Virus record (IMG/VR): IMGVR_UViG_3300028840_006907
Coordinates: 288,001 to 352,000 of that record
Length of the DNA stretch: 64,000 nucleotides
Strand: one strand, 5' to 3'
From: a virus
The notes beneath the pieces are model-generated. The model searched no databases. It worked only from the letters and a program-made list of their open reading frames with translations, and had not been told where the DNA came from. Shown piece by piece: positions 1 through 64,000 of the stretch (within the stretch, counting starts at the first letter, position 1; each line of letters begins with the position of its first letter). Position numbers and translations under genes: made by a program.

Positions 1-1
1 T

Positions 2-706
2 ATGAATTCGGTCGGAAAAAGAATTTGGATTGGGGCTGATGATCCTAAAAATTTGACCTTAAGAGTAGTAGACGAAAATTTAGACTATGCTTTTGAGATA
101 GGTATGTCTGATATGAAAGATACAGCACATTTATTAAATGCTCAAGAAATCGAAGTTTTCCGAAATAGCAAAGACCACTGGAGATTGGTGAAGGATGTCA
201 AGATCACTGAGCATCAGAAATATCTAATTAGTCATTCTTATTTCAATGGTATGGCGGATTATTTGAGTAGAATTTACAGTCAAGAGTCGTACTTTAGTGA
301 TTTACGGTTGAATGGTGAGATCAAGATATTAAAAGAAGGCGAATTACCTTTATACGATATTAATCCAGAAAAAGAAACCTATTGTTTTGGTGAGGATGGT
401 GAAGAGTTAATAAAGGTTGGATTTAAAAACAGAGTATATGTCCCTCTTTTTGAGATAGCCCAATGTCCTTTAAAAAAGTATAACTCTGTATGGGATGTAA
501 AGGTAGACGATTTTATTACCAATAATGATTTATTGGAATATGAGAACGATTTTTATGAAAGAATCGTAAAGGAGATAGGGACAAAAGTTAAGATAATTAT
601 CCCTATAAGAACTCCTATAACTGTTTTACCAGTGACTAACTGGGTTAAAGGTGAATTTGGTTTTTCATCTTTTATTATTCTTGGGATCGGAGTATTTAAA
701 CAGTGA
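2..706 (+). CDS. hypothetical protein (5' partial at window edge)
   Basis: Long ORF running from the window start. Protein-like composition. No recognisable motif. Confidence 0.5.
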   Translation: MNSVGKRIWIGADDPKNLTLRVVDENLDYAFEIGMSDMKDTAHLLNAQEIEVFRNSKDHWRLVKDVKITEHQKYLISHSYFNGMADYLSRIYSQESYFSDLRLNGEIKILKEGELPLYDINPEKETYCFGEDGEELIKVGFKNRVYVPLFEIAQCPLKKYNSVWDVKVDDFITNNDLLEYENDFYERIVKEIGTKVKIIIPIRTPITVLPVTNWVKGEFGFSSFIILGIGVFKQ

Positions 707-1434
707 TTGATATTTTTATGACCACATGGTTTCGAGAAGAGTTCACACGTAAGTCTATTGAATTGATTCATGAAAGGACTAAACCTGGCACTTTCCAACT
801 TCATATTTTTGATAATAACAGTGGCCCGAAGATGCGCGAGTATTTAATAGGGCTTTTAAAAAATAAGAAAATAGCATCATTACATCTTGATTCTCGGAAT
901 ACCGGATGTCTTTATAATAAAGGTATTTTTCATATGATGGTGGAGGATTTTTGTAAATATTATATATGTACAGATAATGATGTCTATCCGCCTAAACTCT
1001 CTCCTGATTGGCTATCCCAGATGATTAAAATTATGGATGCTCATCCTGAACTAGCCTTTCTTGTCCCTCAGATACCCCCTCAGTGGCTTCAGGAACCTGA
1101 TCTTGCTAATTTAAAGGATGATATCGTTTATTGTAAAGCTGTTGGAAACACTTTTAAATTAGTTCGTAGAAAAGCGTTTCCTATATCAGAATTCCGTCCT
1201 GTACTAGGAGCATATGGTGATGATGCTCAGGTATGTGAACAGGTAAAATTACGAAATTATAAAGTAGCGTTTTGTCGGAATATTTTTTGTTATCATGCAG
1301 GACAATGTGAAAATTGGGGTTATAAAAAAGAAGAGATAGATTTGGATCCTCGTAAAGATGGTTACGGTAAACCGTTTAGCTATAAATTAATGAATGAAGA
1401 AACCTATGAACCTTTTCCGGAGAACAAAATATGA
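703..1434 (+). CDS. putative glycosyltransferase (GT2-like)
   Basis: ATGA overlap with the upstream ORF. 'HIFDNNSG' and 'CTDNDVYPP' (DxD-like) resemble GT2 nucleotide-sugar binding motifs. Confidence 0.4.
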   Translation: MIDIFMTTWFREEFTRKSIELIHERTKPGTFQLHIFDNNSGPKMREYLIGLLKNKKIASLHLDSRNTGCLYNKGIFHMMVEDFCKYYICTDNDVYPPKLSPDWLSQMIKIMDAHPELAFLVPQIPPQWLQEPDLANLKDDIVYCKAVGNTFKLVRRKAFPISEFRPVLGAYGDDAQVCEQVKLRNYKVAFCRNIFCYHAGQCENWGYKKEEIDLDPRKDGYGKPFSYKLMNEETYEPFPENKI

Positions 1435-1778
1435 AAAAGGCCACAGTAATAAGTCTGAGTGTAATAGTAGCTATTCTGGCAATAATTATTATAGTTACAA
1501 TAACTCATAACAGTGGAATAAATCTTACCAATCTTCATGTATCTGAAGATAAAAAAATTGAAGTAAATGAATGGGAACCTATAAAAACAGCCGGTGAAGA
1601 TGAACTAGTAAAAGTAGTTTGGGATCAGAAATATGGAGCTACGAAGACTGAGAATTGTAAAGTTGTATTTGAGAATAAGAAAAAGAAATTGTATAAATTA
1701 ATTGCCCCTGGTCTGGAAGTAGTAATAGAGCGTTCAAATATAAATGATATCTCATTTGAGATTATTAAAAAACAATAG
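1431..1778 (+). CDS. hypothetical membrane-anchored protein
   Basis: ATGA overlap with the previous gene. N-terminal hydrophobic stretch 'VISLSVIVAILAIIIIVTI'. Confidence 0.45.
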   Translation: MKKATVISLSVIVAILAIIIIVTITHNSGINLTNLHVSEDKKIEVNEWEPIKTAGEDELVKVVWDQKYGATKTENCKVVFENKKKKLYKLIAPGLEVVIERSNINDISFEIIKKQ

Positions 1779-1844
1779 TGGTTCGAATAGATAGACCTAT
1801 ATATGGCACTATTCATTTAACTTTGATGTGTAAAGGAGATTGAA

Positions 1845-2657
1845 ATGAGTGAGTATATTCCTCAAATTTGTATTAGTGCTAGTGATCCTGTTAATTCGGT
1901 AAAAAGTCTACAGGGAAGTATTATAGGTATTCTATTTGAAAAAAAGGGTAAAGAAATTAAAAGTTCTATTTATGATAGACTCAAATCAATAGATAATAAA
2001 ATCAAAGAATATGAATCAGTATGTGGTAAGACTGAATCATTTGTGGAAGAGAAAGAGAAAGAACTAAAATCTTTAAAGGAATTTCATCAAACAAAAGAAG
2101 ACGAAAAAAAGGCTCTATTATTGCCTATTAAAAAGGAAATTGAAGAAAAAATAAAAAGAGCCAATGATATTACTTATGAATTTGATCTTAGTGTGTTTAA
2201 TGCAACAAAAGAGAAAGCGATTGAATTTGAAAAAGGTTTTGATGATATTAAAAATAAATTTGATGAGATAGATAATTTACTTATAAAAGATAGAGCTGTT
2301 ATTAAAGGTGCCAGAGGTATTCAGGGTTCAACAGGTCTTATGGGAGAAACGGGGATTCAGGGAGAACCTGTTCACGGTATAGGTTATGGAAGTGATGGTA
2401 ATATAGGAATAGGTACTGATAACCCTGATTCTATTCTTCATATGGGGACTGATCCAGGAGATAAAGCATATAGTAGATTAAATACACTTAATAATCTTTT
2501 AAAAAAATATATCAATAAACTGGAATCATTAAAAGAAGGTATTAATAGATTGAAAGAAGAAAAGAGACGTCTTCAATTAACCTATGATAATATTGATGAA
2601 TCCAGGGATTACAAATTAGATCTTAATATGTTGTCTGCTTTCGGTTTCGAAAAATAA
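1845..2657 (+). CDS. coiled-coil protein with short collagen-like Gly-X-Y segment
   Basis: RBS 'aaggag' upstream. Internal 'GARGIQGSTGLMGETGIQGEP' Gly-X-Y run. K/E-rich heptad-like flanks. Confidence 0.5.
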   Translation: MSEYIPQICISASDPVNSVKSLQGSIIGILFEKKGKEIKSSIYDRLKSIDNKIKEYESVCGKTESFVEEKEKELKSLKEFHQTKEDEKKALLLPIKKEIEEKIKRANDITYEFDLSVFNATKEKAIEFEKGFDDIKNKFDEIDNLLIKDRAVIKGARGIQGSTGLMGETGIQGEPVHGIGYGSDGNIGIGTDNPDSILHMGTDPGDKAYSRLNTLNNLLKKYINKLESLKEGINRLKEEKRRLQLTYDNIDESRDYKLDLNMLSAFGFEK

Positions 2658-2670
2658 CTGGAGGAATGTT

Positions 2671-3144
2671 ATGAAAATTGTAAAAGCAATGAAAAAAATT
2701 GCCCGGTTGAAAGGGGAAGTACGCGAATTAAAGAAACGCATGAGCCGTTGTTTAAATACCCTAGAAGATAATGAAGATTTTGTTGAATCCTATAAGGATT
2801 TAGAGAAAGAATTACTTCATAAAATTACGATGATTATAAATTTGAAAAGTATTATTATGAAAGCAAATATTGATAATAATATGTTTTCTGTTATTGTGAA
2901 TTTGGGTGAACTTAAGAGTTATATGGAATATTTAAAAGAACTTGAACCTAAATCGGGTTTTAATAGTTTAAATGATTATTCAGATAAAAATGCTGAATTT
3001 AAATCACAATTGACTATAAAAGAAAAGAATGATAAAATTTCTGAATGTCAAAAAGCTATTAATGATTTGACAGATCTATTGGACGATTTTAATGCTACAA
3101 CTAATGTAGAATTTACAGAAATAGATTTAAAATTATTTGAATAA
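2671..3144 (+). CDS. hypothetical coiled-coil protein
   Basis: RBS 'ggagg' 8 nt upstream of the ATG. K/E-rich. Confidence 0.45.
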   Translation: MKIVKAMKKIARLKGEVRELKKRMSRCLNTLEDNEDFVESYKDLEKELLHKITMIINLKSIIMKANIDNNMFSVIVNLGELKSYMEYLKELEPKSGFNSLNDYSDKNAEFKSQLTIKEKNDKISECQKAINDLTDLLDDFNATTNVEFTEIDLKLFE

Positions 3145-3325
3145 ATAAAAAGTGTAGTTGTCCGATGAATAGGTTATAATTTAGTTCAGTTCCGATTGAG
3201 CTTTTTTATAATTTATAAAAAATACATGGTATAAAGATATTGATATTTTCTTAATAATCGTCTTAGGTTTTACAAGTTTTTAGTTTTCAGTTGAGTCGAA
3301 TATCATTGTTCTTTTTTAGTTTTAG

Positions 3326-3652
3326 TTGACAACTACACTTCCTTTATTAGATAGGAATAATATGGGTAAACTTCATAAAGAACTTTTTAAAGGATTAAAA
3401 TGGGTCCTTATTGCTATACTTATTATAGCGTTTATGGTGGGAGCCTGGGTAGGGTTGGCATGGTCAATAGGTTGGTTTGTAAATAGATTTTTTGATTTAC
3501 AAAATTTCAGCCCTGAGAGTTACATTTCATTCGGATCTATTATGCTGGTCTTTAATCTAATATTACAAATAATAACTGTAATTATCACCGTATGGGCTCT
3601 TCTTGCCTGGGGAAAATCCCGAGGAATGAATAATTTAAAGGGGGTCAAGTGA
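3326..3652 (+). CDS. small membrane protein
   Basis: Two hydrophobic helices ('VLIAILIIAFMVGAWVGLAW', 'IMLVFNLILQIITVIITVWALLAW'). The real start may be the internal Met at about 3362. Confidence 0.4.
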   Translation: MTTTLPLLDRNNMGKLHKELFKGLKWVLIAILIIAFMVGAWVGLAWSIGWFVNRFFDLQNFSPESYISFGSIMLVFNLILQIITVIITVWALLAWGKSRGMNNLKGVK

Positions 3653-4134
3653 ATCGTACAATAGAGATTGATGCTGAATTTTTTGAGCACCTTTTAAATT
3701 GTATGGCAAATCAGAAGTATATCGGATCCCAATTACCTGAAAAAGCTGCCGAGAAACAAAAGATTATTGATGAGGCATGGCGAAAAGGTATGGATATATT
3801 AAATCCTATCGTTAAAACGAAAGATAAAGCAGAGGATGCTTTAAAAAAATTCAATAAGAAACTTCATAAAGATCTCCCCCTTATTACAAAAAAGATAAAA
3901 GATGTAATGGATGACAATAAATATCCAAAGGATTATGTCACTGAATATGCTATGAAGTGGACTTCTGTAAGACAAGATTGTGAGATGTATTGTCTTATAG
4001 CAGAATCGGTAGATAAAGAAGAATTCGAAAAGTTATGTGAAGACAGAAGTTATACCCGGAATATGAGAGATTATATCATAGAGGTTTTAAAACATGTAGG
4101 GTTAGGAGATAATCTTGAACTGGGACATGAATAG
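3649..4134 (+). CDS. hypothetical protein
   Basis: ORF with GTGA/ATGA-type overlap with the upstream gene. No motif. Confidence 0.45.
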   Translation: MNRTIEIDAEFFEHLLNCMANQKYIGSQLPEKAAEKQKIIDEAWRKGMDILNPIVKTKDKAEDALKKFNKKLHKDLPLITKKIKDVMDDNKYPKDYVTEYAMKWTSVRQDCEMYCLIAESVDKEEFEKLCEDRSYTRNMRDYIIEVLKHVGLGDNLELGHE

Positions 4135-4315
4135 GTTTGAAAGATGGTTTTTAAAACGGCTTTGTAGAAAGATAGTGACACAGGGTGATCATAAGAGGCG
4201 TATTATTGAACATTATAAAATATTAATGGAAGCTGCAAAAGAAGAATTTACAGAAGAAAATAAGTATGGTCTTGATAGTTTCATGCAAGAATGTTTTGAA
4301 AAAGCACTTAAATAG
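4115..4315 (+). CDS. small hypothetical protein
   Basis: 66-aa ORF overlapping the previous stop. Low confidence. Confidence 0.3.
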   Translation: MNWDMNRFERWFLKRLCRKIVTQGDHKRRIIEHYKILMEAAKEEFTEENKYGLDSFMQECFEKALK

Positions 4316-4335
4316 TAAAGGAAGATAATTGAAAT

Positions 4336-7320
4336 ATGGCAGAGCAATTAAAAGTTGGATGGGTCGGATATGGGGGTAATAGTTGGATGGCTGAGGATCT
4401 TCGGCCAGTTATAGAAAAGCTAGGAATGACTTTATTCACGATTCATGAACATGATAACGCAGATATTAAATGGGAAAAGGATAACTGGTTCAATCATTTA
4501 AAAAAAGCTGATATAGTTATAGCTCCAGCTAATTATAAAAAACAACCTGCAAAGAGTGCAAATCGATTAATACAATCAATGTCAATGGGTAAACCTGTCA
4601 TATGTTCTCCTTTACCTGCATATTTAGATGTGGCTAAAAAACATCCTGGTTCATTTCTTCTAGCTGATGTCCCGGAAGAATGGGAGGAATGTTTAAAATT
4701 GCTTAGAGATAATCCTTCTTTTCGTAAACAGATGAGTGAGAAGGCTCTAGAAGCTGTTGAAGATTTTTCGATAAATGTCATAGGAAATAAGTGGCTAGAA
4801 TTATTAGAGAAAGATGTACCAATAAAAAAAGATACTGAATCGAATAAAGTTCTTATTACAGATATAATCATACCTACATATAAAAATCTTCGTGGCTTGA
4901 AGTTATGTATTGAGAGTATTCTGGAGTGTACGTTAGTGCCGTACAATATTATAATTGTAAATAATGGAACTGATGAGGAATTGCATAACTATTGTTCTCA
5001 ATTGGTAAATGTAACTTACATAAAAAAAGACAGACTTAATTTTGCCCAAGCCATGAATGTCGGGATTAAAGCAGGTGATTCTGATTTAGTCGTTCTATTA
5101 AATGATGATGTTATTGTCAGTAAAGGATGGCTTATGAATTTGAAATATGCCTGTACTGAAGATGTGGGTGCAGTAGGACCTTTAAGTAATTGTGATAAAT
5201 CCTGGCTCCATAATCATGATATCAATATTGGTGGAGTAGAATTACTGCCTGGTTCAAATACTTTTGAACAAATTGAGCCTATTATTTCTCAGATATATAA
5301 TTATGAATCTCCTTTTTTAGAAGAACCTGAACGAAAATGGGTTGCATTTTATGCTACTTTAATTCCTCGGTCAGTAATAGAAGAAGTAGGTTTTTTAGAT
5401 GAGTCCTTTACAAATTCGGGAGAGGATGTTGATTATTGTAACAGGATTATGAAGTTAGGGTATAAAATAAAACAGACCTATAAAAGTTTTGTATTTCATT
5501 TCGGAGCTGTAAGTAGGAAATTACTGGAGCAGGAAGATAAGGGCACTTATCAGAAAGCTGATGAGGAGACTCAAGAATATTTAAAGATCAAGTATTCAAA
5601 ACCAACAGTAATAATCTATTCCGGTGCCAGTTGGGAGAGATGGAGTTATAAGTCTCTTGAACAGGGGGGTATTGGTGGTAGTGAAGTTTGGCAGATAAAT
5701 GTTTGTCGTGAGTTAAATAAATTGGGTTATAGAGTAATCAGTTTTAATGATTCCCCGGAAAAGGAAATGTGGGAAGATGGGATTCAATATCTTCATTATG
5801 GAGAATTTTCGAAATGGTGTGATGGTAACTATGCCGATTACGCAATTATAAGTAGAACAACCGATCCTTTACATCATCCTTTAAGAGCTGGAAAAATATT
5901 TATAATGGTTCACGATGTCTGGTTACTTTCTGCTAGAGATCAATTATTCCTTGATAAAGTAGATAAATTTTGTGTACTTAGTAAATGGCATTGGGATTTT
6001 TTTAAAGGTCACCATGGAATCCAAGATGAATCAAAATTGGCGTTGACTTCTAATGGGATAGATTTTAATCGTTATGATAACAAAAATATTGAAAGACATC
6101 CTTATAAAATGTTTTACAGTTCTTCCCCGGATCGAGGTCTTGATACACTCCTTTACCTATTTCCCTTTATTAAGGAAAAAATTCCAGAACTTGAACTCCA
6201 TATTTATTATGGATTTAACAATTGGGAAAAGGCAGTGAAGATGAGAAAAAACCAGATTGAGATAGATAGAATGAATAAAATAAAAAAGGATATGGAACAA
6301 CCTGGGGTATTTTATCATGGCCGAGTTGGTCAGAAGGAGCTAGCTGAAGCGCAATTAGAATGTTCTCTTTGGGCCTATCCGACGGATTTTGAAGAAGTTT
6401 TTTGCATCACTGCTATTGAGGCTCAAAGAGCCAGAATCCCTGTATTAGCAACGAATTACGCTGCTTTACAGACAACAGTAGGTGACTCAGGAATTCTAAT
6501 AGGAAATGGCATGAAAGGAGAATCTTATACACGAGATTATCGATTAAAATTTGTAGATGAGTGTATAAAAGTTTTAACAGATAAAGAATATAGAGAACAC
6601 TGGATTGAGAAAGGTTTAAAAAATACGGAGAAATATTCTTGGGAACAAGTGGCTAAAAATTGGAAGAAATTGTTTGAAAAAAGTGATCAAAAAGTAGAAG
6701 CAAAAATTATAGATGAAAAAGAATACAAGAAAGATCGAGTGCTAGTTCATGAAATGAAAATAAGTTCTAATTATATGCCAGATCCTCACAGCCATTTAAA
6801 TAATGAGAGAGATCGTTTTCATTATTATAAAACACTTAATGCTTTCGTTTCATCAAATTCATGTAGTGCATTGGATGTGGGTTGTTTTGATGGGTGGATT
6901 GATTTTCTTCTTATAGAACAAGGATTTAAATTAACTGGAGTTGAGTTGATGGAACCTCTTGTTCAAGCTGCTCGAAAATATGCAGAAGTTAAACAACTTG
7001 ATTATACAATTTATCAGGGTTTTTTTGAAGAGATTGAGATAGACCAGAAATTTGATTTAGTGATATGTTTGGAGACTTTGGAACATATTGATTTAAAACT
7101 TGTCCCTGAGTATATACAAAAAATGAAAAGTCTTGCTACAAAGGGTCTTTTCATATCACTCCCGGATCAGAAACATGAAGATAATACCCAGCATTTATGG
7201 ACACCTACTGAAAATTTAATAAGAAAAATGTGGGGTAATAAAAAGAATTTTTCATTGGAATACCATACTTATCAGGATTCAAATTTACCCGCTAATTGGT
7301 TAATTTATTTCGAAGTGTAG
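4336..7320 (+). CDS. multidomain glycosyltransferase/methyltransferase fusion (GT-B half, GT2, GT4, class I SAM MTase)
   Basis: 994 aa. GT2 block 'IIIPTYKN...IIIVNNGTDEE...LNDDVIVSKGW'. GT4 EX7E-type block 'EVFCITAIEAQRARIPVLATNYAALQTTVGDSGILI'. C-terminal MTase motif I 'ALDVGCFDGW' and post-I 'DLVICLETLEHI'. RBS 'aaggaag'. Confidence 0.85.
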   Translation: MAEQLKVGWVGYGGNSWMAEDLRPVIEKLGMTLFTIHEHDNADIKWEKDNWFNHLKKADIVIAPANYKKQPAKSANRLIQSMSMGKPVICSPLPAYLDVAKKHPGSFLLADVPEEWEECLKLLRDNPSFRKQMSEKALEAVEDFSINVIGNKWLELLEKDVPIKKDTESNKVLITDIIIPTYKNLRGLKLCIESILECTLVPYNIIIVNNGTDEELHNYCSQLVNVTYIKKDRLNFAQAMNVGIKAGDSDLVVLLNDDVIVSKGWLMNLKYACTEDVGAVGPLSNCDKSWLHNHDINIGGVELLPGSNTFEQIEPIISQIYNYESPFLEEPERKWVAFYATLIPRSVIEEVGFLDESFTNSGEDVDYCNRIMKLGYKIKQTYKSFVFHFGAVSRKLLEQEDKGTYQKADEETQEYLKIKYSKPTVIIYSGASWERWSYKSLEQGGIGGSEVWQINVCRELNKLGYRVISFNDSPEKEMWEDGIQYLHYGEFSKWCDGNYADYAIISRTTDPLHHPLRAGKIFIMVHDVWLLSARDQLFLDKVDKFCVLSKWHWDFFKGHHGIQDESKLALTSNGIDFNRYDNKNIERHPYKMFYSSSPDRGLDTLLYLFPFIKEKIPELELHIYYGFNNWEKAVKMRKNQIEIDRMNKIKKDMEQPGVFYHGRVGQKELAEAQLECSLWAYPTDFEEVFCITAIEAQRARIPVLATNYAALQTTVGDSGILIGNGMKGESYTRDYRLKFVDECIKVLTDKEYREHWIEKGLKNTEKYSWEQVAKNWKKLFEKSDQKVEAKIIDEKEYKKDRVLVHEMKISSNYMPDPHSHLNNERDRFHYYKTLNAFVSSNSCSALDVGCFDGWIDFLLIEQGFKLTGVELMEPLVQAARKYAEVKQLDYTIYQGFFEEIEIDQKFDLVICLETLEHIDLKLVPEYIQKMKSLATKGLFISLPDQKHEDNTQHLWTPTENLIRKMWGNKKNFSLEYHTYQDSNLPANWLIYFEV

Positions 7321-7610
7321 TTATGAATAGGTATGACATTATTTTGGGTAACAATAGTCGGTTAGCGATGATGGAAAAATGGTCCCCTAAAGATTATAGA
7401 CAGGAATATTTAGGGGAATTCGTAAAACCAACATGTTCAGTTTCTGATGGTCATAATAATTATTGCCCATCAAAACCAGAACATTTTTTTGAGTATCATG
7501 GTAAAGAAGTGGGTTTATGTAAAGACTGCTATTTACATTATTTAAATGGACATTTTGATAAAAGATTTCAGAAAAAGAATTATGGTTATACCATCTATCA
7601 AATCGATTAA
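7296..7610 (+). CDS. small Cys-rich hypothetical protein
   Basis: ORF overlapping the end of the fusion gene. 'CSVSDGHNNYCPSKPEH...CKDCYLH' may be a zinc-binding arrangement. Confidence 0.35.
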   Translation: MVNLFRSVVMNRYDIILGNNSRLAMMEKWSPKDYRQEYLGEFVKPTCSVSDGHNNYCPSKPEHFFEYHGKEVGLCKDCYLHYLNGHFDKRFQKKNYGYTIYQID

Positions 7611-7611
7611 A

Positions 7612-8247
7612 ATGAAAAAAGGGCTATTTTTTACTTTTGAAGGTATTGATGGTTGTGGCAAAAGTACTCAATTAAGATTATCTACAGAATATCTTAAAAC
7701 TAAAAATATCCCTCATATAGTGACCCGAGAACCGGGAGGTACACCACTAGCAGAGAAAGTCAGAGAAATAATATTATCCCCACAGAATGATATTAAAGAT
7801 CGAGCTGAAGTTTTATTATACCTTGCTTCTAGAGCACAACATGTGGAAGAAAAGATAATCCCGGCAATGGAGCAAGGTAAAATTGTGCTTTGTGATCGTT
7901 TTCAGGAAGCTACATTTGCTTATCAAGGATTTGGTCGTGGTTTTTTAAGAGAGACTTTAGAAGTTTTAAATAATTTCTCTACTGATGGGTTGCAGCCAAC
8001 AAGGACCTTTATTTTTGATGTGAGTCTTAAATGTGCTAGTGAGAGATTAAAGAAGACCGGTAAAGCTCCGGATCGGCTTGAGCAAAATTCTCTTGAATTT
8101 TTTAGTAAAGTACGACAGGGTTTTTTTTCTCTAGCTGAAATTCATTCTGATCGAATACATCTTATTAATAGTGAGAAACCTATAGATGAAATTTTTGAAA
8201 TTGTTAAAAAAGATATAAACAAATATATAGATTATGGAAGCATATAA
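7612..8247 (+). CDS. tmk: thymidylate kinase
   Basis: P-loop 'FFTFEGIDGCGKSTQ' right after Met at 7612. 'DRF' and LID-region-like residues. The ORF track extends to 7546, but the P-loop position argues for the 7612 start. Confidence 0.85.
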   Translation: MKKGLFFTFEGIDGCGKSTQLRLSTEYLKTKNIPHIVTREPGGTPLAEKVREIILSPQNDIKDRAEVLLYLASRAQHVEEKIIPAMEQGKIVLCDRFQEATFAYQGFGRGFLRETLEVLNNFSTDGLQPTRTFIFDVSLKCASERLKKTGKAPDRLEQNSLEFFSKVRQGFFSLAEIHSDRIHLINSEKPIDEIFEIVKKDINKYIDYGSI

Positions 8248-8401
8248 ACTTTGTCCTCGATGTGGGGAATTGGTACCATTCAATACATATTTTGGTGGGT
8301 ATTTTTGTAAGTGTGGTTGGAAAGATGATACTTTTGATAAAGAGCGTATTGCTGCTATGAGAAAATGGAAACTACCAAAATCTTCAGATGGAATTATTTA
8401 A
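8234..8401 (+). CDS. small zinc-ribbon protein (not in the ORF track, 55 aa)
   Basis: Translated by eye: MEAYKLCPRCGELVPFNTYFGGYFCKCGWKDD..., with a CxxC...CxC pattern. Its start overlaps the tmk stop. Confidence 0.3.
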   Translation: MEAYKLCPRCGELVPFNTYFGGYFCKCGWKDDTFDKERIAAMRKWKLPKSSDGII

Positions 8402-8693
8402 GTTCATACCATTCTGGCATTGCTTCTTTTTTTGAAAGTTTTCGTTGTACCTTTATAGATGTTTTAGGTTCATTTTTAACATATACTTTGTTATATCCCA
8501 GGGATTCCTGGGGATTTAATTCCATATCATTTGTTATTTCAAAAGAGATACCAGAAAAATCACTCTCTATTCTAACTCTTCTTTTATTATTCTCCTTCGA
8601 TTTTTTAACTGCTCTAAGAAGTTCTCTTAATGTTTTTTCGGTAAGATGTATCGTACTTTTATCGATATTTATATGAGGCATATTCCCACCCAA
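8394..8693 (-). CDS. hypothetical K/E-rich protein
   Basis: The minus-strand ORF has protein-like composition. The overlapping + ORF 8365..8676 is F/L/S-rich like an antisense shadow. Divergent from the 8.7-8.9 kb intergenic region. Confidence 0.35.
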   Translation of the reverse strand: MGGNMPHINIDKSTIHLTEKTLRELLRAVKKSKENNKRRVRIESDFSGISFEITNDMELNPQESLGYNKVYVKNEPKTSIKVQRKLSKKEAMPEWYELK

Positions 8694-8930
8694 TAAATTT
8701 TATAGCCGATCAAAAATTAAAGATAATATAATGCATTTCTAAATTTCAAATTTCCTTTAATTCAAAGGGTATTTCAGTGTCTCTTTGTGGCTCTTCAGTT
8801 TAATAATCATTTAATATTAGCTTCTAATTAGGTAGAGTTATACAAGAAATATTTATGAATAAATTCGATTATCTATTAATAGTTAACCGTTTTAAAAGCA
8901 TAGAAAATCTTAGGAATAAAAAGAGGCTGT

Positions 8931-10280
8931 ATGGAACAAAAATTATCGGTTATAGGATTAGGTAAATTGGGCTGTACAATGATGGTATGTTTTGCTCATA
9001 AAGGATGGGAAGTTATAGGGGTTGATGTTAATGAATTAACTATTGAAACTATTCTACGAGGTCGGAGTCCTATCGATGAACCTTTTGTAGAAGAGATGAT
9101 AAGTGATAATGCAGAAAGGATAAGAGTAACATCTGATTGTGAAAATGCTGTTTTAAATAGTGATGTAAGTTTTGTAATAGTTCCTACTCCCAGTAAGGAA
9201 GATGGGTCTTTTTCGACAGAATATGTTGAAAATGCTACAATGGAAGTTGCGAAAGCTTTGACAAAAAAGAACTCTTATCATTTAATTGTAATTACTTCTA
9301 CTGTTCTTCCTGGAGACAGTCTTCGAATTTCTTATGAGATTGCTCGGGAGTCAGGGAAAGAACTAGGAAAGGATTTCGGTGTTGTTTATAATCCTGATTT
9401 CATAGCACTCGGTAAAATTGTCAGCGATTTTTTAAACCCTGACATGATCCTTATCGGTGAGTACGATGAGAAGTCAGGAGATATCATTCAAGACATACAC
9501 CTGAAACTTATAGATAGTAATCCTACTTTTCATAGGATGAATTTCTTTAATGCTGAACTGGCGAAAATTTCTCTTAATGCCTACTGTACTTTGAAAATTA
9601 CTTTTGCGAACATAATCGCGGAGATATGTGAGAATTTACCTGGCGGTGATTCTAATAAAGTCTTAAGTGCTGTAGGAGCTGATAGTCGGGTGGGTCAAAA
9701 ATATCTCAAAGGTGGTTTGGGGTACAGCGGACCATGTTTTCCGCGTGATAATCGAGCCCTCGCCCATTCTGCAAGGTTCTTTGGCACTACAAATTATTTC
9801 TGTGAGATGACAGATGCAATAAACAACTATCATAAAACAGAAAGAATATGCAATCTTTTATTGGGGTACATGGAAGAAAAGAACACAAAAGAATTAGCTA
9901 TACTTGGTTTATCCTATAAGGAAGATACTCCTGTGATTGAAGAATCTGTATCTATTTCAGTTATAAAAACTCTTTGGGAAAAAGGAATGAATATAAAAGT
10001 TTTTGATCCGGTTGCTATGGAAAATGCAAAAAGAGAATTAGAAGGTTATGATAATATTTATTATGCCTCTTCTGAATATGATTGTATAGATGGTACTTCC
10101 GTTTGTTTTATAGCTACTCCTTGGAAACAGTTCTTTAGTTTGAATCATCAAGAAGTAATAAAAAGAATGAAAAAGAGTTCTATTATTCTTGACTCATGGG
10201 GAGTATTACCTTATGACAGAGCAACTAATAGAGGCAAAAAAGTAGAGGTAAAACAACTAGGGAAAAATTATCAATCGTAA
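8931..10280 (+). CDS. nucleotide-sugar 6-dehydrogenase (UDP-glucose/GDP-mannose dehydrogenase family)
   Basis: N-terminal Rossmann 'VIGLGKLGCTMMVCFAHKGWEVIGVDVN'. Catalytic region 'GGLGYSGPCFPRD'. Family-typical length of 449 aa. Confidence 0.85.
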   Translation: MEQKLSVIGLGKLGCTMMVCFAHKGWEVIGVDVNELTIETILRGRSPIDEPFVEEMISDNAERIRVTSDCENAVLNSDVSFVIVPTPSKEDGSFSTEYVENATMEVAKALTKKNSYHLIVITSTVLPGDSLRISYEIARESGKELGKDFGVVYNPDFIALGKIVSDFLNPDMILIGEYDEKSGDIIQDIHLKLIDSNPTFHRMNFFNAELAKISLNAYCTLKITFANIIAEICENLPGGDSNKVLSAVGADSRVGQKYLKGGLGYSGPCFPRDNRALAHSARFFGTTNYFCEMTDAINNYHKTERICNLLLGYMEEKNTKELAILGLSYKEDTPVIEESVSISVIKTLWEKGMNIKVFDPVAMENAKRELEGYDNIYYASSEYDCIDGTSVCFIATPWKQFFSLNHQEVIKRMKKSSIILDSWGVLPYDRATNRGKKVEVKQLGKNYQS

Positions 10281-10342
10281 AAATTAGATATAAGAAGTCT
10301 CATTGAGACTATTCAATAAAATAATAAATAGGAATAAAAAAG

Positions 10343-11146
10343 ATGCCGAGATTAAGCTTTATTGTCACTGGACGAAATGACAATTATGACCAAAATTTTA
10401 ATGAACGTTTAACCATCGCTTTAAGAAGAAATATAAAATCCCTTCCAGACGCTGAATTCATTTTTGTAGAATGGAATCCTTATTTAGACCGCCCATTAAC
10501 ATGTTCAAAATTAAAAAGGACTTTTGGAGATCGAGTTAAATATTATGTAGTTCATCCTAAATATCATAAATATTATTGTAACATTGATGGTTTTCTTGAA
10601 TACCCTCCAAAAAATATCGGAATACGTAAGGCTACAGGTGAATTTATTATTTGTACAAATTCAGATGTAATTTTTTGTCCAGATCTAGTTCATTGTATGA
10701 ATATGCATTTGGAAAAAAATGTCCTTTATCGTGCTACTCGAATTGATATCCGACCAGATTATCTTAATGTAAGTTTCCCCCTTCATCCAAAATTTAAGCT
10801 TGAAACAAATCAAGGTCCTATGAATGCAGCGGGTGATTTTCTTTTAATGCATCGGGATCTATGGTATAAAACTACTGGTTATTGCGAGGAATACCCGTGG
10901 CAGAGATTACATAAAGATGCTCAGATAGTTTATTTGCTTTCTAATAAAAGAGGGTATGAAGTTCGAAACATAGGATCTATGACACATTGGAGACATCCTA
11001 GCTCCTGGTCTAATGGAAAATGTCGAGCTAGAGTAGGTGATGTGAATTGGGATTTTCAAAAATGTAATTACAAAATGAATAAAAAAACATGGGGTCTCAC
11101 GTTTACAGATGAGGTCGAAAAAGACGGCATAATTTGGCTAATTTAA
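10343..11146 (+). CDS. hypothetical protein, possible glycosyltransferase-like
   Basis: Starts 'LSFIVTGRNDNY' like the GT-A first beta-strand. 'NSDVIFCPD' is DxD-like. Weak. Confidence 0.35.
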   Translation: MPRLSFIVTGRNDNYDQNFNERLTIALRRNIKSLPDAEFIFVEWNPYLDRPLTCSKLKRTFGDRVKYYVVHPKYHKYYCNIDGFLEYPPKNIGIRKATGEFIICTNSDVIFCPDLVHCMNMHLEKNVLYRATRIDIRPDYLNVSFPLHPKFKLETNQGPMNAAGDFLLMHRDLWYKTTGYCEEYPWQRLHKDAQIVYLLSNKRGYEVRNIGSMTHWRHPSSWSNGKCRARVGDVNWDFQKCNYKMNKKTWGLTFTDEVEKDGIIWLI

Positions 11147-11176
11147 ATTTACATATAGATATTGAAAGGAGATTGT

Positions 11177-12151
11177 ATGAAACGTATATTGGTTACTGGA
11201 GCAGGCGGTTTTATTGGAGGCCATTTAGTCACTCGATTGAAAGAGGAGGGCTATTGGGTTCGTGGAGTTGATATTAAAGAGCATGAATATAAGAAGACTG
11301 ATGCAGATGAATTTTATCTTAAAGATTTGAGAATAATGCAAAATTGTCTTACTTCATGCGCTGATATTGATGAATGTTATACATTAGCTGCTGACATGGG
11401 TGGTGCAGGATTTGTTTTTACTGGTGAGAATGATGCTGATATCATGCATAATTCTGCGAAGATAAATTTAAATATGGCTGAAGCTTGCCGAATACAAGGA
11501 GTAAAGAAGATATTTTATTCCTCTTCAGCGTGCATGTATCCTGCTCATAATCAAACCGATCCGGATAATCCTTTACTTTCTGAGGATTCTGCTTATCCTG
11601 CAGCTCCCGATAGTGAATACGGGTGGGAAAAACTTTTCTCAGAACATCTTTATTTAGCTTATAACAAAAATTATGGACTGGATGTTCGTGTGGCAAGATT
11701 TCATAATATTTTTGGAGTTTTGGGAACATGGCAAGGTGGAAGAGAAAAAGCTCCTGCTGCATTGAATCGTAAAGTAGCTATGGCTAAAGATGGTGATGTA
11801 ATCGAAGTGTGGGGACCTGGTACTCAAACACGTTCTTTCCTTTATATAGAGGAATGTATTGAAGCAGTACGTCGTTTCATGGAATCAGATTTTTTAGGCC
11901 CTGTAAATATAGGTTCTGAAGAAATGATTTCAATAAACGATCTTGCGAAAATGGCCATAGATATTAGTGGTAAAAAACTTACTATCAAAAATGTGGAAGG
12001 TCCTGTAGGAGTTATGGGCCGTAATTCAGATAATAATTTATATGAAGAAAAGGTTGGATGGAGACCTTCAAAACCTTTACATTATGGTATGGAAAAGACT
12101 TATGCTTGGATAAGTGATCAAATTAAACAAATTTATCCCTTTAGAAAATAG
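11177..12151 (+). CDS. NAD-dependent sugar epimerase (GDP-mannose 3,5-epimerase-like SDR)
   Basis: RBS 'aaaggag' precedes the Met at 11177. 'ILVTGAGGFIGGHLV' and 'YSSSACMYPAHNQ...EYGWEKLFSE' resemble GME-type extended SDRs. Confidence 0.75.
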   Translation: MKRILVTGAGGFIGGHLVTRLKEEGYWVRGVDIKEHEYKKTDADEFYLKDLRIMQNCLTSCADIDECYTLAADMGGAGFVFTGENDADIMHNSAKINLNMAEACRIQGVKKIFYSSSACMYPAHNQTDPDNPLLSEDSAYPAAPDSEYGWEKLFSEHLYLAYNKNYGLDVRVARFHNIFGVLGTWQGGREKAPAALNRKVAMAKDGDVIEVWGPGTQTRSFLYIEECIEAVRRFMESDFLGPVNIGSEEMISINDLAKMAIDISGKKLTIKNVEGPVGVMGRNSDNNLYEEKVGWRPSKPLHYGMEKTYAWISDQIKQIYPFRK

Positions 12152-12154
12152 CTT

Positions 12155-12856
12155 ATGGAATTAATAACAAAAGCAGTTATAATGGCTGGTGGAGAGGGTA
12201 CTCGGTTAAGACCTTATACAGAAATGACTCCTAAAGCAATGTTAGAGGTTAACGGTATTCCTCTCTTACGTTTAATGATAGAGAGACTTCATAGTTTTGG
12301 TATAACTCATTTCTATTTAAGTGTAAATTATCTCTCGAAAGTAATCTGTGATTATTTCGGTGATGGATCTAAATTTGGGATTAATATCACTTATATAAAA
12401 GAACCTTATTCGATGGGGACCGCAGGTTCAATTAGTATGGTTGATATTGAAGAACCTTTTTTGGTTATAAATGGAGATGTTTATACCAGTCTTGATTTTA
12501 GAGATCTCTTTGTAGAATTTAGAAGATCTAAATCAGATCTATTAATATGTTGTAGGGAGCAATTATTAAAAACAGATTATGGTGTTATTGTAAAAGAAGA
12601 TGACAGGATAACTTCCTGGGTTGAAAAACCTGAGTTTACTCATTACATAAGTTGTGGTATCTATGTATTCAAACCAGAGATTGTAAAATATATACCTAAA
12701 GAACATTTTTTTAATATGAATCATTTAGCTGAAGCGGTTATTGAAAAGAATAAAAAAGCTGGATTTTATTTAATGGATGATCTAGATATCTGGATTGATA
12801 TAGGAACTATTGAAGAATATAATAAGGTCAAGGAATTGTTAACAGTAAAAAAATAA
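12155..12856 (+). CDS. sugar-phosphate nucleotidyltransferase
   Basis: 'AVIMAGGEGTRLRPYT' is the nucleotidyltransferase G-rich loop. About 230 aa. Confidence 0.8.
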   Translation: MELITKAVIMAGGEGTRLRPYTEMTPKAMLEVNGIPLLRLMIERLHSFGITHFYLSVNYLSKVICDYFGDGSKFGINITYIKEPYSMGTAGSISMVDIEEPFLVINGDVYTSLDFRDLFVEFRRSKSDLLICCREQLLKTDYGVIVKEDDRITSWVEKPEFTHYISCGIYVFKPEIVKYIPKEHFFNMNHLAEAVIEKNKKAGFYLMDDLDIWIDIGTIEEYNKVKELLTVKK

Positions 12857-12865
12857 GAGGATAAA

Positions 12866-13759
12866 GTGAGAGTTGTATTTATTGGTTGCGTCAATTTCAG
12901 TAAAGCAATGTTGGAATATGCTTTAGAAATAGAGTGCCTTGAAATAGTGGGTATCGTGACAAAATCAGAATCCAATTTTAATACAGATTTCTGTTCTTTG
13001 GCCCCTTTAGCCCAGGAACATAATATTTCTTATCTTTTATACGATCAATTAAAATCGGAAAGTGGACTCAATAGTTGGGTTGAATTAAAATTTCCTGATG
13101 TGATCTTTTGTTTTGGTTGGTCCCATTTATTAAAAGCTGAACTTATAGAAATTCCTAAAATAGGAGTCATAGGACATCATCCTACAATGCTTCCTAAGAA
13201 TAGAGGGCGACATCCAGTAATATGGGCGTTAGCTTTAGGATTGGAGTATACTGCTTCAACTTTTTTCTTTATAGATCCTGGGGTGGATTCTGGGGATATT
13301 CTAGATCAAATCCCTGTAAATATAAATTTTGATGATGATGCTAGTATTCTCTATCAGAAGATCACAGTGACTGCAGGAAAGCAATTAAAAACATTTTCTC
13401 CTCTTTTGGAGAAAGGAGAATATATAGTTGTTAAACAAGATATGAGTAAAGCTACATGGTGGAGAAAAAGGTCAAAAGCTGATGGATATATTGATTGGCG
13501 TATGAGTTGTTTTTCCATTCATAATTTAGTCCGGGCTTTGACTTGTCCTTATGTAGGGGCTCATTGTGAATTTAACAATAGGGATATAAAGATCTGGAAA
13601 GTTAGAATAATGTATAAAGGATTAGATGATATTGAACCAGGTAAAATAATCGATTTAAATAGAAATAAAAATGAAATCTATATAAAGTGCGGGGATGGAG
13701 TTATGTGTATCTATGATCATGAATTTGATCCTCTGCCTGAGATCGGAACTTATTTATGA
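12866..13759 (+). CDS. formyltransferase (sugar N-formyltransferase / Fmt-like)
   Basis: GTG start preceded by 'aagagg'. 'GHHPTMLPKNRGRHPVIWA' matches the formyltransferase catalytic loop (HxSLLPxxRG). Confidence 0.65.
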   Translation: MRVVFIGCVNFSKAMLEYALEIECLEIVGIVTKSESNFNTDFCSLAPLAQEHNISYLLYDQLKSESGLNSWVELKFPDVIFCFGWSHLLKAELIEIPKIGVIGHHPTMLPKNRGRHPVIWALALGLEYTASTFFFIDPGVDSGDILDQIPVNINFDDDASILYQKITVTAGKQLKTFSPLLEKGEYIVVKQDMSKATWWRKRSKADGYIDWRMSCFSIHNLVRALTCPYVGAHCEFNNRDIKIWKVRIMYKGLDDIEPGKIIDLNRNKNEIYIKCGDGVMCIYDHEFDPLPEIGTYL

Positions 13760-14415
13760 AAATTATTGCCATTGCACCTCATCCTGATGATGAGACTCTG
13801 GGATGTGGTGGTACACTCTTGAAGCATCGGGATGCCTCAGATGATATTTATTTGGTTCTTGTTACTACAGCAGGTTCTGAATACAGTGAAGAGCATATCA
13901 ATAATAAATACAAAGAAATAGATAATGCCAACGAGATTTTTGAATTTAAGACTATCTTCGATTTGGGTTTCCCTGTTACTCATATTGGTTCTATAGATAT
14001 ATCAGAAATAATTGGTAAACTAATGGACACATTTAAATTAGTGGGTCCCGATATTATTTATGTTCCTTTCCCGTATGATATTCATACTGATCATCAAGTT
14101 GTTTTTGATGCGGTTTCTTCGTGTACAAAATGGTTCAGAATACCTACTTTGAAAAGAATACTAGCCTATGAAACTATATCTGAAACAGATTTTATTATTA
14201 GACCCGGTCCTTCTTTTATCCCTAATGTTTTTGTCAATATTGAAGATCACATTGATAAAAAGATAGAGGCTATGAAATGCTATGCTAGTGAAATTGCTAT
14301 GCCTCCTTTTCCTCGTAGTGAGGAGAATATCAGAGCCCTGGCAACATTAAGAGGTTCAACATCTGGTTTCAAAGCTGCGGAAGCTTTCATGTTGTTAAAG
14401 GAGATAGATGAATGA
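13756..14415 (+). CDS. PIG-L/LmbE family N-acetylglucosaminyl deacetylase
   Basis: 'IIAIAPHPDDETLGCGGTL' is the PIG-L signature. Confidence 0.8.
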   Translation: MKIIAIAPHPDDETLGCGGTLLKHRDASDDIYLVLVTTAGSEYSEEHINNKYKEIDNANEIFEFKTIFDLGFPVTHIGSIDISEIIGKLMDTFKLVGPDIIYVPFPYDIHTDHQVVFDAVSSCTKWFRIPTLKRILAYETISETDFIIRPGPSFIPNVFVNIEDHIDKKIEAMKCYASEIAMPPFPRSEENIRALATLRGSTSGFKAAEAFMLLKEIDE

Positions 14416-15380
14416 GTAAAAAAGTTTTAGTTACTGGTGCAGGAGGATTTATAGGATCTCATTTAGTAAAACGGCTCATGGAATATGGGTATGATGTTAC
14501 AGCACTGGTAAAATATAATGCAAATGGTTCTTGGGGCTGGTTAGACACATTTCATCGTTCTGTAATCAAAGATATTAGAGTAGAGTTGGGTGATGTTCGG
14601 GATCCGGAACAAATGATGAGATATAAAAACATGGATATTATTTTCCATTTAGCTGCTTTGATAGGTATCCCTTATTCCTATGTAGCTCCTCGTTCATATG
14701 TCGATACCAATATAAACGGTACTTTAAACATGCTTCAGGTTTGTCGGGAAAATGGAGCTACTTATATTCATACATCAACTTCTGAGGTATATGGTACAGC
14801 CCTTTATGAACCTATTGATGAAAAACATCCTATCCAAACACAGAGTCCATATTCAGCTACAAAAAGTGCTGGAGATAGTTTAGCAAAGAGTTATTATCTT
14901 TCCTTCGATTTGCCCGTTATTATAGTAAGACCATTCAATACTTTTGGAACACGTCAATCTTTAAGAGCTGTTATTCCCACTATTATCAGTCAGGCATGTA
15001 AAGATGATGTTATAAAACTTGGAGATCCAAGTACCATGAGAGATTTCATTTTTGTGGATGATACTGTAGAAGGCTTTATAAAGGCCGCTGAGAGGGGAAA
15101 ATCTGGAGAGACTTATAATATAGGTTATGGCAAAAAAAGGTCAATAAGAAGTATTGTGGATGACGTAGGCAATATATTAGGTAAAGTTTTAAAAATTGAA
15201 TCGGAACCAGAGAGAATGCGACCTCCGAAGAGTGAGGTAAGAGTTCTTGTTTGTAATAATGAAAAAGCAAAAAAAGAATTGGGATGGGATATTAAATGGC
15301 CTTTTAAAAAAGGGTTGGAATATTTGATCTACGATTGGCAACGAGAAAACAAAGAAAGTAAAGATTTTTATCATGTCTAG
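14412..15380 (+). CDS. NAD-dependent nucleotide-sugar epimerase/4,6-dehydratase (extended SDR)
   Basis: 'VLVTGAGGFIGSHLV'. Catalytic 'YSATKSAGD' (YxxxK). About 320 aa. Confidence 0.85.
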   Translation: MSKKVLVTGAGGFIGSHLVKRLMEYGYDVTALVKYNANGSWGWLDTFHRSVIKDIRVELGDVRDPEQMMRYKNMDIIFHLAALIGIPYSYVAPRSYVDTNINGTLNMLQVCRENGATYIHTSTSEVYGTALYEPIDEKHPIQTQSPYSATKSAGDSLAKSYYLSFDLPVIIVRPFNTFGTRQSLRAVIPTIISQACKDDVIKLGDPSTMRDFIFVDDTVEGFIKAAERGKSGETYNIGYGKKRSIRSIVDDVGNILGKVLKIESEPERMRPPKSEVRVLVCNNEKAKKELGWDIKWPFKKGLEYLIYDWQRENKESKDFYHV

Positions 15381-16449
15381 TATATTTTTACACATACCTC
15401 ATATAGGGGAAGAGGAAAAGGCAGAAGTAAATAAGGCTCTTAATACTGGAGAATTGACCTGTGGAAATTATTTAAATCAATTTGAAAAAGAATTAAGTGA
15501 AAGGATAAATTCTCCTGTTGTTTTATGCTCTTCTGGAACAGCAGCTTTGCAATTAGGTCTACATGCTATGGGTATAGGTCCAGGAGATGAAGTAATTGTT
15601 CCTAATATGTCTTTTGTTTCGACTATAAATTCTGTTTTATATATGGGTGCTACCCCAGTTTTGTGCGATGTAGGTGATCCTGAATACGAGCTTTCCATTG
15701 ATCCTGAAGAAATAATCGATCTCATAACTCCTCGAACTAAAGCTATAATGGTATCTCATCTTTGTGGGGGATACGGTGACATTGAAAAGATATTAGATAT
15801 AGCTAGTGCGTATAAAGTTGATGTCATTGAAGATGCTGCTCAGGCAGTAGGTTGTACTATGAATGGCAAAGCTTTGGGAACATTTGGAAAGTTTGGTGTC
15901 TATTCATTTAATGGGAATAAAATTATCACCACAGGTGGTGGAGGCACTCTTTTAACTTCAGATCGTGGAATGAGTCAGAGAGTACGAAATCTTCTTAATC
16001 AAGCGAAAGACATTTTAAATCCTTTTTCTCATATAGAGATGGGGTATAATTATAGAATCAGTAATATCCATGCTGCGATAGGTTGTGCTCAATTAAAAAA
16101 ATTAGACTCTTTTATTGATAAGAAAAAATTTATTCATGAGACCTATAAAAAGAAGTTAGACATAATAACTTATAAGGAAAAATCCAATTATTGGTTGAAT
16201 GTTTATAAAGTAAAAAAATTTAATCCTTATGAAGCTGTTTGGAATCTGGATTACAAAAGCATAGAGACTCGTCCTATTTATACCCCTTTTCATATGATGG
16301 ATTTTCTTAAAAAATATGGTGAGGATGAATACCCGGTTTCAGAGAAATTATATAACAGTCTTTTTTGTTTGCCATCTTATTTATCTCTTGATGAAGAGAT
16401 AATCGATAAAGTAGTGGATGAAATAAATAATTTGGAGAATAGTGAATGA
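15373..16449 (+). CDS. DegT/DnrJ/EryC1/StrS-family PLP-dependent sugar aminotransferase
   Basis: 'CSSGTAALQLGL'. 'FSFNGNKIITTGGGG' carries the PLP lysine. Typical length. Confidence 0.85.
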   Translation: MSSIFLHIPHIGEEEKAEVNKALNTGELTCGNYLNQFEKELSERINSPVVLCSSGTAALQLGLHAMGIGPGDEVIVPNMSFVSTINSVLYMGATPVLCDVGDPEYELSIDPEEIIDLITPRTKAIMVSHLCGGYGDIEKILDIASAYKVDVIEDAAQAVGCTMNGKALGTFGKFGVYSFNGNKIITTGGGGTLLTSDRGMSQRVRNLLNQAKDILNPFSHIEMGYNYRISNIHAAIGCAQLKKLDSFIDKKKFIHETYKKKLDIITYKEKSNYWLNVYKVKKFNPYEAVWNLDYKSIETRPIYTPFHMMDFLKKYGEDEYPVSEKLYNSLFCLPSYLSLDEEIIDKVVDEINNLENSE

Positions 16450-17141
16450 AAAAACATATCCTTTTGATGTTTAATATGGGAAATAGTGGTGGGAAGTATT
16501 TCGAAGATATTTGTAATACTCACGAAGATGTTCAGATATGGCAAGAAGCAAATCACCTTTTAAAAGTAGATCATCTTGAGACACCAGTTCAGTTCGACAG
16601 GGTATATGCTTTTTTCATGAAACAGTATGAAGAAAATAAGAAAAAAACCATCGGATTAATAAAAGCTTTTGATCATCGGTTAATAGGATTGGCTGAAAGA
16701 ACTGGTGGGTCTATCATGCAGATGTTCAGACATCCTGTAGGTGTGGTGGGTTTTAAGACAGGCCATAAAATGGCTGAGTGTGAACAGAGAGGTTTGTTTG
16801 ACAAACTAGACACACCTGAAAAGATTTTTGAAGCTCATGTGGATTTTTATGCCTCAATATATAATTCCTATACGAAGAATGCTCATAAGTGGCCTGTTGT
16901 TAAATTAGAGGATTTAAAAAAGTCTTTACGGGAAAGAACTCCGTATTTTGAAGATGTAATGAAAAAAGCGCTGAAAGTTGACTGGCAACCGAAACATACA
17001 AAAAAAGTTATTAATATGGGAGGGCTTGAAGAGAATAGAGATCATTTTGATATTTGGAAATCATGGGAAGATTGGAAGAAAGATATTTTTCTGAAGTATT
17101 TCCAGGAAATAATGAAATTGTATATGTATGAATGGGAATGA
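16446..17141 (+). CDS. sulfotransferase-like protein (paralog of 20367..21158)
   Basis: 'NMGNSGGKYF' is a 5'-PSB-like Gly-rich loop. 'MFRHPVGVVGF' is 3'-PB-like. The C-terminus 'IWKSWEDWKKDIFLKYFQEIM' is shared with the paralog. Confidence 0.4.
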   Translation: MKKHILLMFNMGNSGGKYFEDICNTHEDVQIWQEANHLLKVDHLETPVQFDRVYAFFMKQYEENKKKTIGLIKAFDHRLIGLAERTGGSIMQMFRHPVGVVGFKTGHKMAECEQRGLFDKLDTPEKIFEAHVDFYASIYNSYTKNAHKWPVVKLEDLKKSLRERTPYFEDVMKKALKVDWQPKHTKKVINMGGLEENRDHFDIWKSWEDWKKDIFLKYFQEIMKLYMYEWE

Positions 17142-17155
17142 TAGGAGGACGAAGT

Positions 17156-18151
17156 ATGAAAAATTTGGAAATCATAGCTGAGTTCGGAACTAATCATGTC
17201 GATCCTAATGGTAAAGTTCTTGAAAATATTGAGGATTTGATACATACACTAGCAGACAAAGGAGCGACTGCAGTTAAATTTCAGCTTTTTAAAGCTGATA
17301 ATTTAGTAGAAAAGAATACTGAAGTACATGGCCTTATAAAAAATTTGGAAATTGCTCTTGAAGAGCATGTCAGATTAAAAAAGATCTGCGAAGAAATAGG
17401 TTTGCGGTATCTTTGCACTCCTTTTTGCGTTGAGTCTTTGGATGCTCTTCTTAGTATAGGAGTAAAGGAAATAAAAATAGCCAGTTGTGATTGTGGTAAT
17501 TTACAATTGATGTCAGATATTGTACAACGTCATAACAAAATTCATCGAGTTATAATGGCTACAGGTATGTCAACATTGAATGAAATTGGTGTTTCCATTG
17601 ACATCCTTATTGATGGAGGATTTAATATTGATCTTTTACATTGTACAAGTGTTTACCCTACACCGATATACCGAGCTTCTCTAGACATGATAAGAGTCTT
17701 AAAAAAGAAGTGGGGTTTATTTAATATAGGATATTCGGATCATACATTGGGGACTGAAGTGGTGGGTATAGCCCGAGCTATGGGTTGTACCATTTTTGAA
17801 AAGCATGTAACTCCTGATAGAACAATGCCCGGTTTTGATCATGCTTATTCTTTTCCTATTGATGAATTTGATAAATATGTCGATGCTATCAAGAATGTCG
17901 ATCAGATAATAGGAGAAGAAAGAAAATACGTAGATAAAAAAGAAGCAGTATCTCGTGATGCCATGAAAAGAGGCATATGGTTTAAAAAAGAAGTGTTTAA
18001 AGGGCAGAAAATAACCAGAGATGATATCATTGTACGAAGACCGTTGAAAGGGGCCGTTAACCAGACTTACTATTTTTCTGTTCTTGGTAAAAAAGTAAAG
18101 AAGAATTTTAATGAGGATGATCCCGTTTTAACGGAGAATTTATATGAGTAA
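17156..18151 (+). CDS. N-acylneuraminate/nonulosonic acid synthase (NeuB/PseI/LegI family)
   Basis: RBS 'aggagg' before the Met at 17156. 'IAEFGTNHVDPNG...VKFQLFKAD' resembles the NeuB TIM-barrel N-terminus. C-terminal SAF-like region. Confidence 0.75.
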   Translation: MKNLEIIAEFGTNHVDPNGKVLENIEDLIHTLADKGATAVKFQLFKADNLVEKNTEVHGLIKNLEIALEEHVRLKKICEEIGLRYLCTPFCVESLDALLSIGVKEIKIASCDCGNLQLMSDIVQRHNKIHRVIMATGMSTLNEIGVSIDILIDGGFNIDLLHCTSVYPTPIYRASLDMIRVLKKKWGLFNIGYSDHTLGTEVVGIARAMGCTIFEKHVTPDRTMPGFDHAYSFPIDEFDKYVDAIKNVDQIIGEERKYVDKKEAVSRDAMKRGIWFKKEVFKGQKITRDDIIVRRPLKGAVNQTYYFSVLGKKVKKNFNEDDPVLTENLYE

Positions 18152-19052
18152 AATAGGAATTCGATGTGATTGTGGACCGGTAATGGGCATGGGTCATATA
18201 TCTAGGCAGAAACTTATTTATGAAGAACTCATGAAATTGGACCACGAAGTTTCTTTTTTTGTAAAAAGAGAACGGAACATAGTTAAATCAATGGGACTTC
18301 CACTTTCAAATAAGATTTTAATGGATACAATGGATACTTTGATAATTGATTTAGTGGAAGGTTTTGAGGATTATGATTTTCCTCGAACTAAAATAGTTTT
18401 TTATGATGGTCCGGAAATGATACATTGTGATGCTGATATCATTTTTGCTTTAAATTATAAACAACAGAAATCCTGGTATAGAGGAACGGGTTATTATGTT
18501 GGGCTAGATTATATCCCGATGGATCCCAGCATTTCTAAAATAGAGAAAGAATTTGGTAATTTAGAAAAAATATTAATTATGACAAGTGGAATCGATCCTT
18601 GGGATATGCCAGGACAAATAGTTAGAGTTATTAAGGATCTGGGTTATGACATCACAGTTAAATTATCTAATGCTTATCCAAAAGATTGGATCAGTAAACT
18701 TGAGAAACATGCTGAGATAATTTTAAATGTGGATAGTGTTGCTTCATTATATGAAGAATATGATTTAATGATATGTACTGCAGGAAATGTGTTGTTCGAG
18801 GCTGCTGTAGCTGGTTTACCCTGTATAAGTTTTTCGACGGGTAAAGTTCAGGAGGGCCATGGGGCGTTTATGAGTGACAAAGGTTTTTCAGTTCATCTTG
18901 GAGGCTTTTGGAATAATACTGCTGAAGTTGGTTATTTGTCTGATGCTATAAAATTTTTAGCTGATAGATCGGATAGAGAACAAAGATCTGAGATAGGTCG
19001 TTCTATTTGTGATGGTAAAGGATTAGAAAGGATAATAAATATTATAGGGTAA
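18144..19052 (+). CDS. PseG/LegG-like UDP-sugar hydrolase (GT28-like fold)
   Basis: 'IGIRCDCGPVMGMGHISRQ' resembles the PseG N-terminal Gly/His loop. Sits between the NeuB-like and cytidylyltransferase genes. Confidence 0.45.
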   Translation: MSKIGIRCDCGPVMGMGHISRQKLIYEELMKLDHEVSFFVKRERNIVKSMGLPLSNKILMDTMDTLIIDLVEGFEDYDFPRTKIVFYDGPEMIHCDADIIFALNYKQQKSWYRGTGYYVGLDYIPMDPSISKIEKEFGNLEKILIMTSGIDPWDMPGQIVRVIKDLGYDITVKLSNAYPKDWISKLEKHAEIILNVDSVASLYEEYDLMICTAGNVLFEAAVAGLPCISFSTGKVQEGHGAFMSDKGFSVHLGGFWNNTAEVGYLSDAIKFLADRSDREQRSEIGRSICDGKGLERIINIIG

Positions 19053-19055
19053 AAT

Positions 19056-19718
19056 ATGAAAACTATCGCATTTACATTGCCAGTAAGAAAGAACAGTCAA
19101 AGAGTAAAAAATAAAATGTTAAGACCTTTTGCAGGGAGAAGTTTATTTGAGATCTATTTGGATAAAATCGAATGTTTCAAACATTTGGTTTATGTTGTTG
19201 CCTATGAAGAAGAATTTATTAACATAGCTAAAAAAAGGGGATTTAAATATCTTCATAGAAGTGAAGAGTCTGCTAATGGGGAAACTTCTCCAGTTATCCA
19301 TAGTTATTTAAATGAGATGAAAGAAGATTTCATTTTTATGGCAACTGCGTGTTGTCCTTTGATGAAGACAGAGACTTTGAAAAATATCATGGTAGAGCTA
19401 TGTTCAAAACTCCATGATCCTAATTATCACGGTTTAATAACTGTAAAAAGATGTGGTAATGCTATTTGGAATTCAGAGAAGAAAGTAATGAATGATGATG
19501 TTCGAACTTTCAATACTAAGTTAAGAAAACCTTTTTACATCGAGACTAGTTCCGTTTTTGTTTTTAGACGTGAAAGATTTCTTAAACTAGGTGCATATTG
19601 GGATTTTGGTGATAAAGATCCCGATCTTTATGAAATTAATTCAATTGAAGCTACTGATATTGATACAATGGATGATTTCGAAGTAGCTGAAATACTTTAC
19701 AAAAGAAGGTTGTCATGA
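19056..19718 (+). CDS. CMP-nonulosonic acid synthetase (acylneuraminate cytidylyltransferase family)
   Basis: 'IAFTLPVRKNSQRVKNKMLRPFAG' is the CTP_transf_3 N-terminal motif. Confidence 0.65.
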   Translation: MKTIAFTLPVRKNSQRVKNKMLRPFAGRSLFEIYLDKIECFKHLVYVVAYEEEFINIAKKRGFKYLHRSEESANGETSPVIHSYLNEMKEDFIFMATACCPLMKTETLKNIMVELCSKLHDPNYHGLITVKRCGNAIWNSEKKVMNDDVRTFNTKLRKPFYIETSSVFVFRRERFLKLGAYWDFGDKDPDLYEINSIEATDIDTMDDFEVAEILYKRRLS

Positions 19719-20374
19719 AAAATTATGGCTATGCTGATATGAGTGAAAAAGAAAAATTATCTAAAGAACAAGTATTAGAATTTTGGAAAAATCCTATAAA
19801 CGATAATACTAATAAAAATGAGAACAATGATCCTGAGCATTATTTGAGTGGGGAAAAACGTAGCCGATATCTCGTTGAATTAATTAAAAGGCATTTACAT
19901 AAAGAAGCAAAAATATTAGAGATTGGTTGTAATGTCGGGAGGAATTTGCATTATCTATATGAAACAGGTTATAACAATTTAAATGGGATAGAAATTAATG
20001 ATAATGCTGTTCAAGTGATGCATAAAAATTATCCCGAATTATATGGAAGTGTAGGAATTTATAATTGTCCGGTTGAATCTATTATTACATCTTTTTCCGA
20101 TGAAGCCTATGACTTGGTCTTTACAATGGCTGTTTTAGAGCACATTCATTATGAGAGTGATTTCATTTTCTCTGAGATAGCTCGGGTAGCCAAAAGATGT
20201 ATAATTACAATTGAAGATGAAAAAACTACCTGGAGTAACAGACATTTTCCTCGTAATTATAAGGAGGTGTTTGAGAAGATCGGGAATTGGGTACAGATTT
20301 ATGATATGAATTGTGGTGGGATTAATATACTTGATGATCGATTTTGGGTAAGGGTATTTAAAAAGAATGTCTAA
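19715..20374 (+). CDS. class I SAM-dependent methyltransferase
   Basis: Motif I 'ILEIGCNVGRNL'. Post-I acidic 'LVFTMAVLEHI'. Confidence 0.75.
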   Translation: MKNYGYADMSEKEKLSKEQVLEFWKNPINDNTNKNENNDPEHYLSGEKRSRYLVELIKRHLHKEAKILEIGCNVGRNLHYLYETGYNNLNGIEINDNAVQVMHKNYPELYGSVGIYNCPVESIITSFSDEAYDLVFTMAVLEHIHYESDFIFSEIARVAKRCIITIEDEKTTWSNRHFPRNYKEVFEKIGNWVQIYDMNCGGINILDDRFWVRVFKKNV

Positions 20375-21158
20375 ACGAATAGTGTTAGTCAGAAATATGG
20401 GAAACAGTGGCGGTGCCTGGTTAATGAAGGTATTTAATATGCATGAAAACATATTAATGTTTCAGGAATTAAACCAGATACTGAGGTTAAGATATGATTA
20501 TTCGGATATAAATAAGAAGAATCTAAATTACCCTCATGTTGACTATGATGTAAAAATAGCTCAACGGAGTCGTGATCTTAAAGGATTTTTATTTAATAGT
20601 AGAACTCAGTGTCATATAGCAACTAGTTTTCTTTTATATCAATATGATATTAGAAAAGAAGATGCGATTGGGTTAATAAAATGTTTTGATCATGAATCTA
20701 TAAGAGAATGTAGAGTAAAATGTCCTTCTGTTAAAGTTGTACAAGTTTTAAGAAATCCTATTGGTATAATAGATTTTTATATGAGTCAGGAAAATTTAAG
20801 GCAAATAGCCCATCATGATCCATATGAAATATCTTTTAAAAAACATGTGGATTTCTTTCATAATAAATTTATAGATTTTTGGGAAAATAATGAAAAAAAA
20901 GGTGAGAAAATTATACGACTAGAAGATTTGAATATATCATTGAAAGATGGAAATCCTTTCTTAAAAGACACTATGGAAGATTTATTTGAAGTTAATTTCT
21001 CAAATGAATTTATTGAAAAAATCAAACAAAATTTAGGTTATGGGAATGAAGGTAACCAGAATAAAGAGATATGGCAAAACTGGGAAGGATGGAAAAAAGA
21101 ATATTTCAAGAAATATTTCGAAAATCTAATGATGAATCTTGGCTATGAATTGAGGTGA
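20367..21158 (+). CDS. sulfotransferase-like protein (paralog of 16446..17141)
   Basis: 'RNMGNSGGAWL'. 3'-PB-like 'VLRNPIGIIDFYMS'. Conserved C-terminus 'IWQNWEGWKKEYFKKYFENLM'. Confidence 0.4.
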   Translation: MSKRIVLVRNMGNSGGAWLMKVFNMHENILMFQELNQILRLRYDYSDINKKNLNYPHVDYDVKIAQRSRDLKGFLFNSRTQCHIATSFLLYQYDIRKEDAIGLIKCFDHESIRECRVKCPSVKVVQVLRNPIGIIDFYMSQENLRQIAHHDPYEISFKKHVDFFHNKFIDFWENNEKKGEKIIRLEDLNISLKDGNPFLKDTMEDLFEVNFSNEFIEKIKQNLGYGNEGNQNKEIWQNWEGWKKEYFKKYFENLMMNLGYELR

Positions 21159-21161
21159 TAA

Positions 21162-21737
21162 ATGAATTTATTTGAATCTGCGTACTATACTGAAGAGGAT
21201 CTGAGAAAAGGCGGTTTTAAAAGTGTCGGTAAAAATGTTCAGATTGATAAAAGTTGCACGATAATAGGCTTAGATAAAATCACTCTAGGAGATAATGTTC
21301 GAATCGATGGTTACTGTTGTATTATTGCCACAAAAGAGGAAGTGATTTTCGGTTCTTATATTCATATAGGTTCGTTTTGTCATCTCTGTGGAACTGCAGG
21401 TCTTATAATGAAAGATTTTTCAGGTTTGTCACAAGGAGTTCGAATTTACTCCTCTTCTGATGATTATTCAGGAAAGTTTTTAACTAATCCAACTGTTCCC
21501 GATAAATACACAGGTATAATAAGAGAACCAGTTATTATAGGTAAACATGTTATAATCGGGGCTAATACTGTTATTCTTCCAGGAGTTGTTATAGGTGATG
21601 GGTCAGCTATTGGTGCCATGTCCCTTGTAACAAAAGACGTAGATAAAAATAGTGTCTATGCAGGTTGTCCAGCGAAATTTATAAAAACACGTTCAAAAAG
21701 AATATTTGATTTAGAGAAGAGGTTATTAAATGAATAA
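21162..21737 (+). CDS. hexapeptide-repeat (LbH) sugar acetyltransferase
   Basis: Repeating [LIV]G-x-x-x-x hexapeptides: 'IGANTVILPGVVIGDGSAIGAMSLV'. NeuD/PglD-like size. Confidence 0.8.
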   Translation: MNLFESAYYTEEDLRKGGFKSVGKNVQIDKSCTIIGLDKITLGDNVRIDGYCCIIATKEEVIFGSYIHIGSFCHLCGTAGLIMKDFSGLSQGVRIYSSSDDYSGKFLTNPTVPDKYTGIIREPVIIGKHVIIGANTVILPGVVIGDGSAIGAMSLVTKDVDKNSVYAGCPAKFIKTRSKRIFDLEKRLLNE

Positions 21738-22443
21738 ATCAATTTTCATATGTTCAGGAGGTCGATGTGGTACACATTGGGTTCGGCCTATTCTTGCTCA
21801 GCTTTTAGATTTACAAACTGGGTTTGATTGGAAAGGATATAATCCAAATAAAATTCCCTTTAAAACAGAACCTGGAGCTATTTGGAAAATAAAGATGGTA
21901 GAAAAGAGAGAGCCAGGAGGAAGGATTTATTCAGGGCATATGCCAATTACAGAACTTCTACCTATTATCAGTTTAGTAAATATAATAATTCTTATAAGAG
22001 ATCCTAGAGATATGTGTGTTTCGGCTGCATATTATACTCCAGAAAGAAGAGTATTAACTCAAGAAGAATTTGAATCTAAATTTAATAATTTATTAATACA
22101 AGGAAGCCCGAATCCTGATTTTCATGAATCTTATATAGAAAGTAAGAATAAAATACCTCATTTTTTATTAAAATATGAAGATATGATTCATGATGATTAT
22201 GGCTCAATAGTTAAATTTTTAAATAATTCAGGTTATAAATTTGAAGAAGAAAAATTAAAATATGTACTTGATAAAAACTCATTCAAGAATTTATCAGGTG
22301 GACGAGAAGCCGGTGAGGAGGATAATACCGCTTTTTATAGAAAAGGTATTGTGGGTGATTGGGTAAATTATCTCTCTAATGGTTTACTTGAACAATATAC
22401 CGATAGGCATAAAACTTTGTTGGAAGAATGGGGGTATATGTAA
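21730..22443 (+). CDS. sulfotransferase family protein
   Basis: 'IFICSGGRCGTHW' is 5'-PSB-like. 'IRDPRDMCVSAAYY' matches the 3'-PB motif well (R-x-P-x-D-x-x-V-S-x-Y). Confidence 0.6.
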   Translation: MNKSIFICSGGRCGTHWVRPILAQLLDLQTGFDWKGYNPNKIPFKTEPGAIWKIKMVEKREPGGRIYSGHMPITELLPIISLVNIIILIRDPRDMCVSAAYYTPERRVLTQEEFESKFNNLLIQGSPNPDFHESYIESKNKIPHFLLKYEDMIHDDYGSIVKFLNNSGYKFEEEKLKYVLDKNSFKNLSGGREAGEEDNTAFYRKGIVGDWVNYLSNGLLEQYTDRHKTLLEEWGYM

Positions 22444-22444
22444 T

Positions 22445-23116
22445 ATGGAAGATTATTTTGAACAAATGGTAACAGTTTTTAAAAAGTACTTTAAAGAGTA
22501 TTATCGTAATGTATTCACAAATCAATCAGTGGAAACCTGTACAGGTATTTATAATCTTTGTAAAAAAGAAAATCCAGATCAAGTAGTGGAAATGGGAACC
22601 AATCATGGGGCTTCTACTCTTTCTATAGTAAAAGCACTGACTGATTTAGGGAAAGATTTGTCTATTATTACTTCAATTGATTTAGACCACGAGAAATGGA
22701 AGGCAACATTTAATATACAAAAAGAATTGATTAAAAAGTATGATTTAAATTTAGGAAAAGTAAAATTAATAACTCAAGATTTTAATTCAGTAGATCCTGT
22801 AGAAATAATTGACCCTGAAAAGAAAGTATTTATTTTTTATGATATGCATGATCATCGAGGCCCATGGTCACAGAGACTACTTGATTTATGGGTACCTTTA
22901 GTTAAGAATGGTGTCTTCTCTATTCATGATGTAACTCCTGTAAGTGAATCCTTTGAAATAGTTCAGGATAAAATTTCCCCTCGAACAAAGATACAGTATA
23001 AGAGTGGGCAGTATTTTGCAGGTTTCAATGAATGTTTTCGAATAATAAAATGGGCAAATACAAATAACATAAATATAGAGATATTTCCAGGAGGAGTATA
23101 TTTCAGAAATGGCTAA
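22445..23116 (+). CDS. putative SAM-dependent methyltransferase (CmcI/TylF-like)
   Basis: Start at 22445 immediately follows the upstream stop. 'VVEMGTNHGASTLSIV' is motif I-like. Confidence 0.45.
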   Translation: MEDYFEQMVTVFKKYFKEYYRNVFTNQSVETCTGIYNLCKKENPDQVVEMGTNHGASTLSIVKALTDLGKDLSIITSIDLDHEKWKATFNIQKELIKKYDLNLGKVKLITQDFNSVDPVEIIDPEKKVFIFYDMHDHRGPWSQRLLDLWVPLVKNGVFSIHDVTPVSESFEIVQDKISPRTKIQYKSGQYFAGFNECFRIIKWANTNNINIEIFPGGVYFRNG

Positions 23117-23795
23117 CATTTTTATTGGAAAAAATATGTCAAATATAAAAAATATTCCTGGTTTAAATAAAATAACAAAGATACATGATGTGGCTGATTA
23201 TGTGAGATTAGCTGATTTTGTCTATAAAACAATTTCCCATTCTATGGATAGTGGGATTGATTTAGATTATTCTGTTAATCAATTGTATTGGCAATTTGTG
23301 AATAAAAAGAGATTTGGATGGTGCTATATGCATGCTCTGTATTATCATCTTATAGTACAAGAATATGGTCGTGAATCTTTTGTTTATGATTATGGCTTAC
23401 CAGCGCCACAATTAACTCATAGTGTTGTTGTAGTAACTTTACGTGATGATAAGTATTTAATTGATCCTTATTTTAATCGTTATTATGTAACAGAAAAAGG
23501 GAATCCGTATACATTTCCTGACTTATTGGCTATGATAAAAACTGATCCAACAAAAATTTATAGTAAATATGGACCTGGTTTGAAAGAAGTTAAACAGGGA
23601 GATAAATATATAGAAACTTCTCCTGAACAATTTGAAAAAGGAGTATTGGAATCGTGGCGAGTAAATCAGAATTATGATAAAATAATGATGGAAAAATTTA
23701 ATAGCACAAATGCATTATTATTAATGCATTGTAAAGTACAAAAAGCTAAAGTATGTAAAAAAATAGATGGGACAAAGTATTTTGACTTTTTCTAA
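23109..23795 (+). CDS. hypothetical protein with transglutaminase/NAT-like Cys-His-Asp arrangement
   Basis: 'GWCYMHA' (GxCxxxA), 'THSVVVVTL' and 'IDPYF' in the order of a papain-like triad. Confidence 0.35.
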   Translation: MANIFIGKNMSNIKNIPGLNKITKIHDVADYVRLADFVYKTISHSMDSGIDLDYSVNQLYWQFVNKKRFGWCYMHALYYHLIVQEYGRESFVYDYGLPAPQLTHSVVVVTLRDDKYLIDPYFNRYYVTEKGNPYTFPDLLAMIKTDPTKIYSKYGPGLKEVKQGDKYIETSPEQFEKGVLESWRVNQNYDKIMMEKFNSTNALLLMHCKVQKAKVCKKIDGTKYFDFF

Positions 23796-24570
23796 TGTTA
23801 TATCCTTTATCAGTGCATTTAAAAAGTTTAAACCTCCTTATGGTATGATACAGCATTCTGCTATGTATTCATGGAATGCTAATAATATTGAAGTATTTGT
23901 TCCAGATAATGAGGTTGGAGTTAAAGATGCTTGTCAGAGTTATCCTAATATTAAATTAATCCCCGATGTTAAACGGGCTCGGGAAATGGGCTTTTCAAAT
24001 CAGTCTCCTATGGTAAAAGATCTGATTGCAAAAGCTCTACCTTTAATCAATACTCCGATGGTAGCTTTAATTAATTCAGACATTATAATTCAACCTGATT
24101 TTATAGAAAGAATAGAAAAAATACTGAAAGAATACGGTTTTGATATTTATATGGTGGGAACTCGATTTGATATTAAATTGGATATTCATATAAGTTCGGA
24201 AGAGACATATAAACAGGTATTGAGTTCAGAACGAAAAAGTTATGATGGCAGTACTTCTTCAGATATATTTATAGCTTCTAAATTTACCTGGAGGAAGATA
24301 GTTCATGAAATGCCTGATTTTATTCTAGGTCGGTATGGGTGGGATAATTGGTTACATATGATTGCAGAACTTAAAGGATATCGTAAATTTAATTGTACAG
24401 ATGCTTTGACTATTCTTCATTGTGAGCATGATCATAAGCATATAGTTCTTCAGGAAAAGGCTGAAAAACAAAGTGCTCCAAGTTCACAGCATAATTTAAA
24501 GTTATGGAATGAAGTAAAAAATGTTTATGGGACGACCAGGATAAATGCATGGCCAAAAATTGAAATATAA
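23767..24570 (+). CDS. hypothetical protein
   Basis: ORF in operon context. No confident motif. Confidence 0.4.
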   Translation: MGQSILTFSNVISFISAFKKFKPPYGMIQHSAMYSWNANNIEVFVPDNEVGVKDACQSYPNIKLIPDVKRAREMGFSNQSPMVKDLIAKALPLINTPMVALINSDIIIQPDFIERIEKILKEYGFDIYMVGTRFDIKLDIHISSEETYKQVLSSERKSYDGSTSSDIFIASKFTWRKIVHEMPDFILGRYGWDNWLHMIAELKGYRKFNCTDALTILHCEHDHKHIVLQEKAEKQSAPSSQHNLKLWNEVKNVYGTTRINAWPKIEI

Positions 24571-24661
24571 TAGGGGTAAAGAAGTTTCTCTACCCCTACA
24601 TGCACATTTTAACCACAATCCCATCTTATGGCTAAAAATATAATAAAAGGATGATACAAGA

Positions 24662-25480
24662 ATGAACCTTCTTCAGAGAGTAAAAAAATATTGGGATGAT
24701 AGACCCTGTAATATACGCCATTCAAAGGAACCCGTTGGAACCAGAAATTATTTCAATGAGGTTGAATATAAAAAATATAAAGTTGAACCGCATATATCAG
24801 GTTTCGCTGATTTTAATAAATGGAAGGATAAAAAGGTCCTTGAGATAGGCTGTGGGCTGGGCACTGAGACTATAAATTTTGCTAGAGCTGGTGCTAGGGT
24901 TGTCGCTGTGGATATGTCTGAGAAATCTTTGGAGCTGGCTAAGAAACGAGCGGAAGTTTTTGGCTTGTCCGATAAGATTACATTTTATCAGGGAAATGCT
25001 GAAGAACTTGATAAATTTATCCCAGCTCAGAAATTTGATCTTATCTGGTCTTTTGGTGTTATTCATCATACCCCGAATCCTGAGAACGTTATTGAATGTA
25101 TCAAGAAGTACCTGTCTCCAAGCAGTGAATTACGAATGATGGTTTATAATAAATTTAGTTGGAAAGTATTCTGGATCCTTTTTAAGTACGGGAAGTTTAA
25201 GTTTTGGGATATTGATAAATTCATAGCTCAAAATTCAGAAGCTCAGACCGGGTGCCCAATCACCTACACTTATACAAATAAATCAGTTCAAAAATTACTA
25301 AAAGGGTTTGTAATCGATAATATTAAAATTGAGCATATTTTTCCTTATAAAATTCGTGAATATAAGGAGAATAAATTCAAATTTATCTGGTATTTTAGAT
25401 ACCTGCCCAAATGGTTTTTTCATTGGTTAGAAAAGAGAATCGGTTGGCATATGTGCATAATCGCCAGATGGAGAATTTAG
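24662..25480 (+). CDS. class I SAM-dependent methyltransferase
   Basis: Motif I 'VLEIGCGLGTETINFARAGARVVAVDMS'. Post-I 'DLIWSFGVIHH'. Confidence 0.8.
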   Translation: MNLLQRVKKYWDDRPCNIRHSKEPVGTRNYFNEVEYKKYKVEPHISGFADFNKWKDKKVLEIGCGLGTETINFARAGARVVAVDMSEKSLELAKKRAEVFGLSDKITFYQGNAEELDKFIPAQKFDLIWSFGVIHHTPNPENVIECIKKYLSPSSELRMMVYNKFSWKVFWILFKYGKFKFWDIDKFIAQNSEAQTGCPITYTYTNKSVQKLLKGFVIDNIKIEHIFPYKIREYKENKFKFIWYFRYLPKWFFHWLEKRIGWHMCIIARWRI

Positions 25481-25567
25481 GGGTGGCCAGCCCCGCGTAG
25501 GCGGGGAAAAGGGATACGATAAGAAAAAATCTGCTCTGTGGAACAGCCCCACGAAAGTGGGGAATAA
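25481..25567 (-). repeat. two CRISPR-repeat-like GC hairpin units (orphan mini-array or repeat-derived bidirectional terminator)
   Basis: Minus-strand reads 'TTATTCCCCACTTTCGTGGGGCTGTTCCA' and 'TTCCCCGCCTACGCGGGGCTGGCCACC', 57 nt apart. Both match the 51.4 kb array repeat ATATTCCCCGCGTATGCGGGGCTG. Lies between convergent genes. Confidence 0.5.
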
Positions 25568-25631
25568 TGCCACCCATTTTAAAAGATAGTATTGGGTGGT
25601 CTTTTAAATCAACTCTAAATTTTCCAGGAGT

Positions 25632-26096
25632 TTACAACCAGTCATCTTCTTTTCGGATAGATATTTTAGATAAAGTATCATTGTTAAGAAAAAGAGTTAC
25701 AATATAACGAACCCATTGATCATCATAATACCCAAATTCTTGTATTTCACTATTATCTGGAAATGAATCTACTATAACACTAGGTCCATAAACTTTCAGG
25801 ATTTTTCTTTTTGACATTCCAATCTTTAAATTTTGAAATTTACCTTCTTTAATTTCGATGTTATATAATCGGTGAGCAAAGATGTAACAAACCATATTCG
25901 GATAGTGCATATAAAGATCACTTTTAATAGTATCAATTTTTATAGGTTCTCCGAATTTTTCTATAACATCTTTAACAGTAAGGTCTTTTCGAAGATCGAA
26001 ATCAGGTCCGAATGGGAAGACACCGCAACTGTCGATTGAACGACTGAAGCATAAACTTACAAAAAGTATGATTGATATTAAAGTTTTCATATTCAC
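25632..26096 (-). CDS. secreted hypothetical protein
   Basis: N-terminal signal-peptide-like 'MNMKTLISIILFVSLCFSRS'. Confidence 0.5.
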   Translation of the reverse strand: MNMKTLISIILFVSLCFSRSIDSCGVFPFGPDFDLRKDLTVKDVIEKFGEPIKIDTIKSDLYMHYPNMVCYIFAHRLYNIEIKEGKFQNLKIGMSKRKILKVYGPSVIVDSFPDNSEIQEFGYYDDQWVRYIVTLFLNNDTLSKISIRKEDDWL

Positions 26097-26195
26097 TCCT
26101 CTCTATATATTATACCAGTCAAATAGCCATTTTATACCAAAAAAAATTGTAATAATCTTTTAATTGCGATGTAACGTAATGAAAAGGGGTAAATT

Positions 26196-26963
26196 ATGAT
26201 AGATGCGAAAAGAGTCGTTTTTTCATACTTAAATTTAAAAGTTGCCAAAGATATGACACCAGAAGAGGCAAAGAAAATAGTGGATAAAATGCCTCCAGGA
26301 AGATTTGATAAAATTAAAAAATTGTTACAGCCTTTTGCTAGATTGTTTAAAAAATCTTTTAATGTAAGAGATGCTGGTGTCCTTGATACTTTAGGAAAAT
26401 TAAGTAGGGCTAAGGGAATTCCTCTTGTTGAATTGTTAGCAGTAGCTTCTATCATGTTTGGTGCTACTGTTCCGTCTTATGCTGACACTGCTAAAGAAAA
26501 AGCTCCAATAGTTCAAGTAAAAGAGAAAAGGCCCATTTCTGAGGTAAGAGCGGATCTAGAAAAAGTTTTTGAATTACCAAAAGGTTTAATGACTCTTGTA
26601 AAAGTTACTCCTCAATTAGCAATAAATTTAAAAGGTATAGATGGATTTGTAGAGACCGTGGGTAAAAATCTCGATAAGAGTATAACTCCTGAAGTTTCAG
26701 TATTGTTAAATCAAGTCCCAGATAATCAATGGCCTGAATTATTGTCTGGTTTAGTAATGCAGAAAATTCAAGAAGATGATAAAGTTGATAAGAAATTTAA
26801 AAAGTTTATTAAACACCATAAAACTAGCCCTCAAAATATGAAAAAAGAGATAGCAAAAGTTGTCTCACAAGAGAAATCTGGCATTCAAAAATTTGTTGAT
26901 AAAGGCATGGCTGAGAAGGGCCTAGCTAAAAAAGCCCATGAAAGAGGCTATTTAATTTCATAA
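26196..26963 (+). CDS. hypothetical K-rich protein
   Basis: RBS-like 'aaaagggg' upstream. No motif. Confidence 0.45.
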   Translation: MIDAKRVVFSYLNLKVAKDMTPEEAKKIVDKMPPGRFDKIKKLLQPFARLFKKSFNVRDAGVLDTLGKLSRAKGIPLVELLAVASIMFGATVPSYADTAKEKAPIVQVKEKRPISEVRADLEKVFELPKGLMTLVKVTPQLAINLKGIDGFVETVGKNLDKSITPEVSVLLNQVPDNQWPELLSGLVMQKIQEDDKVDKKFKKFIKHHKTSPQNMKKEIAKVVSQEKSGIQKFVDKGMAEKGLAKKAHERGYLIS

Positions 26964-27496
26964 ATAGCTGTCTTTGTAGTTTTCATACCGAAAAGTTTAA
27001 ATGGATATTTCCCTAAAAACAATTCTATTGCATCTTGGTATACGTATTCTACAGGATTTTGAAGAATTATAATTCCTCCTTTTCTCACTTTTGGAACAGC
27101 CTCTTTGATACAAGAAGATCTTGATCTACCATTTATGAAAATGATATCAAAAGAATGATCAGCAAAGTTATTTATATAATTTACATAGTCTCTAAAATTC
27201 TTATATAAATAAGCCGGTACAGTACTTCCGAAGCTCTCATGGCTGTAAGGAAAGGGTTTAGGGTCATCGATAGGTTCTATTAATTCATAAGTAAAATTTC
27301 CTTTATTAGGTCCTATCTGTTTTTTTAATGTCTCATATGTTTCTCTGTCATGTTCCACTGATACTACAGCTTTAACAGTTCTTCTGAAATAAATAGTAGA
27401 ATCTCCTGATCCATATTCAAAAGTGATCATGTCATATTCAATGAAACTTTTTAACCAGTCTATAGCTTCAGGTTCAATTGGGGGGTAAACTTCCAT
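26948..27496 (-). CDS. putative class I methyltransferase-like protein
   Basis: 'FEYGSGDSTIYF' is a Gly-rich motif I. 'FDIIFINGRSR'. 'VRKGGIIILQN'. Confidence 0.45.
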   Translation of the reverse strand: MEVYPPIEPEAIDWLKSFIEYDMITFEYGSGDSTIYFRRTVKAVVSVEHDRETYETLKKQIGPNKGNFTYELIEPIDDPKPFPYSHESFGSTVPAYLYKNFRDYVNYINNFADHSFDIIFINGRSRSSCIKEAVPKVRKGGIIILQNPVEYVYQDAIELFLGKYPFKLFGMKTTKTAIYEIK

Positions 27497-27856
27497 TTAT
27501 TCTTCCTCTATTCTTTTTAGTCCAATATTTCCAAGTTCTTCATCATTAAGTTTTTCTAATTTTATATGTTCATTCATGATAATTACATAAAATGGAATAT
27601 CAATAGATGATTGAAAGATGTCAATTAAATCTTGTGCTTGTGCCTCGGTAACAGGCATTTTAGGTCTTATAATGACAAGATCATCTTCTTTCAATTGTAA
27701 CTTTTCTAATTGGTAATTTATAACGATGTTTTCTACATATTGTTCAGCTACCTCTTTTGGATTGTGGCTCAAAGTATATCCGCATTTGTCACATTTGCCT
27801 GTATAAAAATCGATAGCTTCATCTCTACATTCAGGGCATTCTATTTTTTTATCCAT
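27497..27856 (-). CDS. hypothetical zinc-ribbon protein
   Basis: 'CPECRDEAIDFYTGKCDKCGY' is CxxC...CxxC. Confidence 0.4.
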   Translation of the reverse strand: MDKKIECPECRDEAIDFYTGKCDKCGYTLSHNPKEVAEQYVENIVINYQLEKLQLKEDDLVIIRPKMPVTEAQAQDLIDIFQSSIDIPFYVIIMNEHIKLEKLNDEELGNIGLKRIEEE

Positions 27857-27858
27857 TT

Positions 27859-28485
27859 CTAAAATTTCCTTTCTACAGTATCTTTGAATTTAATCATTTT
27901 CCCAGTTCCGGTTCCTATGTGAGGAAAAGGAGTTTCAAATTCATATTTAATGACACATTTTGGCCAAGTCATGGTTGATTTTCCTCTTCTTTGTACTTTT
28001 GTTGTTGTCACACTTCTATTGTTATCTTCTATAATGAATGTGCAAGGTAAATCCCAACCATCTACATAACGAACAGCTTCATAAAAATGTCCTTCATCTT
28101 CAGCTCCATCTCCAATAAAACACCATACTTTATTTTTGCTTTTCTCCATTTTTAAAGATAAGGCTATTCCGGTAGCTATAGAAGCGGTTCCTGCTAGTAT
28201 AGAAGATGACAGGAAATTTAATTTTTTATCGAAGACATGCATTGAATCCCCGTTTAATAATATCTTTTCAAGATCTTTTTCATTTCCTCCTGCTAGTAAA
28301 TAATGGTAGTGGGATCGATGGGTAGAAAGAATATAATCTCCTTCATTAACTTTTTTGAATATTTCAATAATTTGATCTTCATTTCCTCCATTTAAATATA
28401 TCAAATAAGGAAGAAGCCCTTCTTCAAAGAGTTCAATTACTCTCTTTTCAAAAGAGATAAGTTCATTTTTTGTTTTATTAAACAT
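27859..28485 (-). CDS. transketolase-like TPP-binding subunit (N-terminal half)
   Basis: 'GDGAEDEGHFYEA...IIEDNN' is the TPP GDG-x(n)-N motif. 'STHRSHYH'. Confidence 0.75.
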   Translation of the reverse strand: MFNKTKNELISFEKRVIELFEEGLLPYLIYLNGGNEDQIIEIFKKVNEGDYILSTHRSHYHYLLAGGNEKDLEKILLNGDSMHVFDKKLNFLSSSILAGTASIATGIALSLKMEKSKNKVWCFIGDGAEDEGHFYEAVRYVDGWDLPCTFIIEDNNRSVTTTKVQRRGKSTMTWPKCVIKYEFETPFPHIGTGTGKMIKFKDTVERKF

Positions 28486-29545
28486 AGTTATCTCCGTAAC
28501 ATTCTATTATTTGATGTATTATCTTATTTTTTGCCTCATTAGCACATTGATGTGTACAAGATATGTCAGGTCTAAAATTTTGAAAGAAATTTTCTGTATC
28601 TCGTGAGAACCAGGTTTCACTGAATTTTTTATTTTTAATGGATCCTACCAATCCTTTTGGAGAATAAGCCATATTGTGACAAGTATAGATATTGAGATCA
28701 GCTCCAATTACAGGTACTATTAACGAGAAGAAACATTTTTTGTATTCTCTTTTATTTACCATAGGAGATATATTGTAACTGTCAAAAACATCAATACCTT
28801 CAATTTGACTAGCATATATAGTATCCAATTGTTCTCTTACTTGATATTTAATGGTATTGTGATAGTTATAAAAATCAGGAACCCACACCGGGGAGAATCG
28901 TATATTATCTACACCCATTTTATGTACAAGTTGAAAAGCTTCTATTAAGAATTCACAATTTTCTTTTGTTATGATATAGTTGACCCCGAGATTACAGGAA
29001 CTTTCTTTTTTTGAAAAGTTAAGAACATTTTCTACTATTTGATGAAACATTTTAGGGGATGCTTTTCTCGATTCGATAAAACTTTTTTCATCCCAGTAAT
29101 CGATAGAAACTCTAATCCATTTAGCATGAGTCATAATATCAGCTATGTTTCCACTGAGGAATTGACCATTTGTTAATATGGAAAGATCTATTTTACACTC
29201 AAGAGTTTTTTCAAGTATTTTCTCAATACCTTTATGAATTAATGGCTCTCCTCCACCAGAATAGGTAATAGCTTTAACACCAATGTCTTGAAGATCCTCT
29301 AATATTTCCATCATCTTTTCTGTGGGAATTTCATCCACTCTTTTCATATCGTCATGCATTTTAGAAAAGGAATAGTTGTACACACAGAAGTAACAATTAT
29401 GACAACATCTATTGGTAGGTTTTATTCTGACATAGATAGGAGAAGTTACAACATCATTTCGAAACGATTTCAATTTATCAGGAAACCACACTATTTTATA
29501 GTTGTTGTATTTATTATTCATTGTCATAGAAACCTCGTGTTTCAA
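28478..29545 (-). CDS. radical SAM enzyme
   Basis: 'IKPTNRCCHNCYFCVY' is CxxxCxxC. 'GGEPL' glycine motif. Possible extra Cys cluster 'CTHQCANE'. Confidence 0.8.
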   Translation of the reverse strand: MKHEVSMTMNNKYNNYKIVWFPDKLKSFRNDVVTSPIYVRIKPTNRCCHNCYFCVYNYSFSKMHDDMKRVDEIPTEKMMEILEDLQDIGVKAITYSGGGEPLIHKGIEKILEKTLECKIDLSILTNGQFLSGNIADIMTHAKWIRVSIDYWDEKSFIESRKASPKMFHQIVENVLNFSKKESSCNLGVNYIITKENCEFLIEAFQLVHKMGVDNIRFSPVWVPDFYNYHNTIKYQVREQLDTIYASQIEGIDVFDSYNISPMVNKREYKKCFFSLIVPVIGADLNIYTCHNMAYSPKGLVGSIKNKKFSETWFSRDTENFFQNFRPDISCTHQCANEAKNKIIHQIIECYGDNYV

Positions 29546-30038
29546 TTAGCATCATAGAGGTTTCCCATTTTGCTGCCTCTTTATAATGGTATAAAATTTC
29601 TTCTGAGTTATTTAATCTGATAACAGGAAAATCTACCATTTTCGATACAGCTTCAGTATGGTCCTGGACATGAGTTATGCAACTATATAAAGGTTTTTCT
29701 TTTTTCCCAATGACAACTCTTATAATCACTTTAGGATCGTAATCACCGTTTGACATAACTTTTATTTTGTCTAAATGATTTACTATTGAATCTAGTGCAT
29801 TTAAAACAAAATCAAATCGTTCAAAATAAACAATTGGTTTGTATCCTCTGATGCTCATTCCTATGGCCATTCCTGCCATTAAGTTCTCGGCTACAGGTGT
29901 TTCGATTAATTGAGATTCCGGAACATCAATTAAGGTATTAGCTGCTCTAGTGTATTTTGTATTATATCCTATAAATACTGTTTTTTCTTGTTTAGCCAAT
30001 TCATTCATCGAGTATTTAAGAGCATCTATATATCGCAT
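29514..30038 (-). CDS. transketolase-like pyrimidine-binding subunit (C-terminal half)
   Basis: 'ETPVAENLMAGMAIGMSIRGYKPIVY' matches the transketolase Pyr domain. Confidence 0.7.
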   Translation of the reverse strand: MRYIDALKYSMNELAKQEKTVFIGYNTKYTRAANTLIDVPESQLIETPVAENLMAGMAIGMSIRGYKPIVYFERFDFVLNALDSIVNHLDKIKVMSNGDYDPKVIIRVVIGKKEKPLYSCITHVQDHTEAVSKMVDFPVIRLNNSEEILYHYKEAAKWETSMMLIETRGFYDNE

Positions 30039-30656
30039 CTATTTAACCTTTTCTTTTGGTGTAATAATCAGATAACCTTGGTCTCGGTAATCTTTTGTGA
30101 CATCGTGTGTCTCTTTAAACATTTCAACAATGTAATTAGTACCATTTAAACCGTATTTAGGTCTGAAGTATCTGTAACGTGCTATTAAATTACCTGTTTC
30201 AAATGGCCCATCTTCATGATGATTTAGATCATCAATAATCATGACGTCTTTACCTTTTCGATATTTTTTTATCATTTCGAGTTCTAAGTTTAAAGGAAAT
30301 TTCAATCTTTTTGGAAGATCTTCATCATAGTGATGTCCATCTATCTGAAAGTCAGCTCCGGGAAAATGAGCATCTAAAAAGAAAAGAACTACATCAGTTT
30401 CTTTAACTTCATTTTTAAATAGTGATTCGAGTCCTACTGGAGATTCACAATTCAAAAAATTAATTCGTGGGTCTACAATATTTTTTGAGGTTTCATTGAA
30501 AAGTTTTTCGATAATTTCAATAGAGTGTATTTTTTCAAAAGGAAATCCTAATGCATATGTTACTCCTTCTCCTTTTCCCGTACCTGTCTCTATCATAATA
30601 TTGCATCCGTAATCTCTGATATACTCATCAAGTTTATGCTTGTTTAGAGTTCCCAT
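30039..30656 (-). CDS. methyltransferase-like protein (paralog of 32001..32615)
   Basis: 'IETGTGKGEGVTYAL' and 'VLFFLDAHFPGADF' are shared with the paralog. Confidence 0.4.
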   Translation of the reverse strand: MGTLNKHKLDEYIRDYGCNIMIETGTGKGEGVTYALGFPFEKIHSIEIIEKLFNETSKNIVDPRINFLNCESPVGLESLFKNEVKETDVVLFFLDAHFPGADFQIDGHHYDEDLPKRLKFPLNLELEMIKKYRKGKDVMIIDDLNHHEDGPFETGNLIARYRYFRPKYGLNGTNYIVEMFKETHDVTKDYRDQGYLIITPKEKVK

Positions 30657-31513
30657 TATATTTCCCTTTGGTTAAAGTTTGGTGTATAAAATTGTTGAAT
30701 CGCTTTATAATCATGTGGTAAAAAGTATTTCTTTATCCATGTATATGTAGGCATTCTATTGTAGATATTTTGATCATGAGTTTTTATGAATAATTTATGA
30801 GGAGGAAGTACTTTACAACATAAAATAGCACAGAAAGAATCGCACCCAACATAATAACCTGCGTATTTTGACAGGGCTATTATTGAAGTTAAAGGAATGT
30901 CTTTTGGGGCTATGAAATGATTTAAAGTAGGTGCAACAGGTGTGTCTGAAATAATGAGAACCTTTAAGCCAGTCTTTATTGACAGGTTATTTATAAATTC
31001 CCAATCATCATTATTGATAACCGCTATATCACTTCGTGGTCTTGAAGAGGTTGGATAGTGCATTAAGATATATTTAAAAGGTTCTATTTTTAATCCATTC
31101 CAATCAATATCATCAACACTAGCGCTCATTAAAAATGATGACCCTTGAAAAGTTCTATTGGTATCCATTATCATTGGTACCATGTCTACGGGACGTACAT
31201 CATCTTCAGGTTTTATATTAAGTAATTCTTTTCCTATTGTGTAATCAGGTTCGATGTCAGATCTAAAATGCCAGAAGGTATCTTTTATCGGGCTAGATTG
31301 AAAGGTCCTTCTCATATTTTTTCTACCTACTTCTTCATCTATGAAGTGATGCTTTTTTACTCTGTAATAGATATTATGATCAATTATAGGAGCTATGCAT
31401 TTCCCAAATCTGCATGGCCAGTATATTTCAGTTATAGATTCTCTTTCTTTTTGAGTCATTAAAGCATCGATACACATCATATCTCCGATGCCGACAGAGA
31501 AGTAAATTTTCAT
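30656..31513 (-). CDS. hypothetical protein
   Basis: ORF in operon. Starts 'VGIGDMMCIDAL'. Confidence 0.4.
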   Translation of the reverse strand: MKIYFSVGIGDMMCIDALMTQKERESITEIYWPCRFGKCIAPIIDHNIYYRVKKHHFIDEEVGRKNMRRTFQSSPIKDTFWHFRSDIEPDYTIGKELLNIKPEDDVRPVDMVPMIMDTNRTFQGSSFLMSASVDDIDWNGLKIEPFKYILMHYPTSSRPRSDIAVINNDDWEFINNLSIKTGLKVLIISDTPVAPTLNHFIAPKDIPLTSIIALSKYAGYYVGCDSFCAILCCKVLPPHKLFIKTHDQNIYNRMPTYTWIKKYFLPHDYKAIQQFYTPNFNQREI

Positions 31514-32001
31514 TATTTTTCTCCAAAAATCATAAATGAGTGAAATAGGTCCCTTTCGGAAGCATAAATATTTTTATAGCCTTTGTTTTTCATGTAATCT
31601 TGGATAATTTTAGGTGTAAAGATATGCCTATGTTTTCTATTGTTCCATGGCCTCCAATATTCTTGTTCATAATGAGGAAGGTATAAGAACAATATCCCTC
31701 CTTCTTTTAAAATTTCATACCAATAATCCATGGCATCTATCCAGTTTTCGATATGTTCTAAGCAATGACTTGAGAAGACATAATCGACATCTTTCTTTGG
31801 TAAATTTAAAGCATGATACCCATCATCGAAGATTAGGTCAATAGGAATAGCTCCAGGTAAAGCCCAGGATCCTTTTCTGCATCCTATGTCATAACCTGTA
31901 CCTTTACATAATTGTTGGGCATAAGGTATAGCGAATTTGGCTGCATAACCTTCTGCTTGAAAATGGGGGTAAAATTTATTATTGAATTCTATTAATTCCA
32001 T
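31513..32001 (-). CDS. class I SAM-dependent methyltransferase
   Basis: 'YDIGCRKGSWAL' is motif I. 'VFSSHCLEHI' is post-I. Confidence 0.65.
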   Translation of the reverse strand: MELIEFNNKFYPHFQAEGYAAKFAIPYAQQLCKGTGYDIGCRKGSWALPGAIPIDLIFDDGYHALNLPKKDVDYVFSSHCLEHIENWIDAMDYWYEILKEGGILFLYLPHYEQEYWRPWNNRKHRHIFTPKIIQDYMKNKGYKNIYASERDLFHSFMIFGEK

Positions 32002-32615
32002 TATTCCTCTCGTTTTGGTGTTATTATCATATATCCTTGTGATTGGAAATCTCTAGTAAGAGAATGTGTCTTTCCGAATGCATCAAAAAGGAATTTTGAT
32101 CCGGAGGTAGGAGATATTTCATGGGCTAAAGTATTCGGTCCATCTGTAAAGGGGCCACTCTCATAAAGGCGTAAATCATCAGTTATAATTATATCATTTG
32201 TGACATCTTTTAAAGATGTGATTACTTCTACTTCTTTCTCACATGGGAGTCTCGTATTATAATCAGGTTCACTATTATAATAGGTATAATGGAAGTCAGC
32301 TCCTGGGAAATGAGCATCTAAAAAGAACAGTGTGTTGCCTTTCAAGTCCTTTATGATTTCGGGCAGAATTTTAAATGAGTTACCGTGATAAATTTTACAA
32401 TTTTTCCCTTTTTCTTTTGATAGAGCATCAAATTTTTTTACTGCTTTTTTATATATCTGATCATAAATCTCTATTGAATAAAAATTTTCAAAGGAATAAT
32501 TTAATGCATATTCCAAGCAATCACCTTCACCGGTACCAGTTTCAACATAATTTTTGAGGTTAAACGATTTAATCCATTTTTCCATTTCTGTAATAACTTG
32601 ATTTATGTGTCCCAT
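32001..32615 (-). CDS. methyltransferase-like protein (paralog of 30039..30656)
   Basis: 'VETGTGEGDCLEYAL' and 'LFFLDAHFPGADF'. Confidence 0.4.
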   Translation of the reverse strand: MGHINQVITEMEKWIKSFNLKNYVETGTGEGDCLEYALNYSFENFYSIEIYDQIYKKAVKKFDALSKEKGKNCKIYHGNSFKILPEIIKDLKGNTLFFLDAHFPGADFHYTYYNSEPDYNTRLPCEKEVEVITSLKDVTNDIIITDDLRLYESGPFTDGPNTLAHEISPTSGSKFLFDAFGKTHSLTRDFQSQGYMIITPKREE

Positions 32616-32623
32616 TTAATTCC

Positions 32624-33286
32624 TTATCTATAATTGTAATTGACTTTGAATAAGTCTTTGAGGTGGTAATAGTTCTTTGGTCCCCATCTTGAAAAGAGAT
32701 CAATCTTTTTTGCCTTTAAAGTAAGCTTTTCCATTATGTAATTAAACACTGTATCGATTAATTGAATCTCTTCAGCATTTTCAATTACTTTGGACCAATC
32801 AATTACATTAAAACCTTCATAAAGAGTATTATCTATTATTCTTAAATTAGTGGTAATTGGTATGGGAAAACATTTACTATGAGGAGGAGTACCATAATGA
32901 ATATTTCTAAAGACATATCTCTCATTATCTTTTAAACCTAGTATTTTATAATAAAGTTCATTTTCTTTCTTAGGGAATCTTTTAAAATTAAAGTAATTGG
33001 TCCAATCCCTGTGATCCAGTCCTACTAATTTATACTTTCCTTCCATGATAGGACCTGGAATTATTTGATCCGCATTTTGTAGATCTACATAGAGGTCTAT
33101 ATTATCGGGTTGGCCAAGAGGTACGAATTCGACTCCTGGGCTTATGAGGTAATCATTATACCATAAAAATTCTTTTCTGACGGGCCATTTTACTTGATAG
33201 CCTTGGTGCACAAAGTGCTGACCAATTTTTTGACAGAAAAAGACATCTCCAATGCCAGCCGGTTGATTTATTACGCATAGTTTCAT
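32624..33286 (-). CDS. hypothetical protein
   Basis: ORF in operon. 'AGIGDVFFCQK' is weakly similar to the N-terminus of 30656..31513. Confidence 0.4.
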   Translation of the reverse strand: MKLCVINQPAGIGDVFFCQKIGQHFVHQGYQVKWPVRKEFLWYNDYLISPGVEFVPLGQPDNIDLYVDLQNADQIIPGPIMEGKYKLVGLDHRDWTNYFNFKRFPKKENELYYKILGLKDNERYVFRNIHYGTPPHSKCFPIPITTNLRIIDNTLYEGFNVIDWSKVIENAEEIQLIDTVFNYIMEKLTLKAKKIDLFSRWGPKNYYHLKDLFKVNYNYR

Positions 33287-34090
33287 TTATCCAATAATAT
33301 CCTTTAAGTATTTGTCGTATAAGATATCTTCAATTATGTCATACTGTAAGGCAATTTTGAAATTATTCTCAATATATTCCATCAAGGAATAATACAATTC
33401 AGGGGATAAATCCGATACATCAAAGTCATCTTTTAATGTTATGATACCACGACTATCAAAAAACTCTCCTACATCGGGACTCCCATGATATACTGGAACT
33501 GTACCAGTAGTAAAACAGTCCAATATTTTTTCAGTCCAGTAAGTTTCATATTGTGAATTTTCAATTGTAACGGAGAACATGTAATCTACCAGAGCAATTT
33601 CTTTTTTCTCTATTTCATTAAACCCTCTGCCGTAAAGATCTAATTTATCTCTTAATTTATTTACCCATGCTAGTCTGAAATTATGGCCAGCACACATCCT
33701 TTTAGCAGAACTCATCATTGAGGCTAATTTAGTCTTCTTATAAATTTTAGGTTCCTTTATCCAGTACCCGTGAGAGGTGATGTAATGGAAATTATCTGCA
33801 AGGCTGTAGATTCTTTTGTCATGGGTAAATAGGAGAGGATAGGATTCTGAAATTTCTTTTGCATGGGCTATTATGTTGTCTATTACATTAGGAATAATTG
33901 AACTGGATTCTACTACCCAGGCAATTTTATTCGTTTTATTATTTATGTTCGGAACTATTTGTTCATCTACGAAAAAAGTCAGATCTTCTTGTTTACCTTT
34001 AGACCAATCAAAGTACGTAGGTTTTTTCCATAGTGTAGAAGAATAAGCATGTTGGAACCAACCACCTATAAGTCCTATTTTCTTTTTCAT
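33287..34090 (-). CDS. GT10-like (alpha-1,3-fucosyltransferase family) glycosyltransferase
   Basis: 'YMFSVTIENSQYETYWTEKILDCFTTGTVPVYHGS' matches the GT10 signature (FENSxxxxYxTEK...VPVxxG). Confidence 0.5.
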   Translation of the reverse strand: MKKKIGLIGGWFQHAYSSTLWKKPTYFDWSKGKQEDLTFFVDEQIVPNINNKTNKIAWVVESSSIIPNVIDNIIAHAKEISESYPLLFTHDKRIYSLADNFHYITSHGYWIKEPKIYKKTKLASMMSSAKRMCAGHNFRLAWVNKLRDKLDLYGRGFNEIEKKEIALVDYMFSVTIENSQYETYWTEKILDCFTTGTVPVYHGSPDVGEFFDSRGIITLKDDFDVSDLSPELYYSLMEYIENNFKIALQYDIIEDILYDKYLKDIIG

Positions 34091-34710
34091 TACAGACCGC
34101 CCTTGATATAGAATGCATCACCCCATGTCCCTCCATCCCATGTGGTCTCAGCTCTTTCAAAACCGTATTTTGAAAGGAAAGAATCCAACTCAGTTACCAT
34201 GCAACAATTTTCATAGACTTGATCACGATTTACTTCAGCAATGATATAGTCAATCTTTCTTAATGTCTCTGTGCCCCCTTTAAAAACTTCCAGCTCAAAT
34301 CCCTGGACATCAATATTAATGAGGTTGCTAAAATCAGAAAAATAAAAGTTGTCTAATTTTTCTACTCTTATCTCATCCGATTCTTCAAACTTAATATGTG
34401 GGTACTGTCTTAAATGTATCAGTGGTTTTAATAAGGAGCTAGATTCTCCTTGATTGGATGATTTATAGAAAGTCTTAAAACATTCTTCCGGACCTAAAGC
34501 AATGTTATAAATTCTTACTCTAGAGTCGTCTTTGATATTCTCGTATAGTACTTTAAAGGAATCTGGATCGGGTTCGAAAAAGTTCATCTCTTTTATTGAA
34601 TCATATTTTATATAAATTTTATATTCTTCCCCATAATGGGCTCCTATATGAATGATCCCAGTAACATTCATGTCGTATTTGTTTATTAATCTATCGAAAT
34701 CAAGTAGCAT
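34090..34710 (-). CDS. FkbM-family methyltransferase
   Basis: 'IIHIGAHYGEEY' and 'IDVQGFELEVFKGG' are the FkbM-domain hallmarks. Confidence 0.65.
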   Translation of the reverse strand: MLLDFDRLINKYDMNVTGIIHIGAHYGEEYKIYIKYDSIKEMNFFEPDPDSFKVLYENIKDDSRVRIYNIALGPEECFKTFYKSSNQGESSSLLKPLIHLRQYPHIKFEESDEIRVEKLDNFYFSDFSNLINIDVQGFELEVFKGGTETLRKIDYIIAEVNRDQVYENCCMVTELDSFLSKYGFERAETTWDGGTWGDAFYIKGGL

Positions 34711-36765
34711 TTAATCCTCCCACTTAAGTTCAATCTCTTGATGTGGGGAAATATTTTTTACCCCTTTAATATTTCTGATAGATAGTTTACGGCCTTCCAA
34801 ATATTTCTGATTAAATTCTCCTGCTGAAATATTACCATGTCTGTTAGGGTAAGCTCCAACAAGATTTACAGGTATATTAACAATTTTAGATTCGTCATAA
34901 CAGAGCATCATAGGTCTTTCTGGAATCTGTTTCATAAGAGCATCTTCGAAAGTATTAGGATTGTTATAGGTACCGTTTTTTATTGCACTCATTAAATCAG
35001 GTGTACGATAGATATTTCCATCAACACTCATGGGATACCCCCAATCCCCGGCATAATTTTTCCATTCCCATTTATTTTCTGAAGAAAGATCGGGAGGCGG
35101 AGATGGTATGTTTTGGGGATAACAGAAATTGATCCTAGAGCATAATCTCAAAGAGATGCTTAAGATCTCATCTGGATTTAATTTGTCAAAGTCATTTCTT
35201 AATTTGTACGGTTCTTTGAATACAATGTCATCAACTAAAAACATTGTATATTCTTTTTCGGTATTTACAGCATTTATAACTGAATCTTTAAAATCATTAG
35301 TTTGTTTATAAAAGTAGAATCCTGGATGATCTGAGATAACTTTATCATAACCAGCTTTAAAATCATCGTTACTGTATGTCCATATAATAGTTATTTTGAA
35401 TTCGTACCAGTTTTCCCAAAGTTCCTTTATACTTCTTAATAATAAATCTAGTTGACATGCCCGATCTTTACTGAAAATAACAACATTCATATTTTTTAGT
35501 CTTTTATAGGGAGGTCTTTGGAAGATCCCATGAGCACAGTCCCTCTGTGTAGACCCTCTTTTATGGTCATTGACATCACTTTCAGTATTATAGATGTAGT
35601 TAAATGAAGTTAATAATTTAGCGTGTGAAGGACCTGCCATTTCGAGCATGGGTATCATGAATGACAAATCTCCTGCCATATGCCAGAAAGTGTCACCAGA
35701 GATAAAATCTCTTTTATCTATTTTTCTAAACAGCCATGTTTTAAAGGTCCTTAAATGAGTGGCTCTCCAGTCGGTGGTTTTTCTGAGAAGGTCCCAATTG
35801 GGCATTTTTGCCCATCCATCTCGTTCACCTCTTCCATTATATTCTCTAAATTGTCCGAATGAGATCCAGGTATCCGGGTCTTTATAAGCTTCAAGGACTC
35901 TTTCAAAAACCTTATTGTCATCTGGTAGCCAGTCATCTCCATCAATATTTATACAAATATCTTGATTATTAATTTCGGGTCTATGTAAAGTATGATAATA
36001 ATTTCCGCTGACATATCTTTTTTCGGTATTATTTATAATAACAAATCGATCATCTCCGTAAGTATGCCTTTCAATAAAATCAAGACTGTTATCTGTAGAT
36101 AGGTCATTACAGATATAACATTTCCAGTTTCTTACTGATTGGTTTTTTATACTGTTGATACATCGGATAATGTATTTACCTGCATTCCAACATGGAGTGA
36201 CAATTCGTAATGTATTTTTTTCTTCTTGATATTCTTGTAACACTTTGACTTCAGGTTTGGTCTCTTCTTTTTGGATACTCTTTTTTCGAACAACAATTTC
36301 GAAGGACCATTCTCCGTACATTTTTAAGTCGTAACGTTCATGATGGATAAGTTCTACACCACCTATTTTTTGAAGAATTTCCCAGAGATCTTCCCAGCCA
36401 AAATGATGGATATGTTTTTTGTTACATCTTGGATCATCTAATGGATGATAATATTCTTTGTCTACTTGGTAGAGGACTAGATATCCATCATCTTTGAGTA
36501 TTCTGAGCCACTCTCTGAGGGTTGCTTCGGTATCATATATTTCTTCCAATAAATGACTGGAATAGACATAATCAAAATGTTTATCAGGGTAGCAGGGCAT
36601 GAGACGGGCGTCTATGGGCATGTCTGCGAAAGGACTTAAAAGATCTATCCCTATAGCATCAATTTTTATTTTTGTATTACCACAGCCTAAGTCAACTCCT
36701 TGACCTTGACAGTATTTGAGTAATCTATTTCTGCAATTATCTGTTTCTCCTTTATGTCTTTCCAT
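34711..36765 (-). CDS. bifunctional class I methyltransferase / GT2 glycosyltransferase
   Basis: N-terminal 'VDLGCGN...YVYSSHLLEEI'. Central 'LRIVTPCWNAGKYIIRCINSIKNQ...CNDLSTDNS' is GT2. 684 aa. Confidence 0.75.
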   Translation of the reverse strand: MERHKGETDNCRNRLLKYCQGQGVDLGCGNTKIKIDAIGIDLLSPFADMPIDARLMPCYPDKHFDYVYSSHLLEEIYDTEATLREWLRILKDDGYLVLYQVDKEYYHPLDDPRCNKKHIHHFGWEDLWEILQKIGGVELIHHERYDLKMYGEWSFEIVVRKKSIQKEETKPEVKVLQEYQEEKNTLRIVTPCWNAGKYIIRCINSIKNQSVRNWKCYICNDLSTDNSLDFIERHTYGDDRFVIINNTEKRYVSGNYYHTLHRPEINNQDICINIDGDDWLPDDNKVFERVLEAYKDPDTWISFGQFREYNGRGERDGWAKMPNWDLLRKTTDWRATHLRTFKTWLFRKIDKRDFISGDTFWHMAGDLSFMIPMLEMAGPSHAKLLTSFNYIYNTESDVNDHKRGSTQRDCAHGIFQRPPYKRLKNMNVVIFSKDRACQLDLLLRSIKELWENWYEFKITIIWTYSNDDFKAGYDKVISDHPGFYFYKQTNDFKDSVINAVNTEKEYTMFLVDDIVFKEPYKLRNDFDKLNPDEILSISLRLCSRINFCYPQNIPSPPPDLSSENKWEWKNYAGDWGYPMSVDGNIYRTPDLMSAIKNGTYNNPNTFEDALMKQIPERPMMLCYDESKIVNIPVNLVGAYPNRHGNISAGEFNQKYLEGRKLSIRNIKGVKNISPHQEIELKWED

Positions 36766-36788
36766 TTTATTCCTCTAATTTAAATATG

Positions 36789-37337
36789 TTATCTGTTATC
36801 TTTTACAATCTGTTCTAATTGAGCTATACGATTTTTTAACTCAGTATTTTCAGTTTTTAATTTTTCTAATTCTTTCTCTTCTTCAATTTCGGTGTCTTTT
36901 ATCATAATGGAAAGAATTTCAATTTCAGCAGGTTTAATAATTTCTGGAAAATGTTCGAAATTAATTAAATAGAAATCTATTTCGATTTCTTCCTCCAGAA
37001 TTGAGTTGATTTCAGTAAAGAGTTTTTCATATTTATTTTTTAAATCAATAAGTTCAATTTTGAATTGAGGATTTTCTGCAACACCTTTAAATTCTTCGTT
37101 CTCGATGATGGGGGCATTATTTTCGTCTCTATCCACATATTTGGCACAAAGGTTTAGTCTCTTTTCTTCAAATTCATTTAAATCTTTTTGAAGGTTATCT
37201 AATATTTCGAGTTCTTCTTTTATCTTGTTTTTATTTTTTAATAAACCTAGTCCAAACCATTTGGATGCATCTATAATACTAACTCTTTGTATTGATTCGT
37301 TAATTTTTTTGATTTCTCCTCTTTTTATTTTAGCCAT
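36789..37337 (-). CDS. hypothetical coiled-coil protein
   Basis: E/K-rich ORF in operon. Confidence 0.4.
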   Translation of the reverse strand: MAKIKRGEIKKINESIQRVSIIDASKWFGLGLLKNKNKIKEELEILDNLQKDLNEFEEKRLNLCAKYVDRDENNAPIIENEEFKGVAENPQFKIELIDLKNKYEKLFTEINSILEEEIEIDFYLINFEHFPEIIKPAEIEILSIMIKDTEIEEEKELEKLKTENTELKNRIAQLEQIVKDNR

Positions 37338-37344
37338 TTTTTTC

Positions 37345-37842
37345 TCACTCTGTCCTTGTTATGTTGTAAACTTCAGTTTTTATCTTATCTAATTTTTTAA
37401 GAGTATCTTTTAAATTTTTCTCTATATCAAAGATTTCTTTCACAAATACTTCACTAGCGTTATATTGACCTTTTTTTATTTGCATTATAGCTATTTGTCT
37501 ATGTTCCGGTTCTGAAAGTACAAGAACGGTATTATCAGGAATTTTTCTTGAAATTATAACAGTAGCTCCCCACATATAACCCATAATACCATTTCTTATA
37601 GATTCTTTTCTTGTCTCCATATCAATTGAATCTTTACAAAATTTTCTAATATCAACATAAGATCTAGAATTCATTAAAACTTCATTTACTCTATTTTCAT
37701 GTTTTTCTATTTCTGCAAATCCATCAGCTAAAATATCGGGTATAAAATTAGGAATAGGGCTTTTAATAATTTTCCTAATATTTAATGACTTGATGAATTC
37801 TTCATATTCTATGTCTTTTAATTCTTTCGATAGGTATGCCAC
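37345..37842 (-). CDS. hypothetical protein
   Basis: ORF in operon. Confidence 0.4.
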   Translation of the reverse strand: MAYLSKELKDIEYEEFIKSLNIRKIIKSPIPNFIPDILADGFAEIEKHENRVNEVLMNSRSYVDIRKFCKDSIDMETRKESIRNGIMGYMWGATVIISRKIPDNTVLVLSEPEHRQIAIMQIKKGQYNASEVFVKEIFDIEKNLKDTLKKLDKIKTEVYNITRTE

Positions 37843-38393
37843 TATTCATCCCCTTTAAAGATAGTATCTAAAAGTGAACCTTTATTATCCGATAATATGC
37901 AATTTTCGAAATAGGTTTTGAAAGATAAAGCATTTATTAATCGTTGAAAATCGACTCTTATTATTTTAAAGAAATAGTCATAAGCACAAGATGGGCATAT
38001 ATGATATATTTCAGGTTTTCCAGAGTTTTCTGAAACAATATCATATTTAATACATGTACTCTTAGCAGGGATATTACATCCTTTGATAGAACATTTTTGA
38101 GCCCATTCAATTATCTCTATGAATACTCTTCCTTTTTCACCATTATAGAAATTTGTGTAGAAAGGATTTATTTTCATATAAGTAATAGGGAATATATTAT
38201 ATACAGTAAGAACCGTATGGGGCTCTTTCATTGTTGCATCGATATCTTCTGAATTTCGTGAAATATATAATTCAGAGTCACATTGCATAATTTCTTTAGC
38301 CTTATTTTTATCACTAGTGGCTATTACTACTCTGTATGAGAAATTCAAAAGATTATCAAAATATTTATCAGTTGTAAATACTTCTAAATTCAT
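37842..38393 (-). CDS. hypothetical protein
   Basis: ORF in operon. Confidence 0.4.
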   Translation of the reverse strand: MNLEVFTTDKYFDNLLNFSYRVVIATSDKNKAKEIMQCDSELYISRNSEDIDATMKEPHTVLTVYNIFPITYMKINPFYTNFYNGEKGRVFIEIIEWAQKCSIKGCNIPAKSTCIKYDIVSENSGKPEIYHICPSCAYDYFFKIIRVDFQRLINALSFKTYFENCILSDNKGSLLDTIFKGDE

Positions 38394-38731
38394 TATAATC
38401 CTAATCTTTTAATAGTATGAGCTATATTTGGGAAATCCTCTTTTAATATATTAAATTGATTTTTACTATATGCTTTGATTTCGGTTGCTTCAGGAGCTAT
38501 CCAAATTTGAGCACCCCATATTTTTGCACAACATCCTTTTTCAAAACGTTCCTTATTTTTTTCAAAATCAAAAAAATTGTATACTTCTCTTGCGTAAAAC
38601 CAGTCTTGTGGGCCTATAATTATATGATCAACTTCTTCTTTAGCGCTTCGTATTTTTGAAAATATCTGTCCAAAATATCCGATTATATCTTCTTCATTCA
38701 TTTTTTTTAAAATTGACATGTCTACTCCCAT
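38393..38731 (-). CDS. hypothetical protein (tandem paralog of 38722..39081)
   Basis: 'IWIAPEATEIKAYSKNQF' aligns with 'VLLIEEATEVKVYHEGNF' in the neighbouring ORF. Confidence 0.4.
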   Translation of the reverse strand: MGVDMSILKKMNEEDIIGYFGQIFSKIRSAKEEVDHIIIGPQDWFYAREVYNFFDFEKNKERFEKGCCAKIWGAQIWIAPEATEIKAYSKNQFNILKEDFPNIAHTIKRLGL

Positions 38732-39081
38732 CGTACTTTTTGTAATAATAGATTGTTAGGGAAGTCTTTTTTCATATCACTGAAATTTCCTTCGTGGTAA
38801 ACTTTGACTTCAGTTGCTTCTTCAATTAATAATACAGGGGTTTTCCATAGGAAACCCACTAGTCCATCTTGAGAGTGTTCATGTTTTTCGATAGAGTCGG
38901 TGTCTAAATATTCTCTGATACCTGATAAGGATGTGAGATAATCCCAATCAATTCGATTTATTATCATATAGCGTGGTTTTTTCTCTTGTCTGATAAAGAG
39001 CAAAGAGATGTGATTAATTACTTTATTCTTTTTAGTATTTTTATTACCGGTTTTTCCAGCGATTTCTTTTAAGCTTGGCAT
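38722..39081 (-). CDS. hypothetical protein (tandem paralog)
   Basis: See 38393..38731. Confidence 0.4.
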   Translation of the reverse strand: MPSLKEIAGKTGNKNTKKNKVINHISLLFIRQEKKPRYMIINRIDWDYLTSLSGIREYLDTDSIEKHEHSQDGLVGFLWKTPVLLIEEATEVKVYHEGNFSDMKKDFPNNLLLQKVRWE

Positions 39082-39084
39082 TTA

Positions 39085-39759
39085 CTATTCCCGGTAAAAA
39101 GGTGGAAAGGAAACCCAATCTTTCATTCCTTTTAGAACGAGTCCATCTACATCTACCTGCATTCCTCCTACTATTTGGATCATGGGTTTGAACTTTTCAC
39201 AAATTCTTTTTATAAATCGGAAATCATGTTCAGGTTCATGTCTCCAAGGTTCTTCGATGGCCCATTCTCTTTTTACTATATAACAAGGAGTACCTACGTG
39301 GCATATGATAGGAAACATATGAATATCAATTTCAGGAACAAGAACAATTGTCTCGGGATCTCCATCTTTATACATCCGGGATTGCTGACATGACATCTGT
39401 ACTATACCAATCATGTTGTCACGGCAATTTGAGATGAGTGTTTCGAGATAAGTATCTTTGTAACGATCATCATCATCACAAAATACTAGGTATTGTCCCC
39501 GAGAAATTTTTATACCGTGATTTCGTGGTTTCGTTCCTGGAGAGATATCCATATTACCGTAATCTTTTTCGATATTACAGAATTGTGTCCAGGGTCCAGC
39601 AGTTTTCATTAAGTTAATGACATCTACAGGAGGTGGTCCATCATATACTATTATATGTTCAAAATTTTTAAAAGTTTGGTTTTTGAAATCGTTAAGTAAA
39701 TTTGATAGTTCTCTTACACCGCGAGAAGCAGGGGTAATAACACTGATAGTTGGTCCCAT
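39085..39759 (-). CDS. GT2-family glycosyltransferase
   Basis: 'ISVITPASRG...HIIVYDGP' and 'VFCDDDD' are DxD. This is the first gene of the minus-strand operon. Confidence 0.75.
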   Translation of the reverse strand: MGPTISVITPASRGVRELSNLLNDFKNQTFKNFEHIIVYDGPPPVDVINLMKTAGPWTQFCNIEKDYGNMDISPGTKPRNHGIKISRGQYLVFCDDDDRYKDTYLETLISNCRDNMIGIVQMSCQQSRMYKDGDPETIVLVPEIDIHMFPIICHVGTPCYIVKREWAIEEPWRHEPEHDFRFIKRICEKFKPMIQIVGGMQVDVDGLVLKGMKDWVSFPPFYRE

Positions 39760-39996
39760 TTTGTCTCCAAGCCAATTTTAAAAAAGATAAATAAAAATTA
39801 GGTCTCATCATAGTAAAAAATATTAAAAGAATATTAAAATACCCTTTACATGCCATATAAATACTTTTTTCTTTTAGAAGTCCTTATAGTCCAGTAGGTT
39901 ATATATCAATTTAATTATCTTTTAATACAAAATTCCTTTGTATAGATCTAAATTTTCTTTAAAATAGAGATATTAAATTCAAATCTAAATCAAATA

Positions 39997-41475
39997 GTGA
40001 AAGGATTCCTAATGGTAACAGAGTTTACAAAAGGCAAAAATCAAAAATTTGTAGCAACTATATCCTTCAGTCTTAATTGGGATGATAGAGATATTAAATC
40101 TATTAAGATAAAAGAGGGTCAGGAACTTTTCTATGATGGTGAAGTAGCTACTGTAGAAAATGGTGCTGGACAAGTAAAAGGTCGGTGTATGGGGTTAAAA
40201 TCAGCCATTAATGTTATGAATTGGTTGGTTCCTGTGGAAAATGGGGGGTCTTCAAAAACTCCTGAAGTACCAAAAATAGTTAGTGATAGTTTATTTGAGA
40301 ATGATGATTATAAACCAGGAATAGGTGGAAATCTTGACACTTATATCGAACGAACTAATGAAATTGGTGGGAAACGAGAAATTATCAAGGAAGAAGATTT
40401 GATTGTTAAAACTGTCTCACCTATTAATAAGAGAGAAGAGCAACCTAAGAAAGGAAAATTGGAAATAGCAGGAGATCAAGTTGAAGTCCCTAAAGACCGC
40501 CTTTTAGTAAGTAGTACCACTATAAGAACAAAGTCGAGTAAAAGAGATGTCACAATAACCAGAGCTGATGAAATGGGAGCTGATTCGGTACAACCTCTTA
40601 AAAAGGTTAAAGGAACAACTGCTAAAAAAGAAAAGAAAAAAAGTTTTACAGTTGATGATACTACTCCAAGACAAATTCATGAAGATATGAAATTGGATGA
40701 GATCCATCGTATCACTAAAGTTGTAAATGCTGATGAGTCTCAAGATGCTAAAGTTGTAAAGAAAATCGATAGATCTAAAGTAGAAGTCAAAGAAATTGAG
40801 GGAGTTACATTAAAGAGAACCGATTCTCCAAAAGATGTTAAGTTTAATAAAACAACTTCTCCTACTGAAGTTTCTATAAAAACTACTGTTGGTTCTGGAA
40901 GTAATTATTCCGCAGGAGATCAAGGTGGTGTGGTTGTAGGTAGATCTAAAGTTGCTAAAACTGGAGTTGAGAAAAAAGGTCAAGATTTAATTGATGATAT
41001 TTTTGAGGAAGCTCCAGTAATTACTGAAGAGGAAAAACAAAAACAAGCTAAAAAATTAGCTGAGAGAACAAAAAAAGCCCAAGAACGAGCGGCCAGCAGG
41101 AAAAAAAGTTCTAAAGAAACACAGAAAATGATGGAAAAGGAGAAAGAAGTTCAGAATGTAGAAGTTGAAATCCCTGCTGATAAGGCACCTGATCTTATTG
41201 AAGAAGTAAAAGCAGATGATTTAACAAAAATTACATCAGTGGAAATAGATGGTGATTTAACTGAAATAACTTCTGTAAAAGAAGATACTGTTGATTATCT
41301 ATTAATGTTGCCCGATAATTGGAACAAACTACATTGGGTAAAGAAGGAAAAATTTATAAAAGAAGTAACAGATGCTTCCTTTATAAGGTTTATTCTTTCT
41401 ATGGAAATAACCAAAGCAGTCAGAAATGCTTGTTTAGAAAGGTTAGAAGAACTTGGACAGAAAGAGTCAGGCTAA
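39997..41475 (+). CDS. K/E-rich low-complexity protein (possible virion/structural protein)
   Basis: 492 aa with charged repeats. Follows a 237-bp AT-rich divergent intergenic region. Confidence 0.5.
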   Translation: MKGFLMVTEFTKGKNQKFVATISFSLNWDDRDIKSIKIKEGQELFYDGEVATVENGAGQVKGRCMGLKSAINVMNWLVPVENGGSSKTPEVPKIVSDSLFENDDYKPGIGGNLDTYIERTNEIGGKREIIKEEDLIVKTVSPINKREEQPKKGKLEIAGDQVEVPKDRLLVSSTTIRTKSSKRDVTITRADEMGADSVQPLKKVKGTTAKKEKKKSFTVDDTTPRQIHEDMKLDEIHRITKVVNADESQDAKVVKKIDRSKVEVKEIEGVTLKRTDSPKDVKFNKTTSPTEVSIKTTVGSGSNYSAGDQGGVVVGRSKVAKTGVEKKGQDLIDDIFEEAPVITEEEKQKQAKKLAERTKKAQERAASRKKSSKETQKMMEKEKEVQNVEVEIPADKAPDLIEEVKADDLTKITSVEIDGDLTEITSVKEDTVDYLLMLPDNWNKLHWVKKEKFIKEVTDASFIRFILSMEITKAVRNACLERLEELGQKESG

Positions 41476-43231
41476 ACGAATACTTGCGAATGTTGTCGAT
41501 TTTGATATGCATAACCTTTTTCCTCCACGAACCTTTATGGAGAATCTGGAAGATGCATCATCAGGAGAGTTTACATCTCAGCCTCAAAAAACTCTTAGGG
41601 AACGCCCTTATGGTACTCAACCATTAATGGTAACCCCTAAGTATGAGGGTGATTTCCTGAAAAAGTTACGGAAACCCGAACTAGAAGGCAAACCTGTAAT
41701 GCCTTTGGAAAATGTCGTGAATGTTTATGCTGCAAATCCAAATAATTTATGGGATTTCAGTATGCCTTCTGAATGGTTAAAACATCAGGAACGGCCTTTT
41801 CCCCGTAACCTCGTGGATCTCTATTATGAAACAAATAGGCCAGGTGAGGGTGTTGGAGAAAAAACTCTTGATGAATACCATGATCGGGGTTGGGATGCAG
41901 ATGATGCTCCTGAAATGTCAGAAGACAAACCTATTCGTAGAGGACCTTTTCCTGGGAAACCTTTAAAAGTTCCTTTTCATTCGGCATCAAAAAGAGTGGT
42001 GGCGTCATATTTATCTGAGTTTACGGAAAAAGATGAATGTTGTGGACCGAATGTAGGGATAGTTGTAGCATCATATTTAATGAATTGTGTTCCTTCTGAA
42101 TTTATTGTTAATTTTGAAAATATTAAAACCGCTATGTTATTAGAGGGGTTAGAAGAAAGTCGGATTGATAGTAAAACAAAAGGACTTCATAAATTAGAGA
42201 CTGGGGATGTGGTTGTAAGACCTTATAGAAATAGCCCTAAACAGGGTAAATGGATTTTTAAAACATTCTCAGGTCCAAGACCACCTGCAGCAATAGAGTG
42301 GCCTTATACTACAACTTTTGAGTTTATACCACATGGAAGAGAAAAACGAGTAAATAAACTTCATGTAAGAACGAGTTGCACTTGTCCTTCCTGGCTTTTT
42401 TGGGGTGCTCAATATAATGCTACTATGCAGGATTATAGGTATGGTCCTATAAGACCTAAGTTTGCTCCTCCTGACAAAAGAGATAAAAGGCGTAAGTTTT
42501 TAGCCTGTAAACATATCATAGCTTGTATTCCATATTTAGTTGGAACAGGACAACGTGGTAAATTTACCGATGAAGGTTTTTCTCTTCATATGATTGATGT
42601 TCCTGTAGAAAAGAGAAAACGGATCATAAAAGCTCCTAAATTTCAAATAATGAAAAAGGCTCCGATAGAAGAGTTAAGAATACCCCAGGAATTAATGAAA
42701 GCAGGTAAGAAGCCTGAAGTAAGATCTATTGTTTCTGAGTGGAAAACTGCTACTCCGCGTTTAAGAAAATCCATGTTGAAAAAGTTGGATGATGTTCAGG
42801 ATGTCTCTTACATAGCTCATAGGTTTCCTGAATCAGCTACTCATTTAGTTGCTGAGAGATTGAAGGAAATTGGTGATAAGACAAAACAGATGGATGTCAA
42901 GAAAGATGCGGTGGAGGAAATAAAAGTAATAGAGAAGATTGAGGATAAAGTTGAAAAAGCTCTTCCAGAAGTTCCGGCTGAATTGAGTCATTTTGAAGAT
43001 GATGAGAAGATCCAAAATTTATTAAAGGACATTAAAGAAACTCCTGGTTGGGAAAGAAAAAGTACACTTTTGAAGGAACAGGATGATGCTGATGCTCTTG
43101 CATATATGGCAATAGCTTTATATCGAGAGGATTTTGATGAAAGTGTTAATATTATCCTTGAAAAATTAAGTGATATGGTTAAGGAAAAGGGTGATCCAAA
43201 AGCCAAGAAATGGTCGGAGTATATTTATTAA
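41453..43231 (+). CDS. SWIM zinc-finger domain protein
   Basis: 'CTCPSW...x(33)...CKHIIAC' fits CxCx(n)CxH. Confidence 0.5.
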   Translation: MDRKSQAKRILANVVDFDMHNLFPPRTFMENLEDASSGEFTSQPQKTLRERPYGTQPLMVTPKYEGDFLKKLRKPELEGKPVMPLENVVNVYAANPNNLWDFSMPSEWLKHQERPFPRNLVDLYYETNRPGEGVGEKTLDEYHDRGWDADDAPEMSEDKPIRRGPFPGKPLKVPFHSASKRVVASYLSEFTEKDECCGPNVGIVVASYLMNCVPSEFIVNFENIKTAMLLEGLEESRIDSKTKGLHKLETGDVVVRPYRNSPKQGKWIFKTFSGPRPPAAIEWPYTTTFEFIPHGREKRVNKLHVRTSCTCPSWLFWGAQYNATMQDYRYGPIRPKFAPPDKRDKRRKFLACKHIIACIPYLVGTGQRGKFTDEGFSLHMIDVPVEKRKRIIKAPKFQIMKKAPIEELRIPQELMKAGKKPEVRSIVSEWKTATPRLRKSMLKKLDDVQDVSYIAHRFPESATHLVAERLKEIGDKTKQMDVKKDAVEEIKVIEKIEDKVEKALPEVPAELSHFEDDEKIQNLLKDIKETPGWERKSTLLKEQDDADALAYMAIALYREDFDESVNIILEKLSDMVKEKGDPKAKKWSEYIY

Positions 43232-43578
43232 TGAAAATCGTTCCAGACATAATTTATTCAAAATGTAAAACTAGCTTGTATTGTAAAGGAGGAGAGACTC
43301 TAAATGATTCTTTGAATTACGGTTTCGCCTATATAGAACAACAGGATCATATCGTTGAATACATTGTGGCAAACAATCGTGTGATGAAAAGGATTTTGGG
43401 AGAAATCGGTGATTCAAAATTGAAACCTGAAAAACAATTTATTGGAGAACTCTGGACAGCAAAATTATTATTGTCGAATAAATTGCATGATTCACAAATA
43501 CTTTTTTCTAACAGTGTTTTTTCAATAGTTATAAATCTAAATCTAAATCCAAAGGAAGTTGACAATGCCTACATATGA
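43210..43578 (+). CDS. hypothetical protein
   Basis: ORF overlapping its neighbours. No motif. Confidence 0.35.
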   Translation: MVGVYLLMKIVPDIIYSKCKTSLYCKGGETLNDSLNYGFAYIEQQDHIVEYIVANNRVMKRILGEIGDSKLKPEKQFIGELWTAKLLLSNKLHDSQILFSNSVFSIVINLNLNPKEVDNAYI

Positions 43579-43954
43579 CTATTCCTGTTCTTCTTGTAAG
43601 GTAGTAGAAGAGCATATACACCCAATAAATGATGAACCAAAATATAAATGCCCTAAATGCGGTAAAGTAATGAAAAAAATAATTTCAGGTAGTTTCGGAG
43701 GATTTATAATGAAGGGTGGAACACCTGCTATTCATTATAGAGAGAAACAGCAACGCTTAAAAAATAGTGAAAAAATGGAGAAAAAACAGAGGCAAACATG
43801 GGGAGACTCTGGGCCTAAGATAGCCCCCAATATAGCGGGTGTGAGAACTGATTCTTGGTCAGATGCTCAGAAGATGGCTAAAGAGGCAGGAATGAATCAT
43901 GAGAGTTATACACCATATGTAGAGAAGGAAAAGAAGAAAAAAATCATCATTTAA
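43559..43954 (+). CDS. FmdB-family zinc-ribbon protein
   Basis: 'MPTYDYSCSSCKVVEE...YKCPKCGK' matches the FmdB CxxC-x(n)-CPxCG arrangement. Confidence 0.55.
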   Translation: MTMPTYDYSCSSCKVVEEHIHPINDEPKYKCPKCGKVMKKIISGSFGGFIMKGGTPAIHYREKQQRLKNSEKMEKKQRQTWGDSGPKIAPNIAGVRTDSWSDAQKMAKEAGMNHESYTPYVEKEKKKKIII

Positions 43955-44005
43955 GTCTTAATAATCTTTTGATATCGGTTTTATATTAAAATAAGGAATT
44001 TATCT

Positions 44006-44647
44006 ATGAATAGTTTTATTGAACCTCTTTATAAAGCAGTCGATTTGATCAAATTTGGTTGGAGTCGAGAAGCTGGTGCAGTCTCATATAATATGTATGT
44101 AGGACAGACTTCAGGGTCTTTATCACAACTTTACACAGATATACCTGATGTAGCAAGCAAACAACCCGTTGGACTAGGGAAAGTTATCCGTGATGCAACG
44201 ATAGAAGATGTAAGATCGACTTTAAGTCTAGCAAGTACAGTTAATTTTGGTAATAGGACGTTGTATTTTGCCATCACTTATGTAGACTCAGTAGGAGCAG
44301 AAAGTGCCCTAGCTGATTCCAGAATAGTAGAAGTACCCCCAGTTGGCATAACTCCAAAAACTATGAAAGATGATCCAACAATCAGAAGACAGGGATTTGT
44401 CTATAGTGAGGATTTATTAAAATGGGTAAAAATGGCTGGTTCCGCAAGTGGTGCTTTAATTACAAGTGAATCGAGTTTTTATTCAGATAATATTACAACT
44501 GAATATACTTATGACGGAACAAATCTATCGACTGAGAAGTCTTATTTAAGTGATGCCACGACTGCAGGGTCACCGGCAAAATTAAAGACATATACTTATT
44601 CTGGGAGTGATTTAATTAAGGTTGTAGTAACGGACAGCACCGTTTAA
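44006..44647 (+). CDS. hypothetical protein (possible virion protein)
   Basis: ORF with an upstream AT-rich spacer and 'aaggaa' RBS. Confidence 0.45.
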   Translation: MNSFIEPLYKAVDLIKFGWSREAGAVSYNMYVGQTSGSLSQLYTDIPDVASKQPVGLGKVIRDATIEDVRSTLSLASTVNFGNRTLYFAITYVDSVGAESALADSRIVEVPPVGITPKTMKDDPTIRRQGFVYSEDLLKWVKMAGSASGALITSESSFYSDNITTEYTYDGTNLSTEKSYLSDATTAGSPAKLKTYTYSGSDLIKVVVTDSTV

Positions 44648-44723
44648 TAATCTATTGATACGGAAAAAATAGTATATCTCAGGATTATAATGACAATTTA
44701 TTAATAGCTAAGGAGGAAATACC

Positions 44724-44990
44724 ATGGCAATTCCTACAGTAATAGTCAACTATGATGGTACTGATTACGGCAGAGTTTATCTAGGTGATGTTGGTCGAAG
44801 ACATCAGCTCGGAGGTGCGAAGGGCCTTTATTCTTTAGGTCAAGATCGTTATCTCAGTAGTGGTCAAGATGCAACATTTATCGCTACAAGTGATGTAATC
44901 ATGAGTGCCACATATGCCGGAGCAGATAGAACCGGTCAGATTAAGAACATGGAAGACAGGGGTGCCTTTACAGTTACTGACACCTTTTAA
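44724..44990 (+). CDS. hypothetical protein
   Basis: Strong RBS 'aaggagg' 8 nt upstream. Followed by a terminator. Confidence 0.5.
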   Translation: MAIPTVIVNYDGTDYGRVYLGDVGRRHQLGGAKGLYSLGQDRYLSSGQDATFIATSDVIMSATYAGADRTGQIKNMEDRGAFTVTDTF

Positions 44991-45032
44991 ACGGTCATAA
45001 AGATGTAATGTATTAGAAATCAGCCCTTAAGA

Positions 45033-45067
45033 AGGCCACCGTTATTTTTAAGGGTGGCCTTTTTTTA
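45033..45067 (+). terminator. rho-independent terminator
   Basis: Stem 'aggccacc'/'ggtggcct' with an about 12-nt loop, followed by 'ttttttt'. Confidence 0.6.
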
Positions 45068-45113
45068 TAAGATATTAGATAACAGATTTAAATATTAGAT
45101 AAGAGAGTTTTTT

Positions 45114-45410
45114 ATGGACGAAAATGAAATTATTACTGATGACAGTTTTGATGCTTCATCTGGCTATCAAACATGTGATTTATATTTGGCAGCTTTTTTT
45201 CTTTCTGCTGGATGTGAAATGATGAAATCAGTACGGAATAAGAGAACAAAAAGAGTTTATTTTCTTTTTGAAAAGAATCCAACACTGAAAGATTTAAAAT
45301 TAGATTACTTTAGCCGTAAAGCTAAAATTGATGCTTTAACATTTGCTGATAATGTGAAATCTCTTAAAAGTCTATGCCATAATATATCGACTATGAGGGA
45401 TATGAGTTAA
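45114..45410 (+). CDS. hypothetical protein
   Basis: ORF after the terminator. No motif. Confidence 0.4.
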   Translation: MDENEIITDDSFDASSGYQTCDLYLAAFFLSAGCEMMKSVRNKRTKRVYFLFEKNPTLKDLKLDYFSRKAKIDALTFADNVKSLKSLCHNISTMRDMS

Positions 45411-45428
45411 ATCTAAAAGGGGGCATAA

Positions 45429-45599
45429 ATGGCTACCACTATTGTAAATCAAGAAAGAGAAAAGGTGATTTCTCCTACTCTAGGAGATAAAATGTCTTCA
45501 TCAGAGCCTAGTGTTTATTATGTTACACATAAATGGGTTCTTGATTCTACGAGCAATGTGCCTGTTGGTACTCAAGTCGAAATAAGTTTTCCTTCTTAA
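45429..45599 (+). CDS. small hypothetical protein (not in the ORF track, 56 aa)
   Basis: ATG at 45429 preceded by 'aaaggggg'. Reads MATTIVNQEREKVISPTLGDKMSSSEPSVYYVTHKWVLDSTSNVPVGTQVEISFPS. Confidence 0.35.
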   Translation: MATTIVNQEREKVISPTLGDKMSSSEPSVYYVTHKWVLDSTSNVPVGTQVEISFPS

Positions 45600-45613
45600 A
45601 AGGTTTATAATAT

Positions 45614-46051
45614 ATGTTGCTAAATGATTTTGTTCGAGTTGTCAATGCAGCGAAAAAATTCAAAATAAAAGATAAATTTGAATTTATTTCGTTTGATGAT
45701 ATTACTCATGAAACAGGTGGATTGAAAGATGATCCCGAAAGTATTGAAATTTGGGCTGCTGTAAAAATCTTTTATGAAGGCGAACTCCCCGATAGTTATA
45801 AAGCACTCAATCTTATTATCGGGGATTGGGTAGAAAAGAATAAAAGTGAATTAACAAAAGTCCTTCATTCTGAATTGAAATATCACTTTAAAGAAAAATA
45901 TAAAGACAGTGATTCGGAAGAACTGGATAAACTTGATGATTCAGCTATATGGGCGGATCAACTAGATTATATGCCTGCTACAGTTGAAGGTGAAAAAGCA
46001 TTAATGATTGAAATTGAACTTGTTCTTCACGCTGAACCTATCGAGGAATAA
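45614..46051 (+). CDS. hypothetical acidic protein
   Basis: ORF in a plus-strand run. Confidence 0.45.
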   Translation: MLLNDFVRVVNAAKKFKIKDKFEFISFDDITHETGGLKDDPESIEIWAAVKIFYEGELPDSYKALNLIIGDWVEKNKSELTKVLHSELKYHFKEKYKDSDSEELDKLDDSAIWADQLDYMPATVEGEKALMIEIELVLHAEPIEE

Positions 46052-46053
46052 TT

Positions 46054-46431
46054 ATGAGGAAATCTAATGAATCTACTGATAGAGCATGTAATGCTGTTGT
46101 TGACTATATAGATGAAGGATCATTATACTCTGCCGGTAGATTGGTTATTTATCGGCAAGATTCTAGTGTCATGTCAATTCATAGCCTTTCTGATCCAGCA
46201 TGTATAGACTCAACTGATGGGACCGCAGTATTTAATACTATCTATGATGCTACAGCTATGCTAGACGGTACAGCAACAACATTCGATGTATTAAATAAAG
46301 ATGCAAGTAATGTCTTTGATGGAAGCGTATCCTTAACAAATGGCTCAGGTGATCTGAAATTACCTGCTACAACCATATATCAGGATTCCACCATTAATAT
46401 CTCATATGCCTTTTACTCTGTCCCACGGTAA
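46054..46431 (+). CDS. hypothetical protein
   Basis: ORF 3 nt after the previous stop. Confidence 0.45.
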   Translation: MRKSNESTDRACNAVVDYIDEGSLYSAGRLVIYRQDSSVMSIHSLSDPACIDSTDGTAVFNTIYDATAMLDGTATTFDVLNKDASNVFDGSVSLTNGSGDLKLPATTIYQDSTINISYAFYSVPR

Positions 46432-46437
46432 GGTCCT

Positions 46438-47013
46438 ATGGATATTTATGACGGAAAACTATCCCTTGTTGATAGTACCCATATTAGTGAATTTATAGGG
46501 AGTATTACTCTTACTAGTTCTCTTCGACTTGTTGATACCACTCATACCGTTTCCCTTACTGGGTATGTCTTAAATGACTCAACTTATCTCCCTGGTGATG
46601 CTACCTTTGCTCAAGGCAGTGAGCTAACTTCTGCTGATATGACGGTTGTCTTTGCTGACTGGACATATGCTCACGGTGTTCCGAATATTGATGGTACCCT
46701 TGTAGATGGGACTTTAGGTTATAGATGGTTTGATCCATATAGAATTCATTACAGTATTTATTATATGGATTATGATACCTCTGATTTTAATCTTATCGGA
46801 TATAGGTATCGAGAACCAGGTCGTCAAAATGTAGGTTTATATTTTGCCCCTATGATAGTAGGGCAACCTGGTCATTACGAAAATAGATGGGTATATCAAA
46901 GAGAAGTATTGGGCTATTCTCAAGAAATAAGACAAAAATTTACTTCTATGTCCAGTGGCCTGGACGCTATGAGAGATTACCCAGTGGATTCCACTAGTGG
47001 TGACAGTACGTAA
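46438..47013 (+). CDS. hypothetical protein
   Basis: ORF. Thr/Ser/Tyr-rich, possibly structural. Confidence 0.45.
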   Translation: MDIYDGKLSLVDSTHISEFIGSITLTSSLRLVDTTHTVSLTGYVLNDSTYLPGDATFAQGSELTSADMTVVFADWTYAHGVPNIDGTLVDGTLGYRWFDPYRIHYSIYYMDYDTSDFNLIGYRYREPGRQNVGLYFAPMIVGQPGHYENRWVYQREVLGYSQEIRQKFTSMSSGLDAMRDYPVDSTSGDST

Positions 47014-47027
47014 ATGGAGGATTTAAA

Positions 47028-47807
47028 ATGAAAATATCGAATTTAACTTTAGAACTTGATAAAATAGCGGATGAAATCCAGGTCCAGGATCCTACTATAG
47101 CCCTTGCTATTGATAAAATATCTGATGCTTTGGAGAATCCTAAAAAGAAAATCGATCCTTCAACTTTAACAGATGAACAAATTAAAAAGATGAAAGTTCA
47201 TCTTAGAGTCAGAACTGCTCGATATGTTATTAGTAGTGAAACTTTGCATATGTTAAAGGAAGCAGGTCTTAAGGAAGATTTTGATAAAATATTCAGTAAA
47301 GGTAAAGCCACATGGTTTAATTTATGGAATAAAATTAAAGATAAAACTCTTATGGCTGAAATAAAAGCTTTAAATTCTGTCCATGCTATCAAAGAATTCC
47401 TTAAAAAAAATCCTGCAATGAAATGGACTGTATTAAGTGCTATTGCCTTAGGTCTCATATCTTTGCCTTTGGCAGCGAATGTCGATATCATATCTCCAAG
47501 TAATTTAATTGATCTTGTCACTAGTATCGATATTGATATAGTGATGGATCCATCTGGATTCCCTTCTCTTGAAATCACTATTGATGATTCATGGATACAG
47601 GAAGTAGCTCAAGAAAGTATGATGGATGCAAAATCTAAAGAGCAGTTAAAATCCAATCTTAAAGATAGTCTTATGGAGATTTTAACTGAAAAGTATGAAA
47701 GAAGTCCTTTGAAAAAAGTTATTAAAAAAGAACAGATAATTCCACATCTCCAACGAATTATTAAAGAGCAATTATGGCCAAAAATTTTAAAATATTTAGT
47801 TATATAA
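47028..47807 (+). CDS. hypothetical protein with internal hydrophobic segment
   Basis: RBS 'ggagga'. 'WTVLSAIALGLISLPLAA' is a transmembrane-like segment. Confidence 0.45.
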   Translation: MKISNLTLELDKIADEIQVQDPTIALAIDKISDALENPKKKIDPSTLTDEQIKKMKVHLRVRTARYVISSETLHMLKEAGLKEDFDKIFSKGKATWFNLWNKIKDKTLMAEIKALNSVHAIKEFLKKNPAMKWTVLSAIALGLISLPLAANVDIISPSNLIDLVTSIDIDIVMDPSGFPSLEITIDDSWIQEVAQESMMDAKSKEQLKSNLKDSLMEILTEKYERSPLKKVIKKEQIIPHLQRIIKEQLWPKILKYLVI

Positions 47808-47822
47808 TAAAGGAGATATAAG

Positions 47823-47966
47823 ATGCCTACTAGAAAAGTTTATGGTGGTAAAAATTATGATTGGAATTATGGTAGAACCAGAGATGATTTAAAAGCTGAA
47901 GCAAAATGGAAAGAATCAAAAGACCGGAAAGAACGTCAAGAACAAGACAAAAGAAATAAGAAATAA
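47823..47966 (+). CDS. small basic protein (not in the ORF track, 47 aa)
   Basis: ATG at 47823 preceded by 'aaggagat'. K/R-rich. Its stop abuts the next ATG at 47967. Confidence 0.3.
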   Translation: MPTRKVYGGKNYDWNYGRTRDDLKAEAKWKESKDRKERQEQDKRNKK

Positions 47967-48536
47967 ATGTTTTATAGAAGAGAATTAATTGATCTAAATT
48001 CTAGTGAAGGAAAGACTCTAATGGAATGTATGTTGCCAGGTTGTCAGGGCAATGAGTTTAAAGAGACTGTTGCCAATAGATTAAGAAAAGTCTCACGGAT
48101 ACTTAAGGCTCAATTCTATGACATCGATCCTGAAATGCTCCTGAGACTATATCAGGATTATCTCGAAGAAATGCCTGATAATTGGAATTATATCCTTCCA
48201 CCTGAACTTAATGAAATTATAAAAAGTGGTCAGGCTAGTAATTATTTTCTACTTGATATTCGGAAACCTGAAGATTTTCAGGAAGTTCGTATACCAGGTA
48301 CAGTAAATATCTATTGGCAAGATGTATTGAAAAAAGAAAATTTAAATAAATTGCCTATTGATAAAGAAATAATAATTATTTGTTATCTTGGTCATACAAG
48401 TTCTCAGATCTTGGTTATTTTGTCCACATTAGGTTACCGTTGTAGATCTCTGAAGTTCGGGATGGGTAAAAGTCCCGATGTAAAAGTACTTATAAAGGGT
48501 TGGTTGGATTATAATTTCCCAGTGATAAAACAATAG
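47967..48536 (+). CDS. rhodanese-domain protein
   Basis: 'YFLLDIRKPEDFQEVRIPGTVNI' is the rhodanese N-motif. 'IIICYLGHTSSQ' is the active-site Cys loop (CxxGxx). Confidence 0.55.
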   Translation: MFYRRELIDLNSSEGKTLMECMLPGCQGNEFKETVANRLRKVSRILKAQFYDIDPEMLLRLYQDYLEEMPDNWNYILPPELNEIIKSGQASNYFLLDIRKPEDFQEVRIPGTVNIYWQDVLKKENLNKLPIDKEIIIICYLGHTSSQILVILSTLGYRCRSLKFGMGKSPDVKVLIKGWLDYNFPVIKQ

Positions 48537-48543
48537 ATTTATT

Positions 48544-49032
48544 ATGAATAAGCAATCGTTTAATAAAGAAAATGTTACAGAACTTCTTAGTCAATTGAAA
48601 AAAGTAGTTAATCGGGATTTGGGTGATGAATATAATCAGGAATTAATAGAATTAAGTAGGAAAATAGACCGAAATTTTAAAAAGAGAAAATTAGTAATGC
48701 GGGTGGCTTCTAATTTTTTAAAAACTATTCTTGCTACAATGGCATATAGTACTCATGGTAAATGGTCACCTTCAAAAGAGATTTATAAAACTGAAAAAGA
48801 ACGTGGTAATAAAGTTGATAAACTTCTTTTACAAGAAAATTATGACGCTATTTGGGTATGCCCTAAACCAGAAGATTGTGTAAGATATAATAGAAGTAGT
48901 GATGAAGAAGATGATCCTGTAACACAGGAAGAAATTGATGAACTCGTCAAAGTCAATTTGAGTGGAGCTACACACGTAAAATCTATGGATGATGGTGATG
49001 GCGGGGAATTATGGATTAGAAAGGCAAAGTAG
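48544..49032 (+). CDS. hypothetical protein
   Basis: ORF. No motif. Confidence 0.45.
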   Translation: MNKQSFNKENVTELLSQLKKVVNRDLGDEYNQELIELSRKIDRNFKKRKLVMRVASNFLKTILATMAYSTHGKWSPSKEIYKTEKERGNKVDKLLLQENYDAIWVCPKPEDCVRYNRSSDEEDDPVTQEEIDELVKVNLSGATHVKSMDDGDGGELWIRKAK

Positions 49033-49610
49033 TGATTTGTTCTGATGAATATCAATTCATATTTTATGCAGTCCCTAAAACCGGTTCTCGATCCATGCAA
49101 AATTTTCTTCAACGTTACGGTCGTCGCTCTGTAACTGGCTGGTCACCTAATCATAATAATTATGAAGAAGTAAAAAGTGATGTAGGTATAGAAAAAAGTA
49201 ATAAATATTTTAAGTTTGCTTTTTTCAGAAATCCATGGGCTATGCTTGTATCCATGTATTTCTATAATATGCATATATGGGGACTAAATGCCAAAAAAGA
49301 TTCTGTTGTAAATTGGCTTAATACATATAAAGGCGGGGATCCTTATATTCCTTATATTTTTGATAATGAAGGAAATGCCATTTTGGATTTTATGGGTAAG
49401 TTAGAAAATTCCAGAGAAGATTTAAAAACTGTCTGTAAAATGTTAAAGATCCCGATCTCAGGAGAATTGTCCCATATAGGAAAACAACATGTAAAAGGAA
49501 GATTGGATTATAGAGCGTATTATGAAAGTCCAGTACTAGTGGAAAAAATAAGAAAGATATTTTCAAAAAGTCTTAGTGTGTTAAATTATGACTTTAATGA
49601 AGGGGTTTAA
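49032..49610 (+). CDS. sulfotransferase family protein
   Basis: 5'-PSB 'FYAVPKTGSRSMQNFL'. 3'-PB 'FFRNPWAMLVSMYFY'. Confidence 0.6.
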   Translation: MICSDEYQFIFYAVPKTGSRSMQNFLQRYGRRSVTGWSPNHNNYEEVKSDVGIEKSNKYFKFAFFRNPWAMLVSMYFYNMHIWGLNAKKDSVVNWLNTYKGGDPYIPYIFDNEGNAILDFMGKLENSREDLKTVCKMLKIPISGELSHIGKQHVKGRLDYRAYYESPVLVEKIRKIFSKSLSVLNYDFNEGV

Positions 49611-49673
49611 CTTAAATATAAAGCTAGGGTCTTATAAGTTGTGATGGGCTTATATATGACTAAAGTGTGGTAA

Positions 49674-49714
49674 GTGGTCAAGGTTCTTAGAGAGGTCCCT
49701 TGACCACTTTTATT
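49674..49714 (+). terminator. rho-independent terminator
   Basis: 10-bp stem 'gtggtcaagg'/'ccttgaccac', then 'ttttattt'. Confidence 0.55.
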
Positions 49715-49764
49715 TAATTTAAGTATATTAATTTCCCAGAGAGCATAACTAATGCAAAGAAGTT

Positions 49765-49808
49765 TAGGTTGTGGGACCAAGGTCAGGGTTCTGCAACCTA
49801 TTTTTTTA
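49765..49808 (+). terminator. second hairpin + T-tract (terminator-like)
   Basis: Stem 'taggttg'/'caaccta' with a structured interior, then 'ttttttt'. Confidence 0.4.
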
Positions 49809-49949
49809 TCCTATAATACCTCCCATAATTTATGCCCATTAAAGAGGCCAGTAAAAATTTATTTTCTGGCATTTTTTGTAATAAACTTCTAATATCTGTA
49901 ACCTCCGATAAAGGGAAAGCGACTATTACCCTAAAAAGGAGGTCCGTTT

Positions 49950-50816
49950 ATGGACAAAAAATATGAAGACCGAATGCTTGTCGTTTTTATCTTAGTGGGT
50001 CTAGTTGGTGGGTCACTGTTCTATTTCCTTAAAGATGGTCAGCCTCTCAGCTCAATTTTCATGACTTTCGCTCTATCAAGTATCCTCTATCGATTCCTGG
50101 GTGGAATTGGCCAAGGCACAAAATTCAGTGTCGGAGCATTTCGGTTAGGTGGTAGTGCAGCCTTCATGATCGGCTGTATCTTTTTTATCAACGAGTACAT
50201 TTTCCCAAAACCAGAAATCAACACCATTGTTTTAAGTACTCCCCAGGATCGATGGGTTCCTGTTAAATACCCTACAGGTGAGTATGTGAATGTTAAGGTA
50301 TTAACTCCTTCTGGAGATACTATTATTCATGGTATAAGTAGTGTAGAAATGGATGCTTTAAAAAAAAGGGAATACTGCATCACAAAAGAAGGGGAGAATT
50401 TTTATATCTGTTCTAATGCTGATTCAACGGTAATAGGCCATCTTAAGTTTGAAGATGTTTTTAAAGCTATTGAAAATGATATCCATATCACAGTCCAAGA
50501 TTTTCGGGTTTTTAAATTATACCCTAATCCTATAAATGACCCAAAAGATCAAGAAAAGAAATATAAAACTACTGATTCACTTGATGCTGTAAGTCAGACT
50601 TTTCCCATAGTAATCGAAGTCGATAAAACTAATATGAATATAAAGACAAAGGATGACAGTTTATTAACATCAGATGTACCTCGTAGTGAAAAATTCTATT
50701 TAGTTGATATTGAAAATGAGTATTTTATAGTTACAATATTACATGCTAATTTAGAAACATCAGAAAGTAAATGGTATTCTGAGTTTCTTGTTGGAAAAGT
50801 ATCTATTAATCGATAG
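49950..50816 (+). CDS. membrane protein
   Basis: RBS 'aaaaggagg'. Three N-terminal hydrophobic helices. Confidence 0.5.
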   Translation: MDKKYEDRMLVVFILVGLVGGSLFYFLKDGQPLSSIFMTFALSSILYRFLGGIGQGTKFSVGAFRLGGSAAFMIGCIFFINEYIFPKPEINTIVLSTPQDRWVPVKYPTGEYVNVKVLTPSGDTIIHGISSVEMDALKKREYCITKEGENFYICSNADSTVIGHLKFEDVFKAIENDIHITVQDFRVFKLYPNPINDPKDQEKKYKTTDSLDAVSQTFPIVIEVDKTNMNIKTKDDSLLTSDVPRSEKFYLVDIENEYFIVTILHANLETSESKWYSEFLVGKVSINR

Positions 50817-51252
50817 AGGTAATATGAGCAATATGAAAATTGCAATAGCTTCTTATATGCGTTATACAGTTGTTTTAGCCAACTTGAAAGAGCATTTCAA
50901 AAGAGAACTCGATCTAGCTGGCCTATTTGATAAAGACTCCGATTATAATGGAATGATAGGTAACGCTGTTATGGACCTGTGTAAAGTCTTCTCTGATCAG
51001 GGCCATAGCGGGTTCTCCGCGAACTGGGTTCTGAAATTGTTCGATACTCTTGGTCACTATAAAACGTTGACTCCTATTACAGATAATCCGAAAGAGTGGA
51101 TGAAGGTTACAGATGGCCTCGGTAGAGATGAACCGGTCTGGCAGAGTAATCGAAATCCTTCCCTTTTTTCTAATAATGGTGGAAAGAGTTATTATGATGT
51201 AGACGATAAGAAGCGTAAGAAGATCCGCTCTAAAAAGTTTAAAAAGAAATAA
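50788..51252 (+). CDS. hypothetical protein with basic tail
   Basis: ORF. Probable start at the internal Met (MSNMKIAIAS, about 50824). Ends 'KRKKIRSKKFKKK'. Confidence 0.45.
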   Translation: MLEKYLLIDRGNMSNMKIAIASYMRYTVVLANLKEHFKRELDLAGLFDKDSDYNGMIGNAVMDLCKVFSDQGHSGFSANWVLKLFDTLGHYKTLTPITDNPKEWMKVTDGLGRDEPVWQSNRNPSLFSNNGGKSYYDVDDKKRKKIRSKKFKKK

Positions 51253-51414
51253 TTTTTCTGAATAAATCAGGTTTTTTTCTTATTCTTTCGATAATTTCTC
51301 TTCTCTTTTTTCTCATAATTTATTATAATTATATATAGTATCTATAGCTCTTTGAAATTGGTAGAAATTTACTGAATCCGTAAGCCCTTGATCTTATGAT
51401 ATTTATGTTTTAGT
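51253..51414 (+). promoter_or_regulatory. CRISPR leader (AT-rich) with candidate promoter
   Basis: 162-bp AT-rich non-coding stretch directly 5' of the first repeat. 'ttgatc'-17 nt-'tagtat' at 51389..51416. Confidence 0.4.
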
Positions 51415-52317
51415 ATATTCCCCGCGTATGCGGGGCTGGGCCGATAAATCTTAAAATGGGTAAGATAAAAACCTGAATATTCCCCGCCCATGCGGGGCTG
51501 ATGCGTAATATAAATAATTTTTGATCAATTATAGGACATATTCCCCGCCCCTGCGGGGATTCCCCGAAAATATTGATGTTTTTTTGTATATATCAAAAAT
51601 ATTCCCCGCCCCTGCGGGGTTGATGCGAATACCGAACAAGTGCAGGGCCTGCAGATTATATATTCCCCGCGTATGCGGGGCTGGCGCGTAGGAGGTAAAA
51701 ATGAAATCGAAACATATTCCCCGCGTATGCGGGGCTGGTTCTAGAATTGAATGAAGCGCTGAATTTTCCCCGCCCATGCGGGGCTGAACCGACCGGGAAA
51801 TCATATCTATCCATAAATCTTGCATATTCCCCGCGTATGCGGGGCTGAACCGATACTAGATTGGGACATGTGTTTACCCAGAACATATTCCCCGCCCATG
51901 CGGGGCTGAACCGATTTCAAAAAACACGACCAGATAAAGATGAATATTCCCCGCGTATGCGGGGCTGTGTCAGGGTGAGAGGCTCGTGACGAATAATTTT
52001 TCATATTCCCCGACTCTTCGGGGTTGCCCCTCAGGAAGCTATTGAATTGCAAAAAACTGTATTCCCCGTCTATGCGGGGCTGTCTCTCCACATGCAAATG
52101 TAAGTAGTAAATACTGAATATTCCCCGGCATTCCGGGGCTGATCCCGTCTGGTAAAAACATAAAATGGTTCATCATAAGTATTCCCCGCCCATGCGAGGT
52201 TGGGCCATCCAGTACTGCTACTGCTAGGACCGTATTCCCCGCCCATGCGGGGCTGATCCTACGACTGGGACAGAAGTATTCATTGGTTTCACCCCGGCCT
52301 TTCCGGGGTCTAAAATA
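51415..52317 (+). CRISPR. CRISPR array, 16 repeats, type I-E-like 29-nt repeat ATATTCCCCGCGTATGCGGGGCTGAACCG, no cas genes in the window
   Basis: Repeat starts at 51415, 51477, 51538, 51599, 51660, 51714, 51763, 51824, 51885, 51944, 52003, 52059, 52118, 52179, 52232 and 52289. Periodicity is mostly 61 bp (29+32). Repeats share TTCCCCGCG...GCGGGG and the AACCG tail with the E. coli I-E repeat. Distal repeats are progressively degenerate. Spacers are unique and AT-rich. Confidence 0.8.
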
Positions 52318-52355
52318 AGGATCTGAGATTTTTTTCTTAGATCCTTATATTTTTA
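52317..52355 (+). terminator. hairpin terminator at distal end of array
   Basis: Stem 'aaggatctgag'/'cttagatcctt' with a T-rich loop, followed by 'tatattttt'. Confidence 0.45.
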
Positions 52356-52409
52356 ATAATGTATTTATATTATTCCTTTAAATAATATCAAAATAAAAAA
52401 GGAAAAAGT

Positions 52410-53315
52410 ATGGCAATTGCGTTTATGAGAGGAAGCACCACTAATCAGAATGATTTGACCATAACGGTACGTGATACATCCAATAATTTGATCGACCCGT
52501 ATTCGTTGGAGTATGCTGTCTTCGATTACACTAGTGGCACTGAGGTCCTCATCGGATCCCCTGTTAATACTCCGCTCAAGTTGTCAACAGGAGAATATTG
52601 GGCGGAGGTTGTAATAGCAGCCGATGCCAATATAGGTCTCTGGCGCATCCGTTGGACAATTCAAGAAACAGCAGTCAGTCCTGTTTATCAATCGGTTCAG
52701 GAATTTCAAGTAGTAGGTTCCAGTGTTGTGACGAGTGTAACCGGAGATGCAAATTTTGATGCATTGGTCCATTCTTTACGAGTGATACTCCGAGACAACA
52801 ATCCGGACCGCAACTACAGATTTCGTCCCCCAGCTTCCGAGAAATTTATCCAAGGTCAGACCCAAGTCTTTGGATTCATTTGGGAAGATGAAGAGCTTGT
52901 AGAGTATATATACATGGCTATTGACGACTTCAATTCACGCCCCCCGACTACAGGTATAGATGTGGCCAATCTTTGGGGAACTGAGAGACGGTGGAGAACT
53001 ACAATTATTTTAAGAGCAGCAGCTTTTGCATGTTTCGCTATAACAATGAATTGGATCGCTGACGAATTTTCTTATTCAATTTCTGGAGTATCTCTTGACA
53101 TTGAGAAATCTTCGAAGTATCAATCTATGAAAGAGAATTATATCAATGAATATGACAAGCTTGTCGAGGCCAATAAGAGATCCATAAAAATTATAAAAGG
53201 TCTTAGGCAATATCGGTACGGGGTGGGCATCACGAGCGCCCTGGGACCCATGAACAGACCTGGAGTTCAAAGTAGAAGAAACCTTATAAGTCCAAGTTAT
53301 GGCCCTTATTTCTAA
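52410..53315 (+). CDS. hypothetical protein (compositionally GC-richer than neighbours)
   Basis: RBS 'aaaggaaa'. 301 aa. No Cas-like motif. Confidence 0.5.
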   Translation: MAIAFMRGSTTNQNDLTITVRDTSNNLIDPYSLEYAVFDYTSGTEVLIGSPVNTPLKLSTGEYWAEVVIAADANIGLWRIRWTIQETAVSPVYQSVQEFQVVGSSVVTSVTGDANFDALVHSLRVILRDNNPDRNYRFRPPASEKFIQGQTQVFGFIWEDEELVEYIYMAIDDFNSRPPTTGIDVANLWGTERRWRTTIILRAAAFACFAITMNWIADEFSYSISGVSLDIEKSSKYQSMKENYINEYDKLVEANKRSIKIIKGLRQYRYGVGITSALGPMNRPGVQSRRNLISPSYGPYF

Positions 53316-53408
53316 TGAGTTATGGAGATGATAGCTTTTTCTGTAAATCTAAATTATTCTATATGATTTTATAAAGAATATTTGTAGACTTGGACCTAGG
53401 GCAGTACC

Positions 53409-55916
53409 TTATATTTTATTATTTTTTCTAAGGAGAGCTATCTGACGTTTAATCCATCGAGGAGTTTCTTCAAGAGTTTCAGCCATTTGATTTCTTGTCA
53501 TCTTTCCACGATTATCTATTATGAATTGGAGCTTTTCTTCAGTCTTTCTATCTTTGGTACAACCAATAGGGTTTTTTGTAGATAATGTACCTTTTTTTTG
53601 TAAGAATTTTATTTGAGATTTAACCCATCGCTCTGTTTCATTGAGAGCTTTAGATAATTCTTTTTTAGTTTTATTTTTATAATTAGTGATTATATACTGC
53701 GTTTTTTCAGGGGTTCTTCTACATTTTGTTGAGAATTTAGAAATCTCTTTTAAATAGGTAAATTTCTCAGTGGGTTGTTTAATATTTATATCTTCAATAC
53801 ATTTTGAATTATATATTTCTTTTTCTCTTTTAGGATAAGGTTTAGTAACATAATTTTTTAATTTGTTAATTTTTTTCTTATCTCTTTTATTTTCACCTAT
53901 TAATAAGACATATTTATGTTTTCTTTCAGTAATAAATTTTTGAGCTTCAGATAATATATTTTTATTCCAATTATTCCATTGAACTTTAATTCCTTCTGGT
54001 ATGGTACTCATATTTTTAAAACCATTTTCTTTAAACCATTCCTTTTGAGAAATAATCCCTTGATTTTTACACCATTTTTTAAATGCTGATGTACGTTTTA
54101 GAGATTGAGCTGAAAAAGTCCTATTATTTTTAATGGAAGGATGTTTATATAAGTATGAACTTCCAAAGTTATTTCCTAGATAATCAAATCCACAAGCTTG
54201 GTAAATAGTCCCTATTTCAAGAGCTTTAGGATCAGCATAACCTATGAAAGCTCTTTTAGAAGTGTTATTAGCCATCCAATTACAAGCAAACCTTATAAGA
54301 CGGCTACCCAGGTTTTTCGGGGTCCATGAGGCAGTGGCACCTCTTTGAATTAAAGCTTCATATTTGGGAGTATCTTTACCTAGAATTTTGGAATATGCTG
54401 TGGGTTCATTTATAAATAATACTCCTGCGAGAATATTATTGTATCTGGCTGTGAAGCACCATTTTGGTATTACTCCAATTGTTCCTAACCATTCATATTT
54501 TTTTATAAATTGGACCATTTCATTATTAAATTTTTCTTCAGATAATGTAAAAGAAGTAGCTTTTAAAGAAGAGTGATTGAAATCGATATTTTTTTTATCT
54601 TCATCAATCCATTGAAGTTTCTTTTTATATTGGTGGCATATAAAAGTGGTCTTGTTTTTACTGTTAATTTTATTTTTTATTAAATCAATGATAATACCTT
54701 TTCGGATAGCTTCTTTTACATCATCAGACCAAAATCTAATCAAATTGGGTATATTTTTATTTTGGATTTCATCATTCTTAATATTTTCTTTTATTTTTAA
54801 TGCCCTTGGAGACGTATCATTTTCTCTTATTTCTTTACCATGCCAATAATTACCATCATATTGTACCCATAAGTTATAGCGAGGCATATAGAAATCAATT
54901 ACATGTTTAATAATTGGGTGCATAACTTGATGTTCTACAAAAGGATCAAATACAATAAGATAATTAAAAAAGTTATTTTCTTCATCTGAGGATGAGAAGG
55001 AATTATTTAGTTTAACTGTTTTATATGTTTTTTCTTTTATTTCAACATTCTGTTGGGGATTTTCAACGCCATATCTTTCAATATTAGTTTCAGTGATTTT
55101 TTTCTTAATCTCTGGAGATTGGAATACATTGTCAACCCCGTATCTTGATTGTACTGTTACTTTAACTTTTCTTTTTACTTCTTTAGATTGAGAGGGGTAT
55201 TCTACTCCTCGTTTTTCAATATTAGATTGACGGGATTTTTCTTTCATTGAGTTTAGTTGAGTAGAATATTCTACGCCATAACGTTTTTTAATAGTTTCGT
55301 TATTATGTTTAACTATATCTTCATTTATTTTATCTCGATTCCTTCTTAATCCTAGTTTAATAGCTCTTTCTCGGATGGCTTTCCAGGTCCTGTTTTCAAA
55401 GTAGAGCATAATAAATTCCATAGAATTCTTTTCATATACTTCTTTTAAAAGATCATCTTCTTTGGGTGACCAGAAGTCTTCCCTAGCAGGAGCGCTTTTA
55501 CCACCATCAATCATTTCTTGTTTAATTATTTCAGGATTTCTTTGAAGGTTTAATTTTTGAGCATTACTTCGGATGCTTTGCCATGATCGATTCTTGAATT
55601 TAGAAAGGATAAATTCTTTTGAATTATTTTCATATATATTTTTAAGAATATTTATCTCTTCGGTTGTCCAGGAATCTTTTCTTGGTCCTCTTTTTTTACG
55701 GTCTTCATTTATAAGGTCAGGATTACGGTGAAGATTTAGCTTACGTGCTTTTCTACAGATGGTTGTCCAAGATTTATTTAATTTGGAGATAATAAATTCT
55801 TTTGAATTATTTTTATATATTTCTTTTAATAAATTTTCTTCTTCTATTTTCCAACGCATATGAGTACCTCTTTTTAGTATATTACTTATTATAACAGGTA
55901 TTAGAGTTATTGTCAA
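53409..55916 (-). CDS. multidomain HTH-repeat protein with Vsr/PD-(D/E)xK-like endonuclease motif
   Basis: Likely start at Met 55859 (MRWKIEEE). Three about 45-aa 'W[ST]xEExxxLKxxYxxNSxEFI...RxWxxIRxxAxKLxLxRN' repeats. Four 'RYGVE(N/Y)PxQ' repeats. 'YDGNYWHGK' Vsr-like motif. C-terminal about 400 aa uncharacterised, with two more HTH-like repeats. Confidence 0.6.
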   Translation of the reverse strand: MTITLIPVIISNILKRGTHMRWKIEEENLLKEIYKNNSKEFIISKLNKSWTTICRKARKLNLHRNPDLINEDRKKRGPRKDSWTTEEINILKNIYENNSKEFILSKFKNRSWQSIRSNAQKLNLQRNPEIIKQEMIDGGKSAPAREDFWSPKEDDLLKEVYEKNSMEFIMLYFENRTWKAIRERAIKLGLRRNRDKINEDIVKHNNETIKKRYGVEYSTQLNSMKEKSRQSNIEKRGVEYPSQSKEVKRKVKVTVQSRYGVDNVFQSPEIKKKITETNIERYGVENPQQNVEIKEKTYKTVKLNNSFSSSDEENNFFNYLIVFDPFVEHQVMHPIIKHVIDFYMPRYNLWVQYDGNYWHGKEIRENDTSPRALKIKENIKNDEIQNKNIPNLIRFWSDDVKEAIRKGIIIDLIKNKINSKNKTTFICHQYKKKLQWIDEDKKNIDFNHSSLKATSFTLSEEKFNNEMVQFIKKYEWLGTIGVIPKWCFTARYNNILAGVLFINEPTAYSKILGKDTPKYEALIQRGATASWTPKNLGSRLIRFACNWMANNTSKRAFIGYADPKALEIGTIYQACGFDYLGNNFGSSYLYKHPSIKNNRTFSAQSLKRTSAFKKWCKNQGIISQKEWFKENGFKNMSTIPEGIKVQWNNWNKNILSEAQKFITERKHKYVLLIGENKRDKKKINKLKNYVTKPYPKREKEIYNSKCIEDINIKQPTEKFTYLKEISKFSTKCRRTPEKTQYIITNYKNKTKKELSKALNETERWVKSQIKFLQKKGTLSTKNPIGCTKDRKTEEKLQFIIDNRGKMTRNQMAETLEETPRWIKRQIALLRKNNKI

Positions 55917-55962
55917 TATTTCATTTAATAAATATGGAATTCATTAATTTATAGGGAAAAAG

Positions 55963-56316
55963 ATGGAAATTGAAATTTATGGAAAAGAATTTGTTTCTTG
56001 TAATATTTTAAGGGCTGAAGTAGGTACAAATTGCCCACAGGGGGGAGATACAGGACATGGTGGTCGAACTATTTTAAGATTGATTGATGAAGCAGCTACT
56101 GATATAAGTATAAAAGTAGATGGTCAGCCTTTAGGTAGTATAAAAACTTTGGAAATATTATTAGGTGGCGATACTGAGTGCGACACTTTTATGAATGCTC
56201 TTAATTTTGCCTTGAATGTATTAAAAGATCATAATCCAAATTATGAAATGGATCCACATATAAGAGGTTCTGGGAAGGGATTGATACAAAAAGATTATAA
56301 AATAGAAACATTATGA
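55963..56316 (+). CDS. hypothetical protein (operon partner of small ATPase)
   Basis: RBS 'aaaaagatgg'. Stop overlaps the next start (ATGA). Confidence 0.4.
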   Translation: MEIEIYGKEFVSCNILRAEVGTNCPQGGDTGHGGRTILRLIDEAATDISIKVDGQPLGSIKTLEILLGGDTECDTFMNALNFALNVLKDHNPNYEMDPHIRGSGKGLIQKDYKIETL

Positions 56317-56861
56317 TTACAAAGATAGAATTATTAGAAAAATACAGAACTTTAAAACCGTTTGTTATGGAGCCTAATCTAGGAGTCAATCTTATTGTTG
56401 GTGAGAATGGTTCGGGTAAATCCTCATTGTTAAATATTATAAAGGAAAATGCTCCTGAGGTAAGATTAGAAATTGAAGGTACTATAAATTATTACCATTT
56501 TGATACGGAAAAGGACAATCCTCGAACTCAAGGCACTCTTCCATTTAATGCTCCTGGTGATGTTTATGCCTATCATCTGACGTCACATTTCCAGAGTCAT
56601 GGTGAAGTACTATTTCCTATTTTAAATCTTATGAGAACTTTTGAGAACAGGATTTTATTCTATGATGAACCGGAGAGTGGGGTCTCGATTAATAATCAGT
56701 TAAAGGCATGTACTGCGATAAGAAAAGCGGTAAGGAATGGTTGTCAACTTTTTATTGCGACTCATTCTTATATATTTATAAAAAAATTTAAAAAAGTCTT
56801 TGATTTAAAGACATATCAATTTGTAAAATCAGAGGATTGGTTATCTCAATTTAGGATATAA
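56313..56861 (+). CDS. small P-loop NTPase (AAA/ABC-like)
   Basis: Walker A 'GENGSGKSSLLNII'. Walker B-like 'ILFYDEPESGVS'. Confidence 0.6.
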   Translation: MITKIELLEKYRTLKPFVMEPNLGVNLIVGENGSGKSSLLNIIKENAPEVRLEIEGTINYYHFDTEKDNPRTQGTLPFNAPGDVYAYHLTSHFQSHGEVLFPILNLMRTFENRILFYDEPESGVSINNQLKACTAIRKAVRNGCQLFIATHSYIFIKKFKKVFDLKTYQFVKSEDWLSQFRI

Positions 56862-57073
56862 CATGATACCAGAATGGGTTTATAGATTAATGGTTGAAGA
56901 TCGAGAACGATGTATGATAAATCATTTAGAAAAAAGGAATTATATTGACGAGGAAGAGATAAAAGAGAATACTCTTTCTGATATCTCTGAAAAGGATTAA
57001 AATATGACTCTCATGGATTTACATAAATAAATTTTATTTCACATATTTTTTAACTTTACATAAGGAGACATAC

Positions 57074-57913
57074 ATGCACAAAATAATAGTCTTATTATTA
57101 GTTTTGTTAGTGAATGTTTTTTCTGTAACGCCTGAATATTTGTGGGTAGGTTCCTACACTATTGAGCATTACAATAATGGTGTTTATTTGGCTTATAGTC
57201 ATAAGCAAGCTTCTGCTTTTACTTCTCTAATGAGTTGGCTTATTAATTGGAAAAATCTTGATATTGATTATAAGTGGAATCATAACTATAAGGATGCTGC
57301 TGTTAATGAGACAGTATTCGAAGGACAGGATTTTAATATTAATGAATTTCTCATTTTTGTTAGTCATGGTTATCGGGGAGGAATGGTCATTAATAAATAT
57401 AATACTTCGACTACTTATGCAATGGATATCTCTAATCAATATCCTAATACCAGATCATGGGATTTTGGTAATTCTTATACCAAATGGATTATCATGGGTT
57501 CTTGTCATACAATCCTGGATGAGCATGTGACTGTGTGGGGGACCACTTTTTATTTTTACGATCAGATTTTTGATGGTGTGCATAGTATTATGGGCTATAA
57601 ATCTGATGGTAGAAACGTTTATGATGGTGGTCCGATAGGAAGATTCCCATTAGAGTGGGTTCATAATCGACGTTCTATTTGGAATGCATGGCGTGTGTCG
57701 GTCCGGGAAGAAGTATATGAAGGTTGCAACCAAGATGTGACACCTTCCATGGTAGGTGTTTGGGGAACTGTGAATGGGCAAGATTGGGATGCAGATACTG
57801 AATTGTTTTATGCTGTGTATGATGCCTTAACACCTCATAATGAAACTTTGGGGGCTTGGATAGGTTATGGTATGATGTATCGTCATGTTGAATATGGCGA
57901 TCCGGAATATTAA
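57074..57913 (+). CDS. secreted protein with caspase-fold-like His/Cys dyad
   Basis: Signal peptide 'MHKIIVLLLVLLVNVFS'. 'IFVSHGYRGG' and, 42 aa later, 'IIMGSCHT'. Confidence 0.4.
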   Translation: MHKIIVLLLVLLVNVFSVTPEYLWVGSYTIEHYNNGVYLAYSHKQASAFTSLMSWLINWKNLDIDYKWNHNYKDAAVNETVFEGQDFNINEFLIFVSHGYRGGMVINKYNTSTTYAMDISNQYPNTRSWDFGNSYTKWIIMGSCHTILDEHVTVWGTTFYFYDQIFDGVHSIMGYKSDGRNVYDGGPIGRFPLEWVHNRRSIWNAWRVSVREEVYEGCNQDVTPSMVGVWGTVNGQDWDADTELFYAVYDALTPHNETLGAWIGYGMMYRHVEYGDPEY

Positions 57914-57930
57914 AAAAGGGAGATAAAGAG

Positions 57931-58848
57931 ATGAAAAAAGTATTTATTATAATAGTATTGTTTTGTGCTTATGGATTTTCAGAAATATCTGTGTCAGATA
58001 TTGTTAAATCATTTGTGGATAATCCAAAGACTTTCAGATCTAGATTGTTGAAATATGAAGTTATTCCAGACCATGTTGATTTACCAATAGAATTTGTCGA
58101 TGATGAAGATGAAAGTTTATGGAAAACTAAGAAAAAGGTTAATTATATAATAGATTATTCAAAGATGTCGAAATGTGCTGATAAATTTAGAGATCTTTTT
58201 GCATATGAAGGATTGACTGAATATCAGTATATGGATCAGTCAAACCTTTTGGTATTTAATCATCCTAATGGTGGCCGTGAAGTATCCGCACAGATTGTCA
58301 GGGATTTGATTAATACTAGAACAGAGGCAGAATTAAAAAATATAGGATTGACTTTAGGTGAAAAGCTCTTTGCCATTTTTAAGAATAAAATAGAATTTCA
58401 ATGTACGGAAATAGAGTATACAAGGGGTCATACGAATTTAAACCAAATAAGTAAATACTCTATTCGATATAGGCGTATTTTTAATGATGGTATTGTCTTA
58501 CAGAATATTTCCTATATAATGTTAACTCTGGAAGGACTTGGTGATTTGATTGAAGTCGAGATTAAATGGCCTAAATTTAAAAAATGTGAAAATATAAAGA
58601 ATGGCATTTTAATTAAGGACGCTTTAATATTAGCTAAACAAGAGTATAATGAAATCGCTTCTCGAAAAGTTGATGAATTCTTAAATATTGAAGCTATCGA
58701 TAGACTTTCTATAACTGGATCTTGTTTTGGATGGACTCATGAGATCATTGATGGTGTTAATTTATTAAAACCTAGTTATGGGTTTGTGGGAATAGCTGAA
58801 ACAAAGAATGGTAAAAAAGAACATCATTATATAAATATCGATAAATGA
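57931..58848 (+). CDS. secreted hypothetical protein
   Basis: Signal peptide 'MKKVFIIIVLFCAYGFS'. RBS 'aagggag'. Confidence 0.5.
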   Translation: MKKVFIIIVLFCAYGFSEISVSDIVKSFVDNPKTFRSRLLKYEVIPDHVDLPIEFVDDEDESLWKTKKKVNYIIDYSKMSKCADKFRDLFAYEGLTEYQYMDQSNLLVFNHPNGGREVSAQIVRDLINTRTEAELKNIGLTLGEKLFAIFKNKIEFQCTEIEYTRGHTNLNQISKYSIRYRRIFNDGIVLQNISYIMLTLEGLGDLIEVEIKWPKFKKCENIKNGILIKDALILAKQEYNEIASRKVDEFLNIEAIDRLSITGSCFGWTHEIIDGVNLLKPSYGFVGIAETKNGKKEHHYINIDK

Positions 58849-58888
58849 TCTATTTTTTTGATACAGTTTTGTAGAAATGGGCTAAATC

Positions 58889-59614
58889 TTGCAACAACAA
58901 ATTTTCGGGTGTTTAAAAGATACTCTTTCGATTCTGATTGTTTTAAAAGATCCTACAGTTGTTAAAAAGATTATAAGGTTTATTCAGCCTACTTATATTT
59001 ATAATATCACAATAGTTAATTCGGTTAAAGGAGCACAGGAAGTTCTTGACAAAGAAAGAGTTCATCTCTGTCTTCTGGGTTCTGAATTTAAAGAATTTGC
59101 TATTATAAATAAATATTTATATACTTCGTTTATAATATTTGTAATTGATGATATAAATTATCATGAGATTTTTAATTATGTGAAATTAGGAGTTAAGACT
59201 CTAATTGACAAAGGTAGTATTAACTTCTCTTTGATAAAAATAATTAATCATTTTTCTCTTAGGAATGTTATTAATCCATTCTATAGAAGAGGTTTCGAAG
59301 ATATTTTATCTGTTTCCACTGAAAAATTAATTGAAAGAAATCCTAGTGGAGTAACTGACTGGGCTTCTGATTGTGGTATATCAGAAAGACAATTAAGATG
59401 GATATGGAATATAAGATTTAAAGTAAAAACTAGAATCGTATTATTTATTTATAAAATTTATAAAACTGCTTTTGATGTTAAAAACCCTTTAGACAAAAAG
59501 ACCTTCGAACAATTAACTTTTTTCTTTATTTCCCATAAAAATGAAATAATAGATTATATCAATTACTTACAATTAAAAGATGTTCCTGTCTACAAAATGT
59601 TCTTTCAATCGTAA
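58889..59614 (+). CDS. putative transcriptional regulator (AraC-like HTH C-terminus)
   Basis: 'DWASDCGISERQLRWIWNIRFKVKTRIVLFIYKIYKTAF' resembles AraC-type HTH. Weak. Confidence 0.3.
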   Translation: MQQQIFGCLKDTLSILIVLKDPTVVKKIIRFIQPTYIYNITIVNSVKGAQEVLDKERVHLCLLGSEFKEFAIINKYLYTSFIIFVIDDINYHEIFNYVKLGVKTLIDKGSINFSLIKIINHFSLRNVINPFYRRGFEDILSVSTEKLIERNPSGVTDWASDCGISERQLRWIWNIRFKVKTRIVLFIYKIYKTAFDVKNPLDKKTFEQLTFFFISHKNEIIDYINYLQLKDVPVYKMFFQS

Positions 59615-59695
59615 TAAACTTCTAATACTCTATTCAATGTAATAATCAATTGATATTTAGCTCTGTTTTAAAGACTATCTGATAAGGAGCAAAAA

Positions 59696-59941
59696 ATGGC
59701 TTTTGAAGTTGAATATTTTGAATTGTCACCGAGCGATGCAACAAATGAGTATGTCTCATTAGGGGGTGTTCCAGTGGTTGCTGATAATGTTGCAATAGAT
59801 CTTGTGGGAGGTACAGCCCAAGCATTAACGAATGATTTTGCCGTTGATGGAACAAGAATTGTATGGGATAGTACATCCTATAATTTAAATGGACTGCTTG
59901 CTACTGGTGACAAAATGAGAGCTATCTACGATAGATCCTAA
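59696..59941 (+). CDS. hypothetical small protein upstream of tail-fibre gene
   Basis: RBS 'aaggag'. 81 aa. Confidence 0.4.
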   Translation: MAFEVEYFELSPSDATNEYVSLGGVPVVADNVAIDLVGGTAQALTNDFAVDGTRIVWDSTSYNLNGLLATGDKMRAIYDRS

Positions 59942-59978
59942 CACCTATAACTAATCGATTTTAAAGGAGTTAGAGCAA

Positions 59979-62900
59979 ATGGCTCAAGTAGAAAGAAAAT
60001 GGATCCAGGACCAAGCAATTTCCAATGAAAAAGTAGATCCCACTGATATTTATACCATTACAGGTTTAAGAGTTGATGAAACCAATGCCATTGGGAGAGT
60101 AGGAATAGGTTTATCTAGCCCTTTGGATGCTCTTCATATTCAACGAACTGATTCTTCTTCTGGAATGATGCTGGATCTTAGTGATGGTACAAATGGTAAA
60201 CTTTATAAGATATATTCAGGAGCTAATGGTTTACTGAATTTTACTGATGCTACAGATGGGGGCATATTCACCTATGGTGAATCAGGTTCGATAGGTCGAG
60301 TTGGTATCAATACCGCATCTATCCAAGATCACCTTCATGTAAGTTCCCCTTTAACAGATGCTGCGTTAAGACTTGATTTAGATGATGGACTCAATGGTCG
60401 AGCTTATCGTCTTGTCTCAGATACAGATGGAGCTTTTAGGATAATTGATGTTGATGCGGGTAATGTAAATAGACTTCAGATTGCTAATACAGGAACTTTA
60501 ACTGTCTCAGGTGATGCAACTTTTGATAGTAATTTTCAAATTAATGGTACTGTTACAGTTATTAATACTGAAATTGTCATTGCAGATCAATTAGAAATAA
60601 ATCAAACTGACAATCAGGCAGCATTGATAGTAAGTCAAGATACAGGTGGTGCTACAGCCACTGTAATGAGAATTGAAAATGCTGGCACAGGCCATGCTTT
60701 AACCGTAGATTCTGGTAATGTAGGTATTGGTACTTTAACTCCGGCTGCTCCTCTTCATGTTCAAGGTGATATAATTACTGCCAATGGGTATAATATCGGA
60801 GACACCACTCATAGAATTGGTACTCTTTGGATGGCTTCTACTGTAGATTATTTGACTGACCTTAATTTTAGTTCAGGTGGAACAAATGTTACTTTTGCAA
60901 CCGGTGGAAATGTCGGGATAGGTTCTGGTACTCCTACCCAGGCCCTGGATGTGGTTGGAACTATAGAAAATACAGGTGATATCATAACAACTGGTTCTTA
61001 TCCTTCCGGTTTAATAAGAGGAGCTTATTTAACGATAACTACTGGAAATTCGACTTTCCAAGGAAGAGTGGGAATTGGTGTTACAAGTCCGTCTTATCCT
61101 CTTCATGTTGGTGGAGACATTTATTCCAATACAGGTAATATTGTAGCCACTGCTGGAACTGTGACAGGTGGATCTGGTTTAATAGCTACTACAGGTGGTG
61201 TTATAGCCTCTGCTGGAAATATAACAGCGACCTTGGGTGATCTCATCGCTTCTGCGGGTTCTGTAACTGCTAATACAAATGTAACTGCTACGAATGGAAA
61301 TATAGTTGCTTCTAATGGAAATATTTCTGCTACGAATGGTACAGTAACAGGAGGCACCGGTTTAATAGCTACCACAGGGGGTGTGACCGCTACGAATGGA
61401 AATATAGTTGCTTCTAATGGAAATATTTCTGCTACGAATGGTACAGTAACAGGAGGCACCGGTTTAATAGCTACCACAGGGGGTGTGACCGCTTTAGCTG
61501 GTAATATCTCTGCTTCGGCTGGTTCTGTAACTGCTAATACTAATATAACAGCCACGAATGGTAATATTGTTGCTTCTAATGGAAATATTTCTGCTACAAA
61601 TGGTACGGTAACAGGAGGCACCGGTTTAATAGCGACTACAGGTGGTGTAACCGCTACGGCTGGAAATATCACTGCTTCAAATGGTAGTTTTGTCGCTCCA
61701 AATGGAATTGTAAGTGTAGGTTTTGGCGTTATAGCAGCAGGGGGTGATATATTTGCCCAAACGGGTAAAGTAGGAATTTCAACCAGTTCTATTGCAGGAG
61801 GTTATGTATTACATGTTCAAGGAAACGCTTATTGTTCAGGTCAAGTAGATACAAATACTTTGGATGTAGGTAGTGGCAGTTTTACTGTAAGTGCAATTGG
61901 TGCAACAAATATCGGACCAGGCTGGTTAACTTTCGGTCAACATATGTCTGGTGGAGGACAGATTGGATCTGCTTCTACCGTAAATATTGTTTCAACCAGT
62001 GGTGCAACTATGTCAGGAGGTTCAGGCGCTGTCTCAATTACTACTAATAACAGTGGTACGCCAAGTGCGATTAATGTGACCTCTGGAAATAACACCGGAT
62101 CAGGAGTTGGTGGAGCACTCAATCTGAATGCAGGTGATTCGGGAGGAGCTGGTACAGGTGGTGCAGTAACTATTACTGGAGGAACGGCTTCAGGTGGTGG
62201 ATCTACAGGAGGAGACATTTTGCTGCTTCCTGGAAGTGCTGTCTCAAATGGGCGCGTTGAGGTAGGCACAGGTGCCTCTTCGAAAAATTTATGGGTTTCA
62301 GGTAGTGTAACTATAGAAGGAGCTAATTCTGCTTTTGCTCTTTCGATTAATAATACGAATTATGTAGGAGCTTATTGTGCAATAGCAGGAGCATCAACGG
62401 TAGCTGGCTGGTTTGAAAATAGTGGTTCAGATTCAACATCTATGTTTGTGCAACAATTAAATACTGGTAAAGGGCTTTTCGCTACTGGATTAGGATTAAA
62501 TTCTTTTGCAGGATTTTTCCAAAGTACGGGCTATACAACTCTTAGGTCAGAAGTGAGTGGTACTGGAGGTGGTGATTATGCTGTACATGCAATATGTACA
62601 AATGCTGGATCGAGTGCCACTTCAGCAGCAGTTTTTGCTCAAAATTGGGGAGGTGGAAAAGCTATTCAGGCAACCGCAGGAACTGGAACTACTATTCAAG
62701 GGTCAAACACTAATGGTACTGCTATTTATGGGTCTCAAGCAGGAACCTCTGGTAGAGCAGGACGTTTTAGGTGTAATGCTGGATCTTATGCATACAATGC
62801 TGTTGAGGTAGAAGTGACTTCAGGTACAGGAGCTTCAAAAGGGATCTTAGTTAATTATACCGGTTCTGGTAATGCTATAGAAGTAAACGGTGGTAGTGGC

Positions 62901-63665
62901 TATGGTATTGAAGCATACCAAAGTGCAGGAACAGTTTATCATGGGACTAATTCAGGAACTACAGGTAGAGCTGCTTTATTCGAAACTTCTAATACCAGTT
63001 TTAATGGTACTATAGTTGAAATAAGTAGTAATACAACATCACTGAATAATAATTGTTTAGTTTGCAATCATTCAGGTAGTGGTACAGGTCTTACTGTTAA
63101 CTCCAATGCAGCGGGTGCTAGTTTTGGTATTAACAGCTTTATGCCGGGTGTCTCTGGAACTGGAAGAGCTATTAATGGCTACTGTGTTTCAGCATCAGGA
63201 TTTGCCGGTTATTTTACTGGGAATGTACATATTGCGGGTACTCTTTCTAAAACTGCGGGTGGTTTTAAAATTGATCATCCAATTGAACCTGAGACAAAGA
63301 ATTTAGTTCATAGTTTTGTTGAAAGCCCTGAGATGAGGAATGTCTATTATGGACGGGCTGTGACTCATGATGGGACAGCATCTATAGGTCTTCCGGATTG
63401 GTGGGTTACATTAAATGGGTCTAATAAGGAAGAGTATAATTATAGTTTAACTACTATTGGTAAATACAGCAGATTATTTATTAGTAAAGAAATAGAGAAC
63501 AATCAATTTGAAGTCTCTTCATTGGATGGAGACTGTACTTTTTCCTGGACTATCTCAGCCATTCGCCATGATACTTATGCTGAGAGCAACAGAATACAAG
63601 TAGAAAAGAACAAAACACAAGAAGAAATAGATGATTATAAAAAAGAGCATGGCATTTCTGTCTAA
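59979..63665 (+). CDS. tail fibre-like protein with internal tandem repeats
   Basis: 1228 aa. Gly/Thr/Ser/Asn-rich with beta-helix-like repeats. The N-terminal 100 aa is paralogous to the next gene. RBS 'aaaggag'. Confidence 0.6.
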   Translation: MAQVERKWIQDQAISNEKVDPTDIYTITGLRVDETNAIGRVGIGLSSPLDALHIQRTDSSSGMMLDLSDGTNGKLYKIYSGANGLLNFTDATDGGIFTYGESGSIGRVGINTASIQDHLHVSSPLTDAALRLDLDDGLNGRAYRLVSDTDGAFRIIDVDAGNVNRLQIANTGTLTVSGDATFDSNFQINGTVTVINTEIVIADQLEINQTDNQAALIVSQDTGGATATVMRIENAGTGHALTVDSGNVGIGTLTPAAPLHVQGDIITANGYNIGDTTHRIGTLWMASTVDYLTDLNFSSGGTNVTFATGGNVGIGSGTPTQALDVVGTIENTGDIITTGSYPSGLIRGAYLTITTGNSTFQGRVGIGVTSPSYPLHVGGDIYSNTGNIVATAGTVTGGSGLIATTGGVIASAGNITATLGDLIASAGSVTANTNVTATNGNIVASNGNISATNGTVTGGTGLIATTGGVTATNGNIVASNGNISATNGTVTGGTGLIATTGGVTALAGNISASAGSVTANTNITATNGNIVASNGNISATNGTVTGGTGLIATTGGVTATAGNITASNGSFVAPNGIVSVGFGVIAAGGDIFAQTGKVGISTSSIAGGYVLHVQGNAYCSGQVDTNTLDVGSGSFTVSAIGATNIGPGWLTFGQHMSGGGQIGSASTVNIVSTSGATMSGGSGAVSITTNNSGTPSAINVTSGNNTGSGVGGALNLNAGDSGGAGTGGAVTITGGTASGGGSTGGDILLLPGSAVSNGRVEVGTGASSKNLWVSGSVTIEGANSAFALSINNTNYVGAYCAIAGASTVAGWFENSGSDSTSMFVQQLNTGKGLFATGLGLNSFAGFFQSTGYTTLRSEVSGTGGGDYAVHAICTNAGSSATSAAVFAQNWGGGKAIQATAGTGTTIQGSNTNGTAIYGSQAGTSGRAGRFRCNAGSYAYNAVEVEVTSGTGASKGILVNYTGSGNAIEVNGGSGYGIEAYQSAGTVYHGTNSGTTGRAALFETSNTSFNGTIVEISSNTTSLNNNCLVCNHSGSGTGLTVNSNAAGASFGINSFMPGVSGTGRAINGYCVSASGFAGYFTGNVHIAGTLSKTAGGFKIDHPIEPETKNLVHSFVESPEMRNVYYGRAVTHDGTASIGLPDWWVTLNGSNKEEYNYSLTTIGKYSRLFISKEIENNQFEVSSLDGDCTFSWTISAIRHDTYAESNRIQVEKNKTQEEIDDYKKEHGISV
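61130..61680 (+). repeat. in-frame tandem repeats (about 102 bp / 34 aa units) inside tail-fibre gene
   Basis: 'acgaatggaaatatagttgcttctaatggaaatatttctgctacgaatggtacagtaacaggaggcaccggtttaatagctaccacagggggtgtgaccgct' recurs at 61291, 61393 and, diverged, at 61545. Protein repeat 'TATNGNIVASNGNISATNGTVTGGTGLIATTGGV'. Confidence 0.7.
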
Positions 63666-63695
63666 ATTTCTTTTGTAAAAAGGAGTTAAATACTC

Positions 63696-64000
63696 ATGTC
63701 ACAAGTGTTGAGAAAATGGATAGCTGATCAAGCCGTTAATAATGATAAAATAGATCCTACCGATACCTATACAATTACAGGATTGAGAGTCGATGAGACG
63801 AATGCCGTAGGAAGAATAGCAATGGGATTAAGCAGTCCATTAGATGCTATTCATATTAGGAGGACTGATACTTCTGCTGGTATAATAATGGATCTTGATG
63901 ATGGAGGTTCAGGACGATCTTATCAAATAACTTCAGATCAAAGTGGCTTTTTAAATGTAAGAGATAGAGATCTCGATGTTGATCGATTGACTTTATATTC
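63696..64000 (+). CDS. second tail fibre-like protein (3' partial), N-terminal paralog of 59979..63665
   Basis: 'MSQVLRKWIADQAVNNDKIDPTDTYTITGLRVDETNAVGRIAMGLSSPLDAIHI' aligns with the first about 60 aa of the upstream fibre (MAQVERKWIQDQAISNEKVDPTDIYTITGLRVDETNAIGRVGIGLSSPLDALHI). RBS 'aaaggag'. Confidence 0.55.
   Translation, partial: MSQVLRKWIADQAVNNDKIDPTDTYTITGLRVDETNAVGRIAMGLSSPLDAIHIRRTDTSAGIIMDLDDGGSGRSYQITSDQSGFLNVRDRDLDVDRLTLY

Follow-up and report, generated by a model that had tools for sequence, protein, structure and literature searches.

Cas6e reads the stem of type I-E CRISPR repeats via the major groove, by sequence as well as shape (PMC3902920), and cuts at the base of the hairpin, 8 nt before the spacer; these last 8 nt, the 5' handle, are read base-specifically by Cascade (PMC4288178). 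Repeats compared between arrays and organisms have shown that the stem is upheld by paired substitutions (Kunin, Sorek & Hugenholtz, 2007; PMC1896005). Huge phages that carry arrays with host-like repeats and no cas genes have been described, and for these arrays Al-Shayeb et al. (2020) proposed the use of host Cas proteins as the mechanism, allowing for spacer degeneration at the old end (PMC7162821). Phage-borne repeat mimics of two other kinds are relevant here. Racr units (Camara-Wilpert et al., 2023; PMC10651486) are solitary by definition, with no full or partial repeat within 100 bp under the SRUfinder rule, usually have their own promoter and often adjoin anti-defense genes; type I-E examples are experimentally active, and the stem-loop is essential, whereas the 5' handle is dispensable in that its mutation still gave substantial inhibition (PMC10651486). 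Cracr arrays consist of type I-E repeat-like units around shortened spacers, of which there are only 2-3, matching, with a seed of at least 9 PAM-proximal bp, cas or toxin promoters in the host CRISPR locus, and their degenerate repeats affect Cas6e processing (bioRxiv 10.1101/2024.10.29.618823).

The locus analyzed here lies in a stretch of 64,000 nt (hereafter the window) of a huge-phage contig (JGI Ga0180437_10000019, 388,651 bp). It resembles the arrays of Al-Shayeb et al. (2020) in that it is compact, belongs to a phage of more than 200 kb, has no adaptation or interference genes nearby and consists of bacterial-like repeats, and differs from them in its 16 units, which exceed their median of six (PMC7162821), the strong heterogeneity of the repeats, the irregular spacer lengths, the adjoining Tad3-family gene and the lack of a spacer target in the searched sets. 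Like a Racr unit, it is a virus-borne repeat mimic that is not cas-associated, but its 16 units, some of them of the guide type, follow one another at array-like spacings of 49-62 nt. As in Cracr arrays, degenerate repeats surround shortened spacers, whereas no match of the Cracr type was found in the two kinds of cas locus searched, denoted L113 and L138. Finally, in contrast to the repeats compared by Kunin et al. (2007), the paired substitutions occur among the units of a single array.

Layout and surroundings of the array

Two repeat loci were identified in the window, namely 16 tandem type I-E-like units on the plus strand (R01 to R16) and a mini-array of two units on the minus strand (M1 and M2, spanning 25483-25567). 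A covariance model search of the whole window adds none to these 18 units, and a scan with the repeat pattern yielded 38 matches compared to 0.6 expected by chance. The units and the adjacent features are the following, the handle being the last 8 nt of the repeat.

25539-25567, minus strand: M1, TTATT CCCCAC TTTC GTGGGG CTGTTCCA (33.8 bits)
25483-25511, minus strand: M2, CTTTT CCCCGC CTAC GCGGGG CTGGCCAC, canonical stem (34 bits)
50788-51252, plus strand: gene of the Tad3 family (type I Thoeris inhibitor; Pfam PF25185, E 5e-33; 142 aa in the JGI call), directly upstream of the array
51253-51414, plus strand: AT-rich, leader-like region between the Tad3-family stop and the first repeat, as read from the sequence
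51415-52316, plus strand: orphan type I-E-like CRISPR array, 16 units
51415-51443, plus strand: R01, ATATT CCCCGC GTAT GCGGGG CTGGGCCG (41 bits against the covariance model)
51477-51505, plus strand: R02, loop CCAT, handle CTGATGCG
51538-51566, plus strand: R03, loop CCCT, handle ATTCCCCG
51599-51627, plus strand: R04, loop CCCT, handle TTGATGCG
51660-51688, plus strand: R05, loop GTAT, handle CTGGCGCG
51714-51742, plus strand: R06, loop GTAT, handle CTGGTTCT
51763-51913, plus strand: R07 to R09 (51763-51791, 51824-51852, 51885-51913), handle CTGAACCG
51944-51972, plus strand: R10, canonical stem, handle CTGTGTCA
52003-52031, plus strand: R11, CCCCGA CTCT TCGGGG, loop-closing pair changed from C-G to A-U
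52059-52087, plus strand: R12, CCCCGT CTAT GCGGGG, loop-closing pair U.G on the plus strand (C.A on the minus strand)
52118-52146, plus strand: R13, CCCCGG CATT CCGGGG, loop-closing pair swapped to G-C
52179-52207, plus strand: R14, CCCCGC..GCGAGG, mismatch C8.A19, the sole broken stem
52232-52260, plus strand: R15, canonical stem, handle CTGATCCT
52287-52316, plus strand: R16, TTTCA CCCCGG CCTTT CCGGGG TCTAAAAT, terminal and doubtful unit
52315-52348, plus strand: terminator-like hairpin of 14 pairs followed by ATTTTTAATA, directly 3' of the last unit
52410-53315, plus strand: gene for a 301-aa protein, conserved across numerous contigs of huge phages; it bounds the array-bearing variable slot on the downstream side

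The 29-nt units have the architecture of type I-E repeats (28-29 nt), in which a 5-nt flank is followed by a G+C stem of 6-7 bp closed by a tetraloop, and then by an 8-nt tail with CCG at its end. Start-to-start spacings along the 16-unit array are 62, 61, 61, 61, 54, 49, 61, 61, 59, 59, 56, 59, 61, 53 and 55 nt, and spacer lengths are 33, 32, 32, 32, 25, 20, 32, 32, 30, 30, 27, 30, 32, 24 and 26 nt. A period of 61-62 nt is seen in 7 of the 15 intervals, the other eight being 49-59 nt long with non-canonical spacers of 20-30 nt, and degenerate units flank the shortened spacers of 20, 24, 25, 26 and 27 nt. The full canonical handle CTGAACCG is confined to R07-R09, with two 32-nt spacers between them and one of 30 nt after R09. 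The R03 handle repeats unit positions 3-10, and the R03 fold has a 7-bp stem. The terminal unit R16, with a 5-nt loop and foreign flanks, scores only 15.2 bits (E 0.02) against a model that it helped to build and may not be a repeat at all. M2 starts 56 nt downstream of the start of M1, with a 27-nt spacer between them, in a gap between convergent genes.

The assignment to type I-E, proposed in an earlier note from the sequence alone, is borne out by R07-R09, which match the L138-type repeat GTATTCCCCGCACACGCGGGGCTGAACCG everywhere except for base 1 and the loop; the L138 reference is a metagenomic contig of 33% G+C in which the repeats lie directly behind a cas3-cse1-cse2-cas6e-cas7-cas5 operon. 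The 75 ORFs of the window matched 77 families, and no Cas family is among the 25 of these that were listed; nor were cas genes detected among the called genes 8-10 kb beyond either end, so that about 82 kb were covered in total. Orphan arrays are an accepted category.

The array is co-oriented with both flanking genes and the leader-like region contains only weak sigma-70-like matches (51310-51339, 9/12); together with the terminator-like hairpin behind the last unit, these matches lend indirect support to a putative transcript. A neighboring gene is conserved in more than 100 viral contig stretches, some of up to 452 kb, and no such array was found in related phages at 80 loci around homologs of the downstream gene. 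In the closest relative, two protein genes, but no array, occupy the slot between the Tad3-family gene and the 301-aa protein gene. Viral contigs contain relatives neither of the upstream 288-aa gene nor of the type I-E Cas7 of L138. Comparison of the array and 24 kb of flanking DNA with 50,697 phage records revealed no similarity, with only chance matches of 33-40 nt at E up to 10, and no Rfam family scored above the gathering threshold, the hits in the array at E up to 10 being noise. A protein-coding reading of the array was rejected, given that the periods are not multiples of three; the minus-strand gene of 98 aa in the JGI annotation falls within the repeats.

Base pairing in the repeat stems

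The earlier note dealt with the trailer half of the array (51944-52317) and an orphan unit at 25.5 kb, 26 kb away. All the variant repeats that it quoted, R11 to R14, R16 and the orphan unit, are present with the stems it gave, the latter being the minus-strand unit M1, next to which lies the second, canonical unit M2. Its statement that the stem stays paired with R14 as the only break holds for all 18 units, 17 of which have the 6-bp stem CCCCGC/GCGGGG paired; as it also noted, R12 retains a U.G wobble at the loop-closing pair on the plus strand. Changes on both sides of a pair are found in four units, R11 (A-U), R13 and R16 (both G-C) and M1, in which pair 5 is changed from G-C to A-U. Altogether, 99.1% of the stem cells are paired, and the four double-changed cells fall in two of the six pairs. 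When folded singly with ViennaRNA, 17 of the 18 units form the canonical hairpin (-9.7 to -13.6 kcal/mol), R14 being the one that does not, with its mismatch becoming a U.G wobble on the minus strand. A fold of the whole array was set aside as uninformative because pairing between repeats dominates it, and the spacers contain no hidden structure (mean z +0.2).

We carried out the covariation check suggested in that note on the 18 aligned units. RNAalifold returns the same hairpin, to which covariation contributes a small term of -0.38 kcal/mol. Not one of 500 column shuffles attains the observed pairing together with the double changes, and controls with slid partners are only 38-65% paired. 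In this alignment R16 was counted after deletion of one loop base; the MAFFT placement was dropped since its gap was put 5', with the 5' arm of R16 out of register with the other units. The analysis was also rerun on the 15 secure array units, without R16, M1 and M2, in which covariation is found at the loop-closing pair alone (two double changes and one wobble), a pattern reached by 1 of 500 shuffles and with an exact permutation P = 1/210, or P of about 0.05 when positions 11 and 16 are taken as free, loop-like positions in the three variant units. The covariation signal is thin, coming mostly from one base pair next to the loop.

The stability of the intermediates differs with the type of change. 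The R11 hairpin has -10.0 kcal/mol compared to -7.9 to -8.7 for its single-change intermediates. At the loop-closing pair, intermediates with an uncompensated transversion (-7.9 to -9.6) are clearly weaker than the canonical folds, as is G10A alone (-6.7), whereas wobble-forming transition intermediates, at about -10 kcal/mol, incur a far smaller loss. Among 799 type I-E units used for comparison, single changes prevail, with 46 wobbles and 14 mismatches, and genuine double changes number about 2; the compensated share of stem events there is about 2 of about 64, compared to 4 of 6 in the 18 units of the window. The variants are not an artifact of one assembler, a possibility raised together with the original claim: over positions 49410-56315, the JGI contig agrees base for base with a Logan contig that was assembled separately from run SRR14699966, although the sample is possibly shared. 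Thus, of the view that covariation indicates selection on an RNA hairpin, the excess of compensated changes over shuffles stands, but the covariation cannot distinguish an RNA hairpin from a DNA hairpin and the wobbles do not fix the transcribed strand, because R12 (U.G on the plus strand, C.A on the minus strand) and R14 (C.A on plus, U.G on minus) cancel each other.

Conserved and variable repeat positions

Conservation along the repeat separates two groups of positions, the stem and the adjacent CUG (72-100%) versus the loop and handle positions -5/-4 (33-67%). The unpaired flank positions T2, T4 and T5, the CUG at -8 to -6 and the C at -2 are 89-100% conserved, whereas neighboring positions are near saturation. 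In the units outside R07-R09, the flank, the stem and the CUG are kept, and positions -5 to -3 and -1 are variable. The drift of the loop and of a "3' handle", as the earlier note put it, is hence real for the loop and positions -5/-4, but the label needs correction: the element in question comprises the final 8 nt of the repeat in DNA and, in RNA, forms the 5' handle of the next crRNA. Most handles differ at -5 and -3, where Cascade reads bases specifically (PMC4288178), which argues against functional guides from most distal units even if Cas6e binds them.

A similar map of constraint (Spearman 0.44, P 0.016, for units 1-9) is found in L137, a cas-adjacent array of the same repeat family whose units share the stem, the CUG and the CCG but differ in the loop and at -5/-4. 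L138-type arrays likewise have irregular spacers and commonly show a variant like R12, with U.G at the same loop-closing pair. Unlike the array in the window, those of L137 and L138 directly follow cas6e or cas5, in surroundings that look bacterial, with operons that contain no cas1 or cas2; the window array has more degenerate distal handles, far more double-compensated stems and a cas-free vicinity.

The closest cas-adjacent arrays are A+T-rich and come from another study; these metagenomic loci have no genes in common with the window and their spacers do not match it. The scan patterns fixed G-C at pair 10/17, and those for genomes and metagenomes also fixed the loop-closing pair. In the species genomes scanned, true arrays were found only in high-G+C Actinobacteria and one Pseudomonadales MAG, along with a related array in a Lactobacillus MAG. 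The remaining matches are single; two of them belong to a 205-nt repeated element of a Bacteroidota MAG, and the rest could be due to chance, as we estimate that a few are expected for a pattern of this size. The spacers of the array have no match of at least 18 nt in the 50,697 phage records, the fetched loci or the window.

Possible origins and functions of the array

The explanation that we consider the best, with somewhat better than even confidence, is that this is an ageing orphan type I-E array under selection for recognition of its hairpins by a Cas6e-type protein, with Cas proteins acting in trans. The array would be old and no longer growing. Its loops, spacer lengths and handle positions -5/-4 have drifted, whereas the parts read by type I-E proteins, namely the G+C hairpin of 6 bp, the CUG that directly follows it on the 3' side and the C at -2, have been retained, the hairpin in part because substitutions in its two innermost pairs are matched. 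The likeliest cause seems to be that the transcript serves a Cas6e-type endoribonuclease as substrate or ligand and is under purifying selection for this role; the enzyme would come from the host or possibly from phage genes beyond the ~82 kb covered. Every hairpin would be bound by Cas6e and cut at the 3' base. From units 7-9, the host Cascade could obtain canonical crRNAs, whereas the degenerate units might still occupy Cas6e but probably would load Cascade poorly. The identity of the array, its phage context, the pairing statistics, the conservation map and the lack of cas genes nearby are observed, whereas we infer transcription and processing, as the earlier note did, along with the protein partner and either of two outputs; borrowing and jamming of host CRISPR proteins both fit.

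Jamming would be the sole function if the array were a dedicated anti-CRISPR decoy, that is, a multi-copy RNA relative of Racr units or Cracr arrays selected for its hairpins only, which we consider a tentative, minority option. The hairpins would titrate Cas6e and seed dead-end sub-complexes of Cascade, or else the short spacers would steer Cascade to a host cas promoter. Retention of the hairpin along with drift of handle and spacer length is what Racr genetics predicts, the activity of type I-E Racrs is a precedent (PMC10651486), the spacers of 20-27 nt are similar in length to the pseudo-spacers of 21-24 nt in type I-E Cracr arrays of phages (bioRxiv 10.1101/2024.10.29.618823), and no spacer has a protospacer in the sets searched. 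The array also directly follows an anti-defense gene, in a slot that differs in the closest relative, but Tad3 acts against Thoeris, not CRISPR. Furthermore, the Racr pipeline drops arrays by definition, Cracr arrays have 2-3 spacers rather than 15, and units 7-9 are perfect guide-type units with 32-nt spacers. Because loop and -5/-4 drift similarly in the cas-adjacent L137, drift alone is no sign of decoy function, and searches for Cracr-type seed matches in the L113 and L138 cas loci gave only A+T-rich partial matches inside coding sequence, none of them convincing, albeit the host might have another locus. In its specific form, a sponge of sixteen Cas6e-binding hairpins on one RNA, maintained in an anti-defense slot by selection on the hairpins only and with stem, loop and handle variants that perhaps cover the Cas6e and Cascade of different host strains, the idea is equally tentative.

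Selection on RNA might not be involved at all if the array is a dead relic in which matched changes come from hairpin-templated repair or from strand switching during replication of the palindrome. Covariation is indeed equally good on either strand, with R12 and R14 swapping roles, any compensated pair necessarily amounts to one base change repeated at the mirrored site of the palindrome, neither cas genes within ~82 kb nor spacer targets were found, transcripts are not known, and the spacer lengths show deletions typical of decay. We nevertheless consider this improbable because templated correction of a DNA palindrome cannot account for unpaired flanks that are 89-100% conserved beside near-saturated positions; moreover, ordinary type I-E arrays with the same palindrome are mostly uncorrected (60 single versus about 2 double changes), as are R12 and R14 here. 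Still less probable is a mosaic origin, with variant units recombined in from type I-E arrays with co-evolved stems, so that compensation occurred elsewhere. The GTAT and CCAT loop classes are interleaved along the array, which simple growth at the leader end does not yield, L138-type host arrays show recombination and deletion scars, and CCCCAC/GTGGGG stems are known in type I-E repeats of other bacteria. Yet R11-R13 retain the local flanks of their neighbors (ATATT/GTATT, CTG/TTG), and no array with CCCCGA/TCGGGG or CCCCGG/CCGGGG was found in the fetched loci, a weak point in view of what the scan patterns fixed; even imported units would have stayed paired since. Finally, a non-CRISPR origin, as tandem G+C hairpins serving as terminators or as a REP-like intergenic repeat, appears very improbable. 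Three units do score as weak terminator-like sites on the minus strand and M1 and M2 lie between convergent genes, but there is no U-tract behind the hairpins on the plus strand, the unit including the handle matches cas-adjacent type I-E repeats in all but 5 of 29 positions with a period of 61 nt, sixteen terminators in tandem have no rationale, and the units are confined to one tandem block and one pair, unlike dispersed REP elements.

Earlier work has already described compensated stems in CRISPR repeats, phage arrays without cas genes and anti-CRISPR RNAs that mimic repeats, and the array is a new example of a known phenomenon that leaves existing knowledge unchanged. It shows, from within a single array, where repeats remain constrained when acquisition no longer homogenizes them: the hairpin is fixed together with the CUG and the C at -2, whereas the loop and -5/-4 are free. 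Such constraint suggests that an interaction of the RNA with a protein remains important for a phage that has no cas genes within ~82 kb of the array, which makes the locus a concrete case in which to ask whether phage arrays that lack cas genes guide the host Cascade or jam it.

Repeat units and stem pairing

The orphan type I-E-like array is accompanied by two further units on the minus strand (M1 and M2), located in the gap between convergent genes and separated by a 27-nt spacer.

51415-52316, plus strand, CRISPR array of 16 tandem 29-nt units (R01-R16)
25539-25567, minus strand, M1, further repeat unit
25483-25511, minus strand, M2, further repeat unit

The array unit consensus is [A/G]TATT-CCCCGC-NNNN-GCGGGG-CTGAACCG. 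The start-to-start spacing is 62, 61, 61, 61, 54, 49, 61, 61, 59, 59, 56, 59, 61, 53 and 55, from which follow spacers of 33, 32, 32, 32, 25, 20, 32, 32, 30, 30, 27, 30, 32, 24 and 26 nt. The window is ~33% G+C, so the units are G+C islands. The hairpin pattern occurs 38 times (0.6 expected by chance). A covariance model of the 18 units found no further units in the window and 8-10 kb past each end. The I-E-like mini-array (25483-25567, minus strand) lies inside a 150-nt gap between convergent gene blocks, at the exact point of a sign switch in gene orientation and in the GC skew tracking it.

Several other peculiarities of the array were observed. The 8-nt tail of R03 (51559-51566, ATTCCCCG) duplicates repeat positions 3-10, lengthens the R03 stem to 7 bp and has the appearance of a scar left by recombination or deletion. 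Spacer 5 (51689-51713, 25 nt; TAGGAGGTAAAAATGAAATCGAAAC) contains a perfect Shine-Dalgarno sequence and an ATG; in the database it matches only ribosome-binding regions of Bacillus phages, no better than chance (E ~3). A 15-nt exact match, probably by chance, links the PAM-distal part of spacer 2 with 31377-31391, inside an ORF on the minus strand of this phage (E ~0.02). The 98-aa minus-strand gene that the JGI annotation places within the array (51529-51825) is almost certainly spurious.

Stem variants among the repeat units
R11, CCCCGA..TCGGGG, A-U
R12, CCCCGT..GCGGGG, U.G
R13, CCCCGG..CCGGGG, G-C
R14, CCCCGC..GCGAGG, C.A, the sole break
R16, CCCCGG..CCGGGG, G-C
M1, CCCCAC..GTGGGG, A-U, in the pair adjoining the loop-closing pair

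The stem sequences quoted in the earlier note are all correct and, as it stated, R14 is the single broken stem in the 18 units. Standard pairs make up 99.1% of stem cells, four cells within two of the six stem pairs are double-changed, and none of 500 shuffles of the 18 units matched the observed pairing and double changes; with the partner slid by 1-3 columns as a control, pairing was 38-65%. The proposed covariation check, run with RNAalifold, recovered the same hairpin at -11.63 kcal/mol, with a covariation term of only -0.38. Folded one by one, 17 of the 18 units form the canonical hairpin (-9.7 to -13.6 kcal/mol); hypothetical intermediates with a transversion in the loop-closing pair (positions 11/16; -7.9 to -9.6 kcal/mol) and G10A alone (-6.7 kcal/mol) are clearly weaker, and wobble-forming transition intermediates retain ~-10 kcal/mol. 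By exact count under shuffled 3' letters, the loop-closing pair is fully paired in 1/2448 cases when all 18 units are taken and in 1/210 when only the 15 secure ones (R01-R15) are, and the pair changed in M1 in 1/18.

Among the secure units, the loop-closing pair is double-changed twice and a wobble once (1/500 shuffles), and the other five pairs are invariant, the R14 break excepted; covariation in the main array is limited to this one pair. R16, with its 5-nt loop and foreign flanks, scores 15 bits (E 0.02) against a covariance model partly trained on R16 itself, and could be either a decayed terminal repeat or a hairpin of unrelated origin. R11-R13 have strongly diverged central hexamers. 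Under a stricter null, in which positions 11 and 16 are taken as free loop-like positions in these three units, all three are able to pair with a probability of (6/16)^3 ~0.05, or roughly 0.005 with R16 and M1 included.

The wobbles cannot fix the strand because R12 (U.G on the plus strand, C.A on the minus strand) and R14 (C.A and U.G, respectively) cancel. The orientation of the array therefore rests on three other lines, namely homology to I-E repeats, co-orientation of both flanking genes with the array, and a 14-pair terminator-like hairpin (52315-52348) directly after the last unit. Against the suggestion that the variants could be assembly errors, 49410-56315 is identical in the JGI contig and a separately assembled Logan contig (SRR14699966); the stem variants are no artefact of one assembler.

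That CRISPR stems undergo compensatory changes was already described in 2007 (PMC1896005). In 799 I-E units from fetched arrays, a set biased towards the canonical stem, single stem changes comprise 46 wobbles and 14 mismatches, and ~2 double compensations are genuine. One of these is in the terminal repeat of a single array (L123), where the loop-closing pair became U-A, the loop is new and the handle degenerate. Given that four of the six stem events in the window units are compensated, compensation is enriched here, though not unique, which fits a long history under pairing constraint.

Cas-adjacent relatives and the handle

A metagenome scan with the core repeat pattern yielded six A+T-rich contigs (L108, L113, L130, L136, L138 and L142; 33-41% G+C) whose arrays share the repeat GTATTCCCCGCACACGCGGGGCTGAACCG, identical to R07-R09 at all positions but the first base and the loop. 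Two I-E loci are of particular relevance.

L138, 118-7713, full effector operon, last cas gene and array not separated by cas1/cas2
L137, 11-6780, full effector operon, last cas gene and array not separated by cas1/cas2

In L138, the order cas3-cse1-cse2-cas6e-cas7-cas5 is followed directly by the array. In many repeats of L138-type arrays the loop-closing pair is U.G (CCCCGT..GCGGGG), as in R12, and the spacings of these arrays are also irregular (47, 52, 55, 71, 93); truncated or fused spacers (18-109 nt) vary between strain variants. In L137, cse1-cse2-cas7-cas5-cas6e is followed at once by a 40-unit array, in which the loop and positions -5/-4 are highly heterogeneous, varying freely, and the stem, CUG (-8 to -6) and CCG (-3 to -1) are 88-100% conserved. 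The conservation map of R01-R09 is similar (Spearman 0.44, P 0.016), and the unpaired T2, T4, T5, T23 and C28 are invariant across the secure units.

The loop and "3' handle" had been described as drifting. Positions -5/-4, -3 and -1 do drift, but the label is wrong: these final 8 nt of the DNA repeat become the 5' handle of the next crRNA upon Cas6e cleavage at the hairpin base. In Escherichia coli, all eight handle nucleotides are needed, with -7, -5, -3 and -2 read base-specifically, and Cascade binding does not require most of the 3' hairpin (PMC4288178); Cas6e reads the stem through the major groove, by shape and sequence (PMC3902920). Of the 18 units in the window, 16-17 retain U at -7 and C at -2. 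Positions -5 and -4 are canonical only in R07-R09, and the distal half of the array shows drift at -3 and -1. Thus, judged by sequence, the distal units probably still fit Cas6e yet are doubtful as Cascade guides.

Related units were also noticed elsewhere. A solitary intergenic unit on a 37.7% G+C viral contig (L001, IMGVR_UViG_3300018038_000018, 6530-6558; GTATTCCCCGTACACGCGGGGCTGAACCG), followed by a G+C hairpin and T-run, is identical to the L138-type wobble-variant host repeat and is a candidate textbook RNA anti-CRISPR (Racr). A huge viral contig of 306.9 kb and 53% G+C (L002, IMGVR_UViG_3300045988_174689) carries an I-E-like two-unit mini-array (12386-12470), one unit being degenerate (CCCTATACACGCGGGG). 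The look-alike TTATTCCCCGCTAAGGCGGGGCTGGCTAT in Bacteroidota MAG096 (L088/L099) was rejected as unrelated: it starts a 205-nt element, 99% identical on two contigs of this 33% G+C MAG.

Phage context

The window belongs to JGI contig Ga0180437_10000019 (388,651 bp; metagenome 3300017963). Relatives of the 301-aa gene immediately downstream of the array occur in >100 stretches of viral contigs, some of these contigs reaching 452 kb, so the array carrier is a huge phage.

50788-51252, plus strand, Tad3-family gene directly upstream of the array (Pfam E 5e-33)
53409-55916, minus strand, 835-aa protein with DUF7487, a Mom-like DNA-modification domain and HNH/homing-endonuclease-like regions

The closest phage relative (L010) keeps the Tad3-family gene (4334-4708, E 3e-30) and the order Tad3 gene, 301-aa gene, Mom-like gene. 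Its slot corresponding to the array holds two protein genes, a small ORF and one for a DUF3228 protein, and no array lies at this place in any of 80 related loci; the array thus occupies a variable accessory slot. No Cas families were found for the 75 window ORFs (PADLOC, among the matches listed) or among the called genes of the 8-10 kb flanks.

In L010 (6001-8362), the homologue of the 301-aa gene is interrupted by ~1.4 kb (residues 1-221, then 210-296), suggesting an intron, intein or homing-endonuclease insertion. The 835-aa protein gene adjoins the 301-aa gene in several related phages. Genes for glycosyltransferases, methyltransferases, sugar-nucleotide enzymes (UDP-glucose dehydrogenase, epimerase, aminotransferase) and thymidylate kinase form a very large block at positions 1-39800, of an extent unusual for a phage. 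One window ORF matches viperin-like (pVip) models (PADLOC E 2e-17). Tandem repeats of 102, 81 and 21 nt (61280-61686) lie within a 1228-aa ORF without family match, followed by a 1158-aa ORF; both likely encode fibre or adhesin-like proteins.

Possible roles of the array

Cas-less phage arrays, Racrs and arrays of viral crRNA-like regulatory RNAs (Cracrs) are all known already. The array could jam the host CRISPR system like a Racr, a tentative reading with perhaps one chance in a handful. The hairpin is conserved and the handle is not, resembling Racrs, in which the stem-loop is essential and substantial inhibition persisted with a mutated handle (PMC10651486); several spacers are short (20-27 nt), close to the 21-24 nt pseudo-spacers of phage I-E Cracr arrays (bioRxiv 10.1101/2024.10.29.618823); the neighbouring gene is anti-defence (Tad3, a type I Thoeris inhibitor family); and no spacer targets of at least 18 nt were found in phage records, fetched loci or the window. 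However, the units do not occur singly, R07-R09 match the guide type perfectly, the cas-adjacent L137 array shows similar loop and -5/-4 drift, and no spacer has a convincing seed match to the available L113/L138-type cas loci.

DNA-level palindrome correction without selection is unlikely, given that unpaired flanks are conserved in the window units and single changes are mostly uncorrected in the comparison arrays; it cannot account for the sharp rate differences between adjacent positions, which appear to require selection on the whole unit. Mosaic import of foreign repeats is less probable still because R11-R13 retain the flanks of neighbouring units, and a terminator or REP origin is excluded since the whole unit matches cas-adjacent repeats.

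The earlier view of the hairpin as a Cas6e recognition element under selection holds in part: selection on the hairpin is likely, a Cas6e partner is plausible, and expression and processing are putative. We slightly favor, at little better than even, an ageing orphan I-E array with a transcript that a Cas6e provided in trans would bind and cleave. Arrays with host-like repeats and no cas genes are on record for huge phages, with a proposed use of host Cas proteins (PMC7162821); here, the cut product would guide or jam the host system.

Follow-up and report, generated by a model that had tools for sequence, protein, structure and literature searches.

Adjacent paralogous genes, probably encoding virion fibres, share a long proximal part and carry unrelated distal ends in an uncultivated megaphage

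The end of the DNA stretch analysed here (the window; 64,000 nt of the virus record IMGVR_UViG_3300028840_006907) raises the question of what two consecutive genes with similar beginnings encode, and how far that similarity extends. Fibre gene A (59979..63665; all features described here lie on the plus strand) is an open reading frame for 1228 aa, and its product is dominated by glycine (16%), threonine (13%), serine (10%), alanine (10%) and asparagine (8%). Fibre gene B begins with the ATG at 63696, 10 nt 3' of a Shine-Dalgarno-like AAGGAG read from the sequence (63680..63685), and is cut by the window end, such that 101 of its 1158 codons lie within the window (63696..64000). The full-length gene is present on two near-identical contigs, L001 (13616-17092) and L005 (13718-17194), the second of which differs from the window at one of 14,021 nt; it contains a tandem repeat of its own (261 nt, 2.2 copies). 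Position 59696, at which an earlier sequence-only reading had begun the interval it described, belongs not to the fibre gene but to a separate 81-aa gene, small81 (59696..59941), located 37 nt upstream of gene A. We consider it probable, at about 0.75, that A and B are paralogs encoded in tandem, both of them fibre proteins of the virion of a ~470-kb megaphage, with a receptor-binding or adhesin function and presumably homotrimeric.

Within the window the N-termini of A and B align without gaps across 90 residues, with 64% identity and 86% similarity (E=4e-41), and contain the shared motif quoted in the sequence-only reading. That reading also had the two proteins part company after 60-100 aa, an apparent divergence that is an artefact because the window end cuts gene B. 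When full-length B (L001/L005) was used the alignment with A covered 452 aa at 68% identity, placing the extent of homology at ~430-450 aa with a peak of conservation at aa 135-330; no alignment was found past aa ~450. The shared part opens with a conserved peptide, MAQVERKWIQDQAISNEKVDPTDIYTITGLRVDETNAI (aa 1-38, 59979..60092), with which B and 16 database homologues (P0001-P0016) also begin, and which is recognizable even in L013, though the shaft of the L013 protein differs. Since the N-terminal region was modelled poorly (mean pLDDT 60, and below 50 for the peptide in the monomer model), it is the pattern of conservation that points to this peptide as a putative virion-attachment anchor. 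It is followed by two tandem modules of ~62 aa (aa 39-100 and 106-165; 60093..60473), each beginning GR(V/I)GI..SP.D.(L/I)H, an internal duplication that phmmer detected in A and in all homologues with this N-terminus (residues 34-95 of the query matching 101-162 of the target, with E of 1e-7 to 1e-11). The modules are the least conserved portion of the region common to A and B (34-47% identity at aa 60-120), and the best conserved is the proximal shaft (aa 135-330, 60381..60968), where amino-acid identity in 30-aa windows is 83-100% and nucleotide identity is 85.3% across 565 nt. Third-position identity in the proximal shaft is mostly 0.47-0.77, rising to 0.90-0.93 inside a patch at aa ~240-270 (nt ~60696-60788) in which the two genes are 96-98% identical at the nucleotide level. 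The high amino-acid identity set against low third-position identity suggests that the duplication is old and has been kept under constraint, while the patch is consistent with a recent conversion tract.

The relatives of gene A form a mosaic family. In the 16 homologues the N-terminus of A is joined to C-termini of three or more types, Peptidase_S74 among them; only six of them contain the C-terminal domain of A, and P0006, 79% identical to A in the N-terminal part, ends in S74. Conversely, ~30 other proteins have only the C-terminal domain in common with A. This joining of one N-terminus to varied C-termini is module shuffling, and it agrees, together with the distal difference between A and B, with the swapping of ends behind a shared anchor that had been proposed for the locus. 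Gene A has no match in Pfam, PHROG or NCBIfam, and neither gene B nor the neighbours of the pair match a family in these collections. The distal 700 aa of B have almost no homologues, and a fibre function for this protein is suggested by its position.

Several phages carry multiple receptor-binding proteins in which a common N-terminal attachment module is followed by different distal parts, examples being the TSP1-4 tailspikes of CBA120, the dual tailspikes of K1-5 and the branched systems of Klebsiella phages. Receptor-binding proteins that share such a module are also described in PMC13579863. A and B resemble these systems in that they are adjacent paralogs, conserved in the N-terminal part and unrelated distally, whose relatives show module exchange. 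They differ in the unusual length of the shared part (~430 aa), within which a shaft segment is more conserved than the extreme N-terminus, in an N-terminus that matches no known anchor domain, and in their location in a ~470-kb megaphage. A second parallel is provided by the mosaic adhesive trimer (MAT) fibres of Bdellovibrio, such as Bd2133 and Bd1334. One pair is described with N-termini that are 75% identical and C-terminal tips that are exchanged, the endings of the fibres dividing into S74 and non-S74 types; Bd2133 is a trimeric beta-helix fibre (PMC10769870). The family of A and B likewise has common N-termini, exchanged ends and a split between S74 and non-S74 forms, and the shaft motif GNVGIGT..P...LHV of A shows weak similarity to Bd2133 (PDB 8ond, E=0.0046).

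The surrounding genes bear out the phage context assumed in the sequence-only reading. The upstream edge of the variable slot that holds the fibres is a connector-like structural gene (52410..53315, 301 aa), which by tblastn matched the 'head-tail connector protein' of the jumbo phage Tunturi_5 (E=5e-29, 89% coverage), the uncultured 485-kb phage LR745208.1 (6e-38) and gp165 of the jumbo phage G (2e-9), and has relatives on 112 IMG/VR viral contigs of up to 452 kb. The host of A and B is an uncultivated giant phage. The slot is hypervariable, ranging from 0 kb (L031, L068) to ~17 kb (L098). Its other boundary is a gene homologous to gp322 of Tunturi_5, annotated 'minor tail protein' (for the L098 copy, E=3e-31), and homologues of the tail terminator and sheath genes also lie on this far side. 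A cassette comprising small81, fibre, a ~100-aa protein and a 92-aa Cys-rich protein has a single fibre gene in each of L007/8, L009, L013 and L090; the present locus has two. Homologues of small81 lie directly upstream of the fibre with the conserved N-terminus in L007, L009, L013 and L090, and in IMG/VR megaphages that are more distant they immediately follow the connector gene; the ~80-aa domain also occurs three times within a 1428-aa beta-helix protein of L007. Searches with small81 returned no sequence match in Pfam, PHROG, NCBIfam or PDB, and its distribution suggests that it accompanies the fibre slot as a conserved partner.

We propose that a single ancestral fibre gene in the slot duplicated long ago in this lineage, with close relatives keeping one. 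Both copies would have retained the 38-aa peptide, the two ~62-aa modules and the conserved shaft at aa 135-330, and this common proximal part most likely docks both fibres at the same virion site or on the same partner, for which the 81-aa protein, encoded immediately upstream and conserved along with the fibres, is a candidate. Because A and B are unrelated past aa ~430, one particle or population would present two distal ends, and probably two surface structures would be recognized. A shared fibre base with different outer ends is an ordinary and well-known phage route to varied host recognition.

The term tail fibre in its strict sense is unproven for A and B because they adjoin connector or neck-proximal genes, and not recognizable baseplate genes. 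It could be argued that they are neck or collar fibres, or fibres otherwise near the head or decorating the tail, comparable with the whiskers of T4 or the fibres anchored at the neck of cyanophage A-1(L), rather than fibres of the baseplate. Indeed the slot comes directly after the connector-like gene and the 81-aa partner and before the homologues of the 'minor tail protein', tail terminator and sheath, no baseplate gene was recognized near it, and neck-anchored fibres are documented in a myophage (PMC10966104). Gene order, however, is a weak guide to virion position, the baseplate genes of this clade may be unrecognizable, and the nearest relatives of the C-terminal domain are annotated as tail-fibre or tailspike proteins. 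We regard a neck location as rather unlikely. Far less probable is the view that A and B are not virion parts but cell-surface adhesins of the MAT or trimeric-autotransporter type, either bacterial or carried by the phage as cargo for display on the host. It draws on the sole PDB sequence match being to the Bdellovibrio surface fibre, on the JGI name 'trimeric autotransporter adhesin' given to some homologues and on the YadA-head repeats (PF05658) in some of them. A and B, however, contain no Pfam domain, a YadA anchor included, by eye both lack the hydrophobic leader seen in two upstream ORFs, and the genes sit in the structural region of a megaphage, in a cassette that is syntenic with structural genes on many viral contigs.

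Returning to A as a virion fibre, its shaft includes a region of heptad periodicity (7 aa, 21 nt; aa 385-595, 61131..61763), evident in the period-21 arrays reported by Tandem Repeats Finder and in the heptad layout. This region contains three 34-aa units of identical sequence, TATNGNIVASNGNISATNGTVTGGTGLIATTGGV, designated U1 (aa 436-469, 61284..61385), U2 (aa 470-503, 61386..61487) and, after a 20-aa spacer, U3 (aa 524-557, 61548..61649). U1 and U2 match at 101 of 102 nt, as anticipated from the sequence-only claim of at least three 102-bp units with two near-identical in DNA, and either matches U3 at 92 of 102 nt, all ten differences being synonymous and at third codon positions. Tandem Repeats Finder reported a period of 102 with 2.1 copies, 98% matches and a score of 414, while phmmer with the 34-aa unit found, besides the three exact occurrences, two degenerate ones (aa 378-408 and 558-589). 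The suggested variation in unit number does exist between assemblies. The 469-kb ENA contig L001 lacks exactly one 102-bp unit (U1 or U2), containing two units where the window and L005 have three, although the assemblies are 99.98% identical across 14 kb, with three further mismatches. Unequal recombination or slippage between adjacent copies may have added or removed a whole unit, which would change the length of the shaft of A while keeping frame and repeat register. It is also conceivable, if the lesser possibility, that near-identical units were collapsed during short-read de Bruijn assembly. The two-unit form is on contigs with k141_ names in the style of MEGAHIT short-read assemblies, few reads would discriminate units that differ at a single nucleotide, and assemblies so similar outside the repeat could even go back to one read set or to closely related ones. 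A k of 141 nevertheless exceeds the unit length, making the U1-U2 junction resolvable in principle; the missing stretch is exactly one unit, in register, as unequal recombination predicts; and each form occurs on more than one contig, the two-unit protein on two large ones (469,260 and 469,021 bp) and the three-unit protein on three or four others.

Distal to the repeats is a G/S/T/A/N-rich region (aa ~640-1075, 61896..63203) that is unrelated to B and presumed to form a beta-helical distal shaft; its alignments with other fibre-like proteins were all compositionally biased. The C-terminal domain (aa 1076-1228, 63204..63665) comprises the motif G.LSK..G.F.IDHP..P..K.L.HS.VESPEM.N.Y.G followed by a beta-sandwich; KIDHPIEPETKNLVHSFVESPEM lies within the domain at aa 1097-1119. 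The domain matched ~17,500 protein clusters (E<=1e-10), has no Pfam model, and among the 150 best hits is almost always at or near the C-terminus; the motif is near-invariant and the sandwich half more variable. Conservation of the motif this high over thousands of clusters is unusual in a surface that binds receptors. Fold prediction, which had been recommended at the outset, returned a sandwich whose closest structures are the receptor-binding domain of the cyanophage Pam1 tailspike (7eea) and the ends of the R2 pyocin fibre (6cu2/6cl6) and of the AP22 gp53 fibre (4mtm), at 6-19% identity to the domain of A, with only the ~75-120-residue sandwich aligning and a large overall rmsd. The motif, modelled with a pLDDT of 48-57 in the monomer, has no counterpart in solved structures.

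The possible intramolecular chaperone that the sequence-only reading placed near this motif gained no support in the form of Peptidase_S74 (PF13884). Although the domain of A is terminal on a fibre, as S74 is in endosialidase-type fibres, an S74 identity was rejected: the domain resembles S74 in neither sequence nor fold, and it showed no identifiable cleavage motif or catalytic Ser-Lys dyad. A broader version of the idea, that the module is mainly an assembly device (a trimerization nucleus or chaperone-like cap analogous to S74 or the fibritin foldon) and not a receptor-binding tip, is in our view doubtful. Its breadth and near-invariance, its terminal position, its occurrence on very different stalks, including collagen-repeat proteins, and its taking in A the place that S74 holds in P0006 are in keeping with such a role, and a poorly modelled motif is what would be expected of an inter-subunit element in a monomer. 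Set against this are the lack of resemblance to S74, the variable sandwich half that resembles terminal domains of receptor-binding proteins, and the lack of evidence for cleavage. We favour a widespread, unnamed module that would cap fibre A much as end domains cap tailspikes and pyocin fibres. In tblastn searches aa ~1043-1223 of A matched gp218 of Flavobacterium phage vB_FspM_immuto, PSSM2_295 of Prochlorococcus phage P-SSM2 and cyanophage S-TIM5 (28-36% identity, E 2e-7 to 2e-4; the remainder of these proteins, whose function is by annotation alone, is unrelated). The immuto and P-SSM2 matches fall at the extreme C-terminus of the proteins, and both genes lie among other structural and tail-fibre genes.

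The fibre block opens with an 81-aa ORF at 59696-59941, upstream of gene A (59979-63665; 1228 aa), and gene B starts 30 nt past gene A, at an ATG at 63696 with AAGGAG ahead of it, 101 codons before the window ends. A gap-free alignment of 90 residues at the N-termini of the two proteins gives 64% identity and 86% similarity (E=4e-41), and the motif quoted in the sequence-only reading is present in both; this homology and the repeats of gene A, discussed below, are confirmed and lie well above chance. The same reading had the two proteins diverging after 60-100 aa, which is an artefact of the window end. Indeed, an exact-sequence look-up placed gene A on a 388,651-bp JGI contig (3300017963; L005) that has a single mismatch to the window across an overlap of 14,021 bases and includes all 1158 aa of gene B, and the full-length proteins align over 452 residues at 68% identity, with no alignment past that point. 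Amino-acid identity is ~75% across aa 1-45, falls to 34-47% at aa 60-120 and reaches 83-100% at aa 135-330, whereas third codon positions in most of the last region are only 47-77% identical, which points to an old duplication kept by purifying selection. A patch near aa 240-270, with 96-98% nucleotide identity, looks like a small recent conversion tract. Gene B has a private tandem repeat (L005 15874-16444; 2.2 copies of 261 nt or 87 aa, 75% matches), which bears no relation to the 34-aa unit in gene A. Hardly any relatives exist for the distal 700 residues of gene B, its distal 730 aa found no match among cultured phages, and gene A found no relative in IMG/VR. Neither A and B nor the 81-aa gene and the flanking genes matched a family in Pfam, PHROGs or NCBIfam. 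Predicted promoters and terminators in the fibre block were no more frequent than shuffled sequence would give, so that operon boundaries are not callable.

Gene A consists of an N-terminal peptide of 38 aa, two copies of a ~62-aa module, a conserved proximal shaft bearing GNVGIGT..P...LHV motifs, a heptad-repeat region, a distal region rich in G, S, T, A and N, and a C-terminal domain of 150 aa. The heptad periodicity and the G/T/S/N-rich composition are consistent with a fibre; an AlphaFold monomer model of the N-terminal 175 aa had a mean pLDDT of 60, too poor for a fold search. The N-terminus is common to gene B and 16 database proteins, six of which also have the C-terminal domain of gene A, one of which (P0006) ends in Peptidase_S74 and the rest of which have other endings, giving at least three kinds of C-terminus joined to the shared N-terminus. 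Some 30 more proteins share only the C-terminal domain. As the same N-terminus thus occurs with different ends, and the same C-terminus with other stalks, the N- and C-terminal modules assort independently, the signature of module exchange.

The 34-aa unit TATNGNIVASNGNISATNGTVTGGTGLIATTGGV is present three times in gene A, identical at the protein level, at aa 436-469, 470-503 and 524-557. At the DNA level the first two units, which adjoin, share 101 of 102 nt, and each shares 92 of 102 nt with the third, all ten differences falling at third codon positions. The perfect retention of the peptide despite ten synonymous changes shows that the unit is under selection. TRF describes the array with a period of 102, 98% matches and a score of 414, and a 7-residue (21-nt) period, spanning aa ~385-595, underlies it. 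The repeat is lineage-specific, since multiple units are confined to gene A and P0001, its two-unit variant; P0005 and P0037 have one unit each. P0001 (1194 aa), the closest database protein, matches gene A at every aligned residue and has one unit fewer. It is located on ENA contigs of 469,021 and 469,260 bp, and the ENA locus (L001) differs from the window over 14 kb by three substitutions and an in-register 102-bp deletion. The variation in unit number that had been predicted from the sequence was therefore borne out between assemblies, with three units in the window and L005 and two in L001. The three-unit form cannot easily be an artefact. The two-unit form derives from a k141 short-read assembly, and it could be an assembly collapse; we give roughly two chances in three to a real polymorphism.

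The C-terminal domain of gene A belongs to a family that extends far beyond this locus. An alignment of 23 members contains the near-invariant motif G.LSK..G.F.IDHP..P..K.L.HS.VESPEM.N.Y.G (IDHP...VESPEM), followed by a more variable part; the invariant residues are I, P, L, E, Y, G, G, R and D. In gene A the motif is followed by a beta-sandwich of ~80 residues at the protein C-terminus, the arrangement that defines the family, and membership is supported. Phmmer gave E values of 1e-15 to 1e-70 against ~30 proteins, and a profile search matched 23,391 cluster representatives at E<=1e-3, 17,575 at E<=1e-10 and 10,448 at E<=1e-30, the domain lying at or near the C-terminal end in nearly all of the 150 representatives listed. 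An AlphaFold model built from the alignment had a pLDDT of 91-98 per 10-residue block over model residues 81-160, most of a beta-sandwich, and of 48-57 in the motif itself. Foldseek aligned the model with the cyanophage Pam1 tailspike (7eea; E=4e-3) in the PDB, and a fold search of BFVD gave 24 matches at E<=1e-3, every named one of which is a phage protein, including minor tail, tail fibre-like and collagen-repeat proteins. In Flavobacterium phage immuto and cyanophage P-SSM2, tblastn located the domain at the extreme C-terminus of proteins annotated as tail fibres or tail-fibre-like. A profile search of the alignment against PDB sequences found nothing significant, and no model in the Pfam-A copy searched matched gene A or the 23 aligned domains. 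The domain caps fibre-like proteins of phages and many unassigned metagenomic sequences; with neither a Pfam model nor a solved structure, a family of this size deserves to be formally defined and structurally solved. A structural or assembly role would fit the strong conservation of the motif, and ligand contact would fit the variable sandwich; the module may be a fibre-assembly cap, as yet undescribed and independent of S74, that is present in more than 17,000 protein clusters.

Three known systems offer themselves as identities for these proteins. It could be argued that the C-terminus of gene A is a Peptidase_S74 chaperone (PF13884), an ending that one sharer of its N-terminus does carry; the same search that recovered PF13884 in P0006 at E=5.9e-16, however, matched neither gene A nor the 23 aligned C-terminal domains, and this identity was rejected. 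A YadA-type trimeric autotransporter likewise finds no support, as neither the anchor nor any other Pfam domain is present in A or B, PF05658 being found only in some distant homologues. The Bdellovibrio MAT fibres Bd2133 and Bd1334 follow a modular logic like that of A, B and their relatives, their N-termini being 75% identical, their tips exchanged and their endings both S74 and non-S74 (PMC10769870). The single match of gene A in a PDB sequence search, over aa 235-378, was a weak one to Bd2133 (8ond; E=0.0046); Bd2133 is a trimeric beta-helix, and the resemblance is through the shaft motif of gene A. MAT fibres, however, belong to a predatory bacterium and are displayed on it, whereas A and B are found in a megaphage, and membership of that group is unsupported. 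The same logic is seen in phages with several receptor-binding proteins on a common N-terminal module. A and B are best read as ordinary modular phage fibre paralogues, uncommon in the genome that hosts them, a megaphage of ~470 kb.

The genomic context is that of phage structural genes. The window has ~33% G+C, and scans across it found neither tRNA genes nor Rfam families. Upstream of the fibres, a 301-aa connector-like gene (52410-53315) has matches in Tunturi_5, a jumbo phage of 309 kb in which the protein is annotated as head-tail connector (E=5e-29, 89% coverage), in an uncultured phage of 485 kb (6e-38), in phage G (gp165) and in 112 IMG/VR viral contigs, many of them of 300-452 kb, on which basis the source is a megaphage; the literature on phage G gp165 and Tunturi_5 yielded nothing relevant. 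The two assemblies of ~469 kb suggest a genome near that size. In the close relatives (L007/8, L009/L098, L013 and L090) the connector is followed by variable inserts, the 81-aa gene, a single fibre with the shared N-terminus, a ~100-aa protein, a 92-aa Cys-rich protein and large beta-helix or PKD proteins, after which L098 has a 455-aa protein homologous to gp322 of Tunturi_5, a 'minor tail protein' (E=3e-31). Connector and 81-aa gene still adjoin in megaphages that are more distant, followed by a different protein of 700-800 aa and then a gp322-like gene, after which L012 and L016 have terminator homologues and L016 also a sheath homologue. In L031 and L068 the gp322-like gene directly follows the connector. 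As the content of the interval from connector to gp322 varies in this way, the fibres fill a hypervariable slot with a conserved structural gene on either side, and this slot holds two fibre genes in the window phage and one in its relatives, with an inserted 741-aa lectin-like protein further downstream in the former. Gene order would fit attachment at the baseplate as well as near the neck.

Around the slot, the ~100-aa and Cys-rich proteins (L005 17273-17856, downstream of gene B) are kept in all close relatives and are possible assembly factors. The 741-aa protein, which has two Laminin_G_3 lectin-like domains and is missing from the corresponding position in L009, is followed by a Gly-rich repeat protein of 1305 aa (together L005 18031-23687), probably orthologous to a 1370-aa L009 protein (36% identity, 86% of query). 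The 81-aa protein matched nothing significant in a profile search of PDB sequences; its domain, of ~80 aa, recurs three times inside a 1428-aa beta-helix protein (L007 20618-23221), so it is a mobile domain and not only a stand-alone protein.

The host range of a phage is determined mainly by its fibre genes, and to our knowledge almost nothing has been established on those of megaphages of 300-500 kb; we know of no cultured member of this clade. Most likely, A and B would form trimeric virion fibres that dock by their common proximal part to one site or partner, for which the co-conserved 81-aa protein is a candidate. Presented together, their different distal ends may widen or switch the surfaces that the phage can bind, and unequal recombination between adjacent 102-bp units would alter shaft length by whole units. 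The locus exemplifies a hypervariable fibre slot that has a conserved structural gene at each edge, an old duplication in which both copies retain a common base of ~430 aa, and a repeat array that varies in unit number among near-identical genomes. It leaves the current view of how phage receptor-binding proteins diversify unchanged; the C-terminal domain family and the sugar cluster of the window may merit more attention than the fibre pair.

That cluster, a run of sugar-pathway genes over ~35 kb on both strands (1-39760), is unusually large for a phage. It encodes a UDP-glucose dehydrogenase, several epimerases/dehydratases, a nucleotidyl transferase, a formyl transferase, a PIG-L deacetylase, a DegT aminotransferase, the nonulosonic acid synthase NeuB, a CMP-sugar transferase, many methyltransferases and at least six glycosyltransferases, two of which (684 and 994 aa) are fused to methyltransferases, and would serve the synthesis of activated sugars and nonulosonic acids. 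Giant eukaryotic viruses glycosylate their fibrils. Given this cluster, the richness of gene A in Thr, Ser and Asn, and the NIS and NGT sequons of its 34-aa unit, it is conceivable, though improbable, that the fibres are substrates of the phage's own sugar machinery and the repeats glycan-bearing modules; a bacteriophage would then build glycosylated fibres as those viruses do. The 31 N-x-S/T sequons of gene A (22.7 +/- 4.1 in shuffles) are a weak enrichment that we do not count as evidence, and gene B showed no enrichment over shuffles.

Several other genes of the window and its relatives deserve mention. Upstream of the connector (47967-49610 and 50788-51252) lie a rhodanese-domain protein (189 aa), a weakly sulfotransferase-like protein (192 aa) and a match to PF25185 'Tad3', a trio also kept in L009. 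Between the Tad3-like and connector genes, ~1.1 kb (51253-52409) of slightly higher G+C (0.37-0.385) lacks a convincing forward ORF, and no Rfam family or tRNA gene was found there. An 835-aa ORF on the minus strand (53409-55916), an insertion that separates the connector gene from the fibre cassette, has three N-terminal Myb/SANT-like repeats, DUF7487, a Mom-family domain (PF25680, E=1.2e-10) and C-terminal HTH motifs; its counterparts in L007 and L013 are of 964-1001 aa, and it is absent at the same position in L009. Two adjoining ORFs (57074-58848; 279 and 305 aa) with hydrophobic, signal-peptide-like N-termini, MHKIIVLLLVLLVNVFS and MKKVFIIIVLFCAYGFS, matched no family and look like accessory cargo, as they are missing at the corresponding place in L007 and L009. 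In L013 (IMGVR_UViG_3300038499_000016, 10001-12380) the connector-like gene is interrupted: its first 221 aa and last ~50 aa match the window protein, with ~1.4 kb of unrelated coding sequence in between. This insert ends in ...ILVHNT, immediately followed by YSISGVSLD, where the connector sequence resumes, a layout suggestive of an intein or homing endonuclease inserted into a structural gene. Finally, ~7 kb downstream of the connector in L012, L016 and other IMG/VR loci, and thus inside the structural region of distant megaphages, sits a conserved protein of ~335 aa, the start of which, MAKGLDIGTCFLVGA, looks like the phosphate-binding motif of an actin/Hsp70-type ATPase.
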